From contig SCSM01000036.1 in NCBI GenBank assembly GCA_004322215.1, positions 41,840-105,839 of the forward strand: a DNA stretch of 64,000 nucleotides, written 5' to 3'. Positions 1 to 64,000 of the stretch are shown here, one piece after another (positions within the stretch are counted from its first letter, which is position 1; each line of letters begins with the position of its first letter). Source of the DNA: Bacteroidota bacterium (GTDB taxonomy: Bacteria; Bacteroidota; Ignavibacteria; Kapaibacteriales; UBA2268). The position numbers and the translations under genes are program-made. The notes under the pieces were generated by a model, which saw only the letters and a program-made list of their open reading frames with translations, was not told the DNA's origin and did not search any database.

Positions 1-2066
1 GGTTTATATTCAACCTTTGTCAATGTACCGTTAACATAAACTTTTGCAGTATCACCATCATAAGTAAAAGCAGCATGATTCCATTTATTTGCAGGAGGCA
101 AACGCCCTGACCAGCATTGATATAAACCTACATTTAAATAGTATGAACATCCGAGTTGACCCCAATGATATATTTCAAATACATTAAGTGCCGGTCCGGA
201 ATTTGTGCCGATAAAAAACATTTTTTCTTTCAAGCTGTCGGCATTGAACCAGAAAGAAACAGTCAATTCCTTATGATTAAAATCGGCATCGGGAATCCAT
301 ATATAATTTCCATTCGAAAAGTGAAATGCACTATTTTGATTGCCGAATCTGTCGGGAACAAGTCGGGGATTATTAACCGGAATACCATCTAAGAAGCCAC
401 CGCACACAGCATTACTTGCATTTCCATTAAAAGGATAAAAAGCGAGGAGGTCATCATTGGGTTTAACAAATATGGAAAAAGGAATTATGCTTGTATCGGC
501 AACCGTACTGTCTTCCATGCTGTATAATCTCAATTTCACATTATCGCTGCAAATCTTTGGAGCTACCAAAACATATTGCTTTTCGGAAGCATTAACAGGT
601 TCAATAATTTGTTCCCAACTTGCACCGTTATTAATGGAATATTCAATACCAAGTGTATTAACTCCCGAAGAATTCCATTTTATTAAAATTGAATCTCCAT
701 AATTGAATGACTGATTACCATAAGGATTAAGTATAGCTATTGAAGGAATTGAAGGTACGCTAAGACAAATTGCTTTTTCTGCAATGCTTCTCATCAGCAC
801 AGCATTCTGCGGGTCAAATACCATTTTGACCTGGTAACCCAATCCGAACTGATTATTAGTTCCTCCGCAATAGCTCATTATTGAACCGGGATTAGGTTTT
901 GGAGTAATCGAAGAGTCCAGACAACCTCCATTAATTGCATCAGCAGTTAAACAAGTATCAATCGGAGCCCCGAAATAACAACTATGTGTGTGCTGCCCAT
1001 TGAAATTATGTCCCAATTCATGGGCTACGATATATACATCATAATTGAAAGCTAATATCGGGAAACTATGGCTTGCTTGTACTGAACTTACAGAAAAACC
1101 ATATTCTTTATTATTGCACAATGCATCGAAATATCCATATCCACCTCCTCCATAAGATACAGAAGTCATGACATGGAAAACATCTCTCTGTACATTTGAA
1201 TAGTTGTCTTTCCAGTATTGGCGGACTTTATCAGGTAAAGCATAAGCATTGCCTTTTACATCGTATGGGTCAGCCGGATTGTCAGTCCAGTTTTTCAGCC
1301 AGCTTATTTTAATAGAAATGTTGAGCTGCTCTTCATATATAGCATTCACCATAGAAAAAATTGCGATTGTGTATGCTTGAGCCAAAGAGAGGTTACTGCC
1401 TGTGTTTTTAAAAAATTCAGTATCGGTTTCTACTGCAAGCTCGACTTCGAGCAATTCATTTGTCAACGGTTTGTCAATCCCATTGAATTTATTCGATTTT
1501 GAAAATTGTTCAATTTTATCATTTAAACAACCTGCTATTTCATTTTGAAATTTATAGTCATTAACATTCGCAATCATTGATTCTTTCAAATTTGAATTTA
1601 GTTTCGGTGATATAATATATTGAATAATATCATCTTTAATAATAGTTCCGAAAATGTAATTATCAATAAAGAATAGATATGCTTTTTCATTTTTATTACC
1701 GTTGATTGTTCCGGTAAACATAGAAATTTTAGGTGGATTAATCGGAATTTCTCCATGTAAAGTATTTGTAAGAAATTTTGTGTTTCCATCAATTATAGAA
1801 TTTGTTCTAATGAGTTCAAGCTCAGCATTATTTCCTTCATACATAGGAAAAAACCTAATTGTGAGTTTATTTATTTTGTCAAAATTATCAAAGGATAATG
1901 AATTAAATGAAATGTACGATTTACCATCAATATTTTTAATATCAAACAGTTTATCGGCATCTGCAGATAAAATATAATTTGAATTTATGCTACCTGCAAA
2001 AAGGTTATAACTGAATAAAGCTAATAGAAAAATTACGGGAATACAGAGTCTGCAAATTCGATTCAT
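1..2066 (-). CDS. Secreted M12B/reprolysin-like zinc metalloprotease with downstream Ig-like and LamG domains (3' end runs off the window)
   Basis: Manual translation from ATG at 2066 (MNRICRLCIPVIFLLALFSY, signal peptide) stays open to base 1. Contains VELAVETD, metzincin motif HELGHNFNGQH (~990-1022), Met-turn SIMSY, then LamG-like AFYPFNGNA...DRFGNQNSA...WNHAAFTYDG..KVYVNG. Absent from ORF track because there is no stop codon in the window. Confidence 0.88.
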   Translation of the reverse strand, partial: MNRICRLCIPVIFLLALFSYNLFAGSINSNYILSADADKLFDIKNIDGKSYISFNSLSFDNFDKINKLTIRFFPMYEGNNAELELIRTNSIIDGNTKFLTNTLHGEIPINPPKISMFTGTINGNKNEKAYLFFIDNYIFGTIIKDDIIQYIISPKLNSNLKESMIANVNDYKFQNEIAGCLNDKIEQFSKSNKFNGIDKPLTNELLEVELAVETDTEFFKNTGSNLSLAQAYTIAIFSMVNAIYEEQLNISIKISWLKNWTDNPADPYDVKGNAYALPDKVRQYWKDNYSNVQRDVFHVMTSVSYGGGGYGYFDALCNNKEYGFSVSSVQASHSFPILAFNYDVYIVAHELGHNFNGQHTHSCYFGAPIDTCLTADAINGGCLDSSITPKPNPGSIMSYCGGTNNQFGLGYQVKMVFDPQNAVLMRSIAEKAICLSVPSIPSIAILNPYGNQSFNYGDSILIKWNSSGVNTLGIEYSINNGASWEQIIEPVNASEKQYVLVAPKICSDNVKLRLYSMEDSTVADTSIIPFSIFVKPNDDLLAFYPFNGNASNAVCGGFLDGIPVNNPRLVPDRFGNQNSAFHFSNGNYIWIPDADFNHKELTVSFWFNADSLKEKMFFIGTNSGPALNVFEIYHWGQLGCSYYLNVGLYQCWSGRLPPANKWNHAAFTYDGDTAKVYVNGTLTKVEYK

Positions 2067-2153
2067 TTTTTTCCTTCAAAGTTCATCAAAATTGCAATTT
2101 ATATACTTACTTATAAATTAAAAAAGTAATTTCTTTTATTGAGACAAAAATAG

Positions 2154-2193
2154 GAAAAAATTAAAGGCAGAATCAATTAAGAAACTGCCCTTC
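2154..2193 (-). terminator. Probable intrinsic terminator after the 590-aa gene
   Basis: Minus strand gggcag...ctgcct stem followed by a T-rich tract. Confidence 0.45.
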
Positions 2194-2227
2194 ATCAAAA
2201 ATAAAAAATAGTATTATTCAACCAATT

Positions 2228-4000
2228 TCATTTTACTATTACCATCATTTTTGAATAATGCATTTTATTTGTAGTCAACTTGATAAAATATACTCCGGAA
2301 TTTAACCCGTCGTTATCAAATTCATAATTATAAACGGCTTTTTCCTTTTTCTCACTAACCAGGGTTTTTAATTCAATCCCTGCGGCATCATAAAGTTTGA
2401 TTGTTATATAACTGCTTTCCGGAATATTATAAATTATTCTTGTTGATGTGCTGAATGGATTTGGTATATTTTCCAAAAGAATCGAATTTTTTTCATTTTC
2501 ATCTACGGATGTAGGTTTATAACCTGTCGTTCCGTCAGGATTGATGTTTTGAGCATAAATTCCACCATTATCCAGTCTTTGGTCACACCAAACCGCTTTG
2601 CAAATTCCGTTAATTTCAGCGGATGCCTCCAATTCGAACTTAGGGGAACCATGTGACAGATTTACGATATTATTATTCCAAATTTTATCCCCGTTGAAAT
2701 TAATAAACATACATTTAATGGTAATTTGCGGAGGGCATTGATTGCCACCCGTATCATCATTCAAAAACAATACATATACACCATTAACAGTACAAGCAAT
2801 TGTATAATCAGGAGCATTATTTTCCGAAGGACTGGAATAAAGAGTTTTACCCGAACTGCCGAAAACCGGTTTTCCTGTCAAATTGAATCTCTGGCATTTT
2901 ATCGAGCCGCCTTCGATTGGCATTGTTTTATCATTATTTCTCCAGAATAGCAATGGTTCATTTGTTTCAGAATTTACAGCAATTCGGGGACTAAGCATTT
3001 CATTTCCCTGCAAAGTAATTGCCGGTACACCATTTTCAATGAATGATATATCTCCCTTGGAATCTATATGCTGTATATATGTTGTGTAGATGTTTGTTCT
3101 GTTCCTGTCATCATACCAAGCTAAGTAAGCACCATTTTTACCATCGCTTATCATTACAGGGCGAATAAAATAAACAATTCCGCCGCAGTTTTGAATTTCA
3201 ACACCTAATTTAATAGCATTACCTGAAGGGTACATGACATGTCCCAATGCATTAATCTTCTGAACAGTCAGAACCATATCATCTTCTTTTACCAGGGTAT
3301 CGCTGTCAAAACCCATAAAAGCAATTATAGCAGAACCGTTGTCAGAAGGAACAATTCTTGAATAGCACAATTTTGGATTTGAACTGCTTAAGGTCAAATT
3401 CCCGTTTTGAAAAACTTTTTCACCTGACGAATTTAATTTTTGGACAATAACACCGCTCGATTCGCTATCGTAAATCACCTCCCATACAAACATGAAGCAA
3501 CCGTCGGTAGTTTCTACAACCCTGGGAGAATGTTCGAATAAATCATTTTCAGAGAGCCTTACACCATTTTCGCCCCAGAGGAACTCTTTTTGAGGGCTGA
3601 TTTTGTAAGCATAAACATTTTGAATATCATTATTCCGAATATCTGCAAAAGTAATGATAACATTACCATCATGGTCAGATATCATATCATAACCTGTCAG
3701 CCAGGTGTCCTGCTTTTGGTCGCTGATTAGCAGTCCGTCTTTACCCCAGGTTAGATTTCCTCTATCATCCAGTTTTTGAATAAATATCCGGTAAGAGCCG
3801 GTGCTTTTGTCGAACCAACTGACATAACATCCACCATCAGGAGAAGATATAACCAAAGGAAGTATTTGCTCATCCTCGATATCATTGATTTTCAGGTTTT
3901 GTGAAATATCGCTGGGCCATTCCGCTAACAAAGGAATTGAAATTAAAATCAGGAGAATTATCAGAGTCCATTTTCTAAGCAAAAGAAGATTTGTAAACAT
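2228..4000 (-). CDS. Secreted repeat (beta-propeller-like) protein with T9SS type A sorting domain
   Basis: Signal peptide; repeated P.(V/I)..DG.GG..V.W.D / Y.Q.I...G...W units; C-terminal PNPFS...GVYFIKL...KMMVIVK. Confidence 0.8.
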   Translation of the reverse strand: MFTNLLLLRKWTLIILLILISIPLLAEWPSDISQNLKINDIEDEQILPLVISSPDGGCYVSWFDKSTGSYRIFIQKLDDRGNLTWGKDGLLISDQKQDTWLTGYDMISDHDGNVIITFADIRNNDIQNVYAYKISPQKEFLWGENGVRLSENDLFEHSPRVVETTDGCFMFVWEVIYDSESSGVIVQKLNSSGEKVFQNGNLTLSSSNPKLCYSRIVPSDNGSAIIAFMGFDSDTLVKEDDMVLTVQKINALGHVMYPSGNAIKLGVEIQNCGGIVYFIRPVMISDGKNGAYLAWYDDRNRTNIYTTYIQHIDSKGDISFIENGVPAITLQGNEMLSPRIAVNSETNEPLLFWRNNDKTMPIEGGSIKCQRFNLTGKPVFGSSGKTLYSSPSENNAPDYTIACTVNGVYVLFLNDDTGGNQCPPQITIKCMFINFNGDKIWNNNIVNLSHGSPKFELEASAEINGICKAVWCDQRLDNGGIYAQNINPDGTTGYKPTSVDENEKNSILLENIPNPFSTSTRIIYNIPESSYITIKLYDAAGIELKTLVSEKKEKAVYNYEFDNDGLNSGVYFIKLTTNKMHYSKMMVIVK

Positions 4001-4045
4001 AAATCACCTATGCTTCTTTTTCATAAAAAATTAATTACAATTTTT

Positions 4046-4073
4046 TATACGGGCATTTCCAGGATTGGTTACA
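4046..4073 (-). promoter_or_regulatory. Candidate ECF sigma promoter TGTAAC-N16-CGTATA
   Basis: Minus-strand tgtaac caatcctggaaatgcc cgtata ending 46 nt before the ATG at 4000; resembles ECF -35 AAC / -10 CGT architecture. Confidence 0.45.
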
Positions 4074-4275
4074 TTATAATTTTGTTCAACGGATATAATT
4101 TAAACATTATATAAGCAGGATAAAATTCGGATTGTATTTATTATATCCCCAATAATCTTTCAAAATTATTTTTTTTATAGACAAGTTCTAATTAATTTAA
4201 ATTATATATCACTCGTAATTAATCGATAATAAAAAATAATATATATAAATAATTTAACATTAAAAGAGGTGAGTA

Positions 4276-5193
4276 ATGAAAAGATTTGTTCTTTTTACTC
4301 TTATTATTATTTTATTATCAGGATGTGCAACGATTTTCAACTCAGGGAAAGAAACGATTTATTTTGATTCCGAACCGCAGAGTAGCCAGGTCTATATTAA
4401 TGATGAATTGAAAGGTGAAACACCATTGATAATTGATTTGCAACATAATGAGAATTTTTGGATTAGATTCGAAAAGGAGGGCTACAGGATTCATTATGAC
4501 CTGATTGAAAAAGAATTCCAGGGATACTGGTTATTAGTTGACGTTTTAAATCCATTAAATTACTTAGTCTTCCAGATTCCTATTCTGATTAACATGATGA
4601 CGGGGGCTTATTTTGACCCGAATAATACTTACATTAAAGCATACCTTGTTAAAACCAGTGATACCACACTTAAAAGCCATTCAGAATATGAAAAACCGAT
4701 TGGTCAAGAAGAAGCATTAGATATGGAACAAGGGGCATGGTATATAGAAGATATTTCTAATAACGGTTATTTGCCTGACAAAATAATTTCTAATAGTGAC
4801 AGCATGCTTACAGTATCTATAGACAAAGAAATAGTTAACATTCCAATTTCATCATTAAAAGTGATAAAATTTGACCACACTGATAATGTAAGTGGTGGAA
4901 TTTTATGGGGATTGCTCTCTTGGGTAGGTTCGGCTGTAATCGCAGGAATAATTATATCTGCATCAGGTGCGACAAGAGGGGATGGAAATGAGATGGCAGG
5001 GATAGGATATGGATTAATTATTCTGGGTGCATTACCTCTATTTTTATTGGTTGGTGGATTAATTGGTGCATCACATGGAGATGAAAATCTCAATTTTTTT
5101 AATATGACAACTGAAGAGAAAAAACAATTAATTGAAGAAAAAATTTTCGGGAAACAAAAACATAATATTAGAAAAAAAAGAACTTCTAATTAG
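4276..5193 (+). CDS. PEGA-domain lipoprotein with C-terminal glycine-rich hydrophobic helices
   Basis: Lipobox LSGC; PEGA-like SEPQSSQVYIND..KGETP...FEKEGY; GGILWG...GGLIGA glycine-zipper-like tail. Confidence 0.7.
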   Translation: MKRFVLFTLIIILLSGCATIFNSGKETIYFDSEPQSSQVYINDELKGETPLIIDLQHNENFWIRFEKEGYRIHYDLIEKEFQGYWLLVDVLNPLNYLVFQIPILINMMTGAYFDPNNTYIKAYLVKTSDTTLKSHSEYEKPIGQEEALDMEQGAWYIEDISNNGYLPDKIISNSDSMLTVSIDKEIVNIPISSLKVIKFDHTDNVSGGILWGLLSWVGSAVIAGIIISASGATRGDGNEMAGIGYGLIILGALPLFLLVGGLIGASHGDENLNFFNMTTEEKKQLIEEKIFGKQKHNIRKKRTSN

Positions 5194-5285
5194 TTTTCCA
5201 GTTTAAAAAATAACTTTTCACTTGACTTTTATTCTAATATTGAGTAATTTTGATACACGATATTGTTTAATATTTGAATAAAGAA

Positions 5286-5831
5286 ATGCTTGATTCACTT
5301 ATAACATCTAAAACAAGGGTGAAACTTCTTTTGAAGTTCTTCCTCAATCCCGGCACCCGTGCCTACCTGAGAGAACTATCTAAGGAATTTGGTGAGTCAA
5401 CGAATGCTGTAAGAATTGAATTAAACCGTCTGTCAAAAGCAGGATTGCTCAAATCAGATAAAGACGGTAACACAAAACTGTACCATGCTAATACTCATAA
5501 TCCGCTGTTTAAAGAAATTCATAACCTCGTAAAAAAGTATCTTGGAATTGATTTTGTTGAAGGTATTATTAATAATCTCGGCAATGTAGAACTTGCTTTT
5601 TTAACCGGTGATTATGCTAAAGGAAAGGATATTGGCATTATTGATATAGTTATCGTTGGAGATATTAACCAGAATTACTTAAATGAACTAATTACAGCTG
5701 CAGAGGAAAATCTGAAAAGAAAAATCAGGCCACTCGTTTTGAATACAAAAGAATTCAAACGGTTGAAGGATAACCTGAAGTTGGACAAATCACTTTTGAT
5801 TTGGAGCAGGAACGGAGCCGGAAATGGATAA
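5286..5831 (+). CDS. Winged-HTH (ArsR-like) regulator with C-terminal nucleotidyltransferase-like domain
   Basis: MLDSLITSKTRVKLL..FFLNP...YLRELSKEFGESTNAVRIELNRL; C-terminal FLTGDYAKGKDIGIIDIVIVG; ATG at 5286 preferred over TTG 5274; overlaps wzm start. Confidence 0.75.
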   Translation: MLDSLITSKTRVKLLLKFFLNPGTRAYLRELSKEFGESTNAVRIELNRLSKAGLLKSDKDGNTKLYHANTHNPLFKEIHNLVKKYLGIDFVEGIINNLGNVELAFLTGDYAKGKDIGIIDIVIVGDINQNYLNELITAAEENLKRKIRPLVLNTKEFKRLKDNLKLDKSLLIWSRNGAGNG

Positions 5832-6663
5832 CTGGACAACAGTAATAAAACCTGTAAATAGCTGGTTCAACCTCAATCTGAGGGAGGTTTGGCTATACAG
5901 GGATTTAATCCGCCTGTTCTTCCATCGGGATTTTGTAGTGTTTTACAAACAGACAATTCTCGGTCCCCTATGGTTTCTTATTCAGCCATTGCTGACCACA
6001 GTTGTCTATACGATTATATTCGGCAAGATTGCAAATCTCCCGACTGACGGAATTCCACATATACTTTTTTATATGTCGGGTGCTGTGATTTGGAATTATT
6101 TCTCGCTGTGCCTGACAAATACATCGAATACTTTTTCGCAGAATGCGGCAATATTTGGGAAGGTGTACTTCCCACGGCTCGTTATGCCTATTACATCAGT
6201 TATTACAAACCTTGTTACTTTCTTTATTCAATTGCTGTTACTTATTGCCTTTTGGATTTACTATTATTTTTACGGAAGCGGGATACATATAAATAATATG
6301 CTTTTTATGTTTCCTTTACTGATAGTGCAGATGGCACTGCTTGGATTGGGAACAGGTGTATTGATTTCATCATTGACAATCAAGTATCGTGATTTGAGTT
6401 TTGTTATTGGATTCGGAGTGCAGCTTTGGATGTATGCAACCCCGATAGTATATCCGTTGTCAATGATTCCCGAAAAATGGCAGTGGCTCTCGATTATCAA
6501 CCCGATGACAATGGTTGTGGAGACATTCCGGCTGGGTTTCCTTGGTAGCGGTTCATTTGATATAATGAGATATTTGTTGAGTATTTTAATGACAATAATA
6601 ATATTTTTAGTTGGTGTGATGCTCTTCAGCAGAGTAGAGAAATCATTTATTGATAAGATTTGA
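5824..6663 (+). CDS. wzm: Polysaccharide ABC transporter permease
   Basis: YKQTILGPLW, KVYFPR, KYRD, LWMYATPIVYP, NPM motifs; about six TM helices. Confidence 0.93.
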   Translation: MDNWTTVIKPVNSWFNLNLREVWLYRDLIRLFFHRDFVVFYKQTILGPLWFLIQPLLTTVVYTIIFGKIANLPTDGIPHILFYMSGAVIWNYFSLCLTNTSNTFSQNAAIFGKVYFPRLVMPITSVITNLVTFFIQLLLLIAFWIYYYFYGSGIHINNMLFMFPLLIVQMALLGLGTGVLISSLTIKYRDLSFVIGFGVQLWMYATPIVYPLSMIPEKWQWLSIINPMTMVVETFRLGFLGSGSFDIMRYLLSILMTIIIFLVGVMLFSRVEKSFIDKI

Positions 6664-6675
6664 ATTAGATTTAAA

Positions 6676-6975
6676 ATGAGACTAAGCGAAATCGAGAAGA
6701 AGGCATTGAATATAGCTCTTGAAGGAGTTGTAGGCGAAGTCTTTATTTTCGGTTCCCGAATTGATGATAATAAGAAAGGTGGAGATTTAGATATTTTAAT
6801 ATTTTCAAAAGAAAATGCTTTCAAATTATCGCAGGAAGTAACAGTTCGTTTTTTTAAAGTATGTGAAGAAAAAATAGATGTCATTGTGATGAATCCTGAA
6901 AATCTTTCAAAAGAACAGGTAGCTTTTTTAAACATTATAGAAAAAATAAAATTATTTAATAATAAGGTTGAATGA
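6676..6975 (+). CDS. mntA: Minimal nucleotidyltransferase (MNT) antitoxin
   Basis: FGSRIDDNKKGGDLDILI (GS-x10-DxD) plus KIDV; 99 aa; overlaps HEPN gene by 4 nt. Confidence 0.85.
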   Translation: MRLSEIEKKALNIALEGVVGEVFIFGSRIDDNKKGGDLDILIFSKENAFKLSQEVTVRFFKVCEEKIDVIVMNPENLSKEQVAFLNIIEKIKLFNNKVE

Positions 6976-7418
6976 ATATGGAAAAGGATATTAAAGAATT
7001 GTTAATTGTATCTATAGAGAAAGTACAAAAATCAATTGATTCTACAATAGAAGCAGTTGAAAGAGCTAAGGGATTTGATGCATTTAAAGCTAATAATTAT
7101 GATGAACAAGCACCCTTTGATGTTCTTGCATCAAGATTTACAAGAGCAGTGGAAGTGTGTTTGAAATTTTTCCGTACTTATGAATTATATACTGCAAGAG
7201 TAGCATCAGATACAATCAGAGACAGACTTCTAAATATGGAAAAGTTAGATCTAATTAGTAATACTGATTTATGGCTCGATATGAGAGATGTTAGAAATAG
7301 GGTGGTGCACGATTATTTACCGGAAGAAGTTAGAAAAACTTTTGATTTAATAATAAGCGTTTATTTTAAAGAATTGTCAGAATTGAAAAATAAAGTAAGT
7401 ATATTAAAATTTGAATAA
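6972..7418 (+). CDS. hepT: HEPN-domain RNase toxin (nucleotidyltransferase substrate-binding family)
   Basis: RNRVVHDY (R-x4-H-x-Y) motif; helical 148 aa; paired with MNT. Confidence 0.8.
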   Translation: MNMEKDIKELLIVSIEKVQKSIDSTIEAVERAKGFDAFKANNYDEQAPFDVLASRFTRAVEVCLKFFRTYELYTARVASDTIRDRLLNMEKLDLISNTDLWLDMRDVRNRVVHDYLPEEVRKTFDLIISVYFKELSELKNKVSILKFE

Positions 7419-7420
7419 AA

Positions 7421-7615
7421 ATGAGACTGAACCAAAATGAAGAGGATTTATTTAATGAACTTGATAAAATAGAGTTCGATTTCAAGCTTGATGATGAAAT
7501 TAATAGATTAAATAAAAATGAAAAAGAAAAATTATTGAATGCGATTGAAAATATTGATGATGATAATAATGCAGTTGATGATGTGAATAATAATGAACCA
7601 AATAAAAATATATAA
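7421..7615 (+). CDS. Small acidic Asn/Asp-rich hypothetical protein
   Basis: Starts 2 nt after HEPN stop and overlaps neuB start by 23 nt; low complexity. Confidence 0.35.
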   Translation: MRLNQNEEDLFNELDKIEFDFKLDDEINRLNKNEKEKLLNAIENIDDDNNAVDDVNNNEPNKNI

Positions 7616-8624
7616 CAGATTGATTGGAGAAGCACACAAGCCATTTGTGATTGCTGAAATAGGTATCAATCACGAAGGGAATTTTGATTTGGCAATAAAG
7701 ATGATTGACGAGGCACATAAAGCAGGATGCGAGTGTGTGAAGTTTCAGACTCATATTATAGAAGACGAGATGATACCTAATGATGTCATTCCCGGAAACG
7801 CAAAGGAGTCAATCTGGGATATAATGAAAAGATGCCGCTTGACTGAAGAAGAAGAAATAAAAATCAAGGAATATGTTGAATCCCTGGGAATGTTCTTTCT
7901 TTCTACACCTTTTTCACGTGCTGCAGCAGACAGGTTGCAGAAAATAGGAGTACCTGCCTTCAAAATCGGTTCAGGAGAATGCAACAATTATCCTCTTGTC
8001 GAGCATATTGCTAAATTTGGTAAACCTGTGATACTCAGTACGGGAATGAATGATATTAAATCAATTCAATTATCAGTTGAGATTTTCAGAAAATATAAAG
8101 TACCTTATGCATTAATGCATTGCACATCAATGTATCCCACACCTTACGAGAAAGTCAGATTAGGAGCATTGAATGAACTTAAGGAAAATTTCCCCGATGC
8201 TGTATTGGGATTGAGCGACCATTCAATGGGTATTTACACCTGTCTTGGCGCAGTTCCATTCGGAGCAAGTATATTGGAGAAACATTTTACATCTGACATG
8301 ACGCTCCCGGGACCCGATATTCCAATTTCAATCGAGCCGTATGAATTGAGGGAACTAATAATAGGAAGTGAAGCAATACACAAAGCACTTGGTGGTACAA
8401 AAGAGATTTTGAAAGAAGAACAGCCAACGATTGATTTTGCTTATTCCTGTGTTGTTTCAATAAAAGATATTAAGAAGGGTGAGATTTTCAGCTATGATAA
8501 TATATGGGTGAAACGCCCCGGTACAGGAGAAATTAAAGCTGTTGATTTCAGGAATGTAATCGGAAAAAAAACAAATAGGGATATACAAATAAATTCACAG
8601 ATTAATTGGACTGATATTGAATAA
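7593..8624 (+). CDS. neuB: N-acetylneuraminate (nonulosonic acid) synthase
   Basis: IAEIGINHEG, KFQTH, STPFSRAAA, KIGSGE, HCTSMYP, GLSDH, EKHFT; C-terminal SAF domain (VKRPGTG). Confidence 0.95.
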   Translation: MNQIKIYNRLIGEAHKPFVIAEIGINHEGNFDLAIKMIDEAHKAGCECVKFQTHIIEDEMIPNDVIPGNAKESIWDIMKRCRLTEEEEIKIKEYVESLGMFFLSTPFSRAAADRLQKIGVPAFKIGSGECNNYPLVEHIAKFGKPVILSTGMNDIKSIQLSVEIFRKYKVPYALMHCTSMYPTPYEKVRLGALNELKENFPDAVLGLSDHSMGIYTCLGAVPFGASILEKHFTSDMTLPGPDIPISIEPYELRELIIGSEAIHKALGGTKEILKEEQPTIDFAYSCVVSIKDIKKGEIFSYDNIWVKRPGTGEIKAVDFRNVIGKKTNRDIQINSQINWTDIE

Positions 8625-8641
8625 GAATATATGGAGGTATT

Positions 8642-9766
8642 ATGAAATACTGTAAAAAATGCCTGATGCCTGACACAAGACCCGGAATAACTTTCAATGA
8701 GGATGGTGTTTGTGCCCCGTGTTATAATTACGAAAAACAGAAAACGACAGACTGGAATAAAAGGATGGAAGTATTTGAAAAACTCTGCTCTAAATACAGG
8801 GGTAAGTATGGCAGCTATTATGACTGTGCAATAGCAGTTTCAGGGGGCAAGGATTCCACTTTCCAGGTTTATTATATCAAGGAAGTAATGAAGATGAATC
8901 CTGTGCTTCTTGCAGTCGGTAATATTGATTGGACAGAAACAGGAAGAAAAAATCTTGCAAATTTATCCGATACTTTCAGTTGTGATATTATTTCTTTTAC
9001 ACCCAATCATAATGTAGCAAGAACGATGGCAAAGAAAGCATTCATGGAATTAGGTTCGCCGACCTGGTACGCCGATGCTTTGATATATGCTTACCCTTAC
9101 AGGATGGCTATGAAACTCGGCTTGCATTTACTTTTTTATGGCGAGAATGTAAATTACCAATATGGCGGTAAATATAATGAAGAGACACCATCTGCAAAAT
9201 TACAATCTCTTAATGATGTCGTAAAACCTGTTTGGGATTTGTGGCTTAAGGACGGCTTAATAACTGAAAAAGAACTTGATTCTGCAAAACAGCCAACCCT
9301 CGAAGAATGTGAGAAACATGGATTGGAACCTGTTTATCTGAGTTATTTCGTTCCCTGGGACACACATCACAACTATGAGGTTGCCAGGCGATGGGGTTTC
9401 AGGCATCTCGGTCATGAATATAATAGGGAAGGAACAATCGAGCAATACAATCAGATTGATTCAATCGGTTATTTACTAAATCAGTATCTTAAATATCCTA
9501 AATTCGGACATGCCTCCGCAACGGAGATGGCTTCACGCTGGATTAGGGCAGGGCTTAAAACGAGAGAGGAAATGATTCCTTATGTGAAACAATACGATAA
9601 GAATCTCGACCAGGGGATTGTTGATAATTTTTTAGAATTCACAGGAATGAAGCCGCGAGATTTTTGGCATGTTATGGATAAATGGTATAATAAGGATTTA
9701 TTCGAACAGGACAGGGATGGCGTATGGCACGAAAGGTTTGAAGTTGGAGTCGGGATTGTGAAGTAA
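8642..9766 (+). CDS. N-acetyl sugar amidotransferase (PseA/WbuX-like PP-loop)
   Basis: N-terminal CKKC...DTRPG...GVCAPC; PP-loop SGGKDS; YGEN; KYPKFG. Confidence 0.88.
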   Translation: MKYCKKCLMPDTRPGITFNEDGVCAPCYNYEKQKTTDWNKRMEVFEKLCSKYRGKYGSYYDCAIAVSGGKDSTFQVYYIKEVMKMNPVLLAVGNIDWTETGRKNLANLSDTFSCDIISFTPNHNVARTMAKKAFMELGSPTWYADALIYAYPYRMAMKLGLHLLFYGENVNYQYGGKYNEETPSAKLQSLNDVVKPVWDLWLKDGLITEKELDSAKQPTLEECEKHGLEPVYLSYFVPWDTHHNYEVARRWGFRHLGHEYNREGTIEQYNQIDSIGYLLNQYLKYPKFGHASATEMASRWIRAGLKTREEMIPYVKQYDKNLDQGIVDNFLEFTGMKPRDFWHVMDKWYNKDLFEQDRDGVWHERFEVGVGIVK

Positions 9767-9788
9767 TTATATTAAACGGCTGACAATT

Positions 9789-10367
9789 ATGAAAACTATG
9801 AAATTTCTGTTAAGCGATTATTTAATTAAAAACTACGAATCTGTTTTCAACAGAGATGTTGAAAAAATAATTAAAGAATACGACTGTGATATTCTTGATT
9901 CTTGTGAATTAGCTGTTAATATTTACAGGATCCAAAATCTAATTTACAAAACAGATAAAGAACATAATGAAATTCAGAAGATATTATCTTTCATCCAAAG
10001 AAGCTTATGCGGATGCGAGATTTATTATTCGTCACAAATCGGGAAAAATTTTCTATTGGTACATGGCTTGGGTGTCGTGATTGGTTCAGGTGTGAGGATT
10101 GGAAATAATGTAACTGTATATCAAAATGTTACACTTGGAACCAGGTACGATACTTCAAAAGAAAAATGCACTGTTGGAAATGATGTTATTATTTACGCCG
10201 GTGCAAAAATTTTAGGAAATATTAAAATTAGTAATAATTCAGTTATCGGAGCAAATAGTGTAATAATAACCAATGTCGGTGAAGGAGAAATATTTGCTGG
10301 TGTGCCCGGGAAAAAAATCGGTTCTGTCGGTTCTGAAAAGTATAAACTTCCTGCAGGTGTTAAATGA
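9789..10367 (+). CDS. Left-handed beta-helix O-acetyltransferase (CysE-like)
   Basis: HGLGVVIG, YQNVTLG, IYAGAKILG, IGANSV, AGVPGK hexapeptide repeats. Confidence 0.85.
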   Translation: MKTMKFLLSDYLIKNYESVFNRDVEKIIKEYDCDILDSCELAVNIYRIQNLIYKTDKEHNEIQKILSFIQRSLCGCEIYYSSQIGKNFLLVHGLGVVIGSGVRIGNNVTVYQNVTLGTRYDTSKEKCTVGNDVIIYAGAKILGNIKISNNSVIGANSVIITNVGEGEIFAGVPGKKIGSVGSEKYKLPAGVK

Positions 10368-11497
10368 AAAAAATTGTTTTTTTGACTGCAACAAGGGCGG
10401 ATTTTGGAAAACTGAAATCGTTGATTGAAATTACCGAAAAATCGGGTTTATTCGAGGTGCACATTTTTGCAACAGGTATGCATCTTAATCCAAAGTATGG
10501 GAAAACAGTCGAAGAAATTGAGAAAAGCGGTTTTAAGAATATTTTCAAATATTACAACCATGGTAATTTTGATTCGATGGATTTAATATTATCCAGAACG
10601 ATAGAAGGATTCTCGGGATATGTTAATGATATTAAACCGGATTTAATTGTAATTCACGGAGACAGGGTCGAAACACTTGCCGGTGCAATTGTTGGTGCAT
10701 TGAATAATACTCTTACCGCACATATTGAAGGCGGTGAAGTGTCTGGAACGGTTGATGAATTAATAAGACATTCTGTAACAAAGCTATCACACATACATTT
10801 TGTAGCCAATGAAGACGCCAAAAAAAGAGTAATTCAATTGGGTGAATTGGAAACATCGGTATTTGTAATTGGGTCACCCGACATAGATGTAATGCTATCT
10901 AAACGGCTTCCTTCAATTTCTGACGTAAAGAAAAGGTATCAGATTCCATTTAAACATTATGCCATACTTGTTTATCATCCTGTAACTACCGAGCCGGAAA
11001 ATTTAAGAACTAATATAAAGGAATTAATAAAGGCATCTTTGGAATCTAAAATGAATTATGTTGTAGTGTATCCCAACAATGACCATGGAACTGAAATAAT
11101 TATGGAAGAATATGAGGCATTAAAAGATAATCCCAATTTCAGGTTATATCCTTCGATGAGATTTGAATATTTTATTTCTTTACTTAAAAATTCTGAATTT
11201 ATCATTGGCAACTCAAGTGCAGGGATAAGGGAAGCTGGTATTTATGGCGTCGGGTGTATCAATGTCGGAACAAGACAAATGAACCGCGGATTTACTAAAA
11301 ATATAATCAATGTAAAAGATGATTCAAAAATTATTATGAATGCAATTAATAAAATAGCAGGCAAGAAATATAAAAATAACTATGTATTCGGAGATGGGAA
11401 AAGCAATAAAAGATTTTTTAATATCATCTCTGGGAAAGAAGTTTGGTTGATTCCACATCAAAAAATGTTTAATGATGTTCAATATAGGATTGGTTAA
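10364..11497 (+). CDS. neuC: UDP-GlcNAc 2-epimerase (hydrolysing)
   Basis: TATRADFGK, TGMHL, HGDRVE, HIEGGEVSGTVDELIRH, HPVT, GNSSAG, GTRQ. Confidence 0.94.
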   Translation: MKKIVFLTATRADFGKLKSLIEITEKSGLFEVHIFATGMHLNPKYGKTVEEIEKSGFKNIFKYYNHGNFDSMDLILSRTIEGFSGYVNDIKPDLIVIHGDRVETLAGAIVGALNNTLTAHIEGGEVSGTVDELIRHSVTKLSHIHFVANEDAKKRVIQLGELETSVFVIGSPDIDVMLSKRLPSISDVKKRYQIPFKHYAILVYHPVTTEPENLRTNIKELIKASLESKMNYVVVYPNNDHGTEIIMEEYEALKDNPNFRLYPSMRFEYFISLLKNSEFIIGNSSAGIREAGIYGVGCINVGTRQMNRGFTKNIINVKDDSKIIMNAINKIAGKKYKNNYVFGDGKSNKRFFNIISGKEVWLIPHQKMFNDVQYRIG

Positions 11498-11499
11498 TT

Positions 11500-12216
11500 A
11501 TGAAAAACAATAAGACAGTTCTGGGATTAATTACTGCACGTGGCGGTAGTAAAGGTATACCATGGAAGAACATCGTTGACCTGGGAGATAAACCGTTAAT
11601 CGCATGGACAATTGAAGCATCATTAAAAAGTAAATTCATTGACAAAACGATTGTAAGTACAGATTCCGAAGAAATAGCAAATATTGCAAAGCGATACAGT
11701 GCAGATGTGCCTTTTCTCAGACCACATGAATTAGCATTGGATGAATCGTCGAGCTATGATGCAATTTTTCACGCACTCGATTGGTTGAATGAAATTGAAA
11801 AAAAAGAGTTTGATATAATCTGTTTGCTGCAACCTACCTCGCCTTTCAGGAATCAAATTCATATAGATGAGGCGATTGATAAATTTGCAAAAAATAATGA
11901 TTCGCAGTCGCTGATTTCAATTTGCGTAGTTGATAAAAATCCGTATTGGATGGTTGCGATAAATGAAAAGGGATATTTGGAACATTTGAAAGGATTAAAT
12001 ACAGAAGCAAACCGGAGGCAGGATTTGATGAAAGTGTACCAGTTTAATGGAGCAATCTACATTATGGGTACATCAGCCATAAGAAAATATAAACAATTTA
12101 TGACTGAAAAAACAATTTACTATTTAATGGATAGGGAATCTTCTGTTGATATTGATGAACAATTGGATTTGGAATTTGCGAGGTTTTTGTTGGAGAAGAA
12201 AAGGAATAAAAAATAA
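11500..12216 (+). CDS. neuA: CMP-nonulosonic acid synthetase
   Basis: ARGGSKGIPWKN, VSTD, LQPTSPFR, RRQDL, NGAIY, SVDIDE. Confidence 0.93.
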   Translation: MKNNKTVLGLITARGGSKGIPWKNIVDLGDKPLIAWTIEASLKSKFIDKTIVSTDSEEIANIAKRYSADVPFLRPHELALDESSSYDAIFHALDWLNEIEKKEFDIICLLQPTSPFRNQIHIDEAIDKFAKNNDSQSLISICVVDKNPYWMVAINEKGYLEHLKGLNTEANRRQDLMKVYQFNGAIYIMGTSAIRKYKQFMTEKTIYYLMDRESSVDIDEQLDLEFARFLLEKKRNKK

Positions 12217-12335
12217 TATTAAAGAAGCAATGGATAGAGAATAACAAATAAAAGTATGGTTAAGAGCTAAAAAGATTGCTTTAATTGAAGCTCAAAATCC
12301 GAACTGGAATGATTTAAGTGAAGGGTGGTATAATT

Positions 12336-12362
12336 AGATTCTTTACTTTGTTCAGAATGACA
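12336..12362. repeat. Degenerate single copy of TGTC-tagged palindromic (REP-like) repeat
   Basis: agattctttactttgttcagaatgaca shares the gttcagaatgaca end with the element at 43277-43303. Confidence 0.55.
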
Positions 12363-12374
12363 AATTAAAATATT

Positions 12375-13652
12375 ATGGCAGAGACAATAATTAAAATTGA
12401 GAATTTGTATAAAGAATACCGGCTGGGTGTCATCAGCACCGGGACTCTCTACAGGGATTTGCAAAGCTGGTGGGCTCGTGCCAGAGGCAAAGAAGACCCT
12501 AACTCTTTAATCTCTCAATCGAGCGTTTCGAATAAAGAATTAAAACAACATCTTCTTGCTCTCGATGATATTTCATTCGATGTTCAAAAAAGTGAAATTC
12601 TCGGGATAATAGGACCAAACGGTGCAGGCAAATCAACTCTGCTAAAAATTTTATCGAAAGTAACGACTCCTACTAAAGGAATTATAAAAATTAAAGGAAG
12701 AATTGGAAGTTTGCTCGAGGTTGGGACCGGCTTCCATCCGGAACTGACAGGCAGGGAGAATATTTATCTTAACGGAGCAATTCTCGGGATGAGGAAATTC
12801 GAGATTGACAAGAAGCTCGATGAAATCATAAATTTTGCAGAGATGGAAAAATTTATTGATACACCTGTGAAAAGGTATTCATCCGGCATGTATGTACGCC
12901 TTGCTTTCGCGGTTGCTGCTTACCTGGAGCCGGAGATTTTGATTGTAGATGAAGTCCTCGCTGTCGGTGATGCACAATTTCAGAAAAAGTGCATCGGCAA
13001 AATGAGCGAGGTGTCGAAGAGTGAGGGTAGGGCAGTGCTTTTCGTCAGTCATAACATGGGTACGATAAAACTGTTATGCTCGAGGGTTATTCTGATTAAC
13101 AAAGGAAAGTTAATTGCAAATTCTGATGCAGGTTCAGTCGTTGATATTTATCTTAATGATGTTTATAAGGAATTCGAATCTCCCGAAAAAAGTTTTATTA
13201 TAGATGACAGCAAAGATTTTCAACTGTTGTCAATGAAAATAACTGATAACAAAGGAAATATAAAACAAAATTTTGAGTGTGATGAAACTGTCATTATCAA
13301 CATGGAATGTGATTATAGGAATAGGGTACCGGGTATTTATGGTTACTTGTCACTATTAAAAGACGGCACTGAAATTCTTTTATCCGATACTTTTGATTTA
13401 GCGGAAAGTTCACTTTTAGATATTGGACCGGGGAACTATAAAATTAAGATAGAAATTCCACCGAGAACAATTGGGCATGGGACTTATAATATAAATTTGT
13501 ACTTCATCAGTCATCAATCTGATAAAGGACAGTTTGTTGATATGGCTGAATATGCCTGTTCGTTTACATTGAATGATACGGCAACTCAGAGGGGAAATTC
13601 AAGAGCCGGATATCTAAGCACTTTGTTGAAATGGGAAATTATGCCGGTGTAA
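12375..13652 (+). CDS. wzt: Polysaccharide ABC transporter ATP-binding protein with C-terminal Wzt domain
   Basis: Walker A GPNGAGKST, GFHPELTGREN, YSSGM, VDEVLAVGD, VSH; ~160-aa C-terminal extension. Confidence 0.93.
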   Translation: MAETIIKIENLYKEYRLGVISTGTLYRDLQSWWARARGKEDPNSLISQSSVSNKELKQHLLALDDISFDVQKSEILGIIGPNGAGKSTLLKILSKVTTPTKGIIKIKGRIGSLLEVGTGFHPELTGRENIYLNGAILGMRKFEIDKKLDEIINFAEMEKFIDTPVKRYSSGMYVRLAFAVAAYLEPEILIVDEVLAVGDAQFQKKCIGKMSEVSKSEGRAVLFVSHNMGTIKLLCSRVILINKGKLIANSDAGSVVDIYLNDVYKEFESPEKSFIIDDSKDFQLLSMKITDNKGNIKQNFECDETVIINMECDYRNRVPGIYGYLSLLKDGTEILLSDTFDLAESSLLDIGPGNYKIKIEIPPRTIGHGTYNINLYFISHQSDKGQFVDMAEYACSFTLNDTATQRGNSRAGYLSTLLKWEIMPV

Positions 13653-13680
13653 AAAATATAATAGAATGAATTAAAGTAAT

Positions 13681-14706
13681 ATGATTATAGTATTAACAGC
13701 TTCTTATACAAGTATTCCTATAATGTTGTCATTATTGTTACAAAAGGGGGAAGAATTTCGAATATTAACTCCCGATAAAAACATTTATGATTTTTTTTGT
13801 ATGCTGTTTGATAAAAATTATATTATTTTTTATAATAGCCCGAATTATAGTTTGTACCCATTCAAATCAAAGGGATTGATTAATAAAATATCAGATATAA
13901 ATAAATATAAAAAGTGTTTAAAAGAACTGATTAATCAATGGAATTCAAATGAAATTTATACTTCAGACATTATTGCCTTTTGTGAGTTTGAATTTTGGCT
14001 TGTAAGGGAACTTTCAAGAAATAATAACATTAAGTTTTGCCCTGTGGTTACGGTTGAAGATAGTACGGTAGAGATGAATAATTTGAAGGGGAAATTATAT
14101 GAATTTATTAATTTTTTAGTATATCACACGAAACCGAAAGCATGTATTTCAGATAACAGGGTAACTCTCAGAATCAGTGAATCATATCTGAAAAGCATAA
14201 ATTCGGAATATTTTAAAATTGGAATTGACTACGTAGCATTGAATAATTTGATTAATGAGAAATTCAATTTGCCAAATAGTAAATATTTATTGTTAGCAGG
14301 AGGTGTTGCCGGTTATTTCGTCGATAAAGAGAACTATGTAATGGTAACTGATAAAATAATAACATTTATTGAAAATGAATTCGGTAATAATAATATTGCA
14401 GTCAAATCACATCCGAGATTCCGGGAATATTATTCGAAGGAAAATAGCTTAAATAAGATATCACCATTGATACCTGCTTCGTTAATAGTCAATAATTTCG
14501 AATGTGTAATCGGTTATTTTTCAACTTCATTGTGCGAAGCATCGAAAGCCGGGAAAAAAGTCATAACAACCGTTAAATTATTTAATACAGCAGATACAAA
14601 TGTTACTAATATGAATACTCAATATTTAATATCAAATATGAATTCTGAAAATCCAATTTTATTTCCGGAAAATTTTGAAGAGTTCAAATCTATTATTAAA
14701 TGTTGA
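13681..14706 (+). CDS. Putative (poly)sialyltransferase-like GT-B glycosyltransferase
   Basis: VKSHPR and IGYFSTSL resemble the HP and S(S/T) motifs of bacterial sialyltransferases; located next to neu genes; very AT-rich. Confidence 0.6.
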   Translation: MIIVLTASYTSIPIMLSLLLQKGEEFRILTPDKNIYDFFCMLFDKNYIIFYNSPNYSLYPFKSKGLINKISDINKYKKCLKELINQWNSNEIYTSDIIAFCEFEFWLVRELSRNNNIKFCPVVTVEDSTVEMNNLKGKLYEFINFLVYHTKPKACISDNRVTLRISESYLKSINSEYFKIGIDYVALNNLINEKFNLPNSKYLLLAGGVAGYFVDKENYVMVTDKIITFIENEFGNNNIAVKSHPRFREYYSKENSLNKISPLIPASLIVNNFECVIGYFSTSLCEASKAGKKVITTVKLFNTADTNVTNMNTQYLISNMNSENPILFPENFEEFKSIIKC

Positions 14707-14733
14707 AAAAGAATGTTTTTATATGAGGTATAA

Positions 14734-15447
14734 ATGGCACTCAGGCAATTACTCGGAAATATATATGGAAAAATTGTGAACTATCTATCTAATTCTAAGG
14801 AAAGAAAAAGAATTCGTGAGGAGTTCAGATGTAAGAATATTTATATCGGCAAGAATGTTTCTTTTGATGTATTTTCAGAATTTGAAGGGCATAATTATTT
14901 TTATGATAATGTTAATTTGTATGCTTCTAAAGTAGGAATGGGGACTTACATTGCGTTCAACTCATTTATGCCGAAAACTAAAATCGGGAGGTTTTGTGCA
15001 ATCGGAGAAAACACAAGGACGCATCTCGGTTTGCATCCATCAAAAGATTGGGTTACTGTTCATCCTGCTTTCTTCTCTAACCAGGGACAAGCGGGATTTA
15101 ATTTTACTAATGAAACATTATTTAATGAACATAAGTTTGTTGATGAGGAAAAGAAATTCGTTGTTGAAATCGGCAATGATGTTTGGATTGCAAATAATGT
15201 TATAATACTCGATGGAGTGAAGATAGGTGATGGTGCAATATTAGCGGCAGGTTCGGTCGTAACGAAAGATGTAGAATCGTATACAATTGCTGGAGGTGTT
15301 CCTGCGAAACCAATCAGAAAAAGATTTACCGATGAACAAATTGAAAAGCTGTTACAAATCAAGTGGTGGAACTGGGATTTTGATAAAATAAAGGAAAATT
15401 ATAAATATTATTCGGACATTAAGAAGTTTACCGATATGTTCGGATAA
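14734..15447 (+). CDS. CatB/Vat-related hexapeptide O-acetyltransferase
   Basis: IGRFCAIG, HP, IGNDVWI, IGDGAILAAGSVVTKDV, GGVPAKPIRKRF, IKWWNW. Confidence 0.88.
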   Translation: MALRQLLGNIYGKIVNYLSNSKERKRIREEFRCKNIYIGKNVSFDVFSEFEGHNYFYDNVNLYASKVGMGTYIAFNSFMPKTKIGRFCAIGENTRTHLGLHPSKDWVTVHPAFFSNQGQAGFNFTNETLFNEHKFVDEEKKFVVEIGNDVWIANNVIILDGVKIGDGAILAAGSVVTKDVESYTIAGGVPAKPIRKRFTDEQIEKLLQIKWWNWDFDKIKENYKYYSDIKKFTDMFG

Positions 15448-15453
15448 TATAAT

Positions 15454-16062
15454 TCACTTTTCAAAATACAGGTTCATTTCGAATCCAATATCATCATAAA
15501 TAAATTTATCGCCGAGGTCGCTGAATATACTTGCAGATTTGTATTTGATTTTCCATTTAGTTCTGTCAATTGTAAATTTAGCACGTGCAAAAATGCCATC
15601 GTTATCGAATCTGATAATAGCAGGGAATTCTATCGGATTTTTTATACCTTTGATTTTCATTTCGCCGTAAATTTTAAAATTAATGTTCTTGTTTTCAATA
15701 TCGCTATAAGGTTCTGCTTTAGTTATTTTAAAGTATGATTTCGGATACTTCGCTATATTAAAAAAATCCTCTGATTTAAGGTGATTTACAAGTTTTGCAT
15801 TATACTCTTTATCGTCGAGGTCTGTATCTGTAATGGTTGTCATATCGACGGTAAATTCACCGCCGTTAATATTAATGTTATTCACTTGTAATGTACCTGA
15901 TGTGAATTTCACATTACCCGTATGAGTGCCAAGCAACTTTTTCCCTTCCCAAATAATAGCGCTTTTATCAGTCAAAAGCTTGTAAGTATCCTGCTTATTC
16001 TGGGAATGAAGTGTTATAATTGAATAAAATAATAATAGCCAGGTTACAAAATATCTCGTCAT
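15454..16062 (-). CDS. YceI-family polyisoprenoid-binding protein
   Basis: Signal peptide; HTG, HLKSEDFF...YP, IDRTKW motifs. Confidence 0.9.
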   Translation of the reverse strand: MTRYFVTWLLLFYSIITLHSQNKQDTYKLLTDKSAIIWEGKKLLGTHTGNVKFTSGTLQVNNININGGEFTVDMTTITDTDLDDKEYNAKLVNHLKSEDFFNIAKYPKSYFKITKAEPYSDIENKNINFKIYGEMKIKGIKNPIEFPAIIRFDNDGIFARAKFTIDRTKWKIKYKSASIFSDLGDKFIYDDIGFEMNLYFEK

Positions 16063-16079
16063 ATCAATTCTCCAATAAA

Positions 16080-17507
16080 CTAACTCTTCTTGATTAACCT
16101 TGCAGCAAAAGCTCCGTCGATGTAGTGCTTATGCGGGTAAGTCTGTAAAAAACCGTTCGAACATACTTCACCAGGTAAATATTTTTCTGCCGGGTCTAAT
16201 TCGAAATTCGGAAATACTTCCAACAACCATTTAATATTATCAGTATTTTCTTCCGGCTCGGTGGTGCAGGTGGAATAAAGGATGGCACCTCCGGGTTTAA
16301 CATGATGAACTGCATTGAGCAAAATTCTTCTTTGCATTGCCTGAAGTACAGGGAGGTCTTCCCTTTCTCTTTTCCATTTAATATCAGGTTTTTTGGAAAT
16401 TGTGCCCAATCCCGAACATGGTACATCTGTAACAACAATATCGAATTCCTCGCCTAATTCCACAGTTTCTGCATCTGCAGTGGTGGCTTTTATAATATTC
16501 AAACCAAGCCGTCTTGCACCATCTTCGATAAACCTCATTTTAGCAGCATATTTATCAATCGATATGAGTTCGCCCTCGTTCTTCATCAATTCAGCCAATA
16601 AAAACGATTTACCTCCCGGGGCTGCACACATATCCAGAACCTTTTGACCTGGGGTGGGATTTGCAAGCTTGGCAGCAAGTGCTGCACTTGTATCCTGGAT
16701 AGTAATCAACCCATCCCGGAAAATTTCGAGTGACCTTATGTCCAATCTCGGTGATTTCAATATAATAGAAGTAGGAATAAACCTCGAGACGAAATACGAT
16801 ATTCCTTTTTCATTTAGATATTGCAGAACATTTTCCTGTGTGGCTTTTAAAGTATTAATACGAATCGGAATGAAGGGCCTCCTGTTATTTGCCGAAAGAA
16901 GTGCTTCTGCTTCCTGTTCCCCAAACCTTTCGAGCCAGCGTTTGACCATCCATCTTGGATGAGAATAAACGACGGACAAGTAGTATTGAAGGTCTTCCGC
17001 CTTTTCGGGAAATCTGACATTATCAATGTTGCGGGCAATGTTTCTCAAAACGGCATTAACAAGACCGGCTGTTTTATCACCCTGTATTTTTTTTACGATT
17101 TCCACTGATTCGTTAACGGCTGCATGAACCGGAATTTTTTCTAAGAATAAAATCTGGTATAAACCGACTCTCAATGCATTTTTAACAATGTTAAGGCATT
17201 TAAGATAATCCCCCTGGTAAAATCCGGTAAGAACCCAATCAAGTTTCCATTTCCAGCGAATTACACCGTTAACGAGTTCAGTGAGCAATCCCTTGTCCAT
17301 CTGGTTAAAATTATTATTCCTTATTTCATTATCAAGGAGTTTCTCCAGATAAGCATCACTGCGTTCGAATCGGCTGAGAATTTTTACTGCAATACCCCGG
17401 ACTCCAATAAAATATGGTGTTAATTCGTTACTTTCCGAAATAGTTTCGGTTTGTTCAACAATTTCAATATTGTTTTCAGAGTTATCAACTGTATAATCAG
17501 TTTCCAT
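16080..17507 (-). CDS. rsmB: 16S rRNA m5C967 methyltransferase
   Basis: NusB-like N-domain (ELVNGVIRW, NAVLRN), YSHPRW, IQD, DMCAAPGGKS, DVPCSGLG, YSTCT; start placed at ATG 17507. Confidence 0.93.
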   Translation of the reverse strand: METDYTVDNSENNIEIVEQTETISESNELTPYFIGVRGIAVKILSRFERSDAYLEKLLDNEIRNNNFNQMDKGLLTELVNGVIRWKWKLDWVLTGFYQGDYLKCLNIVKNALRVGLYQILFLEKIPVHAAVNESVEIVKKIQGDKTAGLVNAVLRNIARNIDNVRFPEKAEDLQYYLSVVYSHPRWMVKRWLERFGEQEAEALLSANNRRPFIPIRINTLKATQENVLQYLNEKGISYFVSRFIPTSIILKSPRLDIRSLEIFRDGLITIQDTSAALAAKLANPTPGQKVLDMCAAPGGKSFLLAELMKNEGELISIDKYAAKMRFIEDGARRLGLNIIKATTADAETVELGEEFDIVVTDVPCSGLGTISKKPDIKWKREREDLPVLQAMQRRILLNAVHHVKPGGAILYSTCTTEPEENTDNIKWLLEVFPNFELDPAEKYLPGEVCSNGFLQTYPHKHYIDGAFAARLIKKS

Positions 17508-17579
17508 AAAAATTAATAATGTTTTGTAAGATAAAAATATTATTTTATGTTTGATAAAATTTAGCAAGTAATAAATACG

Positions 17580-18413
17580 GTGAATCCAGTGAAATTATTG
17601 TTTAGACATTTTATTGTATTTGTATTGTTCTTGATTTTTACACTAACTACTTTCGGACAAGTTAAAAAGAAACAAGACACACCATTGTTGCCAACCGCAC
17701 AGATGCACACTGAAGTCGGTGCATTTTTTGGAATCGGCGAGAATATCCAGTCAGGCATATTTAAAACCGATACTTGTAAATGCGATTTTGTTGACGGGAG
17801 GGGATTCGGATTTACAATCGGCGGATTATATGAATCAGAATTAGTAAGAAACTTATTTTGGGGAAGTGCTTTAGCTTTTGACCTTAAGAGCTTTTGGTCA
17901 TCTTTCAAGGAAAGAGAACCAATTGATTTCATAAAAGACAGCAACAAATACCAGGTGCCTGTATGGTTCAGGTATAAAGCAGATGCCAGTATCTGGTACA
18001 TGACCTTGATGCCATATTTGAAATATTTACCGGCAAAATTCATGTTTCTTCGGTTAGGGTTAGGTGCATCATTTGTAATAAGTTCAAAATTGAATTTTAC
18101 AAAAGAATTACTGGACAGGACCGGAAGAATCAGCACAGGTGAAATAGTTAACGTCAGATTGGATAGTTCTGTTAGTTCCGATGGGATACATGCGACATTT
18201 ATAAACGGGGAATTACCCAAGGTAAATTCTACGCAATTATCCCTCGAACCTGCAATCGGCTTTACATTCCCGATTGGAGAAAAGTTTAGATTCAGTCCAT
18301 TGTTCCAGTATTCCGTTCCTTTTGCAAATATTACTGAAAGCGGAGAGAAAGTTAAGCTGAGTTCCTGGAGATTATTACTCGAACTTCGTTATGATATAAC
18401 ACCTGAAGAGTAG
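17580..18413 (+). CDS. Outer-membrane beta-barrel protein
   Basis: Signal peptide; alternating amphipathic strands ending WRLLLELRYDI. Confidence 0.65.
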   Translation: MNPVKLLFRHFIVFVLFLIFTLTTFGQVKKKQDTPLLPTAQMHTEVGAFFGIGENIQSGIFKTDTCKCDFVDGRGFGFTIGGLYESELVRNLFWGSALAFDLKSFWSSFKEREPIDFIKDSNKYQVPVWFRYKADASIWYMTLMPYLKYLPAKFMFLRLGLGASFVISSKLNFTKELLDRTGRISTGEIVNVRLDSSVSSDGIHATFINGELPKVNSTQLSLEPAIGFTFPIGEKFRFSPLFQYSVPFANITESGEKVKLSSWRLLLELRYDITPEE

Positions 18414-18936
18414 TGTTATACAAAATGTCGGCTATTAACATAATCAAGTTTATTAATATTAATAATAAAATTAATATTCGTGTAAAAAATTTATTATAAA
18501 AAAGGAGATAATTTAGGTGTGCCAAAATTAAGTTTTAGTAAAATATTATAAGTCAAATCTTTAAACATAAATAGTTCAGATTAACTTTTTGGTTCTTTTT
18601 CAACAAAAATCCATTAATTATATACAACCACGAAAATATTTTTTCAGAATATGACCACAAAATAATAAAAAATTTGTGAATTAAGTCAAATTGGTTTAAT
18701 TTATAGTTTATCGAAAATTTAACATATCTAATTTTTATACAAATTATGTATTAGTTATGGTTAGTTTTTGTATAAAGTTGATGAAGATATGAGGTTCGGT
18801 CATACATGTTATTTATAATAAGAGAATAAATTTCTATTGTATGTTATGAAGGTTCCCGGTTATGATTTCATATCATCATTCATATTATAAGAAAAAAATA
18901 AACAGATAAAAGATAAATATATTTAGGTAGGGCAGT

Positions 18937-21600
18937 ATGCAACTAGTATCCAAATTATCATTAGCTTTTATAATCATTACATTTTATTTAAATGGTATAG
19001 ACCTGATGGCGAAAGACACTGCAAATGAAATCATTGCAGTTAACGGTTCAGCAGCCACAACTACACAATTTTATTTGTATGGAGCCGTACTTGAATCAGC
19101 GGCTTTACCCGAGCATCCCCAGGATGAAGGAATTTTTACCAAGAAAATCAGGATTATCAATCTTGGTCCGATTGTTAATTGGGAGGGCTTGGATTATGCT
19201 CCGACAATCAGTGCCGACGGTCGAACACTTTATTATGTTTCCAACAGACCCGGGAGTATTCTTGGAGATGACGGAGAGCCATCCCATGATTTTTGGGCAG
19301 CGAAGAAACTTGACCGGCTCGACACGGTTTTTTTCAAGCCGTTTAACATTGATACGAGCAAACAGTTCGGCAAGCAAGGTGTAAACACACCATTGAATGA
19401 AGGTGCTGCCTCGATTGCAGCGGACAGGCAGTCACTTTACTTTACGGGTTGCAACAGACCGGATGGTTTGGGAAGCTGCGATATCTACAAAACAACAATA
19501 GAGGGCGATAAATGGGGCAGACCGAAAAACCTTGGCAGGTTTGTCAATTCGAAGAATTTCGATTCCCAGCCGTCAATTGCTCCTGACCAAAGCAGGATTT
19601 ATTTTGTTTCGACCAGAGAAGGTCCCAATAGTAATGGTGATAATGCTGATGTCAAAAACATGGACATTTGGTATTCGGACTGGGATTATGATGCTGAAGA
19701 TTGGAAACCTGCACAAAATCTTACGGCAATTAATACCAAAGGTACAGATGTTTCACCGTTTATAGCCGCAGACAATCAAACTTTGTTTTTCGCTTCCGAT
19801 GGGCATACGCCGAACTTCGGAGGTTTGGATTTTTACTATACAAGATTTGACCCTGAGAAAAATTCCTGGTCAAAACCAATTAACTTAGGTGACCAAATTA
19901 ATACAAAAGAAGATGAACAATTTATTACACTTCCTGCATCCGGCGATATTATTTATTTCTCATCGAGAAGAACCGACCTTGCAGGATACCAGGGAAACCT
20001 TGATATTTTCATGGCATTTGTTCCGACATTCTTCCGTGCCGTTAACCTAAAAGCAACAGTAATAGATGAATGCAGCAAGGCGAATATTCCTGCGACAATT
20101 ACTGTTAAAAATCCATTGACAGGAAGAGTTGTTGAAGACAGTGTTACGTCATTCAAGAATCAATTCGAAATGATTGTGTCCAACACTGATTATGGTAATC
20201 CAAAAGATTCAATACAATATGTTGACCTTGAGATTACTGCCGAAAATCCAAAGTATGGTAAAACAGTTATCACTCAAAGAGTGAATAAACCGGCACTTAC
20301 CGAAAATCAGGAGGAAGCAGCAAAATTTGCTGATGAAATTAATGTTACATTAACTCTCGGTCAAATGCCGACAATAGCTACTCAAATCGAAGAGGCGCAG
20401 CATGTAAAGGAAAATAAGGCAAAAGATGCAAAACTTGCCGGCTTCAACGGTTTAATTATGAAAGAAGTAAAAACATGGGATTTGTATCCATTATTGAATT
20501 ATGTTTTCTTCGACCTTGGCTCATCAAAGCTGCCCGACAGGTACGTTCTGTTCAAATCACCTGAAGAAACAGAGGGATTCAGCGACACTACAATAGTGGG
20601 CGGAACTCTCGATAAGTATTATCATATACTTAATATTTATGGATTCAGAATGAAGCAATTCCCGGATGCAAAGTTTGAAATCGTTGGCTGCAATGATGGT
20701 AAAACACCGGAAGAAAAGAGACCAAATCTGTCAAAAGAAAGAGCACAGCTTGTCTATGATTATTTCAAAAATGTTTGGGGAGTCCCCGAAAACAGGATGA
20801 AGCTTACAATCAGGAATCAGCCGCAGGTTATTTCGAACCTGAATGATTCTCAGGGTATCGTTGAAAACAGGCGTGTTGAAATCGTCTGTTCTGATTGGAA
20901 CATAATGAAACCGATTTTCGACAAAGACCCAAAGACATTCCCTCAGCCGGAAGAAATGAATTTCGTTTTGAAGAATGGCATTGAGGATGAACTTGTAGCA
21001 AAAAGGCGAGTTGAAATAAAGCATGGCGAAGAAATGTGGAAGGTATTGCCTGACGTTGGCAGAACCGAACCAATTTATCCATGGAATTGGCGCGATGAAG
21101 ACCGCAAATTCCCCAAAGACGAAGTGCCGTTCTTCGCAACCTTAATTCTTACTACAAATACCGGCTCCGAGTGTAAATCCATGCCTGTAAAAATTCCTGT
21201 TATGCAGATTAAAGTGGAAGAGCAGCAGATCAATAAATTGAATGACAGCACTCAGGAAAATTACAGCTTGATACTGTTCCCATTCGACAGAAGCGATGCT
21301 GGACCGATTAATACGAGAATTATGGAAGATTACGTTTACGGCAGATGTTTCCCGAATTCAAATATCGAAGTTATTGGTCATACTGATGTTGTCGGTTTAT
21401 ATGACCACAACAAAGGTTTATCTGAAAGACGTTCTAAGACCGTATATACAGGAATAATGAAAACCACAAAGGGAGTATTCGGTAAATTATCGAGCCGTGG
21501 GGTTGGCGAAGATGAACCGATTTATACAAATGAGCTTCCAGAAGGAAGGTTCTATAACAGAACCGTTCAGGTGATTATTAAAACTCCGATTGCTAAATAA
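18937..21600 (+). CDS. PD40-repeat / OmpA-C peptidoglycan-binding protein
   Basis: Repeats APTISADGRTLYYVSNR, ASIAADRQSLYF, PSIAPDQSRIYF, PFIAADNQTLFF; two OmpA_C-like domains (LSKERA...ENRRVEI; GHTD...LSERRS...YNRTVQV). Confidence 0.85.
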   Translation: MQLVSKLSLAFIIITFYLNGIDLMAKDTANEIIAVNGSAATTTQFYLYGAVLESAALPEHPQDEGIFTKKIRIINLGPIVNWEGLDYAPTISADGRTLYYVSNRPGSILGDDGEPSHDFWAAKKLDRLDTVFFKPFNIDTSKQFGKQGVNTPLNEGAASIAADRQSLYFTGCNRPDGLGSCDIYKTTIEGDKWGRPKNLGRFVNSKNFDSQPSIAPDQSRIYFVSTREGPNSNGDNADVKNMDIWYSDWDYDAEDWKPAQNLTAINTKGTDVSPFIAADNQTLFFASDGHTPNFGGLDFYYTRFDPEKNSWSKPINLGDQINTKEDEQFITLPASGDIIYFSSRRTDLAGYQGNLDIFMAFVPTFFRAVNLKATVIDECSKANIPATITVKNPLTGRVVEDSVTSFKNQFEMIVSNTDYGNPKDSIQYVDLEITAENPKYGKTVITQRVNKPALTENQEEAAKFADEINVTLTLGQMPTIATQIEEAQHVKENKAKDAKLAGFNGLIMKEVKTWDLYPLLNYVFFDLGSSKLPDRYVLFKSPEETEGFSDTTIVGGTLDKYYHILNIYGFRMKQFPDAKFEIVGCNDGKTPEEKRPNLSKERAQLVYDYFKNVWGVPENRMKLTIRNQPQVISNLNDSQGIVENRRVEIVCSDWNIMKPIFDKDPKTFPQPEEMNFVLKNGIEDELVAKRRVEIKHGEEMWKVLPDVGRTEPIYPWNWRDEDRKFPKDEVPFFATLILTTNTGSECKSMPVKIPVMQIKVEEQQINKLNDSTQENYSLILFPFDRSDAGPINTRIMEDYVYGRCFPNSNIEVIGHTDVVGLYDHNKGLSERRSKTVYTGIMKTTKGVFGKLSSRGVGEDEPIYTNELPEGRFYNRTVQVIIKTPIAK

Positions 21601-21628
21601 GAGGACAATCTCAATTTTAATGGAAATG

Positions 21629-21657
21629 AAAAGGGACGTTTTTGCGTCCCTTTTTTT
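21629..21657 (+). terminator. Intrinsic terminator
   Basis: aaaagggacg-tttttg-cgtccctttttt perfect stem plus T tract. Confidence 0.85.
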
Positions 21658-21712
21658 AGGGTGTCACATTTTGGCTAAGTTTTGCCTGACAATATTTTAA
21701 TATAAAAATTAT

Positions 21713-22468
21713 ATGAATATGAAAAATAATTTACCGAAAATTGCAATTGTTGGTTACGGTTCGATGGGAAAGGAAATCGAAAAGTCAGCACTCGCAAAGG
21801 GTTTTCAGATTAGCAATATCTTTGAAATTGATAAACAGATTGACGCAAACCAAAATTATGATTTCGATGTTGCTATTGATTTTTCTTTTCCTGATTCCGT
21901 TTTGGAAAATGTTCGCTCACTCAGTAAGCTTAAAAAGAACATCGTATTAGCCACAACGGGATGGAAAAAACATGAGGAAACTATAAAAAGAATTGTTTCT
22001 GACAATGACATCGGATTAGTGTATGGCTCTAACTTTTCTGTCGGAATGAATATCTTATTCGGAATCGTTGAAAATGCATCTCAGATGCTGAACAATCATC
22101 CTGATTACGATATTAGCATCAATGAAATTCACCATACGAGGAAAAAGGACAGCCCGAGCGGCACTGCATTGAGTTTGGCTGATATTATTTTAAAGCAACT
22201 CCACAGAAAAAATAAAATTTTGGACGATACATCCCGCGGAACAATTCCGGGCGATGCACTTCATGTTACATCGGCGAGAGTCGGTGATATTACCGGTACT
22301 CATACTGTATATATTGATTCTATTGCAGATACAATCGAGCTGACTCATAGGGCAAAGAACAGGAGCGGATTTGCTCAAGGGGCATTACTTGCTGCCGAAT
22401 GGATATATGGGAAAAAAGGTTATTTCGATTTTCGGGACGTTTTGAATAATATTTGGAAAAAGGATTAA
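21713..22468 (+). CDS. dapB: 4-hydroxy-tetrahydrodipicolinate reductase
   Basis: GYGSMG, IDFS, ATTGW, NFSVG, EIHHTRKKDSPSGTA, HRAKNRSGFAQGA. Confidence 0.95.
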   Translation: MNMKNNLPKIAIVGYGSMGKEIEKSALAKGFQISNIFEIDKQIDANQNYDFDVAIDFSFPDSVLENVRSLSKLKKNIVLATTGWKKHEETIKRIVSDNDIGLVYGSNFSVGMNILFGIVENASQMLNNHPDYDISINEIHHTRKKDSPSGTALSLADIILKQLHRKNKILDDTSRGTIPGDALHVTSARVGDITGTHTVYIDSIADTIELTHRAKNRSGFAQGALLAAEWIYGKKGYFDFRDVLNNIWKKD

Positions 22469-22474
22469 ATAGAA

Positions 22475-22918
22475 ATGAAAAATATTTTTTTATTTGTAAT
22501 GTTTGTTTTCATGGTTTCCTGCTCGGCAGCCGGTCAAAGTAATGTCCGGGAAGAGCATAAACAGATAGCACAGGACACATTAAAACCAACAACGATTGAA
22601 CTCATTCCGCATATTTTTGAAGTTCCGAAGCCAGACGGAAGGTTTGTTTCACGTGAGTTAATTGTCAAAAACACCGGAAAAAATCTACTTGTAATTAGCA
22701 AAGTAGCCGCTTCCTGCTATTGTGGTTCTTCGACTGTTCTTAATTCACGCATCGAACCCCGGCAGGAAGGGAAAATTATGCTCAATGTCAATCTCGATGG
22801 TTTATACGGTGACAACAACATAGTGCAATTCTCCATTCACAGCAATGCCACCGGCTCACCCACGGGAATCAATATGACTATCTTAAAAAGTCAAAAAGAC
22901 AGTACGGAGAAGAGGTAG
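22475..22918 (+). CDS. DUF1573-type Ig-like lipoprotein
   Basis: Lipobox VSC; KNTGKNLLVISKVAASCYC...IEP...G.I; HSNA. Confidence 0.75.
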   Translation: MKNIFLFVMFVFMVSCSAAGQSNVREEHKQIAQDTLKPTTIELIPHIFEVPKPDGRFVSRELIVKNTGKNLLVISKVAASCYCGSSTVLNSRIEPRQEGKIMLNVNLDGLYGDNNIVQFSIHSNATGSPTGINMTILKSQKDSTEKR

Positions 22919-23056
22919 GACTGTTAATAGTTGTAATCTGTTAAACATTAAATTAATGACTAAAGATTATTCCAATTTACCTAATATATACAACTCTCTT
23001 TGTCAGTGCTTTTTCTATTGCGATGAAGCGGAGAAGGTATATCCCGCTCGGCTCTA

Positions 23057-23893
23057 TTAAATCAAAGCTATAAATCCAAATCTAATATTTTGCTTGTACT
23101 GAAGTTCCCGCTTTTGCTTTTCATCGTAAATGAAATCTGCACGCAAAATGACACCAAAGTATTTTAAAACTTTTATTTGAAATTCATTTTCGAATTTGAT
23201 TGTCCATATATCCAAATTTTTGAATGAACCGAATGTATCAAATACTCCTTTGTAAATAATAACAGAATCAATATCGAAAAAAGTTTCCGTTTTCCATTGT
23301 ATTCCTGATTCCGGTTTGTATCTTTCTTTTGTATTTATAGTCTTGATGTCGTCTGTCAGACGGGTGAATTCCTCAGCCCTTGTCTGCTTCAGTGATAAAC
23401 CGATTCTTGATAATAGTGAGCATCTGTCGTAGTAGCTGTATGCCAAGCCGAAGCCCTCCTGTGAAGTTACAGGGTCCCAGAACTCAGATGTAGGAGTCAG
23501 GCGTCCTTTATCGTACATATAAGCAACTGCAATCTGTGTCTGCACGGAAGATGAAATATACGGGTCGAGAAACCAGCCCAGTTGATAGCGAAAAACAATT
23601 TCACCGAATAAATCATTGTCAGAGGGTCTTATTTGTGCCGGTACGCTGTCTGCAACTTTTTCATAGACTGTGCCAAATGCAAATTTAAAATTTAAATTAA
23701 TTAACATTGTGTCCAAATGCACCAGGTTTTTTGTATCGAATAAAGAAGCAAGTTCAATTGATTTCACTTCGCCTGTTCTCCAGTCGTTAACCGCAGACTG
23801 AGAGAGTGAAAGGGAGAATGTGGTTTGGCTGTAAGTATTAATTCTATTAAGAAATGGAATCATTATAATAATTAATAAAATATTTCTGTGCAT
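23057..23893 (-). CDS. DUF3078-like outer-membrane protein
   Basis: LSLSQSAVNDWRTG, TQIAVAY, FWDP, terminal strands QYKQNIRFGF; start placed at ATG 23893 (MHRNILL). Confidence 0.65.
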   Translation of the reverse strand: MHRNILLIIIMIPFLNRINTYSQTTFSLSLSQSAVNDWRTGEVKSIELASLFDTKNLVHLDTMLINLNFKFAFGTVYEKVADSVPAQIRPSDNDLFGEIVFRYQLGWFLDPYISSSVQTQIAVAYMYDKGRLTPTSEFWDPVTSQEGFGLAYSYYDRCSLLSRIGLSLKQTRAEEFTRLTDDIKTINTKERYKPESGIQWKTETFFDIDSVIIYKGVFDTFGSFKNLDIWTIKFENEFQIKVLKYFGVILRADFIYDEKQKRELQYKQNIRFGFIALI

Positions 23894-23918
23894 TCTTAAA
23901 ATTAAATATTTATTGGAT

Positions 23919-25088
23919 TTATATAAATTTAGATATGTCAAGTATCTTATAAATTCCATTAGTTTTTATCATTATTAAAAACATTTTTTTATAAGTACCA
24001 ATAAAATTTACTATATCTACTCTATTATTACTTAAGATTGGAATATATATTTCTTTCTTAAAAAAGAGTTCTTTATTATAGGTCTGAACATAAAAACCTA
24101 CTATTTTATTTTCTTTATCATATTTATTGATAAGAAATAAAATTTTATCTTTATAAAATTTACAAGCTTGGAAGTAATAGGTATAAATAGAGTCCATAAA
24201 TTGAAAATTTGAAAATTTATTATTTTTCAAATAGTAAATATTTTGAACATATTTAAATATACCATCATAATTAAATGGAGTAAAACTAGAATTTTTATTA
24301 TAAATATTAATTTTTAAAGGCGGTATATTGGGGATCGAGTAATAAATTATATTATTTTCATCAATATTTTCAAATAACCCACTAAAATGTTTATCGAATT
24401 TATAATTTAAAAAATTTTCTAATTCTGCATATATTAAACAGGGAATTTCTTTATTAGAAACTAAGTCCCAAAATATTAGTTTATGATCATTATTAAGTTG
24501 AGTATTTTCTACCAAAATTTTATTTTTAAATTTGCAGGCATCATAACCAGTAAAATAATTGCTAACACTTTTAAATTCTTTTATACATAATAACGTATCT
24601 GTATTTAATTCAAAAAATAAAAGTGGTTTACTTATCATAATAGCAGTATCTAATAGACCAGATACAGTATCTAGTATTGGTTTAACTCCAACTTTTTTCT
24701 TTGTTCCTGCAATAATGAAAATTTTACTATTATATACATCTTTAAATAAACCAAGATATGTGCAATTAGGCTTTGTATTTTCCCAAAGATTTTCTTCTTT
24801 TTTATTATAGAAATATTTAATCTCATCGAATTCTTTTAATGTTAAGGTCAATTTCCCATCAATAAGATTAAAAATATTAATTTTATTATTTATCAAATCT
24901 AATGTATAAAGAAGATTTTTATTATCAACTAGCTCAAAAGAAAATGGATTAAAATTACTATTTGAATCAATTTCCAAATTGGCTATAAATTTTAATTTGT
25001 TAAAATTTATTTCATTATTATTTTCAGATTTTAATAAATAAATTGATATAAAAAAAATTAACAAAATAATCGACTTAATATTTTTCAT
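23919..25088 (-). CDS. Secreted hypothetical protein, possibly beta-propeller
   Basis: Signal peptide; LYTLDLINNKINIFNLIDGK blade-like segments; extremely AT-rich. Confidence 0.6.
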   Translation of the reverse strand: MKNIKSIILLIFFISIYLLKSENNNEINFNKLKFIANLEIDSNSNFNPFSFELVDNKNLLYTLDLINNKINIFNLIDGKLTLTLKEFDEIKYFYNKKEENLWENTKPNCTYLGLFKDVYNSKIFIIAGTKKKVGVKPILDTVSGLLDTAIMISKPLLFFELNTDTLLCIKEFKSVSNYFTGYDACKFKNKILVENTQLNNDHKLIFWDLVSNKEIPCLIYAELENFLNYKFDKHFSGLFENIDENNIIYYSIPNIPPLKINIYNKNSSFTPFNYDGIFKYVQNIYYLKNNKFSNFQFMDSIYTYYFQACKFYKDKILFLINKYDKENKIVGFYVQTYNKELFFKKEIYIPILSNNRVDIVNFIGTYKKMFLIMIKTNGIYKILDISKFI

Positions 25089-25116
25089 ATTTTACCTCAA
25101 AAATTTTATTGATAAT

Positions 25117-25150
25117 AAAAAGAGGCTACCCTTAAAGATAAAGGATAGCC
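25117..25150 (-). terminator. Intrinsic terminator between the 132-aa and 389-aa genes
   Basis: Minus strand ggctatcctt-tatcttt-aagggtagcc followed by tctttttatt. Confidence 0.7.
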
Positions 25151-25158
25151 GATATTAT

Positions 25159-25557
25159 TTAAAATGGTCTTTCTAAGTTAAAATAGTTCAACCAAGTTTG
25201 ATAATCAGTGATTATTTGATTACCAGGATTAAACGTATTTCTGTATTCAGTACCCTCAGGTGTAGATACATACTCAATATTGACATCTGTATAACCAAGC
25301 CCAATTTCTTGATTATCTGGGTTGTGATAAAACCTACCCAAATTGGTTCCGGGTCCATCACCATGACCATCACATGTAAAACAAACTCTATCATATGGCG
25401 GGGGACAGAAAATAAATATAAATCCAGGTTGGATGTTAATTGGTGTATATACTCCCATAATAATAATTGGTATTTTTTTGGCTTCTGCTTGGATATTTAA
25501 TGTAGATGTACCCACAATAAAAAGTATAATAATCGATAAGCATATTTTCTTTTTCAT
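25159..25557 (-). CDS. Small secreted hypothetical protein
   Basis: RBS aggag; MKKK signal peptide ending AEA; CPPPYDRVCFTC Cys cluster. Confidence 0.7.
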   Translation of the reverse strand: MKKKICLSIIILFIVGTSTLNIQAEAKKIPIIIMGVYTPINIQPGFIFIFCPPPYDRVCFTCDGHGDGPGTNLGRFYHNPDNQEIGLGYTDVNIEYVSTPEGTEYRNTFNPGNQIITDYQTWLNYFNLERPF

Positions 25558-25612
25558 AACAATTACTCCTTAATTTTAATGTAACAAATATATTAACTAT
25601 ATTTGCTCCTAC

Positions 25613-25728
25613 ATCCGCATAATTGGTAGGTCGAAACTAAGAATTATGCGGATAACAGCCGTGAAGCTGTGAGCCGGCGGGAGAGCAAATTGCGAGCTCG
25701 TCGGCTCTGATTATTTATGGCGGTTTTC
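25613..25728. repeat. Compound hairpin element including an attC-like imperfect palindrome
   Basis: 12-bp perfect IR 25613-25624/25642-25653; long imperfect stem bounded by AAC...GTT (25654-25725) with inner gagccggcggg/ctcgtcggctc. Confidence 0.5.
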
Positions 25729-25917
25729 ACAAATGCATCAGCATTATCCAATAATTATTTATTCCGGTCACCTCCGTATATCGTTTATGATTTATATTAA
25801 TATGTTCCATATCGCAGTGCTGTACTTGTTTTTTTGAATTTTTCCCTTTGATTGATGAATTAATATTTAAAACACCATTTACAATATATAATATTTTCAA
25901 ATATAAATCAAGGAGCA

Positions 25918-25956
25918 TTTTCGCCTGTAATTTTCACCTGTAATTTTTGCCTGTAA
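25918..25956. repeat. Three tandem 13-bp repeats
   Basis: ttttcgcctgtaa / ttttcacctgtaa / tttttgcctgtaa. Confidence 0.8.
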
Positions 25957-25981
25957 AAATCGCTTATAATAATTGCTGGAA

Positions 25982-26467
25982 CTACTTCCATAACCCGTCA
26001 ACCATTTCATTTATGATTTTGGCTTTGTCCGGTGAATTCGATATTAATTGCTTGTAATGTTCGTATGTGAAACCGAACCGCCTTTTGAATGCTTTGCGGA
26101 AAGTGCTTATCCATTCATAGCCGCATTTATTTGCTAAAACATTCATATTGTGCTCCTCCTCCGATATTCTTAGTGAATGCCATAACCTGAGATTCTCAAG
26201 TAATTTTTTTGGTGGGGCATTAAAAAATTTGTAGGTAATAAAGCTCAAATCATCCTTAGTGATTTTTAATTCGTCTAAAAGAAAATCAATGTTACATTGA
26301 TAAGCATTGAATTTCACTTCCAGGATTTGCAGAAACGCTTTCATTCTCTCAGGACAATTTCCATCGGTGAATTTCTCAAACTCATTTCGTTTTACAAAAC
26401 AATATTTACAAATATCATTGAACATAAATAAATATTTTACTATTAATATTACATGTTTTTTTTCCAT
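25982..26467 (-). CDS. Stand-alone AraC-family HTH protein
   Basis: PKKLLENLRL...LANKCGYEWISTFRKAFKRRFG.T second HTH; no effector domain. Confidence 0.78.
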   Translation of the reverse strand: MEKKHVILIVKYLFMFNDICKYCFVKRNEFEKFTDGNCPERMKAFLQILEVKFNAYQCNIDFLLDELKITKDDLSFITYKFFNAPPKKLLENLRLWHSLRISEEEHNMNVLANKCGYEWISTFRKAFKRRFGFTYEHYKQLISNSPDKAKIINEMVDGLWK

Positions 26468-26591
26468 AAAATTTCAACCAAAAATGAAAACTTTTTTAAA
26501 ATTTGTCAGTCCCATATATATATAGTTACTTTTTTCGAAAAAAAAGAACAGATTTTTGGCACTTTTTTCAAAAATATTTTTTTTCGTCTCC

Positions 26592-26609
26592 GTAAGTCCT
26601 TTAAAATAA
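26592..26609. promoter_or_regulatory. 18-bp intergenic motif, identical copy at 32597-32614
   Basis: gtaagtcctttaaaataa in both ECF-cassette upstream regions. Confidence 0.45.
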
Positions 26610-26815
26610 CAAAAGTTTTTTTTCACTTTATATTGCTTATTGGCAATTGAATTTCAAAATTGAAAATATTCATTCATAGATATGATTTTGATTAATTATA
26701 AATAAAATTGATTAAGCCAAATGTAAAATTTACCGATTAAAAGATATTATACGTTCTTATGTCTATATGTAAGGTTACAAAAAATTAGCTGTTTATTAAA
26801 TTTTTTTTATTTTGA

Positions 26816-26845
26816 CTGTAACATTTTGGGGTTTTATTTGTTATT
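26816..26845 (+). promoter_or_regulatory. Candidate autoregulatory ECF promoter TGTAAC-N16-TGTTAT
   Basis: ctgtaacatttt-N10-ttgttatt just before ATG 26857; same motif and spacing at 56991-57020. Confidence 0.6.
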
Positions 26846-26856
26846 GCATTAAGAAG

Positions 26857-27417
26857 ATGGACAAAGAACTGGAAAACCTTAGCGATGGAGAACTCTTCAA
26901 GCTGATGACTGCCGGCGAAGCAAGGTCTGTCAAGGCGTTTGAAGAGATATACACGAGGCATTCTCCCCGTGTGTATGCCTATTGCCGAAGGTATCTCGGC
27001 AACCGGGAGGAAGCCGAAGACGTATTCCAGGAGACCTTTATCCGTTTTTATAACAGCAGCCGTCAGCAGCGCGAGATGACGAATCTATCGGCTTACCTGC
27101 TGAAGATTGCAAGAAACCAGTGCTTGAATACGATTAGAGAGAATAAGCGAAATGCAAGATATGACGATGAGATTTATGTCAAGCATGAAGACAGGGATGA
27201 ACAGGACGAATTGTTGAATTTAGTCAAAATGGCAATTGAATTATTGCCTGACGAGTACAAGGAAATCTTTATTATGAGGGAATACAACGGGTTAAAATAT
27301 AACGATATAGCTGAAATAACAGGGATATCGATAAATACCGTTAAAATTAAAATTTTCAGGGCAAGGGAAAGAATCAGGCAAATCCTTCAGCCCTATTTAT
27401 CCGAAATGTCGAAATGA
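26857..27417 (+). CDS. ECF sigma-70 factor (copy 1)
   Basis: AFEEIY, EAEDVFQETF, YLLKIARN, LPDEYKEIFIMREYNGLKYNDIAE..GISINTVK...RAR; start placed at ATG 26857. Confidence 0.93.
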   Translation: MDKELENLSDGELFKLMTAGEARSVKAFEEIYTRHSPRVYAYCRRYLGNREEAEDVFQETFIRFYNSSRQQREMTNLSAYLLKIARNQCLNTIRENKRNARYDDEIYVKHEDRDEQDELLNLVKMAIELLPDEYKEIFIMREYNGLKYNDIAEITGISINTVKIKIFRARERIRQILQPYLSEMSK

Positions 27418-27445
27418 ATATTAAGATTATATAAAAGATTAGACT

Positions 27446-28672
27446 ATGGAAGAGACAATTGGAAATACACCATCGGAAATGCTGAACCTGCTCGTTGACG
27501 GAGAGCTGGAAACCAGCCAGGAAGTGTCATTGTATGCATCGCTGACCGAAAGCGATGAATTGCGTAATGAGATGAGGGAAATTCTCGCTATAAGAGAATC
27601 AATCAGGAAGGATACAGAAGCGTTCACTCCTCCGCGCAATGCGAGGAAATCTGTTCTTGCGGCTGTGGGACTTGCTCCCGGAGGTGTCATCAATGCACCG
27701 ATAACCCAGGTTGCGGTTCAAACCGGTTTCTGGGGCGGATTCTGGGGAAAGATAATGATGCCTGTGGCTTCTGCAGTGGTTGCAACCATCATCACTTCGC
27801 TGATGTTTATGAATTTTTACAAAACCGGTAACAATATGACTTCTACGCGAAGTTCTTTGAAGAACATACCGGTTGTTACATCGACTGAAAATATTGCTAA
27901 CGGGGAACAAACTCAGAATCAGAAAAATAATGGTATTGCTTCTCCAATTAAAAAGAGCAGCCATATTTCGAGCGGGATAATGCCATCAATCGTTCCGGTA
28001 CCCGATGCAATAATTGTCGAAAATAAAGATGAAACAGCTTTAACAAATCAGATTCAGACAGCATCTCTGGGGACAGATTTATATAAGCCGGGTTTCCTGA
28101 AATATTCAAATTCCGGAAGTAATATCATACCGGTTATTTCCATGTCTCCGAAACAATTTGAATCATTAAGCCGGGAGAAATTGTCGAATCTCGGAATAAC
28201 CCTCGTATTGCGTGGTATTGCCTCCCGGTCATTTCCGACTGTTGAATTGCCGTCTCAAGCTAATCCTTTATTACGCAATGTTGGACTGGGCGGCTACGTC
28301 AAACTGGTTGACGGATTGGATGTCGGTTTGGAAATAGGCCAGGAAAATTACGGGCTTATATATTATAATAAGGAAGACGGGGATTATGATAATAAAAATC
28401 CGATTCTTTTATGGGCAGGAATTGGTGTAAAAGGGAAATATAACGAGCATGTTGATTTTCTCGCAGGTGCAAAACCGTTTTTACAGGTTTTTATCGGAGG
28501 CACAAAAATCGGTCCTACGGGCAAAATCATCGGTGGATTGGAATATAGCTGGGACAGCGGACTCGGTTTCATTTTAGGTGTGGAAGGTAGTTCACTGTTC
28601 TATAACCAGGAGCAAAAATGGTATTCGACGGAAAAACTCGGATTTACTTACGGAATGCTGTATAGTTTTTAA
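27446..28672 (+). CDS. Putative dual-membrane-spanning anti-sigma factor (anti-sigma domain, TM helix, linker, OM beta-barrel)
   Basis: N-terminal LNLLVDGELE (zf-HC2-like without Cys); TM IMMPVASAVVATIITSLMF; S/T/N/P-rich linker; amphipathic strands ending KLGFTYGMLYSF. Confidence 0.72.
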   Translation: MEETIGNTPSEMLNLLVDGELETSQEVSLYASLTESDELRNEMREILAIRESIRKDTEAFTPPRNARKSVLAAVGLAPGGVINAPITQVAVQTGFWGGFWGKIMMPVASAVVATIITSLMFMNFYKTGNNMTSTRSSLKNIPVVTSTENIANGEQTQNQKNNGIASPIKKSSHISSGIMPSIVPVPDAIIVENKDETALTNQIQTASLGTDLYKPGFLKYSNSGSNIIPVISMSPKQFESLSREKLSNLGITLVLRGIASRSFPTVELPSQANPLLRNVGLGGYVKLVDGLDVGLEIGQENYGLIYYNKEDGDYDNKNPILLWAGIGVKGKYNEHVDFLAGAKPFLQVFIGGTKIGPTGKIIGGLEYSWDSGLGFILGVEGSSLFYNQEQKWYSTEKLGFTYGMLYSF

Positions 28673-28681
28673 TTTTGCAGA

Positions 28682-29260
28682 ATGAAAAAATTATTTAATT
28701 TATATTTTATTATTCCCGGATTGGTATTGTTTGTGTTTACATCCTGCCAATCTCCATCGGATATTGACAGTCCGACAAAAAAGATTCCGGTTACTAACAG
28801 GATTGTTCCGAATCTGACTGATATTATTTTAGAAGAAAACGGGGAGCAAAGAAATTTTACTGTTGGTTTGACTTCCTGCTCGATAGATAGTTCAGGCACT
28901 ATCCCTTATGTTTGGATGGAACTGGAATTTGTATCTGTAAACCCGTCTGATTATATGGATAAAGGGTTTTGCATCAATGGATTTTCAATTGTACTGGATT
29001 CGCTGCCGATTATTGCAATGCCCAATCGTGAACTCGGCTCCCCGGAACTGGGTTCATGGACATCTTTCATCATAAACAAATCGAACAATTCTAAAGATAC
29101 ATTACAATCAGGTATGGGTACAAATTTCACAAATGTTTCGTTCAGTTTCGACAAAGAAAGAAAAGAAATGTTTGCTTTCATTTACACGGATTTATATTTC
29201 GAAAACAATCAAAAACCGGACAGTACATTTTTCAGGACTACTCTTAAATACCAGTATTGA
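28682..29260 (+). CDS. Lipoprotein, hypothetical
   Basis: Lipobox FTSC; 9 nt after the anti-sigma stop. Confidence 0.75.
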   Translation: MKKLFNLYFIIPGLVLFVFTSCQSPSDIDSPTKKIPVTNRIVPNLTDIILEENGEQRNFTVGLTSCSIDSSGTIPYVWMELEFVSVNPSDYMDKGFCINGFSIVLDSLPIIAMPNRELGSPELGSWTSFIINKSNNSKDTLQSGMGTNFTNVSFSFDKERKEMFAFIYTDLYFENNQKPDSTFFRTTLKYQY

Positions 29261-29287
29261 AGTCGTCAGACGTCAAACTATTGGCTA

Positions 29288-29695
29288 TCATCTTAATACA
29301 ACAAAAGATTTTGAATATGTATATTGATTGTTCTGTGCTACGATAAAATATACTCCATTGCTATTTTGTACCCAATTTTCACCTTTATCTGTTGACCGGA
29401 ATATACCTTCAATATCAGTACTTGCAAAAATATAATTTTCATTTATTGCTAATGAGCCAATAGCAGTGTCAGGAATCGGAATGGTCGTTAAACCTTTATT
29501 TTTTGGAATCCAATTATTTCCATTACCAGTAGTCATATATACACCACCATCAATTCCTGTGTATATATTATTGCCATCTTTTAAAAAGCAAGAAATCTCG
29601 CCACTCAAAAGCCCATTATTACATGGTTCCCATTGTGCAATTACCTGAATTGAAAACATGAGAATTGTCAGCAAGTAAAAAGCAAGCTTTTTCAT
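29288..29695 (-). pseudogene. Internally deleted BNR-repeat/T9SS cargo gene (still in frame)
   Basis: Signal peptide and two BNR-like repeats (TTGNGNNW, STDKGENW) join directly to the last ~23 aa of a CTD (NGVYFIV...KSFVVLR); the PNP half of the CTD is missing. Confidence 0.6.
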
Positions 29696-29788
29696 AATAG
29701 AATCCATTATTTTGAGAAATATATTCTAAATAAAATTATTTTCTATTCTCAAATCGCTGATGCGAAATTACTACATTTTGGCAATTCT

Positions 29789-29832
29789 TGAACCGAAGCG
29801 AAGCTGAGCTCAACGAAGTTAATTGCCCCTAC
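29789..29832. repeat. GTAG-type REP-like palindrome interrupted by a second palindrome
   Basis: Minus strand gtaggggcaatt[aacttcgttgagctcagcttcgcttcggtt]caagaattgcc (extends to ~29780). Confidence 0.4.
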
Positions 29833-29872
29833 AATCAAAAGCTAATACCGAAATGTCTATCTTACTTCTTTT

Positions 29873-29944
29873 TGTCATTCCGAACTTGATTCGGAATCCA
29901 TTGCCAATTAATGAAATGGATGCTGAACCAAGTTCAGCATGACA
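29873..29944. repeat. TGTC-tagged REP-like inverted doublet
   Basis: tgtcattccgaacttgattcggaatcc ... ggatgctgaaccaagttcagcatgaca; homologous element at 43217-43303. Confidence 0.8.
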
Positions 29945-30115
29945 ATTCATTCAAATAAAAAACAATCAACCAAAAAATTTTGCAGCATTAATATAGAGAC
30001 ACAAGAAACCTAAAAAAAGTTTCAGAAAAAATAACAAATTTTTACTGTAATAACACGACAAATCCCAAAATGTTTCAATGATATAAATTTTTGGGTTCAT
30101 TTTATTTTCAAGAAC

Positions 30116-30571
30116 TCAATTATATACATTTCCTTTTATGAGAAATTGAAACCTGTCCGAACCGTTTATTATTACATAATCAACGAATGTACCTACATTT
30201 ATTACATTTGTATTCCATTCGCAAATCAAGGGATTTTCCGTATTGTTCTGCTTTGGCGGTATGACAACAGGGTATCCCTTTTCCGGGTAAATTCTAAAAC
30301 CGAGATTGTTTTTGATTCTTAAACTGTAAATGATGACAGGGTAACCATTGGAATTGTTATTTAAAATAATTTTCTTATTTGGAACCCTGTGCCAGTGAAC
30401 ATCACCAAAATCAATTTCACTCTGCTCGAGAAATCCCAGTGAATCCTCCCTCGAAATTATCGGAAGTATGGTAATTTTTGAAGTATTATTTCCAACTTCA
30501 ACAATATCCTTGCATGATATGAATATTGCAAGTAGTAAAACAATAAATAATATTTTGTGTAAAGTTTTCAT
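30116..30571 (-). CDS. Lipoprotein with Ig-like (ASH-type) domain
   Basis: Lipobox FISC; EIDFGDV...I.L.N...P.VIPP; third gene of cassette 2. Confidence 0.72.
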   Translation of the reverse strand: MKTLHKILFIVLLLAIFISCKDIVEVGNNTSKITILPIISREDSLGFLEQSEIDFGDVHWHRVPNKKIILNNNSNGYPVIIYSLRIKNNLGFRIYPEKGYPVVIPPKQNNTENPLICEWNTNVINVGTFVDYVIINGSDRFQFLIKGNVYN

Positions 30572-30578
30572 TTTTTTT

Positions 30579-31733
30579 TCAGAATTTAATTAAAACACTG
30601 TAGTTAATTCCGATTTTTGAATTACCGAACCATTTATTAATATGATGGTACCTGAAATAGCTGTAATCCACTCCGAGTACAAATCCTATATCATTATAGG
30701 CAAGGTATTCTAATCCAATACCGGGTCTGAGGATTATTCCACCTTGATTAAAGCCGACATTCATTCCGAGAAAGGAGTTGAACGGACCGAAGCTATAAGG
30801 ATACCAGCGTGCATCGGCACTGAATGTGGTTAAATTTGATTGCTGATTGAATATGACGATTGAATCTTTCAATCCGTTCTCGGTATATTCGGTATAAAAT
30901 GTTTCCTGTCTCGCATCGGCACCGATTTTAAAATTATCCGATAAATCGAATAAAACCGAGATACAGAAATTGTTGAACGGCGATACCGAATGGAGCGGGA
31001 GTGTCTCTCTGAGTATATTCCATGAAGGGTTGTTACCGAAACCGATAGTAAATCCGATTGGGCCTTTATAATTAATAACTAATCGTCTGTCCGGGGGCGT
31101 AGTAGTCAAATTTGAAAAAGTAGAATTTAAATTTGATATATTATATCCCATTGAAGGAATGTCCGGTGACAGTGACAAGTTTTTATCTTCAGTTTGAGTT
31201 CCATTGTTGAAATCGGTAATTTCCCTATCATCAGAATTATTAAAATCCTTGTTAATATTTCTGTGATTCAAAAAATGCCGTTCCGAAGGTTTTTCCTTCG
31301 ATTCGACCACAGGTATTTGATTTACCGGATTTTTGGAAGCAGGGTAATTCGATTTTGAATGAATATCCAATGCATTGTCTTGATTCGGGTAAAAGAAAAT
31401 AAGCATAACTGCAAGTGTTAATATAACACCCATAACACCGGATAAAATATTACCCCATAAATTTGATTTTGAGAAAAGCGAATTTCGCGTCTGTGCAGCA
31501 GCGGTTACTCCTGGTGGCACCGAATATCCGAGTTTGGAGTATATGTTACTTACTACATAACTGGGTGGAGAGAAGGAATCAGCACATTTTTTTGCAGCAT
31601 AATCGAGCATCCAGTAGTTTTTGAATTCCACCATCCAATTACTGTCAGAGCCGATTTGAGTGAACATTTTCTGCATTTCATCATCGCTGATGGTTCTTTC
31701 GAAGTACTTAATAAAAATTTCATTCATATCCAT
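30579..31733 (-). CDS. Putative dual-membrane-spanning anti-sigma factor (paralog 2)
   Basis: N-terminal helical domain with FSPP; TM ILSGVMGVILTLAVMLIFFY; polar linker with IPVVES; barrel ending KIGINYSVLIKF; colinear with the 27446 protein. Confidence 0.7.
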   Translation of the reverse strand: MDMNEIFIKYFERTISDDEMQKMFTQIGSDSNWMVEFKNYWMLDYAAKKCADSFSPPSYVVSNIYSKLGYSVPPGVTAAAQTRNSLFSKSNLWGNILSGVMGVILTLAVMLIFFYPNQDNALDIHSKSNYPASKNPVNQIPVVESKEKPSERHFLNHRNINKDFNNSDDREITDFNNGTQTEDKNLSLSPDIPSMGYNISNLNSTFSNLTTTPPDRRLVINYKGPIGFTIGFGNNPSWNILRETLPLHSVSPFNNFCISVLFDLSDNFKIGADARQETFYTEYTENGLKDSIVIFNQQSNLTTFSADARWYPYSFGPFNSFLGMNVGFNQGGIILRPGIGLEYLAYNDIGFVLGVDYSYFRYHHINKWFGNSKIGINYSVLIKF

Positions 31734-31743
31734 AATACCTCCG

Positions 31744-32337
31744 TTAATATTTTATGTTTTCAACGTATTCTTTAAAATAATCCTTCAACATTCTGTAAGC
31801 CCTCGAATACCTCTGTCTTATGTTTTCTTCCGATTCGTCGGTTAATTCGGCAATTTCGGTATAAGACAAAAGATTAAATCTCCTCAGAATGAATGTATCA
31901 CGATAAATCTCGTCGATTTCAGTTAATCCGACTTTAAGAAGTGCAACCAATTCGGGTTCCTCGAATGTACGCGGGAAACTCAATGGTGTTGCGATTTTAT
32001 CGAGCTCGATGCCGTCTTTGTGAACAAAAATCCTTTCATCGTTGTTGTGCCTGGTTTTGTATGATTTAATCAGGTTATTTGCAATACCTATCAAGTATGG
32101 CTGAATACTCGCAATAGTTTGTCTTTTTTTAACAGCTTTATGGAAATGATACCATACTTCCTGGAATATGTCTTCTGCATCTCTTTGGTCGCGGATTTTA
32201 TACCTGCAAAATCCGATAAGTCTTTTGGAATGCCTTTGAAATATTTCATGAAACACGATATCGCTTGTTGGCTTTGGTTCGTTCAACAAAAGCAACAATT
32301 CCCAATCTTTATACTCGCTATAATCGTTCATATACAT
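31744..32337 (-). CDS. ECF sigma-70 factor (copy 2)
   Basis: DAEDIFQEVW, YLIGIANN, YRDTFILRRFNLLSYTEIAE...RYSRA. Confidence 0.88.
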   Translation of the reverse strand: MYMNDYSEYKDWELLLLLNEPKPTSDIVFHEIFQRHSKRLIGFCRYKIRDQRDAEDIFQEVWYHFHKAVKKRQTIASIQPYLIGIANNLIKSYKTRHNNDERIFVHKDGIELDKIATPLSFPRTFEEPELVALLKVGLTEIDEIYRDTFILRRFNLLSYTEIAELTDESEENIRQRYSRAYRMLKDYFKEYVENIKY

Positions 32338-32698
32338 TTTATAATTTAACTATCAAATATCTATATTAAAATATTTTTTTCACTGCCGGTTAATGATTAT
32401 TAAAATTAAAAACCTCTATATTAAAATCGGTAATTAATTATAATATTAACAATATTCATTATTTATAATTTTCGAAATAATCATATTCGATATTTAATTT
32501 CTCAAAACATTTTAAAAATATGTGGCTCTATATATGTATAGTGAGGATTTATTGGTGTTTGTGACAAAATTTTTTAAAAATTTTTTTTGAAACGCAGTAA
32601 GTCCTTTAAAATAATAAATAAATATTTCTATATAGCTTTATAGAAATTTTTTTTCAATTTGTTATTTTATCAATAATTTATAATTCAATATTTTATTT

Positions 32699-35600
32699 TT
32701 ATAAATTCAAATCTACATACTTACTCAAAATCTGAATTAATTCATCCTCTGTGAATGGCTTCGAAAGATAATCATTGCAGCCGGAAGCGATGAATTCTTC
32801 CCTATCTCCTTTCATGGCGAATGCAGTTATTGCTATAATAGGGGTTCTCTTGTAACCTTCCAAATTTCTAATTTCTTTTGTTACATCTATTCCGTTCTTA
32901 CCGCTTCCGAGATTTATATCCATAAGAATAATTGAATAATTTTTTTCGTTTACTGACTTTATTGCTTCATCGCCATCATAAGCAAAATCAATTACTGCAT
33001 TATCATTCAATATGAATTTCAGATATTTTATCGAAATTTCGTCATTTTCAACATATAGAATCAGTGGCATCGAATTATTTTTTTCATCCTCTATTTCAAA
33101 ATTTGTAATATCTTTTTTGGAAATTATATTATCAAATTCAGTTTTTTCATTTACTTCATCGGGTAATTTAACAGTAAAGGTCGAACCCACACCCGGTTTG
33201 CTTTTTACTTCAATTGTGCCACCCAACATTTCTATATATTTTTTCGTGATGGTTAAACCGAGTCCTGTGCCTTCGAATCCCCGGTTCAATCCTTCGCTCA
33301 ATTGTTTAAATTCGTTGAAGATTGTATCATAATCTTTTTCATCAATACCAATACCGGTATCAATTACATCAATGACCGCGTAATCCCTGTTGTTTAATAT
33401 TTCCTTTCTGACCTTGATTGTAATGCAACCTTCAACTGTAAATTTGAATGCATTGTCTATGAGGTTATTTAAGATGTCAATAATGATTCTCTGGTCAGAA
33501 TGAATAAAGAGTTTACCGAATTCAGATTCCAATTTCAATTCTATATTTTTTAACTGTGTTTCGGAACTATATAATCCTATTGACTCATTCACAAGTTCAA
33601 TAAGGTCAATGATATCATATACCGGGTTCAAATCACCTGCTTCAATGCGGGACAGGTCCAAAATCGAATTTAAAGTTTGCATCAGACGTTTACTGCTTTT
33701 GAAAATGAAACCTGAAATTTCTTTTAGAATAACAATGTCATTTTCTTTTTGCAAAATTTGAGAAAATCCCATAATCCCGTTCATCGGGGTTCGGAGTTCG
33801 TGACTCATATTTGCAAGAAAGCTCGATTTTAGACGGTTCATTTCTTCAGCTTTTTCTTTTGCTTTTATTAATTCTATTTCTGCTTCTTTTTGAGTGGTTA
33901 TATCTAAAAGAACTCCGGTGAGTCCAATAATGTTGCTTTCAATTTTATTTACCCTGCTTGAAGTGTGTACCCATCTTATTTCAAGTGATTTTGTAAAAAT
34001 CCTGAAATCAGTTGAAATTTCTTCGCCCTCTAATACTCGATTAAAATCAGATAATACATAATTTAAATCATCAAGATAGATAAATTCCTTAAGACTTCTT
34101 CCAGTTACTTCTTCTTGAGTATAACCAAAAACCTGATAAACTACGGGACTGATATAATCAATCACCCCTTCGCTTGTTAAAGAAAAAATTACGTCATTTA
34201 TATTCTCGACTAAACTGCTATATTTATGTTCAGATGCTATCAAAGCTTTTTCTGCCTTTTTCCTTTTTGTTATATCAAGCATCATTCCCGACATTATATC
34301 CCCTGCGAGAGTTTCGCTTATAAGTACATGTTTTGTATTACCTTTTTTAGTAATCATTGTTAATTCTAAGTTTTCAATTTTGTTTTCCGTTTTTATTCTC
34401 TCAATTATTGTGCTTCTTGAATCAACATCCTTATAAAGAGTTTTTACATTTATTTTGAGCATTTCTTCACATGAGTCAAATTCAAAAATTTTGGAGATAT
34501 AATCATTCACATACAATATGTCCCCGTTAAGATTTGTTTTATAAACACCGACAATTGCATTATCAACAAGGTTGCGATACTTTTCTTCGCTCCACTTTAT
34601 TCTTACTTCGGACTGCATTCTATTAAATGCTATACCGATTGCAGAGGCAATCTCTTCATAAAATTTGATCATATCTAAGTTAAATCTGCCAGACTGTTTA
34701 TCATTTAATTGCAACAATCCAATTACTTCATCACCAGAGCGAATTGGAATTAATGCCACTGACATATAACCTGAATATATGCAATTGTTCCTGGGATTAG
34801 TTCTGGGGTCTTCATTGGGTAACAAATCCAATAAATAGGTAGATTGATTGGTCCAAAAGCTGCCACCCTCGGTAAAGCAGGGTTTGCTTGTATCTGTTTT
34901 GCCTGATAATACTACTCCGCAGGTACATTCGAGAACCGGTAAACCGAATTCATTCTTAACAACAGAATTATCTTTGCTTTTTGCACACAGAAAATTTTCT
35001 TCTTTTATAAAAATATCATTAAAACCATCTTGAACATAATAGGGATAGTCATTCCCCTCTCTAAGTCGTATTCCGACAGCATCAAAACCCGTATATGATT
35101 TTATTTCCTTCAAAATATCTTTGATTAAATTTTGCCATTCATTTTGCCTGTTTAAATGCTCAAGGATCAGGGCAAAAAGCTTCAATTGTTCCTCAGACCG
35201 CTTTCGCTCGGTGATATCTCTGAAAATACCTAAAAGATATTTGTTCCCTCCAAAATTTATTGGAGCTGAACTTATATCAGCAAAGAATATTGTCCCATCT
35301 TTTTTTTGAACGGGAATATCCGACGCAATTATTATTTCCTTCCGGAGTTGTTTTTCAAATTGTTCGAGTACATACGGGAGTGCTTCTTGTGGATGAATCA
35401 TATTAACATTTATATTATATAATTCTTCCTCAGTATAACCAAGCATCTCACAAATTCTATTATTAGCAAGAAAGAAGTTTCGACTTTCTTCCTGAGCAAT
35501 AAGAATTCCATCTGTTGCTGTATTGAAAATGGTTCTGAACTTTTGTTCTGCTTCCTGCAGTGCCACCTCCGCCTGCTTGCGCTCTGTTATGTCCTGAACC

Positions 35601-38600
35601 ATGGAAAGGACGCCGACGACCCTGCCATCTGCTTCTTTGAGTGGTGTGTTGGTCCAATCGCATATAATGGTGCGACCATCTTTGGTCAAATTCTCATTTA
35701 AACTATGCGCAGTAGTGTCACCTTCAAGAAGTCGTGACCATATTGCATCTACCTGTGGTTGTACATCAATAGGCACAATAAGGTCATACGGATGTTTATC
35801 CATAGATTCGAATGCAGTGAAGCCGAAAATCTTCTCAGCAGCCGGATTCCATGATAGGACTCTGAATTCAGGATTCCATATTATACAACCGATAGGCATC
35901 CGGTTAAATTGAAGCTTTAAACGAGCCTCGCCTTTTTGCAGAGCTTCTTCTGCCTGCTTGCGTTCGGCACGATTACGCAAAGCGACGACGCCAAACGCCA
36001 AATCATTTGATAGTTCTTCCATTAGACGAATTTCGTCTGGGGTGATTGCGTTAGGTTCAGAGGAATAAATCAAGAGAACGCCGAATACTTCCGAACTTTC
36101 GTTCTTAAGAGGTAAGGCGATACCAGAACGATATCCTCGCTGCAAGGCGCTTTCACGCCACGGAGCCATTTTTGGGTCAATTGTGAAATCCTGAACATAG
36201 ATTATTTCACCGCTTCGTATAGCTTTTCCTGCGGGACCTTGTCCTCTTTCTGTATCTTCTGCCCATGTAAGTTTGACGTTTTCTATATACCCGCTATCGA
36301 AACCTGCCCAAGCAATTGGACGCACAGTTTTGTAGTCATCATGCTCGACATATCCTACCCAAGCCAAACGGTAATCTGCGTCATCGCAAATGATACGGCA
36401 AATTTCGTTGAGTAAGGTCTGCTCGTCAACTACCCTCAGAAGAGTCTGGTTGCAGTTGCTGATTGCTCGCAGTTCGCGATTCAATTTGCGTAATGCCTCC
36501 TCGATTTTTTTAAGTTCCGTAATGTCATGAACAGTCCCTAAAGAACATACCGGGTTGCCATTTTTATCATAAACAGTTTTGCATTTTTCATTTACATGTT
36601 TCAATTCACCGTTTTTCAGAAGTACCCTGTGGGTAATATCATATTTGGTTTTATTCTTGACCGATGAAGTATAAGCATCATTAACGAAATCCCTGTCATC
36701 AGGATGAACATAATTGAGAAATGCATCATAAGAAGCTCCGAACTCCTGCGGTTCGACTCCGAAAATCCGGTATATTTCATCGGACCAGGTGAGTCTGTTA
36801 TTTATTAAATCCAATTCCCAGTGGCCAAGATGTGCTATTGCCTGAGCTTCTCTGAGATTGGCTTCGCTTTCCCTTAATGCAAATTCCGAAAGTTTTCTTT
36901 TTGTTATATCTATTCCCATTTCCAGTATGAGCTTAGAACCATCAATATCCACAAAAGGAAAATCATAAACCTCGTAATTTTTTCCGTCAGGTCCTGTCCA
37001 TTCCCATTCTACCGGCTTCATTTTTTCGAGTGCCTTGAATGTTTGGCAATTTTCACATGGTTCTTTTCTGTTAAAGAGATACTCATAGCAGCATCGCCCG
37101 GGGAATTCGCCGAAGCGCTCTCTGAAAACCCGGTTTGCAAAGGTCATTTGATAATCCGGTGTAAGCAGGATTATATAGGTCGGTAATGTTTCAAGAACAT
37201 CGAAAAAACGCTTGCGTTCCGCTTTAAGAATTTCTTCGGCTTTTTTCTTTTCGGTAATATCACGGATATTGCATTGTATGACCCTGGTGTTATCAACCAT
37301 ATAAACATTGCTGACAAATTCGACATCAATTTGTTCATTGTTTTTAGTCATTAACTGCAAATCATCATTGTATGTATAATCTGAGTTCAGCTTTTCCAGG
37401 AAGAACTTTTCCGATGGAGCTATTTTAAAGAAATTGCCAATATCCCATAATTGTTTACCTAATAATTCAGCAACCGAATAACCTGCAATTTCGGTCATTG
37501 AAGGATTTAAGTCAACAATTCTTCCTGTTGAAGAATCGAGGATGATAATACCAACTTTGGCGGCTTCAAATAGACGGCGATAACGGGTTTCCGAATCATA
37601 CAGCTTTTTTTGAGCAATCCGTTCTTCGGTCTGGTCCCTGAAAATAAGTACAACACCGATAATCTTCTTATCCATGTCCCTGATTGGTGCACCACTGTCA
37701 GATATCGGAATTTCTCTTCCATCTCTTGAAATTAAAATAGTATGGTTTGCCAAACCTACAATTACTCCCTCATTCAGCACCCTTTGTACCGGATTTTCTA
37801 CAGTTTCTCTTGTATCTTCGCTAATAATATGAAATATTTTCTCTAAGCGTTGCCGTTTGGCATTTATTTCTTCCCAGCCGGTCAATTTTTCTGCGACAGG
37901 ATTCATTTGTTTTATATAACCGTTGATATCAGTAGTTATAACCGCATCGCCTATGCTGTATAAAGTAGTTTTGAACTCCTCATGTGATTCCCAGAGTTCT
38001 TTTTCTTTAAAAAACAAATGCTTATAAATATTTTTCTGTCGTGAGTTATATATATATGAAAAGCCGGCACCTGTGAATAATATTAATAACAGAACAAAAC
38101 CGATTGTTTTTCCACCTTCTATTAATAAGTCGGAATAAATTTCTTTTTTGTCAACTTTAGAAACCATAAACCAGCTTGTACCATTTATTGCGTGAATATG
38201 CGATAGAACATCCATGCCACGGTAATCCTTACCTTCAAAATTTCCTTTATTACCTGAGACAGCATAGGTCATAACACATTTATTATTAATCGGTAATTGT
38301 AAATTCAAAGCCGAATTCTTTTTGAGACGTAAATCATTTAATACTAAAATTCTGTTACCATCTTTGCGTAATAGCATAGTTTCAGCTGTCTTGCTGGGTG
38401 TGGGCCATGATTTTAAAAGAGGAAATAAATATGCTGCCGGTTCTATATGAAATACAATAGCAGCAATCGGATTTTTATCGCTGTTTATTATAGGTGAAAT
38501 TATTTCATAATGGATTTTCTTATGAACAGGACAGTAATAAATATCACTTAAAATTATATTTTTTTTTGAAATTGCCTCTTGCACCTTTAGTTTTACTGGT

Positions 38601-39025
38601 ATATCCATTAAAGAAGTATTTCTTCCCTGGTGAATCAGTAGTCCGCCTTTGCAATCAGTCAAATAAATATCATCAAAATCCATTGCTGTAATAAACAGGT
38701 TCAACCTGTCTTTCATATCTTTGATTAAACTGCTGTCATCTGAATTCCAAATAAATTGCTGAATCCTTTTTATCATTAACGATGACCTTGTAATGACTTC
38801 AGCATCTTTGATTTTACTTTTATTCCAATCAATAATTTGATTTACCTTCAGGTCGGCAACTGCTATTAATTCATTAGTCTGGTGTTTTATTAATTTACTT
38901 TTTTCATTGATATAATAGAGATAACCGCCGAAACAAAAGAATATACTGATAATAACTATTAGAAAAAAAACGTGCTTTTTATTATCAAGGTCAATTTTAA
39001 GAAGAGCATTCATAATAAACCTCAA
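32699..39025 (-). CDS. Hybrid sensor histidine kinase (Cache, multiple PAS/PAC, two GAF, HisKA, HATPase, REC)
   Basis: Two TM helices around a Cache-like domain; many DITxRK PAC ends; H-box FLANMSHELRTPMN; NLIDNAFKFT, DTGIGI, GTGLGL; receiver ILMDINL...SKPF. Confidence 0.95.
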   Translation of the reverse strand: MRFIMNALLKIDLDNKKHVFFLIVIISIFFCFGGYLYYINEKSKLIKHQTNELIAVADLKVNQIIDWNKSKIKDAEVITRSSLMIKRIQQFIWNSDDSSLIKDMKDRLNLFITAMDFDDIYLTDCKGGLLIHQGRNTSLMDIPVKLKVQEAISKKNIILSDIYYCPVHKKIHYEIISPIINSDKNPIAAIVFHIEPAAYLFPLLKSWPTPSKTAETMLLRKDGNRILVLNDLRLKKNSALNLQLPINNKCVMTYAVSGNKGNFEGKDYRGMDVLSHIHAINGTSWFMVSKVDKKEIYSDLLIEGGKTIGFVLLLILFTGAGFSYIYNSRQKNIYKHLFFKEKELWESHEEFKTTLYSIGDAVITTDINGYIKQMNPVAEKLTGWEEINAKRQRLEKIFHIISEDTRETVENPVQRVLNEGVIVGLANHTILISRDGREIPISDSGAPIRDMDKKIIGVVLIFRDQTEERIAQKKLYDSETRYRRLFEAAKVGIIILDSSTGRIVDLNPSMTEIAGYSVAELLGKQLWDIGNFFKIAPSEKFFLEKLNSDYTYNDDLQLMTKNNEQIDVEFVSNVYMVDNTRVIQCNIRDITEKKKAEEILKAERKRFFDVLETLPTYIILLTPDYQMTFANRVFRERFGEFPGRCCYEYLFNRKEPCENCQTFKALEKMKPVEWEWTGPDGKNYEVYDFPFVDIDGSKLILEMGIDITKRKLSEFALRESEANLREAQAIAHLGHWELDLINNRLTWSDEIYRIFGVEPQEFGASYDAFLNYVHPDDRDFVNDAYTSSVKNKTKYDITHRVLLKNGELKHVNEKCKTVYDKNGNPVCSLGTVHDITELKKIEEALRKLNRELRAISNCNQTLLRVVDEQTLLNEICRIICDDADYRLAWVGYVEHDDYKTVRPIAWAGFDSGYIENVKLTWAEDTERGQGPAGKAIRSGEIIYVQDFTIDPKMAPWRESALQRGYRSGIALPLKNESSEVFGVLLIYSSEPNAITPDEIRLMEELSNDLAFGVVALRNRAERKQAEEALQKGEARLKLQFNRMPIGCIIWNPEFRVLSWNPAAEKIFGFTAFESMDKHPYDLIVPIDVQPQVDAIWSRLLEGDTTAHSLNENLTKDGRTIICDWTNTPLKEADGRVVGVLSMVQDITERKQAEVALQEAEQKFRTIFNTATDGILIAQEESRNFFLANNRICEMLGYTEEELYNINVNMIHPQEALPYVLEQFEKQLRKEIIIASDIPVQKKDGTIFFADISSAPINFGGNKYLLGIFRDITERKRSEEQLKLFALILEHLNRQNEWQNLIKDILKEIKSYTGFDAVGIRLREGNDYPYYVQDGFNDIFIKEENFLCAKSKDNSVVKNEFGLPVLECTCGVVLSGKTDTSKPCFTEGGSFWTNQSTYLLDLLPNEDPRTNPRNNCIYSGYMSVALIPIRSGDEVIGLLQLNDKQSGRFNLDMIKFYEEIASAIGIAFNRMQSEVRIKWSEEKYRNLVDNAIVGVYKTNLNGDILYVNDYISKIFEFDSCEEMLKINVKTLYKDVDSRSTIIERIKTENKIENLELTMITKKGNTKHVLISETLAGDIMSGMMLDITKRKKAEKALIASEHKYSSLVENINDVIFSLTSEGVIDYISPVVYQVFGYTQEEVTGRSLKEFIYLDDLNYVLSDFNRVLEGEEISTDFRIFTKSLEIRWVHTSSRVNKIESNIIGLTGVLLDITTQKEAEIELIKAKEKAEEMNRLKSSFLANMSHELRTPMNGIMGFSQILQKENDIVILKEISGFIFKSSKRLMQTLNSILDLSRIEAGDLNPVYDIIDLIELVNESIGLYSSETQLKNIELKLESEFGKLFIHSDQRIIIDILNNLIDNAFKFTVEGCITIKVRKEILNNRDYAVIDVIDTGIGIDEKDYDTIFNEFKQLSEGLNRGFEGTGLGLTITKKYIEMLGGTIEVKSKPGVGSTFTVKLPDEVNEKTEFDNIISKKDITNFEIEDEKNNSMPLILYVENDEISIKYLKFILNDNAVIDFAYDGDEAIKSVNEKNYSIILMDINLGSGKNGIDVTKEIRNLEGYKRTPIIAITAFAMKGDREEFIASGCNDYLSKPFTEDELIQILSKYVDLNL

Positions 39026-40096
39026 CTAAGAAAAATATATATGAATAAGTTTTTAACATCCTATTCTATAAAAAATTGCGTATCAAAAAAATGATACTAT
39101 ATTTATATCTAACTGATTTTTTTCCCTGACAATTCTATTATTATGACCGATTTTTATCATTGGATATTATCCGGATATTAACCATCATATATTAAAAATC
39201 TAATGTAAATAATATTCATAAAATAAAAAAAGTATTTTTGTTTTTTTTATATTGTATATGTTTGTAAATAAATGACTTATGTAGAATATTATTAATTTTT
39301 CTAATTGAAATCCTCAAATTATGGAATGTGTAAGTTTAATATTTAGTAAATAATAAAGCTCAATGTGTGAGAAAATAAAATTATATCTAAAAATAATAAA
39401 CCTGCTACATAAAATTTAATTTTCTGATAAGTTCTCTTTTAAAATTGTAAAACATAATATTATGCTTTACCAAATTAAATATAAAAATAAAAATTTTTTT
39501 ACAGGTACATGAATTTTCATTTTAACTTCACTTTCCCTTTTTTAATTTAGATGATGCTTGAGAAATAGCAACTCTGTAAAAAAAACAATGAATATCAGTC
39601 CAATCTATTTCATCCTTATTCAGACAACTTGCGTCTTTGCAAAAAAAATTTTGCTTCCTACGAGGAATGGTTTGGGTAGGTTTAAAAAACAAAATCATCC
39701 ACATCACATTAATCACATAAATCCCCGTTCACATAATTTGTCTCTCTACATGAAACCTTAATTATTTTAATCTATCCTGTTTTATCTCTAACAATAGGAC
39801 AAAATCGGACAAATATTCCAAATTAGTAAATATTTAGCTCCTTAATAACCTATTTTATTCCCAATAACAATCCTAAAAATAAAAAAAAAGTGATGCATAT
39901 ATTGATAAAATGTGACACAAAAATTTCTTGCTTTTAATCATCTCAGAAATAATAAGTATATATAATTGGATATTTAAATATAAAAATCTATTGAAGAATG
40001 AAAATTAGAAATTGAAAATTGTAATTATAACTGATAGTCGAAAATTTAAAGGACTCTCTACAATTAACAACTAACTACTAATGATTTGCATATATT

Positions 40097-40131
40097 CCCA
40101 AACCCCCTCTGACGAAAGAGGGGGATTAGGG
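40097..40131. terminator. GC-rich hairpin downstream of the DUF4870 gene (terminator/REP-like)
   Basis: ccccctct-gacgaa-agaggggg; similar C-rich hairpins at 55719-55752 and 61911-61947. Confidence 0.55.
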
Positions 40132-40139
40132 TAGAAATG

Positions 40140-40517
40140 CTATTTCAAAATTGTAAATAGGTTTCCGATAACCGGTAGCGGCTTTGCTTCACCTTTCGAT
40201 GCAGTGATAATACCCATTATAATGCATACCAAAGCGAATATCCATACCGCAATCCATAAAAGGGAAAATACAATCCCAATAGTGAGAAAAAATCCCCAAG
40301 GTAAAATGGCTGTAATAATAGCCATAACAATCCAAAATGCAACGATGCAAATAGATAGAATTAATGCCTGGTTTGTATGATAACGGGCAAACTTCGACTG
40401 GTTTGCTGCAATAAGAGGCACGAGCCATATAATATAAGCAAGAATAGCCATCGTCTTATTCTGCTCGATGTCCTGAGGGTCGAAACCCTGCGCTGTTGTG
40501 GTTACTTCATCTGCCAT
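40140..40517 (-). CDS. DUF4870-type membrane protein
   Basis: NKTMAILAY, SKFARYHTNQAL, GIITASKGEAKPLPVIG. Confidence 0.85.
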   Translation of the reverse strand: MADEVTTTAQGFDPQDIEQNKTMAILAYIIWLVPLIAANQSKFARYHTNQALILSICIVAFWIVMAIITAILPWGFFLTIGIVFSLLWIAVWIFALVCIIMGIITASKGEAKPLPVIGNLFTILK

Positions 40518-40548
40518 ATTGAATCCCTTAATTTTGTTTAAAAAATAA

Positions 40549-41196
40549 TTACATTCCCGATAGTTTCTTTATATCAATTGAATTTGCTACGCTTTTCACT
40601 AAGTCGGTGCTTGTCTGGTTGCTTGCTTCGACAGTGAGGAAGAATCTCCAGGCAATGCCATAGTTTACTGTTGCTCTTTTACCTGTTTTATCGAGTACTT
40701 CATAGCCCGCTACGTTGTCATACCCGGTGTTGAAAGTCATTTCTTTCCTGTCTTTTGTTTCGCTCGAAAATCCCATCTGCCACAAAGCAGTCAAGCCGAT
40801 ATACATATCGTGTGCCTGGTTGTAATCTATCAAAACAATCTTTACATAATTCTGACTCCCGTCAGTTCCCTGAGCGGTATATTCCCTGCTTGCCTGTGAA
40901 TATGACATGGGCGGCATGTTATACGAAGTGCCTTCCGGCTCTTGGGGGGTATATCCGCTGATTGAACCCGGGAAGAACTTCTGAAGTTCCTGGTAAGGCA
41001 TTGCAAGTGTATCCCCGCGGCTAATCCTTTCGTTCTTCCTTGTTTCGGCAAGCTTTGATTCCTGTTCGATGTTCTTGCCGGCTTCGGCTATTTTTTCCAT
41101 AGATTTAAATGCTTCCTTCATTTCATTGGCTTTTTCACCGCAACTGTACAGGATAAATGCAAGAATGATAGTTATTAGTAATGGTAAACGTTTCAT
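40549..41196 (-). CDS. Lipoprotein, hypothetical
   Basis: RBS ggagg; lipobox LYSC. Confidence 0.8.
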   Translation of the reverse strand: MKRLPLLITIILAFILYSCGEKANEMKEAFKSMEKIAEAGKNIEQESKLAETRKNERISRGDTLAMPYQELQKFFPGSISGYTPQEPEGTSYNMPPMSYSQASREYTAQGTDGSQNYVKIVLIDYNQAHDMYIGLTALWQMGFSSETKDRKEMTFNTGYDNVAGYEVLDKTGKRATVNYGIAWRFFLTVEASNQTSTDLVKSVANSIDIKKLSGM

Positions 41197-41334
41197 GAAA
41201 CCTCCGAATAATTATTAATAATTCAAAATAATTTAAGATAAAAATTATATATGTACTCTATTATTTTACTCAGTATTGCTTAAAATTTAAAATGAATTTA
41301 TAAATAGTTCAATTAAATAAAAAATATATTTAAG

Positions 41335-42153
41335 CTATGGATTAAGTAATTCTTCCTTAATGAAATTGAAAGGTTCTCTCTTTTCAATTTCAAAACCAAA
41401 ATTCAGGTTAATTTTGAAGCTGTTGGGTTGGACTCCTGCAATTGTTCTTGATACTACAATACCATTGCTTATATCAGTCCATCTGCCTTTTGTACCCATA
41501 AAATTATATTCAAAATCGACCCCGATTACAATACTTCGATTTATTTCTTTATTTTCATTATAATATCTGTTAGTGATTAGGAAATCAAAACCGGCTCCGA
41601 TACCGAATGATAACGAGGCGGAAGAATACTCTTCCCAGCTTTCAAGTTCACCGAATGCATTATATTTTGTAAAAACCATATCATAATGTAAATAGGATAC
41701 ACTTGGAATAATTGCTTTGAGCCGGAAGTAGTCGGTTACCGGTATTTCAATACATGATTTTATATTAAAAATAATTGGTCTTAGGTTATATTCCCACATA
41801 CCGGGAAATATCGCATTTGGCGAGAAAAATATAGCAGCAGTCATTGATGTATGTCCGTACAACCAATTATTGATTTTTTCCCATCCTTCCAAATGTTCAG
41901 ATGTGTCAATAACAGGAATATATTTACCATATTTTAAACCAAAACCAAAAAGCGGTATATTTTCATTTATTCGTGAATAAGGATATTGAGATAAACTTGT
42001 GTTTAATTCTTTGAGATTCATCTTATTTGATATAAAATTCACATTAAAACCCCAATTATTTATATCCCAACCCTTCATCATTTTTTTTTCAGAACCTTCG
42101 GTTATATTTATCGAAAAAAGTAAAATTAAGATAATGACAATTTGTTTTATCAT
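41335..42153 (-). CDS. Hypothetical outer-membrane protein
   Basis: Signal peptide; amphipathic strands (SFGIGAGFDF, KINLNFGFE). Confidence 0.6.
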   Translation of the reverse strand: MIKQIVIILILLFSINITEGSEKKMMKGWDINNWGFNVNFISNKMNLKELNTSLSQYPYSRINENIPLFGFGLKYGKYIPVIDTSEHLEGWEKINNWLYGHTSMTAAIFFSPNAIFPGMWEYNLRPIIFNIKSCIEIPVTDYFRLKAIIPSVSYLHYDMVFTKYNAFGELESWEEYSSASLSFGIGAGFDFLITNRYYNENKEINRSIVIGVDFEYNFMGTKGRWTDISNGIVVSRTIAGVQPNSFKINLNFGFEIEKREPFNFIKEELLNP

Positions 42154-42318
42154 TAAATTCTCCTTAAGGATAAATGTTATTATTAAATTAACTAATCTTA
42201 TCTAAATCCAATAATTATTTGAAATATTCAAAAACATTTATATTTAATTAATTATTAACCCTGATTAATAATGAAAAGAAAAAAATCAAATAAGAAAATA
42301 TCAAATTAAACCCATTGA

Positions 42319-43212
42319 TTACTCAATAAGCGAAGTTAACAAAATTTCTTTAATTTCTGCAAATTTTTGTTTAGTGATTAATTTGCTTTTTTTTGCGGTT
42401 TCGAGTGTGGCAAGACTTAGGTAAATGTATGTATTGAGAAGGTTTGAATGGTTCCTGAGCGATTCGAGGTGTAATTTTATGGTTTCTATGTCTCCACGGG
42501 CAATCGGACCGGTGAGAGGAAACCGCAAAGTTTCAGACATTGATTTCAGGTTATTTCTAATTGTTGTATCAATAATATGGGGTAAAAATTCTTCCGGTTT
42601 CATTCCGGCAATCCTTTCCAATGTACCTGCACCCGAAATAACTGTACTTAGGAAATTGGAGGCAAAAACTGCTGACAAATGATGAAGGACTTTCGTATTT
42701 TTCTTCACGTTTTGTAATAAATAAGATTTCCCGCCGATTAGTTTAATGAATGACTTGAGAAATTCCGGTTTGTGTTTTGTTTCTATTGTCCAGCCGATAC
42801 CTTTCAGAATTGAGACATCAGGAAAGTAAAAAGTCTGGAATGGATGAATACAAGCTGTTTTCGCCCCGAACTTTTCGCAGGATGATAATATTGACAAAGG
42901 AAGGACACCGGAGCAATGCACTACCCAAACATCTTTTAATTTGTCTTTTAAAAAAATTGACAGATTTTTTGCAACATACTCGATATTAGAATCATTTACG
43001 GATAAAATGATTATATCAGGAACAGAAATTATTTCTGATATCTTATGATTAATACTTGTTTTCCTTTGGAATTTTTTAAATATTGAATCTGTTTGTATTT
43101 GTCCATTATCAGTTATCCAAAAAAGCTTAAATTTCTTAGATACTGCTTCTGCAAGCACAGAGCCAAGCTTTCCGTAGCCAATGATACCTATTGTAATTTT
43201 TTTCATTTTCAT
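42319..43212 (-). CDS. Rossmann-like/DUF2520 oxidoreductase (PanG-like)
   Basis: IIGYGKLG, HCSG, HPFQTF, HLSAVFASNF, TGPIARGD..TI..HL. Confidence 0.88.
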   Translation of the reverse strand: MKMKKITIGIIGYGKLGSVLAEAVSKKFKLFWITDNGQIQTDSIFKKFQRKTSINHKISEIISVPDIIILSVNDSNIEYVAKNLSIFLKDKLKDVWVVHCSGVLPLSILSSCEKFGAKTACIHPFQTFYFPDVSILKGIGWTIETKHKPEFLKSFIKLIGGKSYLLQNVKKNTKVLHHLSAVFASNFLSTVISGAGTLERIAGMKPEEFLPHIIDTTIRNNLKSMSETLRFPLTGPIARGDIETIKLHLESLRNHSNLLNTYIYLSLATLETAKKSKLITKQKFAEIKEILLTSLIE

Positions 43213-43216
43213 TTTT

Positions 43217-43303
43217 TGCCATGCTGAACTCGGTTCAGCATCTATAAGTTTTGATTCATGTATTGATTAACTAAATGGATTCTGAACCGGGTTCAGAATG
43301 ACA
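43217..43303. repeat. TGTC-tagged REP-like inverted doublet
   Basis: tgccatgctgaactcggttcagcatct ... ggattctgaaccgggttcagaatgaca fills the cysS-DUF2520 gap. Confidence 0.8.
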
Positions 43304-43305
43304 TA

Positions 43306-44766
43306 TCATTTTTGTTCAATCGTATATCCTTCTTTTGTATCCTTAATCGTATATCCGGCTTCGATTATTTTTTGCCTTAAAACATCTGCTTCTACATAAT
43401 TCCTGTCTTTTTTTGCCTGAAGTCTCTGCTCAGCCATATCAATTATTTCAGATGGGATAATGAGTTCTTCAATAGGTTTCGACTCAATTTTCCAGACATC
43501 GAAAATATTATTCAAGTCTGTGAAAAATTCCAGTGCTTTTCTTCTTGCTTCATCATTCAATTTATTTGCAGGATTGTCATTGATGAATGTGAATACAAAC
43601 GCAAGTGCCTTCGGTGTATGTAAATCGGTAGCAAGTGCCGAATATGTTTCATCAATAATTGATGCAATCATATCGGAACTAATGTTTCCTGTAACAGAAT
43701 TATCGTGCAAATCATATATATAATCCTGGATTCTGAATCTGGCTTTGCGTGCAGATTTAATCCCCTCGAAAGTGAAATTGTATGTCGAACCGTAATGAGC
43801 CGAAAGCATTGCAAACCTGATGTCGAGCGGGTCAATGGCTCTATTCATTAAATCACGAAGTGTGAAATAATTCCCCAAAGATTTGCTCATTTTCTGTCCT
43901 TCTACTTCCAGGAATTCATTATGACACCAGAATGCAGTCGGTTCCACACCATATCCTGCTTTACTCTGAGCAATTTCATCTTCGTGATGAGGAAATTTCA
44001 AATCAACCCCGCCTGTGTGTATATCGAATGGCAAACCGAGAAGCTCTTTTTCCATTGCGGAACATTCGATGTGCCACCCGGGACGACCGTCACATATTAC
44101 ACCGTCGATCTCAAACTCCCAATATGGTTCACCCGGCTTCTTGAATTTCCAGAGTACGAAATCGTTTGCATCTTCTCTTTCGTATTGGTCAGCATCAATT
44201 CGGACACCGGCACGGAAATTTTCGAAATCAATTTTGTAAAGCTTTCCGTATTTATCTTTTTTTCGCCATTCATTCACATTGAAATAAACAGAGCCCTCGG
44301 AAATGTAAGCTATTTCGTTTTTAATAATCTTTCGGATCAGTTCCTGCATTTGAGGGATGAATTCAGTAGCTTTTGGCATTGCTGAAAAATGTTCCAACCG
44401 GATTCCCAACTTTGATATATCCTCTAGAAAACTCTTTTCGAAATACCGGGTGAATTTAAGGAGATTATCCATAAGATTATCTGTCTGGTTACCCATTTCA
44501 GAATTCCATACAGAACTTCCCGGGGCGCTGTCTCGTATTGTTTTGTCGTCAATGTTGGTAATGTTCATCACCCATTTGACATCAAATTCACCGATAGTTT
44601 TGAGAACACGCTGAAGCAAATCTGCAAAAAGAAATGCACGCATATTACCAATATGGGCATAGTTGTAAACCGTCGGACCGCAGGAATACATTCGTACTAT
44701 ATTTCCTTTGAGCGGCTTGAATGGCTCTATTGTTTTTGTTAATGAATTATATAAATATATCTGCAT
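43306..44766 (-). CDS. cysS: Cysteine--tRNA ligase
   Basis: CGPTVY..AHIGN, NITNIDDK, GRPGWHIECSAM, HTGGVDLKFPHHEDE, KMSKS; start placed at ATG 44766. Confidence 0.97.
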   Translation of the reverse strand: MQIYLYNSLTKTIEPFKPLKGNIVRMYSCGPTVYNYAHIGNMRAFLFADLLQRVLKTIGEFDVKWVMNITNIDDKTIRDSAPGSSVWNSEMGNQTDNLMDNLLKFTRYFEKSFLEDISKLGIRLEHFSAMPKATEFIPQMQELIRKIIKNEIAYISEGSVYFNVNEWRKKDKYGKLYKIDFENFRAGVRIDADQYEREDANDFVLWKFKKPGEPYWEFEIDGVICDGRPGWHIECSAMEKELLGLPFDIHTGGVDLKFPHHEDEIAQSKAGYGVEPTAFWCHNEFLEVEGQKMSKSLGNYFTLRDLMNRAIDPLDIRFAMLSAHYGSTYNFTFEGIKSARKARFRIQDYIYDLHDNSVTGNISSDMIASIIDETYSALATDLHTPKALAFVFTFINDNPANKLNDEARRKALEFFTDLNNIFDVWKIESKPIEELIIPSEIIDMAEQRLQAKKDRNYVEADVLRQKIIEAGYTIKDTKEGYTIEQK

Positions 44767-44877
44767 CAATTTTTCAATTATTTCAAAATCCAAATTTAAA
44801 ACTTTATTAATGATTAATTGATGTAATTATTGTAATACAAGTTCAAATTTAAAGAAATAGTTTATCAGATTGATATA

Positions 44878-45243
44878 TCATCGAATCCCCACCAGATGTG
44901 ACTCACACTCCCTGCAATCGGATGAGCCAAAGCCCTTAACAGGTATGAATGCACCTTTTTTTCTCGTCATTTTCTGATTGTAATAACATTCCTTTCTTTC
45001 AGTTGAAGGATATTTTCTGACTTTTATTATTTCTGTAGATTTTGATGTGAGAAGATAATCAATGTGCCAGTGGATTTTTTTGACTTTTGATTTGTGCCTG
45101 GCTATTCTTTGCTCCAGGTTTTTCATAGCACTTCCAGTGTAATTATATAGCCCTTTTGGAAAAAAGCAGACACCAAGTGAACCGACTTTGATTTTCAAAT
45201 CTTTTTTCACGTGAATATATAATTGATAAGTACCCGAGTTCAT
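44878..45243 (-). CDS. DUF123-type GIY-YIG nuclease family protein
   Basis: GTYQL, GLYNYTGSA, RIARH, HWHIDYL, GFGSSDC..C.SHL. Confidence 0.85.
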   Translation of the reverse strand: MNSGTYQLYIHVKKDLKIKVGSLGVCFFPKGLYNYTGSAMKNLEQRIARHKSKVKKIHWHIDYLLTSKSTEIIKVRKYPSTERKECYYNQKMTRKKGAFIPVKGFGSSDCRECESHLVGIR

Positions 45244-46013
45244 TGCTTTTTCCTTATTCTATACCGTTTAACTAAACAATCGAAAATCGGAGCGGGAGCA
45301 ATTTTACCGAGAAAAGTACTAAAAACAATTGGCATTGGAAATTTGATTGACGATTTATTCTTTTCAATTCCATCAACTATTATTATTGCAGCTTTATCGG
45401 CTTCCATCAGCATAGGCATATAAAATTCATTTTTTTCTGTGATGCTTGATTTAACAAATCCGGGCTTTACAGTTATAACTTGAATGCCAAATTGCTTTAA
45501 CTCGATTCTTGCAGATTCAAGAAAGTTACTCAATGCAGCTTTGCTGGAATTGTAAGCAGACACACCGGGAACTCCCCTGAAATCGGCAAGTGAGCCGATA
45601 CCGACAATTTTTCCATTTCCCTGCTTTTTCATAATAGGTAGAATTGTATTAAATCCGTTAACAATCCCAAAGAAATTAACTTCAAATAATTGTCTGAATT
45701 TTTCAATGTCCATACCATCAATATTTTGACTGCCGCTTATCCCGGCATTCAGAATTGCGATATCAATTCCACCTAATGTGTTCACCGCAAATTCAACTGC
45801 TGAATTCATATATTCCCAGCCCGTTACATCGCATACCTTGACGAATCCTCTTCCACCCTTTCTTTCAAGCATTTGTTTCGTAACATTCAATTGCTCTTCA
45901 TTTCGCGCTAGGAGTATAACATCGGCTCCTCTTCTGCCATATTCAATTGCCAGTGCTCTTCCGATACCGCTCGAAGCACCTGATATTAATATTTTTTTTG
46001 TATCACTATTCAT
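45240..46013 (-). CDS. Short-chain dehydrogenase/reductase
   Basis: SGASSGIG, NAG, YNSSK (YxxxK), PGFV. Confidence 0.92.
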   Translation of the reverse strand: MNSDTKKILISGASSGIGRALAIEYGRRGADVILLARNEEQLNVTKQMLERKGGRGFVKVCDVTGWEYMNSAVEFAVNTLGGIDIAILNAGISGSQNIDGMDIEKFRQLFEVNFFGIVNGFNTILPIMKKQGNGKIVGIGSLADFRGVPGVSAYNSSKAALSNFLESARIELKQFGIQVITVKPGFVKSSITEKNEFYMPMLMEADKAAIIIVDGIEKNKSSIKFPMPIVFSTFLGKIAPAPIFDCLVKRYRIRKKQ

Positions 46014-46104
46014 TTGTCTAACACAAGTATAAAATTTTCAATTTCTAATTTTCAATTTTCAATAAATTTTTAATGTACAAATGTTTATATATAATCACAA
46101 ATTT

Positions 46105-46237
46105 GAATAGCCACGACTTTTAAGTCGTGGAGTTGTAAAACCACCACAAACCGGGATTTATCCTATTTAAATAAGTGACTAAAGTCTTTTGGGTTGGTCT
46201 TGAGAACCATCCCACTATTTGAAAATAGTTGCTATTC
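46105..46237. repeat. Degenerate multi-hairpin REP/MITE-like element
   Basis: Terminal IR gaatagc...gctattc; internal palindromes ccacgacttttaagtcgtgg and actatttgaaaatagt. Confidence 0.6.
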
Positions 46238-46248
46238 ATTATAAATAT

Positions 46249-47136
46249 TTACTTCAGTGCATTAATTAAGACATTCATGTTGTAAAAGAGCAAATCGAAA
46301 TAATTGTTCCTGCCTGCTACTCCACCGTTAGGGTCAAGCTGAGCGAGCTTGATTCCGAGCGATTCTGCTATGACTTTCGCAGGACCGGGATTAAGCTGCG
46401 GCTCAGTGAAAATCGCCTTTGCGCCCGAATTTCTTATTTTACTTAATAATTCACTTGTGTGTCTTGCTGATGGTTCGATCCCCGGGTCAATTTCAATTGC
46501 ACCACCATAATTCAAACCATACCTTTTGATGAAATACCTGAATGAAGGATGAAAAAGAAACACAGAATTTCCTCTTATTTGTACTGTTCTCGCCTGAATT
46601 TGTAGATTCAATAAATCGAGCTGCGATGTGAATACTTTCGCATTATCCCTGTATTTTTTTTCATTGGATTTATCGAGCTGAATGAGAATTTCGGTTAATT
46701 TTACGACGATGGCTTTAACTGCGAGAGGGTCAGTCCAAAAGTGTGGGTCAATAATATCTGCACCTGCATCGTGAATCTCATTACCATGGCTGTGCGGCTC
46801 AGCAAAATTCATTAAATTATCTGGTGGAATCAAATCAATTAATTTAACAATTTTTTTACAGTTCATTTTTGATGCCCATCCATCCAATTCTTCAGAAACA
46901 TAAAACAATGCTTTTGAATTCTGAACTTTTCTTATATCTGACGGATTAGGTGCGAATGTATGCGGTGATGCCCCCGGCGGAACAATCGCTGTAACATCAG
47001 CAATATTCCTTGTCAGCTCATCCAGAATGAATTTTACAGGATAACCGGTCACAACATAAAAAGGTTTTTCTGCTACTGCAGAATTAAACTCCACCCAGAA
47101 TAAAAGTAATAAAAACAAAGAAAAAGTTTTTTTCAT
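46249..47136 (-). CDS. Zn/Mn ABC transporter substrate-binding protein (ZnuA/TroA family)
   Basis: PPGASPHTF.P.P, His-rich loop HSHGNEIH, DPHFWTDP, FHPSFRYF, IFTEPQ, LDP. Confidence 0.9.
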   Translation of the reverse strand: MKKTFSLFLLLLFWVEFNSAVAEKPFYVVTGYPVKFILDELTRNIADVTAIVPPGASPHTFAPNPSDIRKVQNSKALFYVSEELDGWASKMNCKKIVKLIDLIPPDNLMNFAEPHSHGNEIHDAGADIIDPHFWTDPLAVKAIVVKLTEILIQLDKSNEKKYRDNAKVFTSQLDLLNLQIQARTVQIRGNSVFLFHPSFRYFIKRYGLNYGGAIEIDPGIEPSARHTSELLSKIRNSGAKAIFTEPQLNPGPAKVIAESLGIKLAQLDPNGGVAGRNNYFDLLFYNMNVLINALK

Positions 47137-47382
47137 ATATAAATATAAATTGTAAAAAATTTTTATGCAATTACGTAAAACAAAACCATTAATTTTGGTA
47201 TAATTTGTGCAGTTATCATTTTGGTTATTCCGGGTAAAATGCAGAATCTATTATGGTGAGCGTCTTTGTTTATTTTAAATTCTTTACTTCACCCGGGATT
47301 ACTTAAGAGGTAAATCCTGATTGAGAAAAAGGTTAAATATTTGTGAAAAATTGATTAATTTATAAATTATTGAAATTCCTAT

Positions 47383-50328
47383 ATGGTTTCGCTCGTTAGA
47401 ATTATGATAACATATAGAAAAATGTTAACGAATAGTTTGATGTTAGTTATGTCATTCATAGCTTCATCATTAGTTTTATTTGCTCAAATAGAGTATGCAA
47501 GCCCTTCGAACTGGCTTTTCCCTGATGGGAATCCCGAAGCTACGCATAATCAGAAAATCGTTTCACAGCCCCAGCCATTGAATTATTTTGCAATTAAGTG
47601 GTCAACTTCAGCCATCGCAGGTGATGTTCAGCCATTAATCGGAAACATTATTAACAATCCGAAGTTATATTCAATATATAATTATGCTCCCAATGAAATT
47701 TGTGCTGTTATTGGAGACAAAATCGTTTTAGTAGATGCGACAGGGAAAAAAGTTGAGCAGGAACTTCCGAAAACCACTTCAGGTATAAAATCAATATCCG
47801 TACTGTTCGATTCGACTGATATGTATTTAAATTCGAGACCCGGCAGCTTAATGATTATGGGTCTCGAAACGATGGAAGTTGAAAACCTGAAAGACAGTCT
47901 TGCTTATTCTTATCTTGCCGGATATGACCCGGTTTTGAGGCAATTCAAAATATTAAATCGTCTTGCTATTGATTTGCGTCCTTTCAATCCTAATATTTTT
48001 GCAAGCATTAAACCGGTATTCGCAAAGAAGACGAATAACGAGGTTTCGATATACTCTGTTGTCAATATGAGTAATCCGAACATTAGCGGCTCATTTTTTC
48101 GCGGGATTGTGCAGTTCAATACAGGTAACCTGATTCAGGCATTTCCATTTCCCGATGTTGGTGATATTAATATTTCGAGAGTATTCCTTGGACCGGAGTG
48201 TCATTTGGGACAACCCTCGCTATCAACATACAACTGGTCATTGAATATGTTATTACCGGTTTTTCCAACGATTAATATTATTGATACAGTGCAAAGTACA
48301 GTGCTTGGCACTTCGACTGAAACCGATAAACCATATCTTGTCGGATTGAATCTGACCGACACTATTGTTTATCCCGGTATCGGAGCACTTTCTCTGAATG
48401 GAATAATTCCTGCGGCAAGTTCCAGACCATTTATCAAACCGTATTATATTAATATATATGACCAAAATAATTTTTCAGATAGTATTTTCATATTAATTGC
48501 AGAGCAATACAACGGAATAGACAGTTCAAGGGGGCAGGCGAGAATACATTTGCTCAACACACAAGGGAATTTTCTGACATTGCCACAGGAATTGAATCCT
48601 GTTGACAATCCTTCGTTCAACGGCACAGACAATCATTACTGGTCAATTTCAGTCGGTAATGTTGACGGTTTAATAACTAATTCCTGGTTCCCATATTACC
48701 CGAATAATTTCGGGAATGAGCTTGTCGTAACGCAGAGTTCGAGGGATTTCGCAGTAGCACAAAACCGGCTTTCTATATTGAGGTACAGCAGTGGTGCAAG
48801 ACAATTGAAGCCCTCACCACCAAATTCTTATTTGTATCAATTTGATACTTTGTGTTCACAAAGAATAAACGGCTGGGTTGCTGCTGTCAATGATTTGGAC
48901 GGTGCGGCAGACAGGAAAGATGAAATCGTACTCGTTGACGGTTCTACTCTCAGAGTTATGAGAATGAGGGATTATGCAGATTTGCAATTCCGTGCCGGCA
49001 ACCCGTTTGATACAGTATTTACTTATACTTTTACAGGGCAGACGATTTCGAATGTAGCCATTGCGGATTTGGAGGGCGACGGTCTTAATGATTTGATTGT
49101 TACCACGTTCGACAGCACTTATGTTTTCGGAACTATACTCGCAAATGCTATTGATGTAGTTGCTCCGCTTACAACAAATACATATTGTGCGGGAGATATG
49201 GTTGAAATCAGGTGGGCAAATATCGTTAAAGACAGAAACGGCGTTGACATAATGTACAAGCCGCTTCCGGGATATTTTCCGAATGATACTACTATAACAA
49301 TCAGAAAATCATATCCGAATACCGGTGATACAGTTTCATATTTTTATATTGTTGACAGCTTAACGCTTGGCACCCAGGGTTATTTCATTGTGATGAATGA
49401 ATTTCAGAAACATGTGAAAGACAGCACTTCAGTACAAATTTTCAACAAACCACATTTGGACAGTGTACAATTCAATAAATGGATTTTTGAACCGGGCGAA
49501 ACATTAACAGCAAACGGTGTAGCTCTATGCGTTGATTCAGTAGCGATTGAATATAAATACCGAACAGATTCTGTATGGACCAGGATGGACATAATCATTG
49601 CCGGAAATAATCAGAATTTCAGTATAGATGCGGTAATTCCCTGTGTCAATTTCTTCCGATGCGATAGTGCAGATGCAGACAGTTTGCTCGATATTCAGCT
49701 TTTGGGAATTAAAGGAATTTATTCGGATACATCATTAAGCACTACAATCAGGATTAATCCTGTGAGATTCCCGGTTGTCATAGACACATGCACTTCAGTT
49801 TGCAAGGTTAGATATTTTTCATGGAATCCGGCAAATTTCCAGTATACATGCGACAGCATGGGAATATATGTTTCATATAATTGTACGGGAACTTTTGAGC
49901 TATTGACAAATGTTGCATTGTCTGATGGACAATATGAATGGGAATTACCATTGAGTTTACCCAATTGTGTAACGGTACGATTCTGCTGTATTAATTCCTG
50001 TATCCGACTCGATACAAATTTGCAAAATAACCAGGTGCAATACATTAATATAGTTGCTCCGAATCCTTTTAATCCGACAAGAGAAACTGCGGACATTGTA
50101 TATAAAGTTCCTTCGGAAACAAATGTTACTGTCCGTATAATTGACCAGAACAACCGGCTGGTATCAGAACTTGCCAACAGCAAACCATGCCTGCCGAATA
50201 TTTCATATTGCGAAAAATGGTCGGGAATAATATGGAACGGGGCTTATGCAGAGAACGGAATGTATTATGTTGTACTCGAAATGTCAAACGGTATAAAAGA
50301 AGTACATCCAATATTTGTTAGGAAATAA
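47383..50328 (+). CDS. Large secreted protein with FG-GAP-like Ca-binding loops and C-terminal T9SS/FlgD-like domain
   Basis: Signal peptide; DLDGAADRKDEIV and ADLEGDGLNDLIV; Cys-rich Ig-like region; APNPFNP...WSG...NGMYY...VRK. True start may be downstream. Confidence 0.75.
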   Translation: MVSLVRIMITYRKMLTNSLMLVMSFIASSLVLFAQIEYASPSNWLFPDGNPEATHNQKIVSQPQPLNYFAIKWSTSAIAGDVQPLIGNIINNPKLYSIYNYAPNEICAVIGDKIVLVDATGKKVEQELPKTTSGIKSISVLFDSTDMYLNSRPGSLMIMGLETMEVENLKDSLAYSYLAGYDPVLRQFKILNRLAIDLRPFNPNIFASIKPVFAKKTNNEVSIYSVVNMSNPNISGSFFRGIVQFNTGNLIQAFPFPDVGDINISRVFLGPECHLGQPSLSTYNWSLNMLLPVFPTINIIDTVQSTVLGTSTETDKPYLVGLNLTDTIVYPGIGALSLNGIIPAASSRPFIKPYYINIYDQNNFSDSIFILIAEQYNGIDSSRGQARIHLLNTQGNFLTLPQELNPVDNPSFNGTDNHYWSISVGNVDGLITNSWFPYYPNNFGNELVVTQSSRDFAVAQNRLSILRYSSGARQLKPSPPNSYLYQFDTLCSQRINGWVAAVNDLDGAADRKDEIVLVDGSTLRVMRMRDYADLQFRAGNPFDTVFTYTFTGQTISNVAIADLEGDGLNDLIVTTFDSTYVFGTILANAIDVVAPLTTNTYCAGDMVEIRWANIVKDRNGVDIMYKPLPGYFPNDTTITIRKSYPNTGDTVSYFYIVDSLTLGTQGYFIVMNEFQKHVKDSTSVQIFNKPHLDSVQFNKWIFEPGETLTANGVALCVDSVAIEYKYRTDSVWTRMDIIIAGNNQNFSIDAVIPCVNFFRCDSADADSLLDIQLLGIKGIYSDTSLSTTIRINPVRFPVVIDTCTSVCKVRYFSWNPANFQYTCDSMGIYVSYNCTGTFELLTNVALSDGQYEWELPLSLPNCVTVRFCCINSCIRLDTNLQNNQVQYINIVAPNPFNPTRETADIVYKVPSETNVTVRIIDQNNRLVSELANSKPCLPNISYCEKWSGIIWNGAYAENGMYYVVLEMSNGIKEVHPIFVRK

Positions 50329-50527
50329 ACGTTATCGGAATTGTAATTAAGGTATTTCTTTGTTTTTTTTGTTGTACAATTAATTTTTTAATTTCAATTT
50401 AGAATACTAAAAATAAAAATAAATATAAATATTAAATTGAAAATTATTCAAAGTAATTTACAAAATTAAACAAAAGAACTAAATTCAACTTTGAACATTA
50501 TGTTAAAAAAAATAGTAGAAAAAAATC

Positions 50528-51223
50528 ATGAGAATACTTGTTATTGAAGACGAAAAGAAAGTTGCAAATTTCATAAAGCAGGGGCTCGAAGAAGAAAGAT
50601 ACATTGTTGAAGTCGTAAACGACGGTGTTTCAGGTTTGGAAATGGCTATGAATAACCAGTTCGATGCCATCCTGCTCGATGTTATGCTCCCCGGTAAAGA
50701 CGGTTTCACTGTACTTACCGAACTGCGCGATGCAGGGGTATCAACTCCGATTTGCATGCTGACTGCCAAAGGTTCGACCGAAGACAGAATCCACGGGCTC
50801 GACCTCGGAGCCGATGATTATCTTCCTAAGCCATTCAGCTTCGATGAGCTTGCTGCACGGCTGCGTTCCGTTCTCAGGCGTTCCAGCCCGGAAAAAACAA
50901 CCAAGTTGAAATGCGGAGACCTCGTACTCGATACGGTTTCTCATCTGGCATTCAGATTCGGGCAGGAAATCGAGCTAACAACAAAAGAATATGCTTTACT
51001 CGAGTACCTGATACGCAACAAGAATAGAATTCTCAGCCGAAGCACAATTACTCAGCATGTGTGGAAACACAGCTTCGACCCTGAATCAAACATAATTGAT
51101 GTATATATCAAACGGCTACGTTCGAAAATCGAACATGAAGACGGTTCAAAGCCGTTGCTGCAGAGCATTCGCGGAGTCGGCTACAGGATGAGGGATATGC
51201 ATCATGAAAAGAGCCACATTTAG
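50528..51223 (+). CDS. OmpR-family response regulator (CusR/CzcR-like)
   Basis: MRILVIEDE, LLDVMLP, LTAK, GADDYLPKPF, LTTKEY, DVYIKRLR, RGVGY. Confidence 0.93.
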   Translation: MRILVIEDEKKVANFIKQGLEEERYIVEVVNDGVSGLEMAMNNQFDAILLDVMLPGKDGFTVLTELRDAGVSTPICMLTAKGSTEDRIHGLDLGADDYLPKPFSFDELAARLRSVLRRSSPEKTTKLKCGDLVLDTVSHLAFRFGQEIELTTKEYALLEYLIRNKNRILSRSTITQHVWKHSFDPESNIIDVYIKRLRSKIEHEDGSKPLLQSIRGVGYRMRDMHHEKSHI

Positions 51224-51451
51224 TTAATAAAACATATATAAGATTGAATTAATATTTCATTATTTAAATTTTCAATGTTCAATTATTAAATTAATTCGTT
51301 GATATAATGATAAAAATTGAATTGGAAATTTATATTAATTTATTAAAAATACTTTTTGATTGTAATATCGAAATTAGATGCCCCATTTTATTCTGAAAAT
51401 GTCATTTAGAAGTTAATTTAATTTTTTTACCGATTTATTTTTTTGATTGCA

Positions 51452-52333
51452 ATGAGTTTTTTTATCAAAAGAACAGCATTTATATTATTAATAATAACTC
51501 TATCATTCCTTGTTTATTCATGCAGGGAAAATTCTTCAAATCCGATTGATGAGAACATTACTTATCAGGATACGGGGAAAAAAGCATTGCTAATCGTTGT
51601 CGAGAACAAAGACCTGATTGCTTTTTCAGATGAAAATATGTTCCGTTCATATAAAGAAATGATATTACCTGTGCTTTCCGATTTATTCGGAGTGCCAAAG
51701 GATTCGATGGAAAATTTAATGCTGGGAGAAATTGTGGAGCAATACGGGGAACCCTGGCAATTGAATCAGATTGCAGATGCAGGAAAAGATTATTATGATA
51801 AGATTATAAAGCTGACTGATGAAACTGCTACATCAATATCATTTATAGACTCACTCAAAATACTTGCTGATGAAGATTATACAATTGACGTTGTATTGAA
51901 CCTGCATGGTTCGATGACATCGCTCGTATTTACTGATACAGATATTGATTTTGGTACTTTGACACAAAGAATAAAATCAAAGGGGATAAAAATCCGAGCA
52001 TTGTATCAGACTGCCTGCTATGGAAAATACTCACTCAATTCGTGGTCAAACATCGGATTATATGCAGTCAACGGTGCTGAAGATTTGAATGAAATCACAT
52101 TATTTTCTGCAGCGTATTTTATAAGAGAGTGGACTTCCGGCAAAACCTACGAGGATGCTGTTTACTCAGCTTACGATTTTGAAATACAAAAACTGAAAAC
52201 ATACAACAACATTTTACCTGTTGATGAATTTATTCTTACGCAGGAAAATTTAATGCATAGCTTACAAAGAGTAACCGGCAAAGACACAAAGATATTGTGG
52301 AAGAATGTGCCGGTAAATGATGTAATGTTTTGA
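51452..52333 (+). CDS. Lipoprotein with caspase-like (clan CD) His/Cys motifs
   Basis: Lipobox VYSC; DVVLNLHGS and RALYQTACYG; start placed at ATG 51452. Confidence 0.6.
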   Translation: MSFFIKRTAFILLIITLSFLVYSCRENSSNPIDENITYQDTGKKALLIVVENKDLIAFSDENMFRSYKEMILPVLSDLFGVPKDSMENLMLGEIVEQYGEPWQLNQIADAGKDYYDKIIKLTDETATSISFIDSLKILADEDYTIDVVLNLHGSMTSLVFTDTDIDFGTLTQRIKSKGIKIRALYQTACYGKYSLNSWSNIGLYAVNGAEDLNEITLFSAAYFIREWTSGKTYEDAVYSAYDFEIQKLKTYNNILPVDEFILTQENLMHSLQRVTGKDTKILWKNVPVNDVMF

Positions 52334-52337
52334 TGAA

Positions 52338-53504
52338 CTATCTTAACAAAACAAATTTCTTAATCAAAAAGTAATTTCCGGTTAGAAGCTTACAAAAATA
52401 TATTCCGGGTGAAAGTTCACTCGCATCAATACTCTCTTTGTATTCGGTTTCCATCACTTTTTCTCCCATTGAAGAATATATTCCAATTAAAGTTGGATAT
52501 AATTCATTAGCTTTATATTTTATTTGAATAAAATCGTTTACGGGGTTGGGAGAGATTGATAATTCATTTTCATCTGAATTATCTGCTACACTTGTATATA
52601 TATCCCGATAATATATGTTGCCATCATCGGCACGAGTAAAGATTTTGCTGTCAGAAAAACGAAGTTCCTGATATTTGCATGTCGTAAGAGCAAGGTTTTC
52701 AGTTATATCAGTCCAACTCAAAGCATCATCATAAGAGCAAAATATTTTGGCGGGAGTTCGAAGATAAATGTTATCCTGATTATCAATATTAAGATATAAT
52801 AAGCCGTTAAGATTCAGATTCATTCTTTGCCAGGTCCAGCCGGAATCAATTGAAGTAAAAAGTGTATCTTTGACAAGCATGTAAAGTTTCCCTTTGCTGT
52901 TTTCTTCGCAGAGACCAAGTTCGGAGATGCCGGGATTTTCGAGTAATGAATATGTCTTGTTTGTATCATTAGTTATGAAAAGTGAATCACGTCTTGAGTA
53001 AATAAAGTTATAATTATGAAAGACAATATAGTAACCCATATAATATGGTATTGAAAGAAAATTTAATCCATCTTTTGAATTGAAAGAAACATGTGCCCAA
53101 TCAAATGTTGCTGATATACCCATATATCTTGAATTTATTTTTGTAAGCTTATTAGAATTATAAGAATCTTCAGTCCAAACATAATTATCAGTAAAAGTTT
53201 CACCGCAATCGGTAGAGGTTTCAATTATTATTGCCATTGGACTTATACTTAAAGATATATTTCCCTCACGAGTAATCACTATACCCTCAACATTAGTAAT
53301 ATCGGTGTGTTTTATATTACTCCAACTTGTACCAAGACTGATTGATATAAATAAAGAACGGTCTTTTTGAAAAGTAAACAAAGTATCTCCCCGGTTTCCG
53401 ATTACTACTATATTAGCAGTATCAGGATGATTTACATTGAACCATTCGGCATAAGCAGCGAAGCTAATAGACAAGAACAACAAAAGAGTTAAAAGCATTT
53501 TCAT
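52338..53504 (-). CDS. BNR/Asp-box repeat protein with T9SS sorting domain
   Basis: Signal peptide; STDCGETF, SIDSGWTW, SYDDALSW; ISPNPV...PGIYFC...KKFVLLR. Confidence 0.82.
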   Translation of the reverse strand: MKMLLTLLLFLSISFAAYAEWFNVNHPDTANIVVIGNRGDTLFTFQKDRSLFISISLGTSWSNIKHTDITNVEGIVITREGNISLSISPMAIIIETSTDCGETFTDNYVWTEDSYNSNKLTKINSRYMGISATFDWAHVSFNSKDGLNFLSIPYYMGYYIVFHNYNFIYSRRDSLFITNDTNKTYSLLENPGISELGLCEENSKGKLYMLVKDTLFTSIDSGWTWQRMNLNLNGLLYLNIDNQDNIYLRTPAKIFCSYDDALSWTDITENLALTTCKYQELRFSDSKIFTRADDGNIYYRDIYTSVADNSDENELSISPNPVNDFIQIKYKANELYPTLIGIYSSMGEKVMETEYKESIDASELSPGIYFCKLLTGNYFLIKKFVLLR

Positions 53505-53681
53505 TTTGATTCCTCCTGTAAAGTTTATTTTTACCTCCCATTCTTCATTTATGAAAGAGAAGCTGTGGAAGAGGATATTATTTATTTACCAAACAGACGA
53601 TTCAATTCTTTTAAACTTACTCAAACCTTTCACAAGGAAGAGAAACAATACAAATATAAGTATAATTTTATTCGTAATTAA

Positions 53682-54488
53682 TTAAACTCTTGCGGGATTA
53701 AGTGTCATTATGAATTTCATGATTTCGGTTTCAAAGCCCTGGAGTGCATACTTTGCAACCATTACGATTAGAGCAGATGATGCGAAAAGCACAAGCAGAC
53801 CGACTGCAATTTTTAATTGAAAGCTGAGGATGAATATATTTGTTTGCGGAGCCACACGGGCGAGTAAAGCAAGTGCAAGATTAGTGAGAAATATTGCCAC
53901 AATCACTGGTGCAGCCATTTTAATACCGACAATAAACACAGTGGTTGCCATTTTTATTAGCATTGTAACGGTTGATTCGGTAACTGCAAAAGTTGTGATT
54001 GGGACTGCTCTAACGCTAGCATAAATTCCTTCGATTAGAAAATGATGTCCGTTCAAAAAGAGGAAAAGCATAATTACAATCATCTCCTTGAACTCTCCGA
54101 CAATTGTCGGGGTGTCCTCATCCATATTGAATAGCATAGCGGTAAAAAATCCCAAATCGAAATCCACTAAACCTCCTGCCATTCTTGCTCCCCAAAATAC
54201 TGCATTTGCCACGAATCCGATTGCAACACCAAGGAAAAACTCTTTCATTACAAGCAAAATCATATACCATAGATGAAATTCGATAACCGGCTGTTCTGTC
54301 CAAAATGCAGTTGTTACGGAGAAAGCAAGAATGACCCCGAGAAATATTTTTATTTGATTTGGAATCGAAGTACTGCGGAAGAAGGGACTGGCTGCGACAA
54401 ATCCCAGTATCCTGATGAACAGGAGTGTGCCGATAATCAATTTACCTGTGAGTATGTTCAGTGATGAGGAGTCAGGCATTCGCAGCAC
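53682..54488 (-). CDS. fliR: Flagellar export protein FliR
   Basis: FIRILG..AASPFF, KEFFLG, AGGLVD..LGF, LNGHH, ARVAPQTNIF. Confidence 0.92.
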   Translation of the reverse strand: MLRMPDSSSLNILTGKLIIGTLLFIRILGFVAASPFFRSTSIPNQIKIFLGVILAFSVTTAFWTEQPVIEFHLWYMILLVMKEFFLGVAIGFVANAVFWGARMAGGLVDFDLGFFTAMLFNMDEDTPTIVGEFKEMIVIMLFLFLNGHHFLIEGIYASVRAVPITTFAVTESTVTMLIKMATTVFIVGIKMAAPVIVAIFLTNLALALLARVAPQTNIFILSFQLKIAVGLLVLFASSALIVMVAKYALQGFETEIMKFIMTLNPARV

Positions 54489-54489
54489 C

Positions 54490-54756
54490 TCACTTTATAT
54501 TGGGTATCATTTTGATTAGCTCGATTGTAAAAGTTTTTAAGCTGCTAATCATGAAGGGAAGTATAAGAACAGTTACTATAAATACAGTAAGCAGTTTCGG
54601 TACGAAAGTCAGAGTCTGCTCCGAAATAGAGGTCGCTGCCTGGAATATTGAAATAATCAAACCTACAATAAGCGAAGCAAGCAGTAGAGGTCCGCTGACA
54701 ATAAGCACATAGTAAAATGCTTCACGCACAATCTGTAATACTAACTGGTCTGTCAT
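54490..54756 (-). CDS. fliQ: Flagellar export protein FliQ
   Basis: GLIISIFQAATSISEQTLTFVPK. Confidence 0.95.
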   Translation of the reverse strand: MTDQLVLQIVREAFYYVLIVSGPLLLASLIVGLIISIFQAATSISEQTLTFVPKLLTVFIVTVLILPFMISSLKTFTIELIKMIPNIK

Positions 54757-54892
54757 TTTTAGCCCTTTTGCTGTTTAGATGTTAGCAGTTTAGCATTTCT
54801 TATTACGCTAACAAATAAAATGTTTATCAAAATATTATCAACTTTATTTTTCATCTTTCATTATCAGTTATCGATTTTAAATTGTTAATTAT

Positions 54893-55687
54893 TTAAGGAG
54901 TCATAATGCTTCTCATCAACGAATCAATCACAAGATACCAGCCGTCAACGAGAATGAACAGCAGTATTTTAATCGGCATCGAAATCAACTGCGGCGGCAG
55001 CAGGAACATACCCAGAGACATCAAGGTGCTTGCTATAATCATGTCCAGCACCAGGAAGGGAACGAAGAGGAGGAATCCAATCTGGAAGGCAATTCTCAGT
55101 TCGCTGATTGTGAATGCCGGGATAATAGTCCAGGTAGAAACTTCATTGATGTCCTTCGGCTTGTCGCCACCGTTAAGCTTGATGAACAAAGCCAGGTCTT
55201 CTTCGCGTGTGTGTTTGAGCATGAACTCGCGGAATGGCTGTACGACATTTGTGAGTGCCTGCTGTTGTGTGATTTCTTCGCGCATATACGGCTGGATGCC
55301 TTCCTTGTTCGCCTTATCCAGAGCCGGCTGCATAACAAAAAAAGTAAGGAATAGTGCCAGCCCCGTAAGCACCTGTGTTGGCGGTTGAGTAGTCGTACCG
55401 ATTGCCTGCTTGAGAAAATGGAATACGACTATGATGCGTGTGAAGCATGTCATCATCACCAGAATCGAAGGTGCAAGTGCCAGAACTGTGATGATTGCAA
55501 GAATCTGCAAAGTAGTTACCAAATCATTGCTGTTTTCGGTTTTATCAACAGACAAAGACAGCTTCGGTATGCTGATGTTTGTCGGCAATTGCTGTTGTGC
55601 CTCAAGCACAGCTGTTGACATAACCAACATCAGTAATGCCGTAATGATTATTTTGTGTAACTTTTTATGTTTCATCCGCTTGAACAA
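54893..55687 (-). CDS. fliP: Flagellar export protein FliP
   Basis: LAPSILVMMTCFTRI, QPPTQVL.GLALFLT, PAFTISEL..AFQIGF, LFILVDGW. Confidence 0.95.
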   Translation of the reverse strand: MFKRMKHKKLHKIIITALLMLVMSTAVLEAQQQLPTNISIPKLSLSVDKTENSNDLVTTLQILAIITVLALAPSILVMMTCFTRIIVVFHFLKQAIGTTTQPPTQVLTGLALFLTFFVMQPALDKANKEGIQPYMREEITQQQALTNVVQPFREFMLKHTREEDLALFIKLNGGDKPKDINEVSTWTIIPAFTISELRIAFQIGFLLFVPFLVLDMIIASTLMSLGMFLLPPQLISMPIKILLFILVDGWYLVIDSLMRSIMTP

Positions 55688-55999
55688 TTATAATCTCTTA
55701 CATTTTAAGGGTGTGTTTAAATCCCCCTTAGTCCCCCATTAAAAAAGGGGGAAAAAATATCGAACCTGATGTATATGACAATAGATGTGCCATAAGTAAA
55801 ATATTCATTGCAATTATGTAATTTCAATAAAATCAAATACTTTAATTTTTAATTGTTATTGAAGCATTAAGGGAATTGATTATTTAGTGGGTAATAAAAA
55901 CCAGATGGAGATAATGAGACAAAATTAAATAACATTTTTAATGAAAAATGAAAAGTGAAAAATGAAAAATTAAGGATATATTCTTTATAAAATTTAGGA

Positions 56000-56071
56000 A
56001 TGGAAAATATATCTAAAAATAAAAGTTATGAGTTTGCAATTAGAATTGTTAAACTTAATCAAAGGGAATAA
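56000..56071 (+). pseudogene. 5' remnant of a four-helix-bundle (23S rRNA IVS-protein-like) gene
   Basis: RBS agga then MENISKNKSYEFAIRIVKLNQRE*; preceded by aatgaaa-type heptamer repeats (55940-55972). Confidence 0.6.
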
Positions 56072-56110
56072 GATAAAATAATTATTCACTATTTGTTATT
56101 CATTGAATAT

Positions 56111-56785
56111 TTATATATTCAGAATCTTTTGTCTTTCGGTTTGCATTTTGTCGTAATCCGAAAGGAACTGCTCCAAGCCGGAATCGGTCAGGGGGCTTTT
56201 CAGGGACTGCATAAGCACTTTATAAGGAACTGTTGCAATGTCGGCACCTGCTTTCGCCGCTTCGATAATATGCATGGGATGGCGGATTGACGCAGCAATA
56301 ATCTTCGATTCGTAATCCTGGACTTCCCAAATTTCGCATATATCGTTCAGCACATCGTTGCTGCTGATGGCAATGTCGTCGAGCCGGCCCATGAATACGG
56401 AAACATAAGTTGCTCCTGCATTAGCGGCTGCGATTGCCTGAGTCGGACTGAAAACGAGAGTAACGTTTGTAGGAATACCTTTTTTCGACAGTTCCTTCAC
56501 TGCTGCCAGACCATCGGGAATAATCGGAATCTTAATAGTTGCCTCGGGAAACCATGAAATTATATCTTCGGCTTCCTTGAGCATACCTTTAGTTACAGTC
56601 GAAACAACCTCGACCGAAAGGTGTCCACCGATGAGTTCATGAATTTCGAGGATACGCTGCTTAACATCAACCGATGGGTCTTCTTTTGCAAGAAGTGAAG
56701 GATTTGTCGTTACTCCGGATACGCAACCGAGCATTGCCGCATGCCTTATATGTTCTATATTTGCTGTGTCTACGTAAAGTTCCAT
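56111..56785 (-). CDS. fsa: Transaldolase / fructose-6-phosphate aldolase (TalC/Fsa family)
   Basis: DTAN, GVTTNPS, IKIP, NVTLVFS, YVSVFMGRLDD, AASIRHP, PLTDSGL. Confidence 0.92.
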   Translation of the reverse strand: MELYVDTANIEHIRHAAMLGCVSGVTTNPSLLAKEDPSVDVKQRILEIHELIGGHLSVEVVSTVTKGMLKEAEDIISWFPEATIKIPIIPDGLAAVKELSKKGIPTNVTLVFSPTQAIAAANAGATYVSVFMGRLDDIAISSNDVLNDICEIWEVQDYESKIIAASIRHPMHIIEAAKAGADIATVPYKVLMQSLKSPLTDSGLEQFLSDYDKMQTERQKILNI

Positions 56786-56990
56786 TTTTATTCCTCGAAA
56801 TTAAAGTTTTTGCTATTCGTGAAAATCCGAACCTCAAAAATTAATTAATGAAATTCATATTTAAAAATAATATCGGAATATGTGGAAAAATAATATGTAT
56901 TGGTCAATACTACCTGATTCGATTATTAAAACAAAATAACCAGGAGATATTTGAATTTTATACCAACCATAAAAAAATATTTGATTCGCA

Positions 56991-57020
56991 CTGTAACATT
57001 TTACCATTTTTTTTGTTATT
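56991..57020 (+). promoter_or_regulatory. Candidate ECF promoter TGTAAC-N16-TGTTAT upstream of the T9SS cargo array
   Basis: ctgtaacatttt-N10-ttgttatt, same flanks and spacing as 26816-26845. Confidence 0.6.
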
Positions 57021-57093
57021 ACAATGTTAACATCAGACTATTTGGAAAATAAGAAAAAAAAATAAATTTTTCAGATTAATAAGGGGTTAGAAA

Positions 57094-58866
57094 ATGAGAA
57101 CTAATATGTTTGGAACAACCTTATTGGTTGTGGTACTTATTTTGTCATTTCTTATATCAGCCGAAGGGAAAAATTTCAATCTTAAGGATTTTAATGAAAA
57201 AGCACCCGAATTGCTTGGCTCAAATAATGCCGGAACGGAATTCTGGCTGACTTTCAATCCGGCACCTGAAACACCGGGTGGGAAAAATGAATTGAAGCTT
57301 TACGTTGTTTCAGAATTTACTACCACTGTTACTGCTCTTAATTTTTCAAGATATTTTTTAGAACAAAAACAAATAAAGCCGTATGAAATAACCGAATTTA
57401 CACTAACTCCTTATCAAGGTCAGTGCTACAGTAAATCAGATTCAGAGCCACCGCAATCGGATGCAGTCTTTGGCGGTTGTGGAGAAGAATACGGAATTCA
57501 CGTATATGCCGACATGCCATTTATTTGTTATGCAGTAACTCAATATCAAAATTCAGGAGAGGGTTATCTTGCAATTCCTGTTTCCTCGCTTGGAAAAGAA
57601 TACATTGTTTCTTCATGGGCAGATGGTTCCGATAATATTACTTCTTATCACCCAAGCTATATTTCTATTGTTTCACCGTATGATAACAACATGATAGATT
57701 TTACTTTGGGTGGGACGCCGGGAACTAAAACGAAAGGCGGATTAATAACGGGGAATTCATGCAAATTCAATTTGGGAAAAGGCAACATTCTTTTGTTAGC
57801 ATCTGGCGGACAGGGAGCTGATTTCTCAGGCAGTCGTATATTGTCATCTAAGCCGGTTGCCGTCATATCGGGTAATTATTGTGCTAATATTCCTGATGGA
57901 ATAGGCGGTTGTAGCTTCGTTACAGAAATGGAAAGACCGGCTGAAACATGGGGAAAAACATATATTTATACACCGATTATATTCAGGAAAAATAATTCCT
58001 TTGTTAAAATATTTTCAAAAGAAGCAGGTACAAATATATTCAGGGATAATGTTCAAATAGCTACACTTAAGACAGCAGGGGGTATCGCCGAAGAAGGATG
58101 GATTAAACTGAGGGCTGACGAAAGTTCACCGTTTACACATATTTTCTCAGCCGATAAACCGATTAATGTTGTCCAATTCAATTGCGGATATGATGATGAT
58201 AGCGTGGAAAGCAATCCGTTTATGATGGAGCTAACACCAATGGAAGAATTTCAAAATGAGATAATATTCAGTACACCGAATTTACCATACGAAGACAGAT
58301 ACAAGTTCAATTACATAAATGTATTGTACCAGTCGGAAAAAGGTGTTTTATTGCCCGACGATGTACAAATTGCAAGTTACGAGGACAGTACATTTATCTG
58401 GAAAAAAATTGGCAATCTTCCAAATACATTGTCTGTACAAACTGTTGGTTCAATAAATGATAAATTTTATTATTTCGCGACAATCAAGCTATTGAAAAAC
58501 GGAGTATATAAAATTAAAGCAGACAATCCGTTAACGGCTTATTCTTATGGTTTTTCGGATGTGGATGGCTATGGATTTCCAGCGAGTACTTCTTTCAGTA
58601 CACTATTAAATGTGAATGGTTCTGAAAATGAAGTTGATATTAATTTATATCCCAATCCCGCAGATGATTATTTATCATTCAATTTTAATATAGAAGCTCA
58701 AAAGCCGGATTTCATAAAGTTATTTGATTCGTTTGGGAATGTTGTGTATGAAAATGAAAATATAATAGAGAATAATATTAAAATAAATACATCTGAATTA
58801 GCGAGCGGGATGTATTTTTTGCGGGTTGGGAGTATGTTTATGAGGAAGGTTGTGGTTGTTCATTGA
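57094..58866 (+). CDS. IgGFc-binding-domain protein with T9SS sorting domain
   Basis: GTEFWLTF, GYLAIPVSSLGKEY, GSRILSSKPVAVISG..CA.IP, E..P..TWGKTY, ADKPINVVQF, YSYG....GYGFP; CTD YPNPA...SGMYFL. Confidence 0.85.
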   Translation: MRTNMFGTTLLVVVLILSFLISAEGKNFNLKDFNEKAPELLGSNNAGTEFWLTFNPAPETPGGKNELKLYVVSEFTTTVTALNFSRYFLEQKQIKPYEITEFTLTPYQGQCYSKSDSEPPQSDAVFGGCGEEYGIHVYADMPFICYAVTQYQNSGEGYLAIPVSSLGKEYIVSSWADGSDNITSYHPSYISIVSPYDNNMIDFTLGGTPGTKTKGGLITGNSCKFNLGKGNILLLASGGQGADFSGSRILSSKPVAVISGNYCANIPDGIGGCSFVTEMERPAETWGKTYIYTPIIFRKNNSFVKIFSKEAGTNIFRDNVQIATLKTAGGIAEEGWIKLRADESSPFTHIFSADKPINVVQFNCGYDDDSVESNPFMMELTPMEEFQNEIIFSTPNLPYEDRYKFNYINVLYQSEKGVLLPDDVQIASYEDSTFIWKKIGNLPNTLSVQTVGSINDKFYYFATIKLLKNGVYKIKADNPLTAYSYGFSDVDGYGFPASTSFSTLLNVNGSENEVDINLYPNPADDYLSFNFNIEAQKPDFIKLFDSFGNVVYENENIIENNIKINTSELASGMYFLRVGSMFMRKVVVVH

Positions 58867-59038
58867 AATTAATGAATAGTGAAAAATGAAGAATGAATAA
58901 TTAAGAATTTATTTTTATTCAGATTCTCTCATAATCGGGAGGTGTGAAAATGAAAGCATATACTTCTTTGTTGCTTGTAATAATTGGCTGTTTTATCATG
59001 GTAAGTAAATCTTATTCGGCTAAGGACACATTGCCGCC
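58726..59038 (+). repeat. 313-bp direct repeat, copy 1 (CTD end, intergenic region, next signal peptide)
   Basis: Manual alignment with 60081-60393 shows about 8 substitutions and no indels. Confidence 0.95.
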
Positions 59039-60221
59039 TAATCCTATTTATGAATTTTGTCCATATTGTGGTGGAACCCACGACAATGCTTATGTTGAAG
59101 ATATGCCTCAGACTTATGAAAGGTCAAAACTTGACACCATCATCCTGCATAAGGAAAGTTTTAATTATGATTTTTCTTATAATGAGTTTAGACCCGGTAT
59201 AGATTACAGAACGAGATGGAATGCAAAGGTACGTGATATTAACAAAGACGCTTTTATTAAAATCACGTTCAAAGATTTTGAAGGAAATGATACGACCATT
59301 CAAAATAATTTTTATGCAACAAAATTATCAATAAGGCCTGACCTTAATTTTGGGTTACTTTCTATTGGAGAAACGAAGGAATTGGTTTGTTGGATAAAAT
59401 GTGAATCAACGGTTGATGATACGATTACGAATATAAAATTTAAAAATAATGACCGGGGTTTTGAGATAATATGTGATAATCTGCCTTTTATAATTAAATC
59501 AGGTGATTCGATTAAAATTAAAGTAAAGTTTAAGGCATATTTTGAGGGGGATTTCAGTGATAGTATTGGAATTGAAGCAAAAGGATTTGATGACTATTTA
59601 TCAAGTGTCAAAGCACAGGTTGGGGCACCAAGTATTGAAGTAACTAATTGTTGGTTTGGTGATAAATATCTTAATTCAGTTTCCAATTGTTCTATTTTGA
59701 TATGGAATCATGGTATTACCGATTTGATTGTTACAGGTTATATTGGACCAAGATACCCAAATATTTATATACCTTATTTTGATGATTTTAATGAGAATTC
59801 TCCATTGATAATTGAACCAAATGGAGTTTATTCATGCGAGATTATATTTAAACCTTATGAAGAAAAATTATATTCCGACAGTATTCTTTTTATTAGTAAT
59901 TCTATAAAAACAATTGATGCAGATAGTATTGCAGAATTATCAGGAAAAGGAGTAGCCGTCGAAGATGTTTTTAATAATAACATTGGAAACAATTTTAATA
60001 TTAATCCCAATCCTGCGGATGATTTTATTTCAGTTAATTTTATTGAAGAATTTATTAAATCCGATGTTATAAAACTTTTCGATTCGTTTGGGAATGTTGT
60101 TTATGAAAATGGAAATATAATAGAGAATAATTTTAAAATAAATACATCTGGGTTAGCGAGCGGGATGTATTTTTTGCGGGTTGGGAGTATGTTTATGAGG
60201 AAGGTTGTGGTTGTTCATTGA
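58950..60221 (+). CDS. ASH/choice-of-anchor-D Ig-repeat protein with T9SS sorting domain
   Basis: Signal peptide; LNFG/CWFG...I.N...DL....F.P...DS repeats; CTD; start placed at ATG 58950. Confidence 0.8.
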   Translation: MKAYTSLLLVIIGCFIMVSKSYSAKDTLPPNPIYEFCPYCGGTHDNAYVEDMPQTYERSKLDTIILHKESFNYDFSYNEFRPGIDYRTRWNAKVRDINKDAFIKITFKDFEGNDTTIQNNFYATKLSIRPDLNFGLLSIGETKELVCWIKCESTVDDTITNIKFKNNDRGFEIICDNLPFIIKSGDSIKIKVKFKAYFEGDFSDSIGIEAKGFDDYLSSVKAQVGAPSIEVTNCWFGDKYLNSVSNCSILIWNHGITDLIVTGYIGPRYPNIYIPYFDDFNENSPLIIEPNGVYSCEIIFKPYEEKLYSDSILFISNSIKTIDADSIAELSGKGVAVEDVFNNNIGNNFNINPNPADDFISVNFIEEFIKSDVIKLFDSFGNVVYENGNIIENNFKINTSGLASGMYFLRVGSMFMRKVVVVH

Positions 60222-60393
60222 AATTAATGAATTGTGAAAAATGAAGAATGAATAATTAAGAATTTATTTTTATTCAGATTCTCTCATAATCGGGAGGTGG
60301 GAAAATGAAAGCATATACTTTTTTGTTGCTTGTAATAATTGGCTGTTTTATCATGGTAAGTAAATCTTATTCGGCTAAGGACACATTGCCGCC
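60081..60393 (+). repeat. 313-bp direct repeat, copy 2
   Basis: Near-identical to 58726-59038. Confidence 0.95.
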
Positions 60394-61906
60394 GGACCCG
60401 AGTTGGTATGAAAGCTGTGACGGGAGTGTTGAGGGTTTTATAGAAGATTTACCAAGAACCTATGAGAGGTCTAAACTTAAATCAATAATTCTTGACTCTT
60501 CTAAGAGTAATAATTATATCTTATCCTATGAAGAATTCATACCGGGAAAGAAATTTCTATTAGAATGGTATTTGAAAGTTAATGATGCCGATAGTAATGC
60601 CCATGCTATAATCACTTTTTCGGATATGGAAGGTAACGATACAACTATAATAATTGAATATGTCACAAGCAAATTGAAAATAAGACCAAATCTCGATTTC
60701 GGAAGATTATATGTTGGTCAGGAAAAAGAGATGGAGTGTTGGTTAGTCAATGAAGCAAATTTTGCGGATACAATTGTTGAAATAAATTTAAAAAACAATA
60801 ATAGGGGTTTTGAAATATTTACAGATTTATTTCTCCCTATACTTTTAGCACCTCACGATTCAACCAAAATAAAAATTAAATTTAAAGCTACTGATGAAGG
60901 AATATTTTATGATTCAGTAGGTGTTAAAAGTGTGTGTGGATGTTTAATTAAATTCTTAACTCAAGTAAAAGCAACTGTAAAAACATCTAAAATAGAAGTT
61001 AACTCATGCAATTTTGGAGATGAGGAAATTAATAATTTAAAATCGGGAATAATTTCGGTAATGAATAAAAGCGATGTAGAGCTTGTGATTACAGATTATA
61101 AGCCACCACAAAATCAATCAGTATTTATTATTGATTTCGATATTGTAACTAATTTACCATTAAAATTAAATGCTTGGGAGAGTTTTAATATCCCGGTTAA
61201 TTTTTTCCCTACTGAAGAAAAAGAATATAGAGATTCTATTGTTTTTATTAGTAATACAATTAAGGAAGGAATAGTGGATAGCGTAGCAGAACTATTCGGC
61301 AAAGGTATTAGTTATCCGATTATAGATGTCAGCGATGCATATTTTGGTGATGTAATTCAAAGCAAACCTGTTCAGAAAATTGTCACAGTTACAAATAAGG
61401 GCATGAAGGATTTGATAATCACCGATTATTATAAACCTGACAACGCTAAATTCGTACATAAATTTGATAGGGAAATAAATTTAGATAATCCATTAATACT
61501 TATTCCGCAAGAATCGTGGAGTTTTGAAGTTGAATTTTGTCCACCAAATGAAGCAGGATGTTTTTTTACAAACTACATCATATTTCATTCAAATGCGGTA
61601 AAAGGGGACAGCACGGCATATTTCAGGGTGGATTCGGTTCTTTTAGGAATAAGAGAAGATGAAATCAATATCAATAATATTGAAATTACACCAAATCCAG
61701 CAGATGAATTTCTTTCATTCAATTTTAATGTAGAAACTCAAAAGCCGGATTTCATAAAGTTATTTGATTCGTTTGGGAATGTTGTGTATGAGAATAAAAA
61801 TATAATAGAGAATAATATTAAAATAAATACATCTGAATTAGCGAGCGGGATGTATTTTTTAGTTATTGGACATAGGAGTGTGAGGAAGGTTGTTGTGATG
61901 CACTGA
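60305..61906 (+). CDS. ASH/choice-of-anchor-D Ig-repeat protein with T9SS sorting domain (paralog with one extra repeat)
   Basis: Same leader as the 58950 gene; three FG-initiated Ig repeats; CTD DNA 61715-61860 near-identical to 58675-58820. Confidence 0.82.
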   Translation: MKAYTFLLLVIIGCFIMVSKSYSAKDTLPPDPSWYESCDGSVEGFIEDLPRTYERSKLKSIILDSSKSNNYILSYEEFIPGKKFLLEWYLKVNDADSNAHAIITFSDMEGNDTTIIIEYVTSKLKIRPNLDFGRLYVGQEKEMECWLVNEANFADTIVEINLKNNNRGFEIFTDLFLPILLAPHDSTKIKIKFKATDEGIFYDSVGVKSVCGCLIKFLTQVKATVKTSKIEVNSCNFGDEEINNLKSGIISVMNKSDVELVITDYKPPQNQSVFIIDFDIVTNLPLKLNAWESFNIPVNFFPTEEKEYRDSIVFISNTIKEGIVDSVAELFGKGISYPIIDVSDAYFGDVIQSKPVQKIVTVTNKGMKDLIITDYYKPDNAKFVHKFDREINLDNPLILIPQESWSFEVEFCPPNEAGCFFTNYIIFHSNAVKGDSTAYFRVDSVLLGIREDEININNIEITPNPADEFLSFNFNVETQKPDFIKLFDSFGNVVYENKNIIENNIKINTSELASGMYFLVIGHRSVRKVVVMH

Positions 61907-61910
61907 TAAT

Positions 61911-61947
61911 CTCACCCCCAGCCCCTTCTCCGATGGAGAAGGGGAGA
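61911..61947. terminator. GC-rich hairpin between convergent genes (REP-like/terminator)
   Basis: ccccttctcc-gat-ggagaagggg perfect 10-bp stem. Confidence 0.7.
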
Positions 61948-61956
61948 GTGGAAAAT

Positions 61957-62316
61957 TTATGCATACAACTGTGAAATGTCAATGTAAATGTTGTAGTTCT
62001 GAATTTTATCGCCTTTCATTCTGAATAGATTACAGAAATTAACGCTGAGCGTTGTACCATTGTGGCGTGTGTAAGTAACCAAGCCGGGAGTAACGACAAC
62101 ATCGCCGGAAATAATTGTCTCTATGTTTGAATGTTTTAGTCCTTTGATGCTGCCGAAAAAGCCCTCAACTGCTGCTTTTACGTTTGCATTACCTTTAACT
62201 GCATCAGCATTGCCGAATTTAAACTCACAGTCATCTGTAAGAAATGACACAAATTTATCTGAATCGTTATCATCAACTGATTTTAATAAATCGAGTACCC
62301 ATTGCGGATTTGCCAT
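61957..62316 (-). CDS. SnoaL/NTF2-like protein
   Basis: FVSFLTDDCEFKFGN...G, VTYTRHNG, GDKIQNYNIYID. Confidence 0.85.
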   Translation of the reverse strand: MANPQWVLDLLKSVDDNDSDKFVSFLTDDCEFKFGNADAVKGNANVKAAVEGFFGSIKGLKHSNIETIISGDVVVTPGLVTYTRHNGTTLSVNFCNLFRMKGDKIQNYNIYIDISQLYA

Positions 62317-62437
62317 AAAAAACCTCCTGATTATTTTTAAAAAATTGAAAATCGGATTGACGCTGAAAAAAGTTTGTCATTGTAAATGATTAGTTAAATT
62401 ATATTTTTGCATATATTTTGTTTCACTTTTTTATAAT

Positions 62438-62986
62438 ATGATAATGGAAACAAAACGGCTTTTCATCGGAACATTTATTGATTCGTATTTATTTAAAAAC
62501 AAATATGAAGAATTACAGCAAAATTTCAACGAATGTTGTGGAGGTAAATGGGTGGAACCGAATAATCTTCATTTCACTTACCAGTTTCTCGGAGATGTAG
62601 AAGCAAAATTGATTCCCGTTATAAAGAGTTCCCTCGCTGATTGTTTAGTAGAATATAATTCAAATCTTAAATTCAAAGGTATATTCGCATTGCCTAAGCC
62701 AAGTTTTCCGAGAGTGCTTTATGTAAAAATTATTAATGATGACCAAAAGGTTATTAATATTCAAAAAAAAATGGAAAAGATTATGACCGCCAATGATTTC
62801 CAGCCCGAAACCAGGGTGTTTATACCTCACGTAACCTTATTAAGAATAAAGCAATTCGAAAGATATAAATTTGTCCAGATGGTAGAAGATTTTAAGTTCT
62901 ATGAAATTGGGGATATGAGACAATTCAAAATTGACCTGATTGAAAGTCAATTGACAAAAGAAGGTCCGATTTATAATATAATATAA
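62438..62986 (+). CDS. thpR: RNA 2',3'-cyclic phosphodiesterase (2H phosphoesterase)
   Basis: RLFIG, two HxT motifs (NLHFTYQFLG, PHVTLLR), PRVLY, S.LTKEGPIY. Confidence 0.92.
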   Translation: MIMETKRLFIGTFIDSYLFKNKYEELQQNFNECCGGKWVEPNNLHFTYQFLGDVEAKLIPVIKSSLADCLVEYNSNLKFKGIFALPKPSFPRVLYVKIINDDQKVINIQKKMEKIMTANDFQPETRVFIPHVTLLRIKQFERYKFVQMVEDFKFYEIGDMRQFKIDLIESQLTKEGPIYNII

Positions 62987-63093
62987 AATTGGTACAATTT
63001 TTTCTATGTATTTGGTTTAAAACGATTTTTAAATAAAATTCAGGTATAAAAAGGAATTAAAATAAATCAGAATAAAATTTTCAGGAGAAAAAT

Positions 63094-63993
63094 ATGAAAA
63101 ATTTTACGGCGAGAGGCACATTCACAGCATTGGTAACGCCTTTCAAAAATGACGGCTCTGTTGATTTCAAAACGCTTCAAAAGCTGATTGATTTCCAGAT
63201 TAAGAACAAGGTTGAAGGTATAGTTGTCTGCGGTTCAACCGGAGAGGGTGCAACGCTCACTCTAAAGGAGAAGATGGCAATATTTAAAGAAGCGGTTGTT
63301 TATGCCAAAGGCAGGGTTCCGATTATTGCAGCAACGGGAACTTATGAAACCGAAGAGTCATTGAACCTGACTATTTATGCACGTGAACATGGTGCAAGTG
63401 CTGCATTGATTGTTGTTCCTTATTATATAAAACCTACTCAGTTTGCATTGTTCGAACATTTTCGGGTAATAGCCGCATCGGTATCCGATTTGCCAATTAT
63501 ACTTTATAATATACCCGGGAGAACAGGCGTGAATATGCTTGCCGAGACACAACTTGCAGTAGCTAATGCATGTCCGAATGTCGTCGCAACCAAGGAAGCA
63601 TCGGGGAATTTGGTACAAATGATGGATATAATAAAGAATTCACCAAAGCATTTTTCATTGCTTTCTGGAGACGATTCTTTAACTTTACCGGTGATTGCTG
63701 CAGGTGGAAAGGGTATAGTATCGGTAATTTCGAACTATGCACCCAAGAAATTCGGGGACATGGTCCGCAATGCTCTCGACGGGAAATTTGCAGAAGCAAA
63801 GAAGGTGCATTATGATTTGTTCGAGATGATGGAAATGAATTTCATAGAGCCAAATCCGGCACCTGTCAAATGTGCCATGTCATTATTGAAGATGATAAAG
63901 AGCCAGATAAGAATGCCATTGCTTCCTGTATCAGGAGAAAATAAGAAGAAAATCCAGGCAGCATTGGTAAAAACCGGATTGATGAAGAAATAG
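63094..63993 (+). CDS. dapA: 4-hydroxy-tetrahydrodipicolinate synthase
   Basis: TALVTPF, GSTGE, PYYIKP, LYNIPGRTG, KEASG, LSGDD, EPNPAPVK. Confidence 0.96.
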   Translation: MKNFTARGTFTALVTPFKNDGSVDFKTLQKLIDFQIKNKVEGIVVCGSTGEGATLTLKEKMAIFKEAVVYAKGRVPIIAATGTYETEESLNLTIYAREHGASAALIVVPYYIKPTQFALFEHFRVIAASVSDLPIILYNIPGRTGVNMLAETQLAVANACPNVVATKEASGNLVQMMDIIKNSPKHFSLLSGDDSLTLPVIAAGGKGIVSVISNYAPKKFGDMVRNALDGKFAEAKKVHYDLFEMMEMNFIEPNPAPVKCAMSLLKMIKSQIRMPLLPVSGENKKKIQAALVKTGLMKK

Positions 63994-64000
63994 TTAATTT

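Follow-up and report, generated by a model that had tools for sequence, protein, structure and literature searches.

Anti-sigma factors with a predicted trans-envelope architecture form a nine-copy cassette family outside Bacteroides and may govern type IX secretion cargo

Two three-gene operons that face each other in the 64-kb window (the whole stretch of DNA analysed here) each encode an ECF sigma factor, an anti-sigma factor of 384-408 amino acids and a lipoprotein. Judging from sequence, we propose that these anti-sigma factors are single chains crossing the cell envelope, that they belong to a family of nine such cassettes and that one of these, cassette A, governs genes for secreted cargo, a model to which we assign a probability of roughly 60% as a whole. 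The family has the layout of the Dma/Reo anti-sigma factors of Bacteroides, yet it is a separate sequence family with no detectable relationship to them. A new element is the promoter of cassette A, whose recurrence, mostly before type IX secretion cargo among the sites scanned, hints at the output of its sigma factor.

The genes lie where the initial annotation had placed them, in two convergent and paralogous operons (Table 1), with intergenic spacings of 7-28 nt inside both. Both sigma factors score above the cut-offs for Sigma70_r2, r4_2 and TIGR02937 (for sigA, 101 bits against a TIGR02937 cut-off of 42.9, and 127 against 126.4 for TIGR02985) and match each other at E 7e-25 with 29% identity, and antiA and antiB align over nearly their whole length (22% identity, E 3e-11). 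An alternative, longer sigA ORF with a TTG start at 26812 would overlap the cassette A promoter. The earlier description of a duplicated system captured the paralogous pair but understated the copy number, since this is no simple twin: antiA and antiB are two of nine anti-sigma paralogues in the 4.2-Mb genome, that of an uncultured bacterium of Ignavibacteria/Kapabacteria type, eight full-length and one more distant, each preceded by an ECF sigma gene. The synteny holds in other genomes of the order as well, with an ECF sigma gene directly upstream of the anti-sigma gene at all 11 loci there and at 23 of 23 overall (nine in this genome, those 11 and three in G049), and a lipoprotein with a Cys lipobox lies downstream in 7/9 of the genome's own cassettes and 10/11 of the other loci, L010 being ambiguous.

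Table 1. Features of the two cassettes and of the remainder of the window, with gene positions from the ORF listing.
Feature	Position	Strand	Basis
Cassette A ECF-type promoter, GTAAC (-35), 17 nt, GTTA (-10); extended ACTGTAACATTTT...GTTATT	26818..26843	+	
sigA, ECF sigma factor, 186 aa	26857..27417	+	Sigma70_r2 1.1e-19, r4_2 3.1e-17; TIGR02937; TIGR02985
antiA, anti-sigma factor with C-terminal barrel-like domain, 408 aa	27446..28672	+	
antiA residues 1-80, cytoplasmic anti-sigma-like domain (LVDGEL...E..LY..L...DELRNEM...AFTPP)	27446..27685	+	RseA_N E 0.035; NF052375 E 2.8e-4
antiA residues 103-125, single transmembrane helix	27752..27820	+	hydropathy
antiA residues 126-248, polar N/S-rich tether	27821..28189	+	tether statistics of 165 relatives
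antiA residues 140-148, NIPVVTSTE, conserved juxtamembrane motif in otherwise variable tether	27863..27889	+	
antiA residues 249-408, predicted outer-membrane beta-barrel, ~8 strands, ends YGMLYSF	28190..28669	+	
lipoA, lipoprotein, 192 aa, Cys22, lipobox ...VFTSC	28682..29260	+	without Pfam family
Remnant of BNR/Sortilin-type type IX secretion cargo gene, 139 aa, between cassettes	29288..29707	-	
Terminator-like hairpin after lipoB	29920..29940	-	weak
Variant promoter GAAACATTTT-N12-GTTA upstream of BNR remnant	30051..30076	-	
lipoB, lipoprotein, 151 aa, Cys20, lipobox ...IFISC	30116..30571	-	without Pfam family above cut-off
antiB, paralogous anti-sigma factor, 384 aa	30579..31733	-	
antiB residues 226-384, barrel-like domain	30582-31058	-	
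antiB residues 139-147, QIPVVESKE motif	31293-31319	-	
antiB residues 96-114, transmembrane helix	31392-31448	-	
antiB residues 1-75, N-terminal domain	31509-31733	-	
sigB, ECF sigma factor, 197 aa	31744..32337	-	Sigma70_r2 2.4e-11, r4_2 1.2e-8; TIGR02937 71.3 bits
Second exact window copy of cassette A promoter motif	56993..57018	+	
Secreted protein, 590 aa, IgGFc_binding and type IX C-terminal sorting domain, predicted sigma A target	57094..58866	+	IgGFc_binding 1.2e-47; Por_Secre_tail 4.9e-13

Among the genomes sampled, the anti-sigma family is found throughout the window's order, and metagenomes yield 2,096 cluster representatives for it at E<=1e-3, all unnamed (1,198 of them at E<=1e-30, with full-length matches seen among the 150 listed); because the anti-sigma factor is conserved in so many representatives, the cassette family lies far beyond chance. 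Those of its relatives that have names are MAG proteins from Ignavibacteria or Bacteroidota, and its ESM Atlas clusters are mostly Candidatus Kapaibacteriota, in agreement with a non-Bacteroides lineage. The conserved core copy is cassette A, which other families of the order retain together with its lipoprotein. In other genomes, the orthologous cassette is followed by a conserved lipoprotein to which lipoA is weakly homologous (E 1e-4 to 1e-7), and these proteins have a common start, SC-x-SP-x-D-x-D-x-P-x-K. Cassette B is a diverged paralogue carrying its own lipoprotein, which is 47% identical to that of the paralogous cassette L003. The two lipoproteins had been called unrelated and effectively appear so, matching at E 8e-4 with 26% identity in a gapped 164-column alignment that starts in the signal peptides. 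Between the cassettes, the BNR remnant matches the N-terminal third of a 405-aa paralogue with a Por_Secre_tail domain (45% identity, E 1e-29), and the hairpin after lipoB is weak because such sites are no commoner in the region than in shuffles.

Each anti-sigma factor begins with a polar, acidic N-terminus without a signal peptide, followed by one hydrophobic helix, which in antiA has a top 19-residue hydropathy window of 2.06 against 1.42 for the next elsewhere. The N-terminal domain resembles anti-sigma domains through matches that all fall under curated cut-offs, namely RseA_N in 4/16 family members scanned (best E 0.0025), the NF052375 'anti-sigma factor' model in 8/32 relatives (best 3.8e-9) and the RseA chain 1or7_C against the family profile (E 0.11). 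The polar tether is ~123 residues long in antiA and ~111 in antiB, and in 165 relatives it ranges from 97 to 206 residues (median 132; N 13.6%, S 11.9%), with a juxtamembrane motif in which, in antiA numbering, Pro142 is kept in 150, Ser146 in 123 and Glu148 in 92 of the 165. The initial annotation had drawn this same sequence of parts, and all of the motifs by which it paired the two proteins are present (AFTPP with SFSPP, IPVVTS with IPVVES and KWYSTEKLGFTYGMLYSF with KWFGNSKIGINYSVLIKF).

Its expectation of a C-terminal barrel ending in Phe also finds support. The last ~160 residues form eight amphipathic segments whose inward-facing charges and glycines are conserved, and their alternating hydropathy is matched by 1 of 1000 shuffles of antiA and 0 of 1000 of antiB. 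The terminal residue is Phe in 140/165 relatives, with hydrophobic residues at -3, -5, -7 and -9. Structural neighbours of the ESM Atlas models include PagL and TP_0126 (TM 0.66 by that row), further barrels of 206-241 aa (TM 0.55-0.59) and OMP_b-brl/OMP_b-brl_2 proteins of 368-467 aa; for antiA they are PagL and OMP_b-brl proteins. All named neighbours of both models are outer-membrane barrels, although overall model confidence is low (pLDDT 0.57 and 0.59) and all query-side TM values lie below 0.5. From these sequence patterns, weak profile matches and Atlas neighbours, both the C-terminal barrel and the sigma interface are predicted.

The cassette A promoter motif occurs three times in the window, where 0.00 matches are expected, and GTAACATTTT-N12-GTTA has 22 sites genome-wide against 0 for the reversed pattern. 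Besides sigma A's own operon, the motif precedes about 20 genes whose products are large secreted proteins, mostly type IX cargo: a scan of 18 ORFs downstream of it found Por_Secre_tail in 11, and of the others three are IgGFc_binding paralogues truncated at contig ends, two are CarboxypepD_reg lipoproteins and two are motif outliers. Cargo genes of this type are very common genome-wide (at least 150 matches among 357 candidates), and the target promoters are not independent because many targets are paralogous (six IgGFc_binding, five to six BNR/Sortilin). In 4/5 genomes of family f3 the motif stands before the cassette sigma gene, and Por_Secre_tail occurs in 2/5 other motif-downstream ORFs scanned, while a loose pattern is weakly enriched in f3 genomes (11 matches against 6 control matches). 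Sigma A most likely recognises GTAAC(ATTTT)-N17-GTTA, a link that we infer from autoregulation.

Could the anti-sigma factors instead be ordinary single-membrane proteins, whose beta-rich C-terminal domain is a soluble periplasmic sensor that never reaches the outer membrane, the terminal Phe and strand pattern being incidental? The sequence searches lean that way, since no barrel Pfam family matched in 16/16 family members scanned and a barrel-profile search of the PDB returned TodX as its sole find at a non-significant E of 0.41, as does the low confidence of the Atlas models. We nonetheless consider it distinctly improbable, given that the eight-segment alternation exceeds shuffles, that the beta-signal-like C-terminus is so widely kept, that every named structural neighbour is an outer-membrane barrel and that a tether of at least 97 residues would have no evident use in a periplasmic sensor. 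Very improbable, in our estimate, is a precursor split after export, with the barrel as an independent outer-membrane protein and a mature anti-sigma factor that does not bridge both membranes. Constitutive processing could take place at the IPVVxS motif, which lies just outside the membrane, and the outcome would be comparable to the split gene arrangement of some Bacteroidia, in which a sigma gene and a short anti-sigma gene accompany a separate signal-peptide PF13568 barrel gene (L033 and L034). PMC10927553 can be read both ways, as it describes only C-terminal fragments of Dma1 in vesicles but the analogous full-length protein in membranes. Against such a split, every one of the 2,096 representatives keeps the fusion, full-length proteins are among the 150 matches listed, and barrel-only relatives were not found in the genome itself.

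The GTAACATTTT-N12-GTTA promoters might also be read by another sigma factor, such as a type IX secretion regulator, making cassette A a member of the regulon and not its master. The inferred nature of the sigma A link leaves room for this, as do paralogous targets that may carry the promoter through duplication. We regard it as unlikely, because sigA alone among the 22 sigma-70-family genes of the genome has the motif upstream and because a GTAAC/GTTA core with a 15-18-nt spacer is kept before the orthologous sigma gene at 7/11 loci in other genomes of the order, as for an autoregulated ECF sigma factor. The motif is moreover absent upstream of all eight other cassette sigma genes, 7/8 of which lack any widely repeated motif.

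In the trans-envelope model, the RseA-like N-terminal domain would hold the ECF sigma factor at the inner membrane, where one transmembrane helix would anchor the polypeptide, a polar tether of ~100-200 residues would span the periplasm and the C-terminal barrel of ~8 strands would be embedded in the outer membrane. Drawing on RseA and Dma1 as analogues, we suggest that an outer-membrane or external disturbance could make the tether accessible to proteases, perhaps at its conserved juxtamembrane motif, after which an M50 site-2 protease (the genome has two M50 proteases) would cleave within the membrane and the freed sigma factor would transcribe its own operon and regulon. Since sigma A would recognise the motif before its own operon and the cargo genes, surface-protein production would then follow the state of the envelope and, if the model is true, be coupled to its condition.

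The layout closely resembles that of Dma/Reo as described in PMC10927553: an ECF sigma gene directly upstream in the operon, a cytoplasmic N-terminus without a signal peptide, one transmembrane helix, a long polar tether, a barrel-like C-terminal domain of ~160 aa and multiple paralogues in one genome. A lipoprotein gene also sits beside the sigma/anti-sigma pair in both systems, NigD2 adjoining das1-dma1 there (PMC10927553) and lipoA or lipoB here. Membership of that family, as divergent Dma/Reo proteins, is contradicted by the absence of PF13568 and PF13505 from 16/16 family members scanned, by a different N-terminal domain (RseA/DGEL-type, ~65 aa, against a short one of ~40 aa in Dma), by sigma factors in a clade of their own and by hhalign probabilities of 8.5% over the full protein and no more than 4.6% when domains are compared singly, obtained with a comparison set that was picked by architecture and PF13568, includes Coprobacter and Tannerella relatives and may differ from BT Dma1 orthologues. 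A Dma-type profile matched in 0/17 genomes of the window's order, and among the genomes sampled our family profile had no full-length matches in the families holding Dma-type proteins. There are nine copies here against three in B. thetaiotaomicron, lipoA and lipoB have no NigD likeness, and the output is predicted type IX cargo where that of Dma is NigD and vesiculation.

RseA of Escherichia coli is a class I anti-sigma factor that undergoes regulated intramembrane proteolysis, and it senses unfolded outer-membrane proteins indirectly, via DegS and RseB. The present proteins share with the RseA/sigma-E system the weak, sub-cut-off N-terminal similarity, a single-pass topology with the N-terminus in and, presumably, a response to outer-membrane state through two-step proteolysis, but they appear to bear the outer-membrane barrel themselves where RseA has a soluble periplasmic domain. 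In FecA/FecR/FecI cell-surface signalling, too, an ECF sigma factor receives a signal that starts at the outer membrane and crosses the periplasm; that route takes three proteins (a TonB-dependent transducer, a FecR-type anti-sigma factor and the sigma factor), whereas here one chain would serve as both outer-membrane part and anti-sigma factor, and domain scans found no FecR or TonB-dependent receptor domain in the cassette proteins. Also comparable are the stand-alone anti-sigma factors of 155-157 aa that adjoin ECF sigma genes in other families of the class, which have a homologous N-terminal domain and transmembrane helix (1e-6 to 1e-12, positions 1-127) and the order sigma, anti-sigma, lipoprotein in 2/3 such loci examined (L096 and L097; no upstream sigma ORF was called at L098). 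The tether and barrel are missing there, and the present family looks like an anti-sigma factor of this stand-alone type lengthened by both.

The initial annotation described two convergent three-gene operons, each encoding an ECF sigma factor, an anti-sigma factor and a lipoprotein; our ORF calls recover both where it had placed them (cassettes A and B, see table), and every motif it quoted for the two anti-sigma factors was found in antiA and antiB. Neighbouring genes are separated by 7-28 nt in both operons. Against TIGR02937 (cut-off 42.9), sigA and sigB score 101.3 and 71.3 bits, and both proteins exceed the Pfam cut-offs for Sigma70_r2 and Sigma70_r4_2, having regions 2 and 4 only. Against the model for PG0214-type sigma factors sigA scores 122.5, under the threshold of 130. 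The sigma factors are paralogues of each other (29% identity, E 7e-25), as are the anti-sigma factors (22% identity, E 3e-11). The lipoproteins, which had been called unrelated, indeed share only a weak match of 26% identity (E 8e-4) that starts within the signal peptides, and neither matched a Pfam family. A scan for generic sigma-70 promoters and terminators returned site counts not above those of shuffles. The locus is present in three DNA sequencing runs, two of which are possibly the assembly's own sources, and no RNA run is listed.

Several features of the surroundings were recorded alongside. The ORF between the operons corresponds to the N-terminal third of a BNR/Sortilin-type cargo protein and is 45% identical to a 405-aa paralogue; its end lies 28 nt from the lipoA stop codon and it still has a promoter variant. 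A multi-domain sensor histidine kinase/response-regulator hybrid is found directly upstream of sigB. G+C content is 0.39-0.46 over sigA and antiA (window 27000-28500) against 0.19-0.32 in the flanks, and 0.32-0.38 in cassette B.

Features of the two cassettes and their surroundings (window positions unless stated otherwise)
Feature	Position	Strand	Description
sigA	26857-27417	+	ECF sigma factor (Pfam and NCBIfam)
antiA	27446-28672	+	anti-sigma factor, 408 aa
lipoA	28682-29260	+	lipoprotein
sigB	31744-32337	-	ECF sigma factor (Pfam and NCBIfam)
antiB	30579-31733	-	anti-sigma factor, 384 aa
lipoB	30116-30571	-	lipoprotein
BNR/Sortilin-type type IX cargo remnant	29288-29707	-	139 aa, between the operons
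Promoter variant of the remnant	30051-30076		
Histidine kinase/response-regulator hybrid	32699-39025	-	2,108 aa, same strand as sigB
GTAAC-N17-GTTA	26818-26843		upstream of sigA
Conserved leader	29990-30050	-	
Conserved leader elsewhere in the genome	C2:27697, C2:23405, C5:231748, C6:1565, C37:33125		contig:position
Type IX sorting-domain matches	52350-52556, 60000-60191, 61691-61897		examples in the window
antiA amphipathic segments	249-257, 276-287, 291-308, 313-332, 342-352, 357-367, 373-386, 398-408		residues of antiA

Simple duplication of a twin cassette does not describe this locus, for the genome, a 4.2-Mb assembly of an uncultured groundwater bacterium (47 contigs, 96.7% complete), carries nine such cassettes rather than two, with eight full-length anti-sigma paralogues and one more distant. 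Because an ECF sigma gene lies directly upstream of all nine, these cassettes account for 9 of the genome's 22 sigma-70-family matches. A lipoprotein with a Cys lipobox follows in seven. Two of the nine lack one (C29:91006-93075, L102, and L008): after the L009 anti-sigma gene comes one for a 689-aa type IX cargo protein, and after that of L008 one for a 250-aa signal-peptide protein ending GFRLWL. The lipoproteins of other cassettes are unrelated, with DUF4397 in L007 and a weak DUF3108-like match in L005, and lipoB shares 47% identity with its counterpart in the paralogous cassette L003. A gene-fusion artefact was considered as the source of the long anti-sigma ORF and rejected, the frame being free of stops and conserved in all matches.

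The anti-sigma proteins begin with an acidic N-terminus that lacks a signal peptide and keeps the pattern DGEL...E..LF..L..N.ELR.EF...AF.PP across 165 relatives. Of 16 members, 4 give a match to RseA_N, below its cut-off (best E 0.0025; antiA 15.1 bits, cut-off 24), and 8 of 32 give one, likewise below the cut-off, to the 'anti-sigma factor' model NF052375 (best relative 3.8e-9; antiA 21 bits, cut-off 100). Searched against PDB sequences, the family profile gave a sub-threshold match to an RseA chain (1or7_C, E 0.11) and, besides that, one chance GPCR match only. On these comparisons the N-terminus is RseA/class I anti-sigma-like, while not a member by curated thresholds, and it carries a putative sigma interface. 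A single strongly hydrophobic helix follows (residues 103-125 in antiA, 96-114 in antiB), and about 15-25 residues beyond it lies the motif N-[IV]-P-[VI]-[VI]-x-S-x-E, whose Pro is present in 150 and whose Ser in 123 of the 165 relatives. The tether is otherwise variable and rich in N and S, ranging from 97 to 206 aa with a median of 132.

The last ~160 residues form eight segments in which hydrophobic and polar positions alternate, with conserved Gly and charged residues on the polar face; when the domain's own profile was shuffled 1000 times, the alternation was matched once for antiA and never for antiB. Of 165 relatives, 140 have a C-terminal Phe, and positions -3, -5, -7 and -9 are hydrophobic or aromatic, which is the pattern of the signal recognised by the barrel assembly machinery. 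ESM Atlas models of both proteins are of low confidence (pLDDT 0.57 and 0.59), and their structural neighbours are outer-membrane barrels: PagL, TP_0126 (TM 0.66 in its row), small barrels 206-241 aa long (TM 0.55-0.59 in their rows), and OMP_b-brl and OMP_b-brl_2 proteins with lengths of 368-467 aa. A barrel-only profile searched against PDB sequences reached TodX at E 0.41, which is not significant. Together, the residue pattern and the Atlas neighbours suggest a putative C-terminal outer-membrane barrel. One antiB neighbour (row 8) is a 467-aa 'anti-sigma factor family' cluster that is commonest in Acidobacteriota and aligns over residues 47-384; therefore, a layout of anti-sigma plus barrel may exist outside the FCB group.

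An exhaustive profile search of metagenome clusters returned 2,096 representatives at E<=1e-3, of which 1,198 also reach E<=1e-30; of the 150 that were listed, 148 were single full-length matches and 2 matched in two stretches. Named members are 'hypothetical protein' entries of Ignavibacteria or Bacteroidota MAGs. When the profile was run against 301 genomes from this GTDB phylum, full-length matches were found in all 17 other genomes of the order (families f1 6/6, f2 1/1, f3 9/9, f4 1/1). Within the class one more family also has such matches (genome G049), and the remainder of the class gave N-terminal matches only, to proteins of ~160 aa. Three of these fetched are anti-sigma factors of 155-157 aa, two of them (L096, L097) with an ECF sigma gene directly upstream and a lipoprotein gene after them; no sigma ORF was called upstream of the third (L098). 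Sigma, anti-sigma and lipoprotein stand in that sequence at 11 of 11 loci taken from other genomes of the order (the lipoprotein of L010 is ambiguous). Family f3 has a single-copy cassette whose conserved lipoprotein is a weak homologue of lipoA, and the N-terminus of the G049 lipoprotein resembles that of lipoA by eye; cassette A is therefore the core copy. Our literature searches found no paper combining anti-sigma, Ignavibacteria, outer membrane and ECF, and none of the papers listed in one of them contains the phrase 'dual membrane-spanning'; neither Ignavibacteria nor Chlorobi is mentioned in the accessible main text of the ECF re-classification (PMC7826278).

The GTAAC-N17-GTTA site shows the ATG at 26857 to be the true start of sigA. 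Upstream of orthologous sigma genes in other genomes, the core GTAAC/GTTA with a 15-18-nt spacer occurs at 7 of 11 loci. In the window, promoters of the form GTAACATTTT-N12-GTTA are found at 26818 and 56993, and the extended form G[AT]AACATTTT-N12-GTTA has 3 occurrences against 0.00 expected; genome-wide, it has 22 sites against 0 for the reversed pattern. Of the 22 sigma-70-family genes only sigA is preceded by the motif, and no other of the nine cassettes has a widely repeated motif upstream of its sigma gene: a search for motifs repeated in the genome gave none for seven of the other eight, and the region upstream of the L009 sigma gene has one with 3 copies.

A slightly different pattern gave 20 sites, one of them sigA's own, and 18 of the 19 other downstream ORFs were scanned (the exception being a 60-aa call at C37). 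Of these, 11 encode proteins with the type IX sorting domain Por_Secre_tail above its cut-off, three are IgGFc_binding paralogues cut by contig ends and two are CarboxypepD_reg lipoproteins; the last two, encoding a VWA-OmpA protein and a glycosyltransferase, have sites that lack the extended flanks. This genome is very rich in cargo genes, with at least 150 sorting-domain matches (150 scored of 357 candidates), an unusually large secreted-protein repertoire for 4.2 Mb. Since many of the targets are paralogues, their promoters are not independent. In five f3 genomes a loose form of the pattern was barely enriched, with 11 matches against 6 control matches; 4 of the 11 lie just upstream of a cassette sigma gene, and a sorting domain is present in 2 of the 5 other downstream ORFs that were scanned. 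From these motif data we consider, with moderate confidence, an autoregulated sigma-A regulon of secreted surface proteins to be probable. In the literature searched, no link between such anti-sigma systems and type IX cargo was found. Several genes with sigma-A-type promoters share a leader of ~45 nt just after the promoter (...TTAAATTTCCTGAGAC-T-run-GGTTT...), which could fold into a small hairpin with T residues after it and is perhaps an attenuator or small RNA.

Our most far-reaching reading, to which we assign a probability of roughly 0.35, is that these proteins constitute an independent and possibly convergent one-chain trans-envelope family, in which a tether and barrel were added to an RseA-like anti-sigma factor, and that the core copy gates a type IX regulon. 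The family would have arisen by joining an outer-membrane barrel and tether onto a short RseA-like anti-sigma factor and would have expanded in Ignavibacteria/Kapabacteria-type bacteria, reaching nine copies here and over 2,000 metagenome sequence clusters. The sequences themselves show the gene order, the domain order, their conservation, and the promoter motif with its distribution; in the mechanism that we propose, the N-terminus would bind the sigma factor and the barrel would insert in the outer membrane, with proteolysis presumably freeing the sigma factor (two M50 proteases are present in the genome); the juxtamembrane motif may be a cleavage or docking site and the lipoprotein an output or co-sensor. 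On the far-reaching reading, a single polypeptide would let the cell sense the condition of its outer membrane or how heavy its secretion load is and adjust surface-protein production, the core copy gating about 20 type IX cargo genes.

The initial annotation likened the system to the Dma/Reo anti-sigma factors of Bacteroides, which span both membranes. In the available sections of the report on Dma1 (PMC10927553), its gene adjoins an ECF21 sigma gene, its first 40 residues bind that sigma factor, and one TM helix and a long disordered region lead to an eight-stranded C-terminal barrel annotated OMP_b-brl_2; the protein is detected in both membranes, and its main regulon consists of NigD-type lipoproteins, one of them encoded beside the sigma/Dma1 pair. 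Section 11 describes the type as confined to Bacteroidota, with no structurally similar protein found elsewhere. As in Dma systems, an ECF sigma gene lies directly upstream in one operon (23 of 23 family loci looked at, from several genomes), and the anti-sigma factor combines the absence of a signal peptide with one TM helix and a long tether; its C-terminal domain is a candidate barrel. Unlike Dma, none of 16 family members matches PF13568 or PF13505 at E<=1; the PF13568 matches in this genome are other proteins at other loci, with signal peptides.

For comparison we assembled a set of Dma-type proteins, 23 in all, outside this class but within the phylum, each with no signal peptide, one TM helix, a C-terminal PF13568 barrel and, where the locus was reached (about 18 of 23), an ECF sigma gene upstream; Coprobacter and Tannerella relatives of one are annotated as outer-membrane beta-barrel or PorT-family proteins. 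Alignment of the 165-member family profile with the Dma-type profile by hhalign gave probabilities of 8.5% (whole protein), 4.6% (barrel regions) and 0.6% (N-termini). Among the 301 genomes the Dma-type profile matches 22, with 0 of 17 in the order studied here, and the family profile gives no full-length match in families with Dma-type proteins. In a tree of 79 ECF sigma factors, omitting five long sigma-70-like matches of >600 nt (two from this genome, one from G027, two from G039), the family's sigma factors form one clade (19 of 20 rows, SH-aLRT 98). The Dma-associated ones form a second (15 of 15, support 83), which sits within other Bacteroidia ECFs; these clades are not sister groups, and both fall inside one weakly supported group. 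By these sequence comparisons the cassettes are Dma-like in layout and not Dma; either a very old shared ancestor or two separate origins may lie behind the resemblance.

Two other arrangements were seen at the Bacteroidia and Dma-type loci. L033 (G027:C2) and L034 (G007:C2), both from Bacteroidia, encode an ECF sigma factor, an anti-sigma factor of 204-281 aa and a separate signal-peptide PF13568-barrel protein of 339-345 aa, perhaps the fused Dma layout in a split version. Downstream in the Dma-type operons of family f16 and its relatives (L039, L045, L046, L048-L052, L055, L057) is a lipoprotein of ~195 aa from a conserved family (pairwise E values as low as 1e-66). It is not related to the lipoproteins of the present cassettes, and the one member scanned had no Pfam match.

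Overall, the operons, the motifs and the Dma-like layout of the initial annotation hold, whereas Dma/Reo membership by sequence and mere duplication do not. If our most far-reaching reading is true, dual-membrane anti-sigma factors would represent a recurring design, one not peculiar to Bacteroides. The present family, with its classical anti-sigma domain, its different class and its many paralogues per genome, would supply natural variants in tether length, juxtamembrane motif and barrel from which to learn which features matter, and its promoter motif would give a concrete predicted regulon tying such a system to type IX cargo. A second, sequence-unrelated family with the Dma layout would show that this design is more general.
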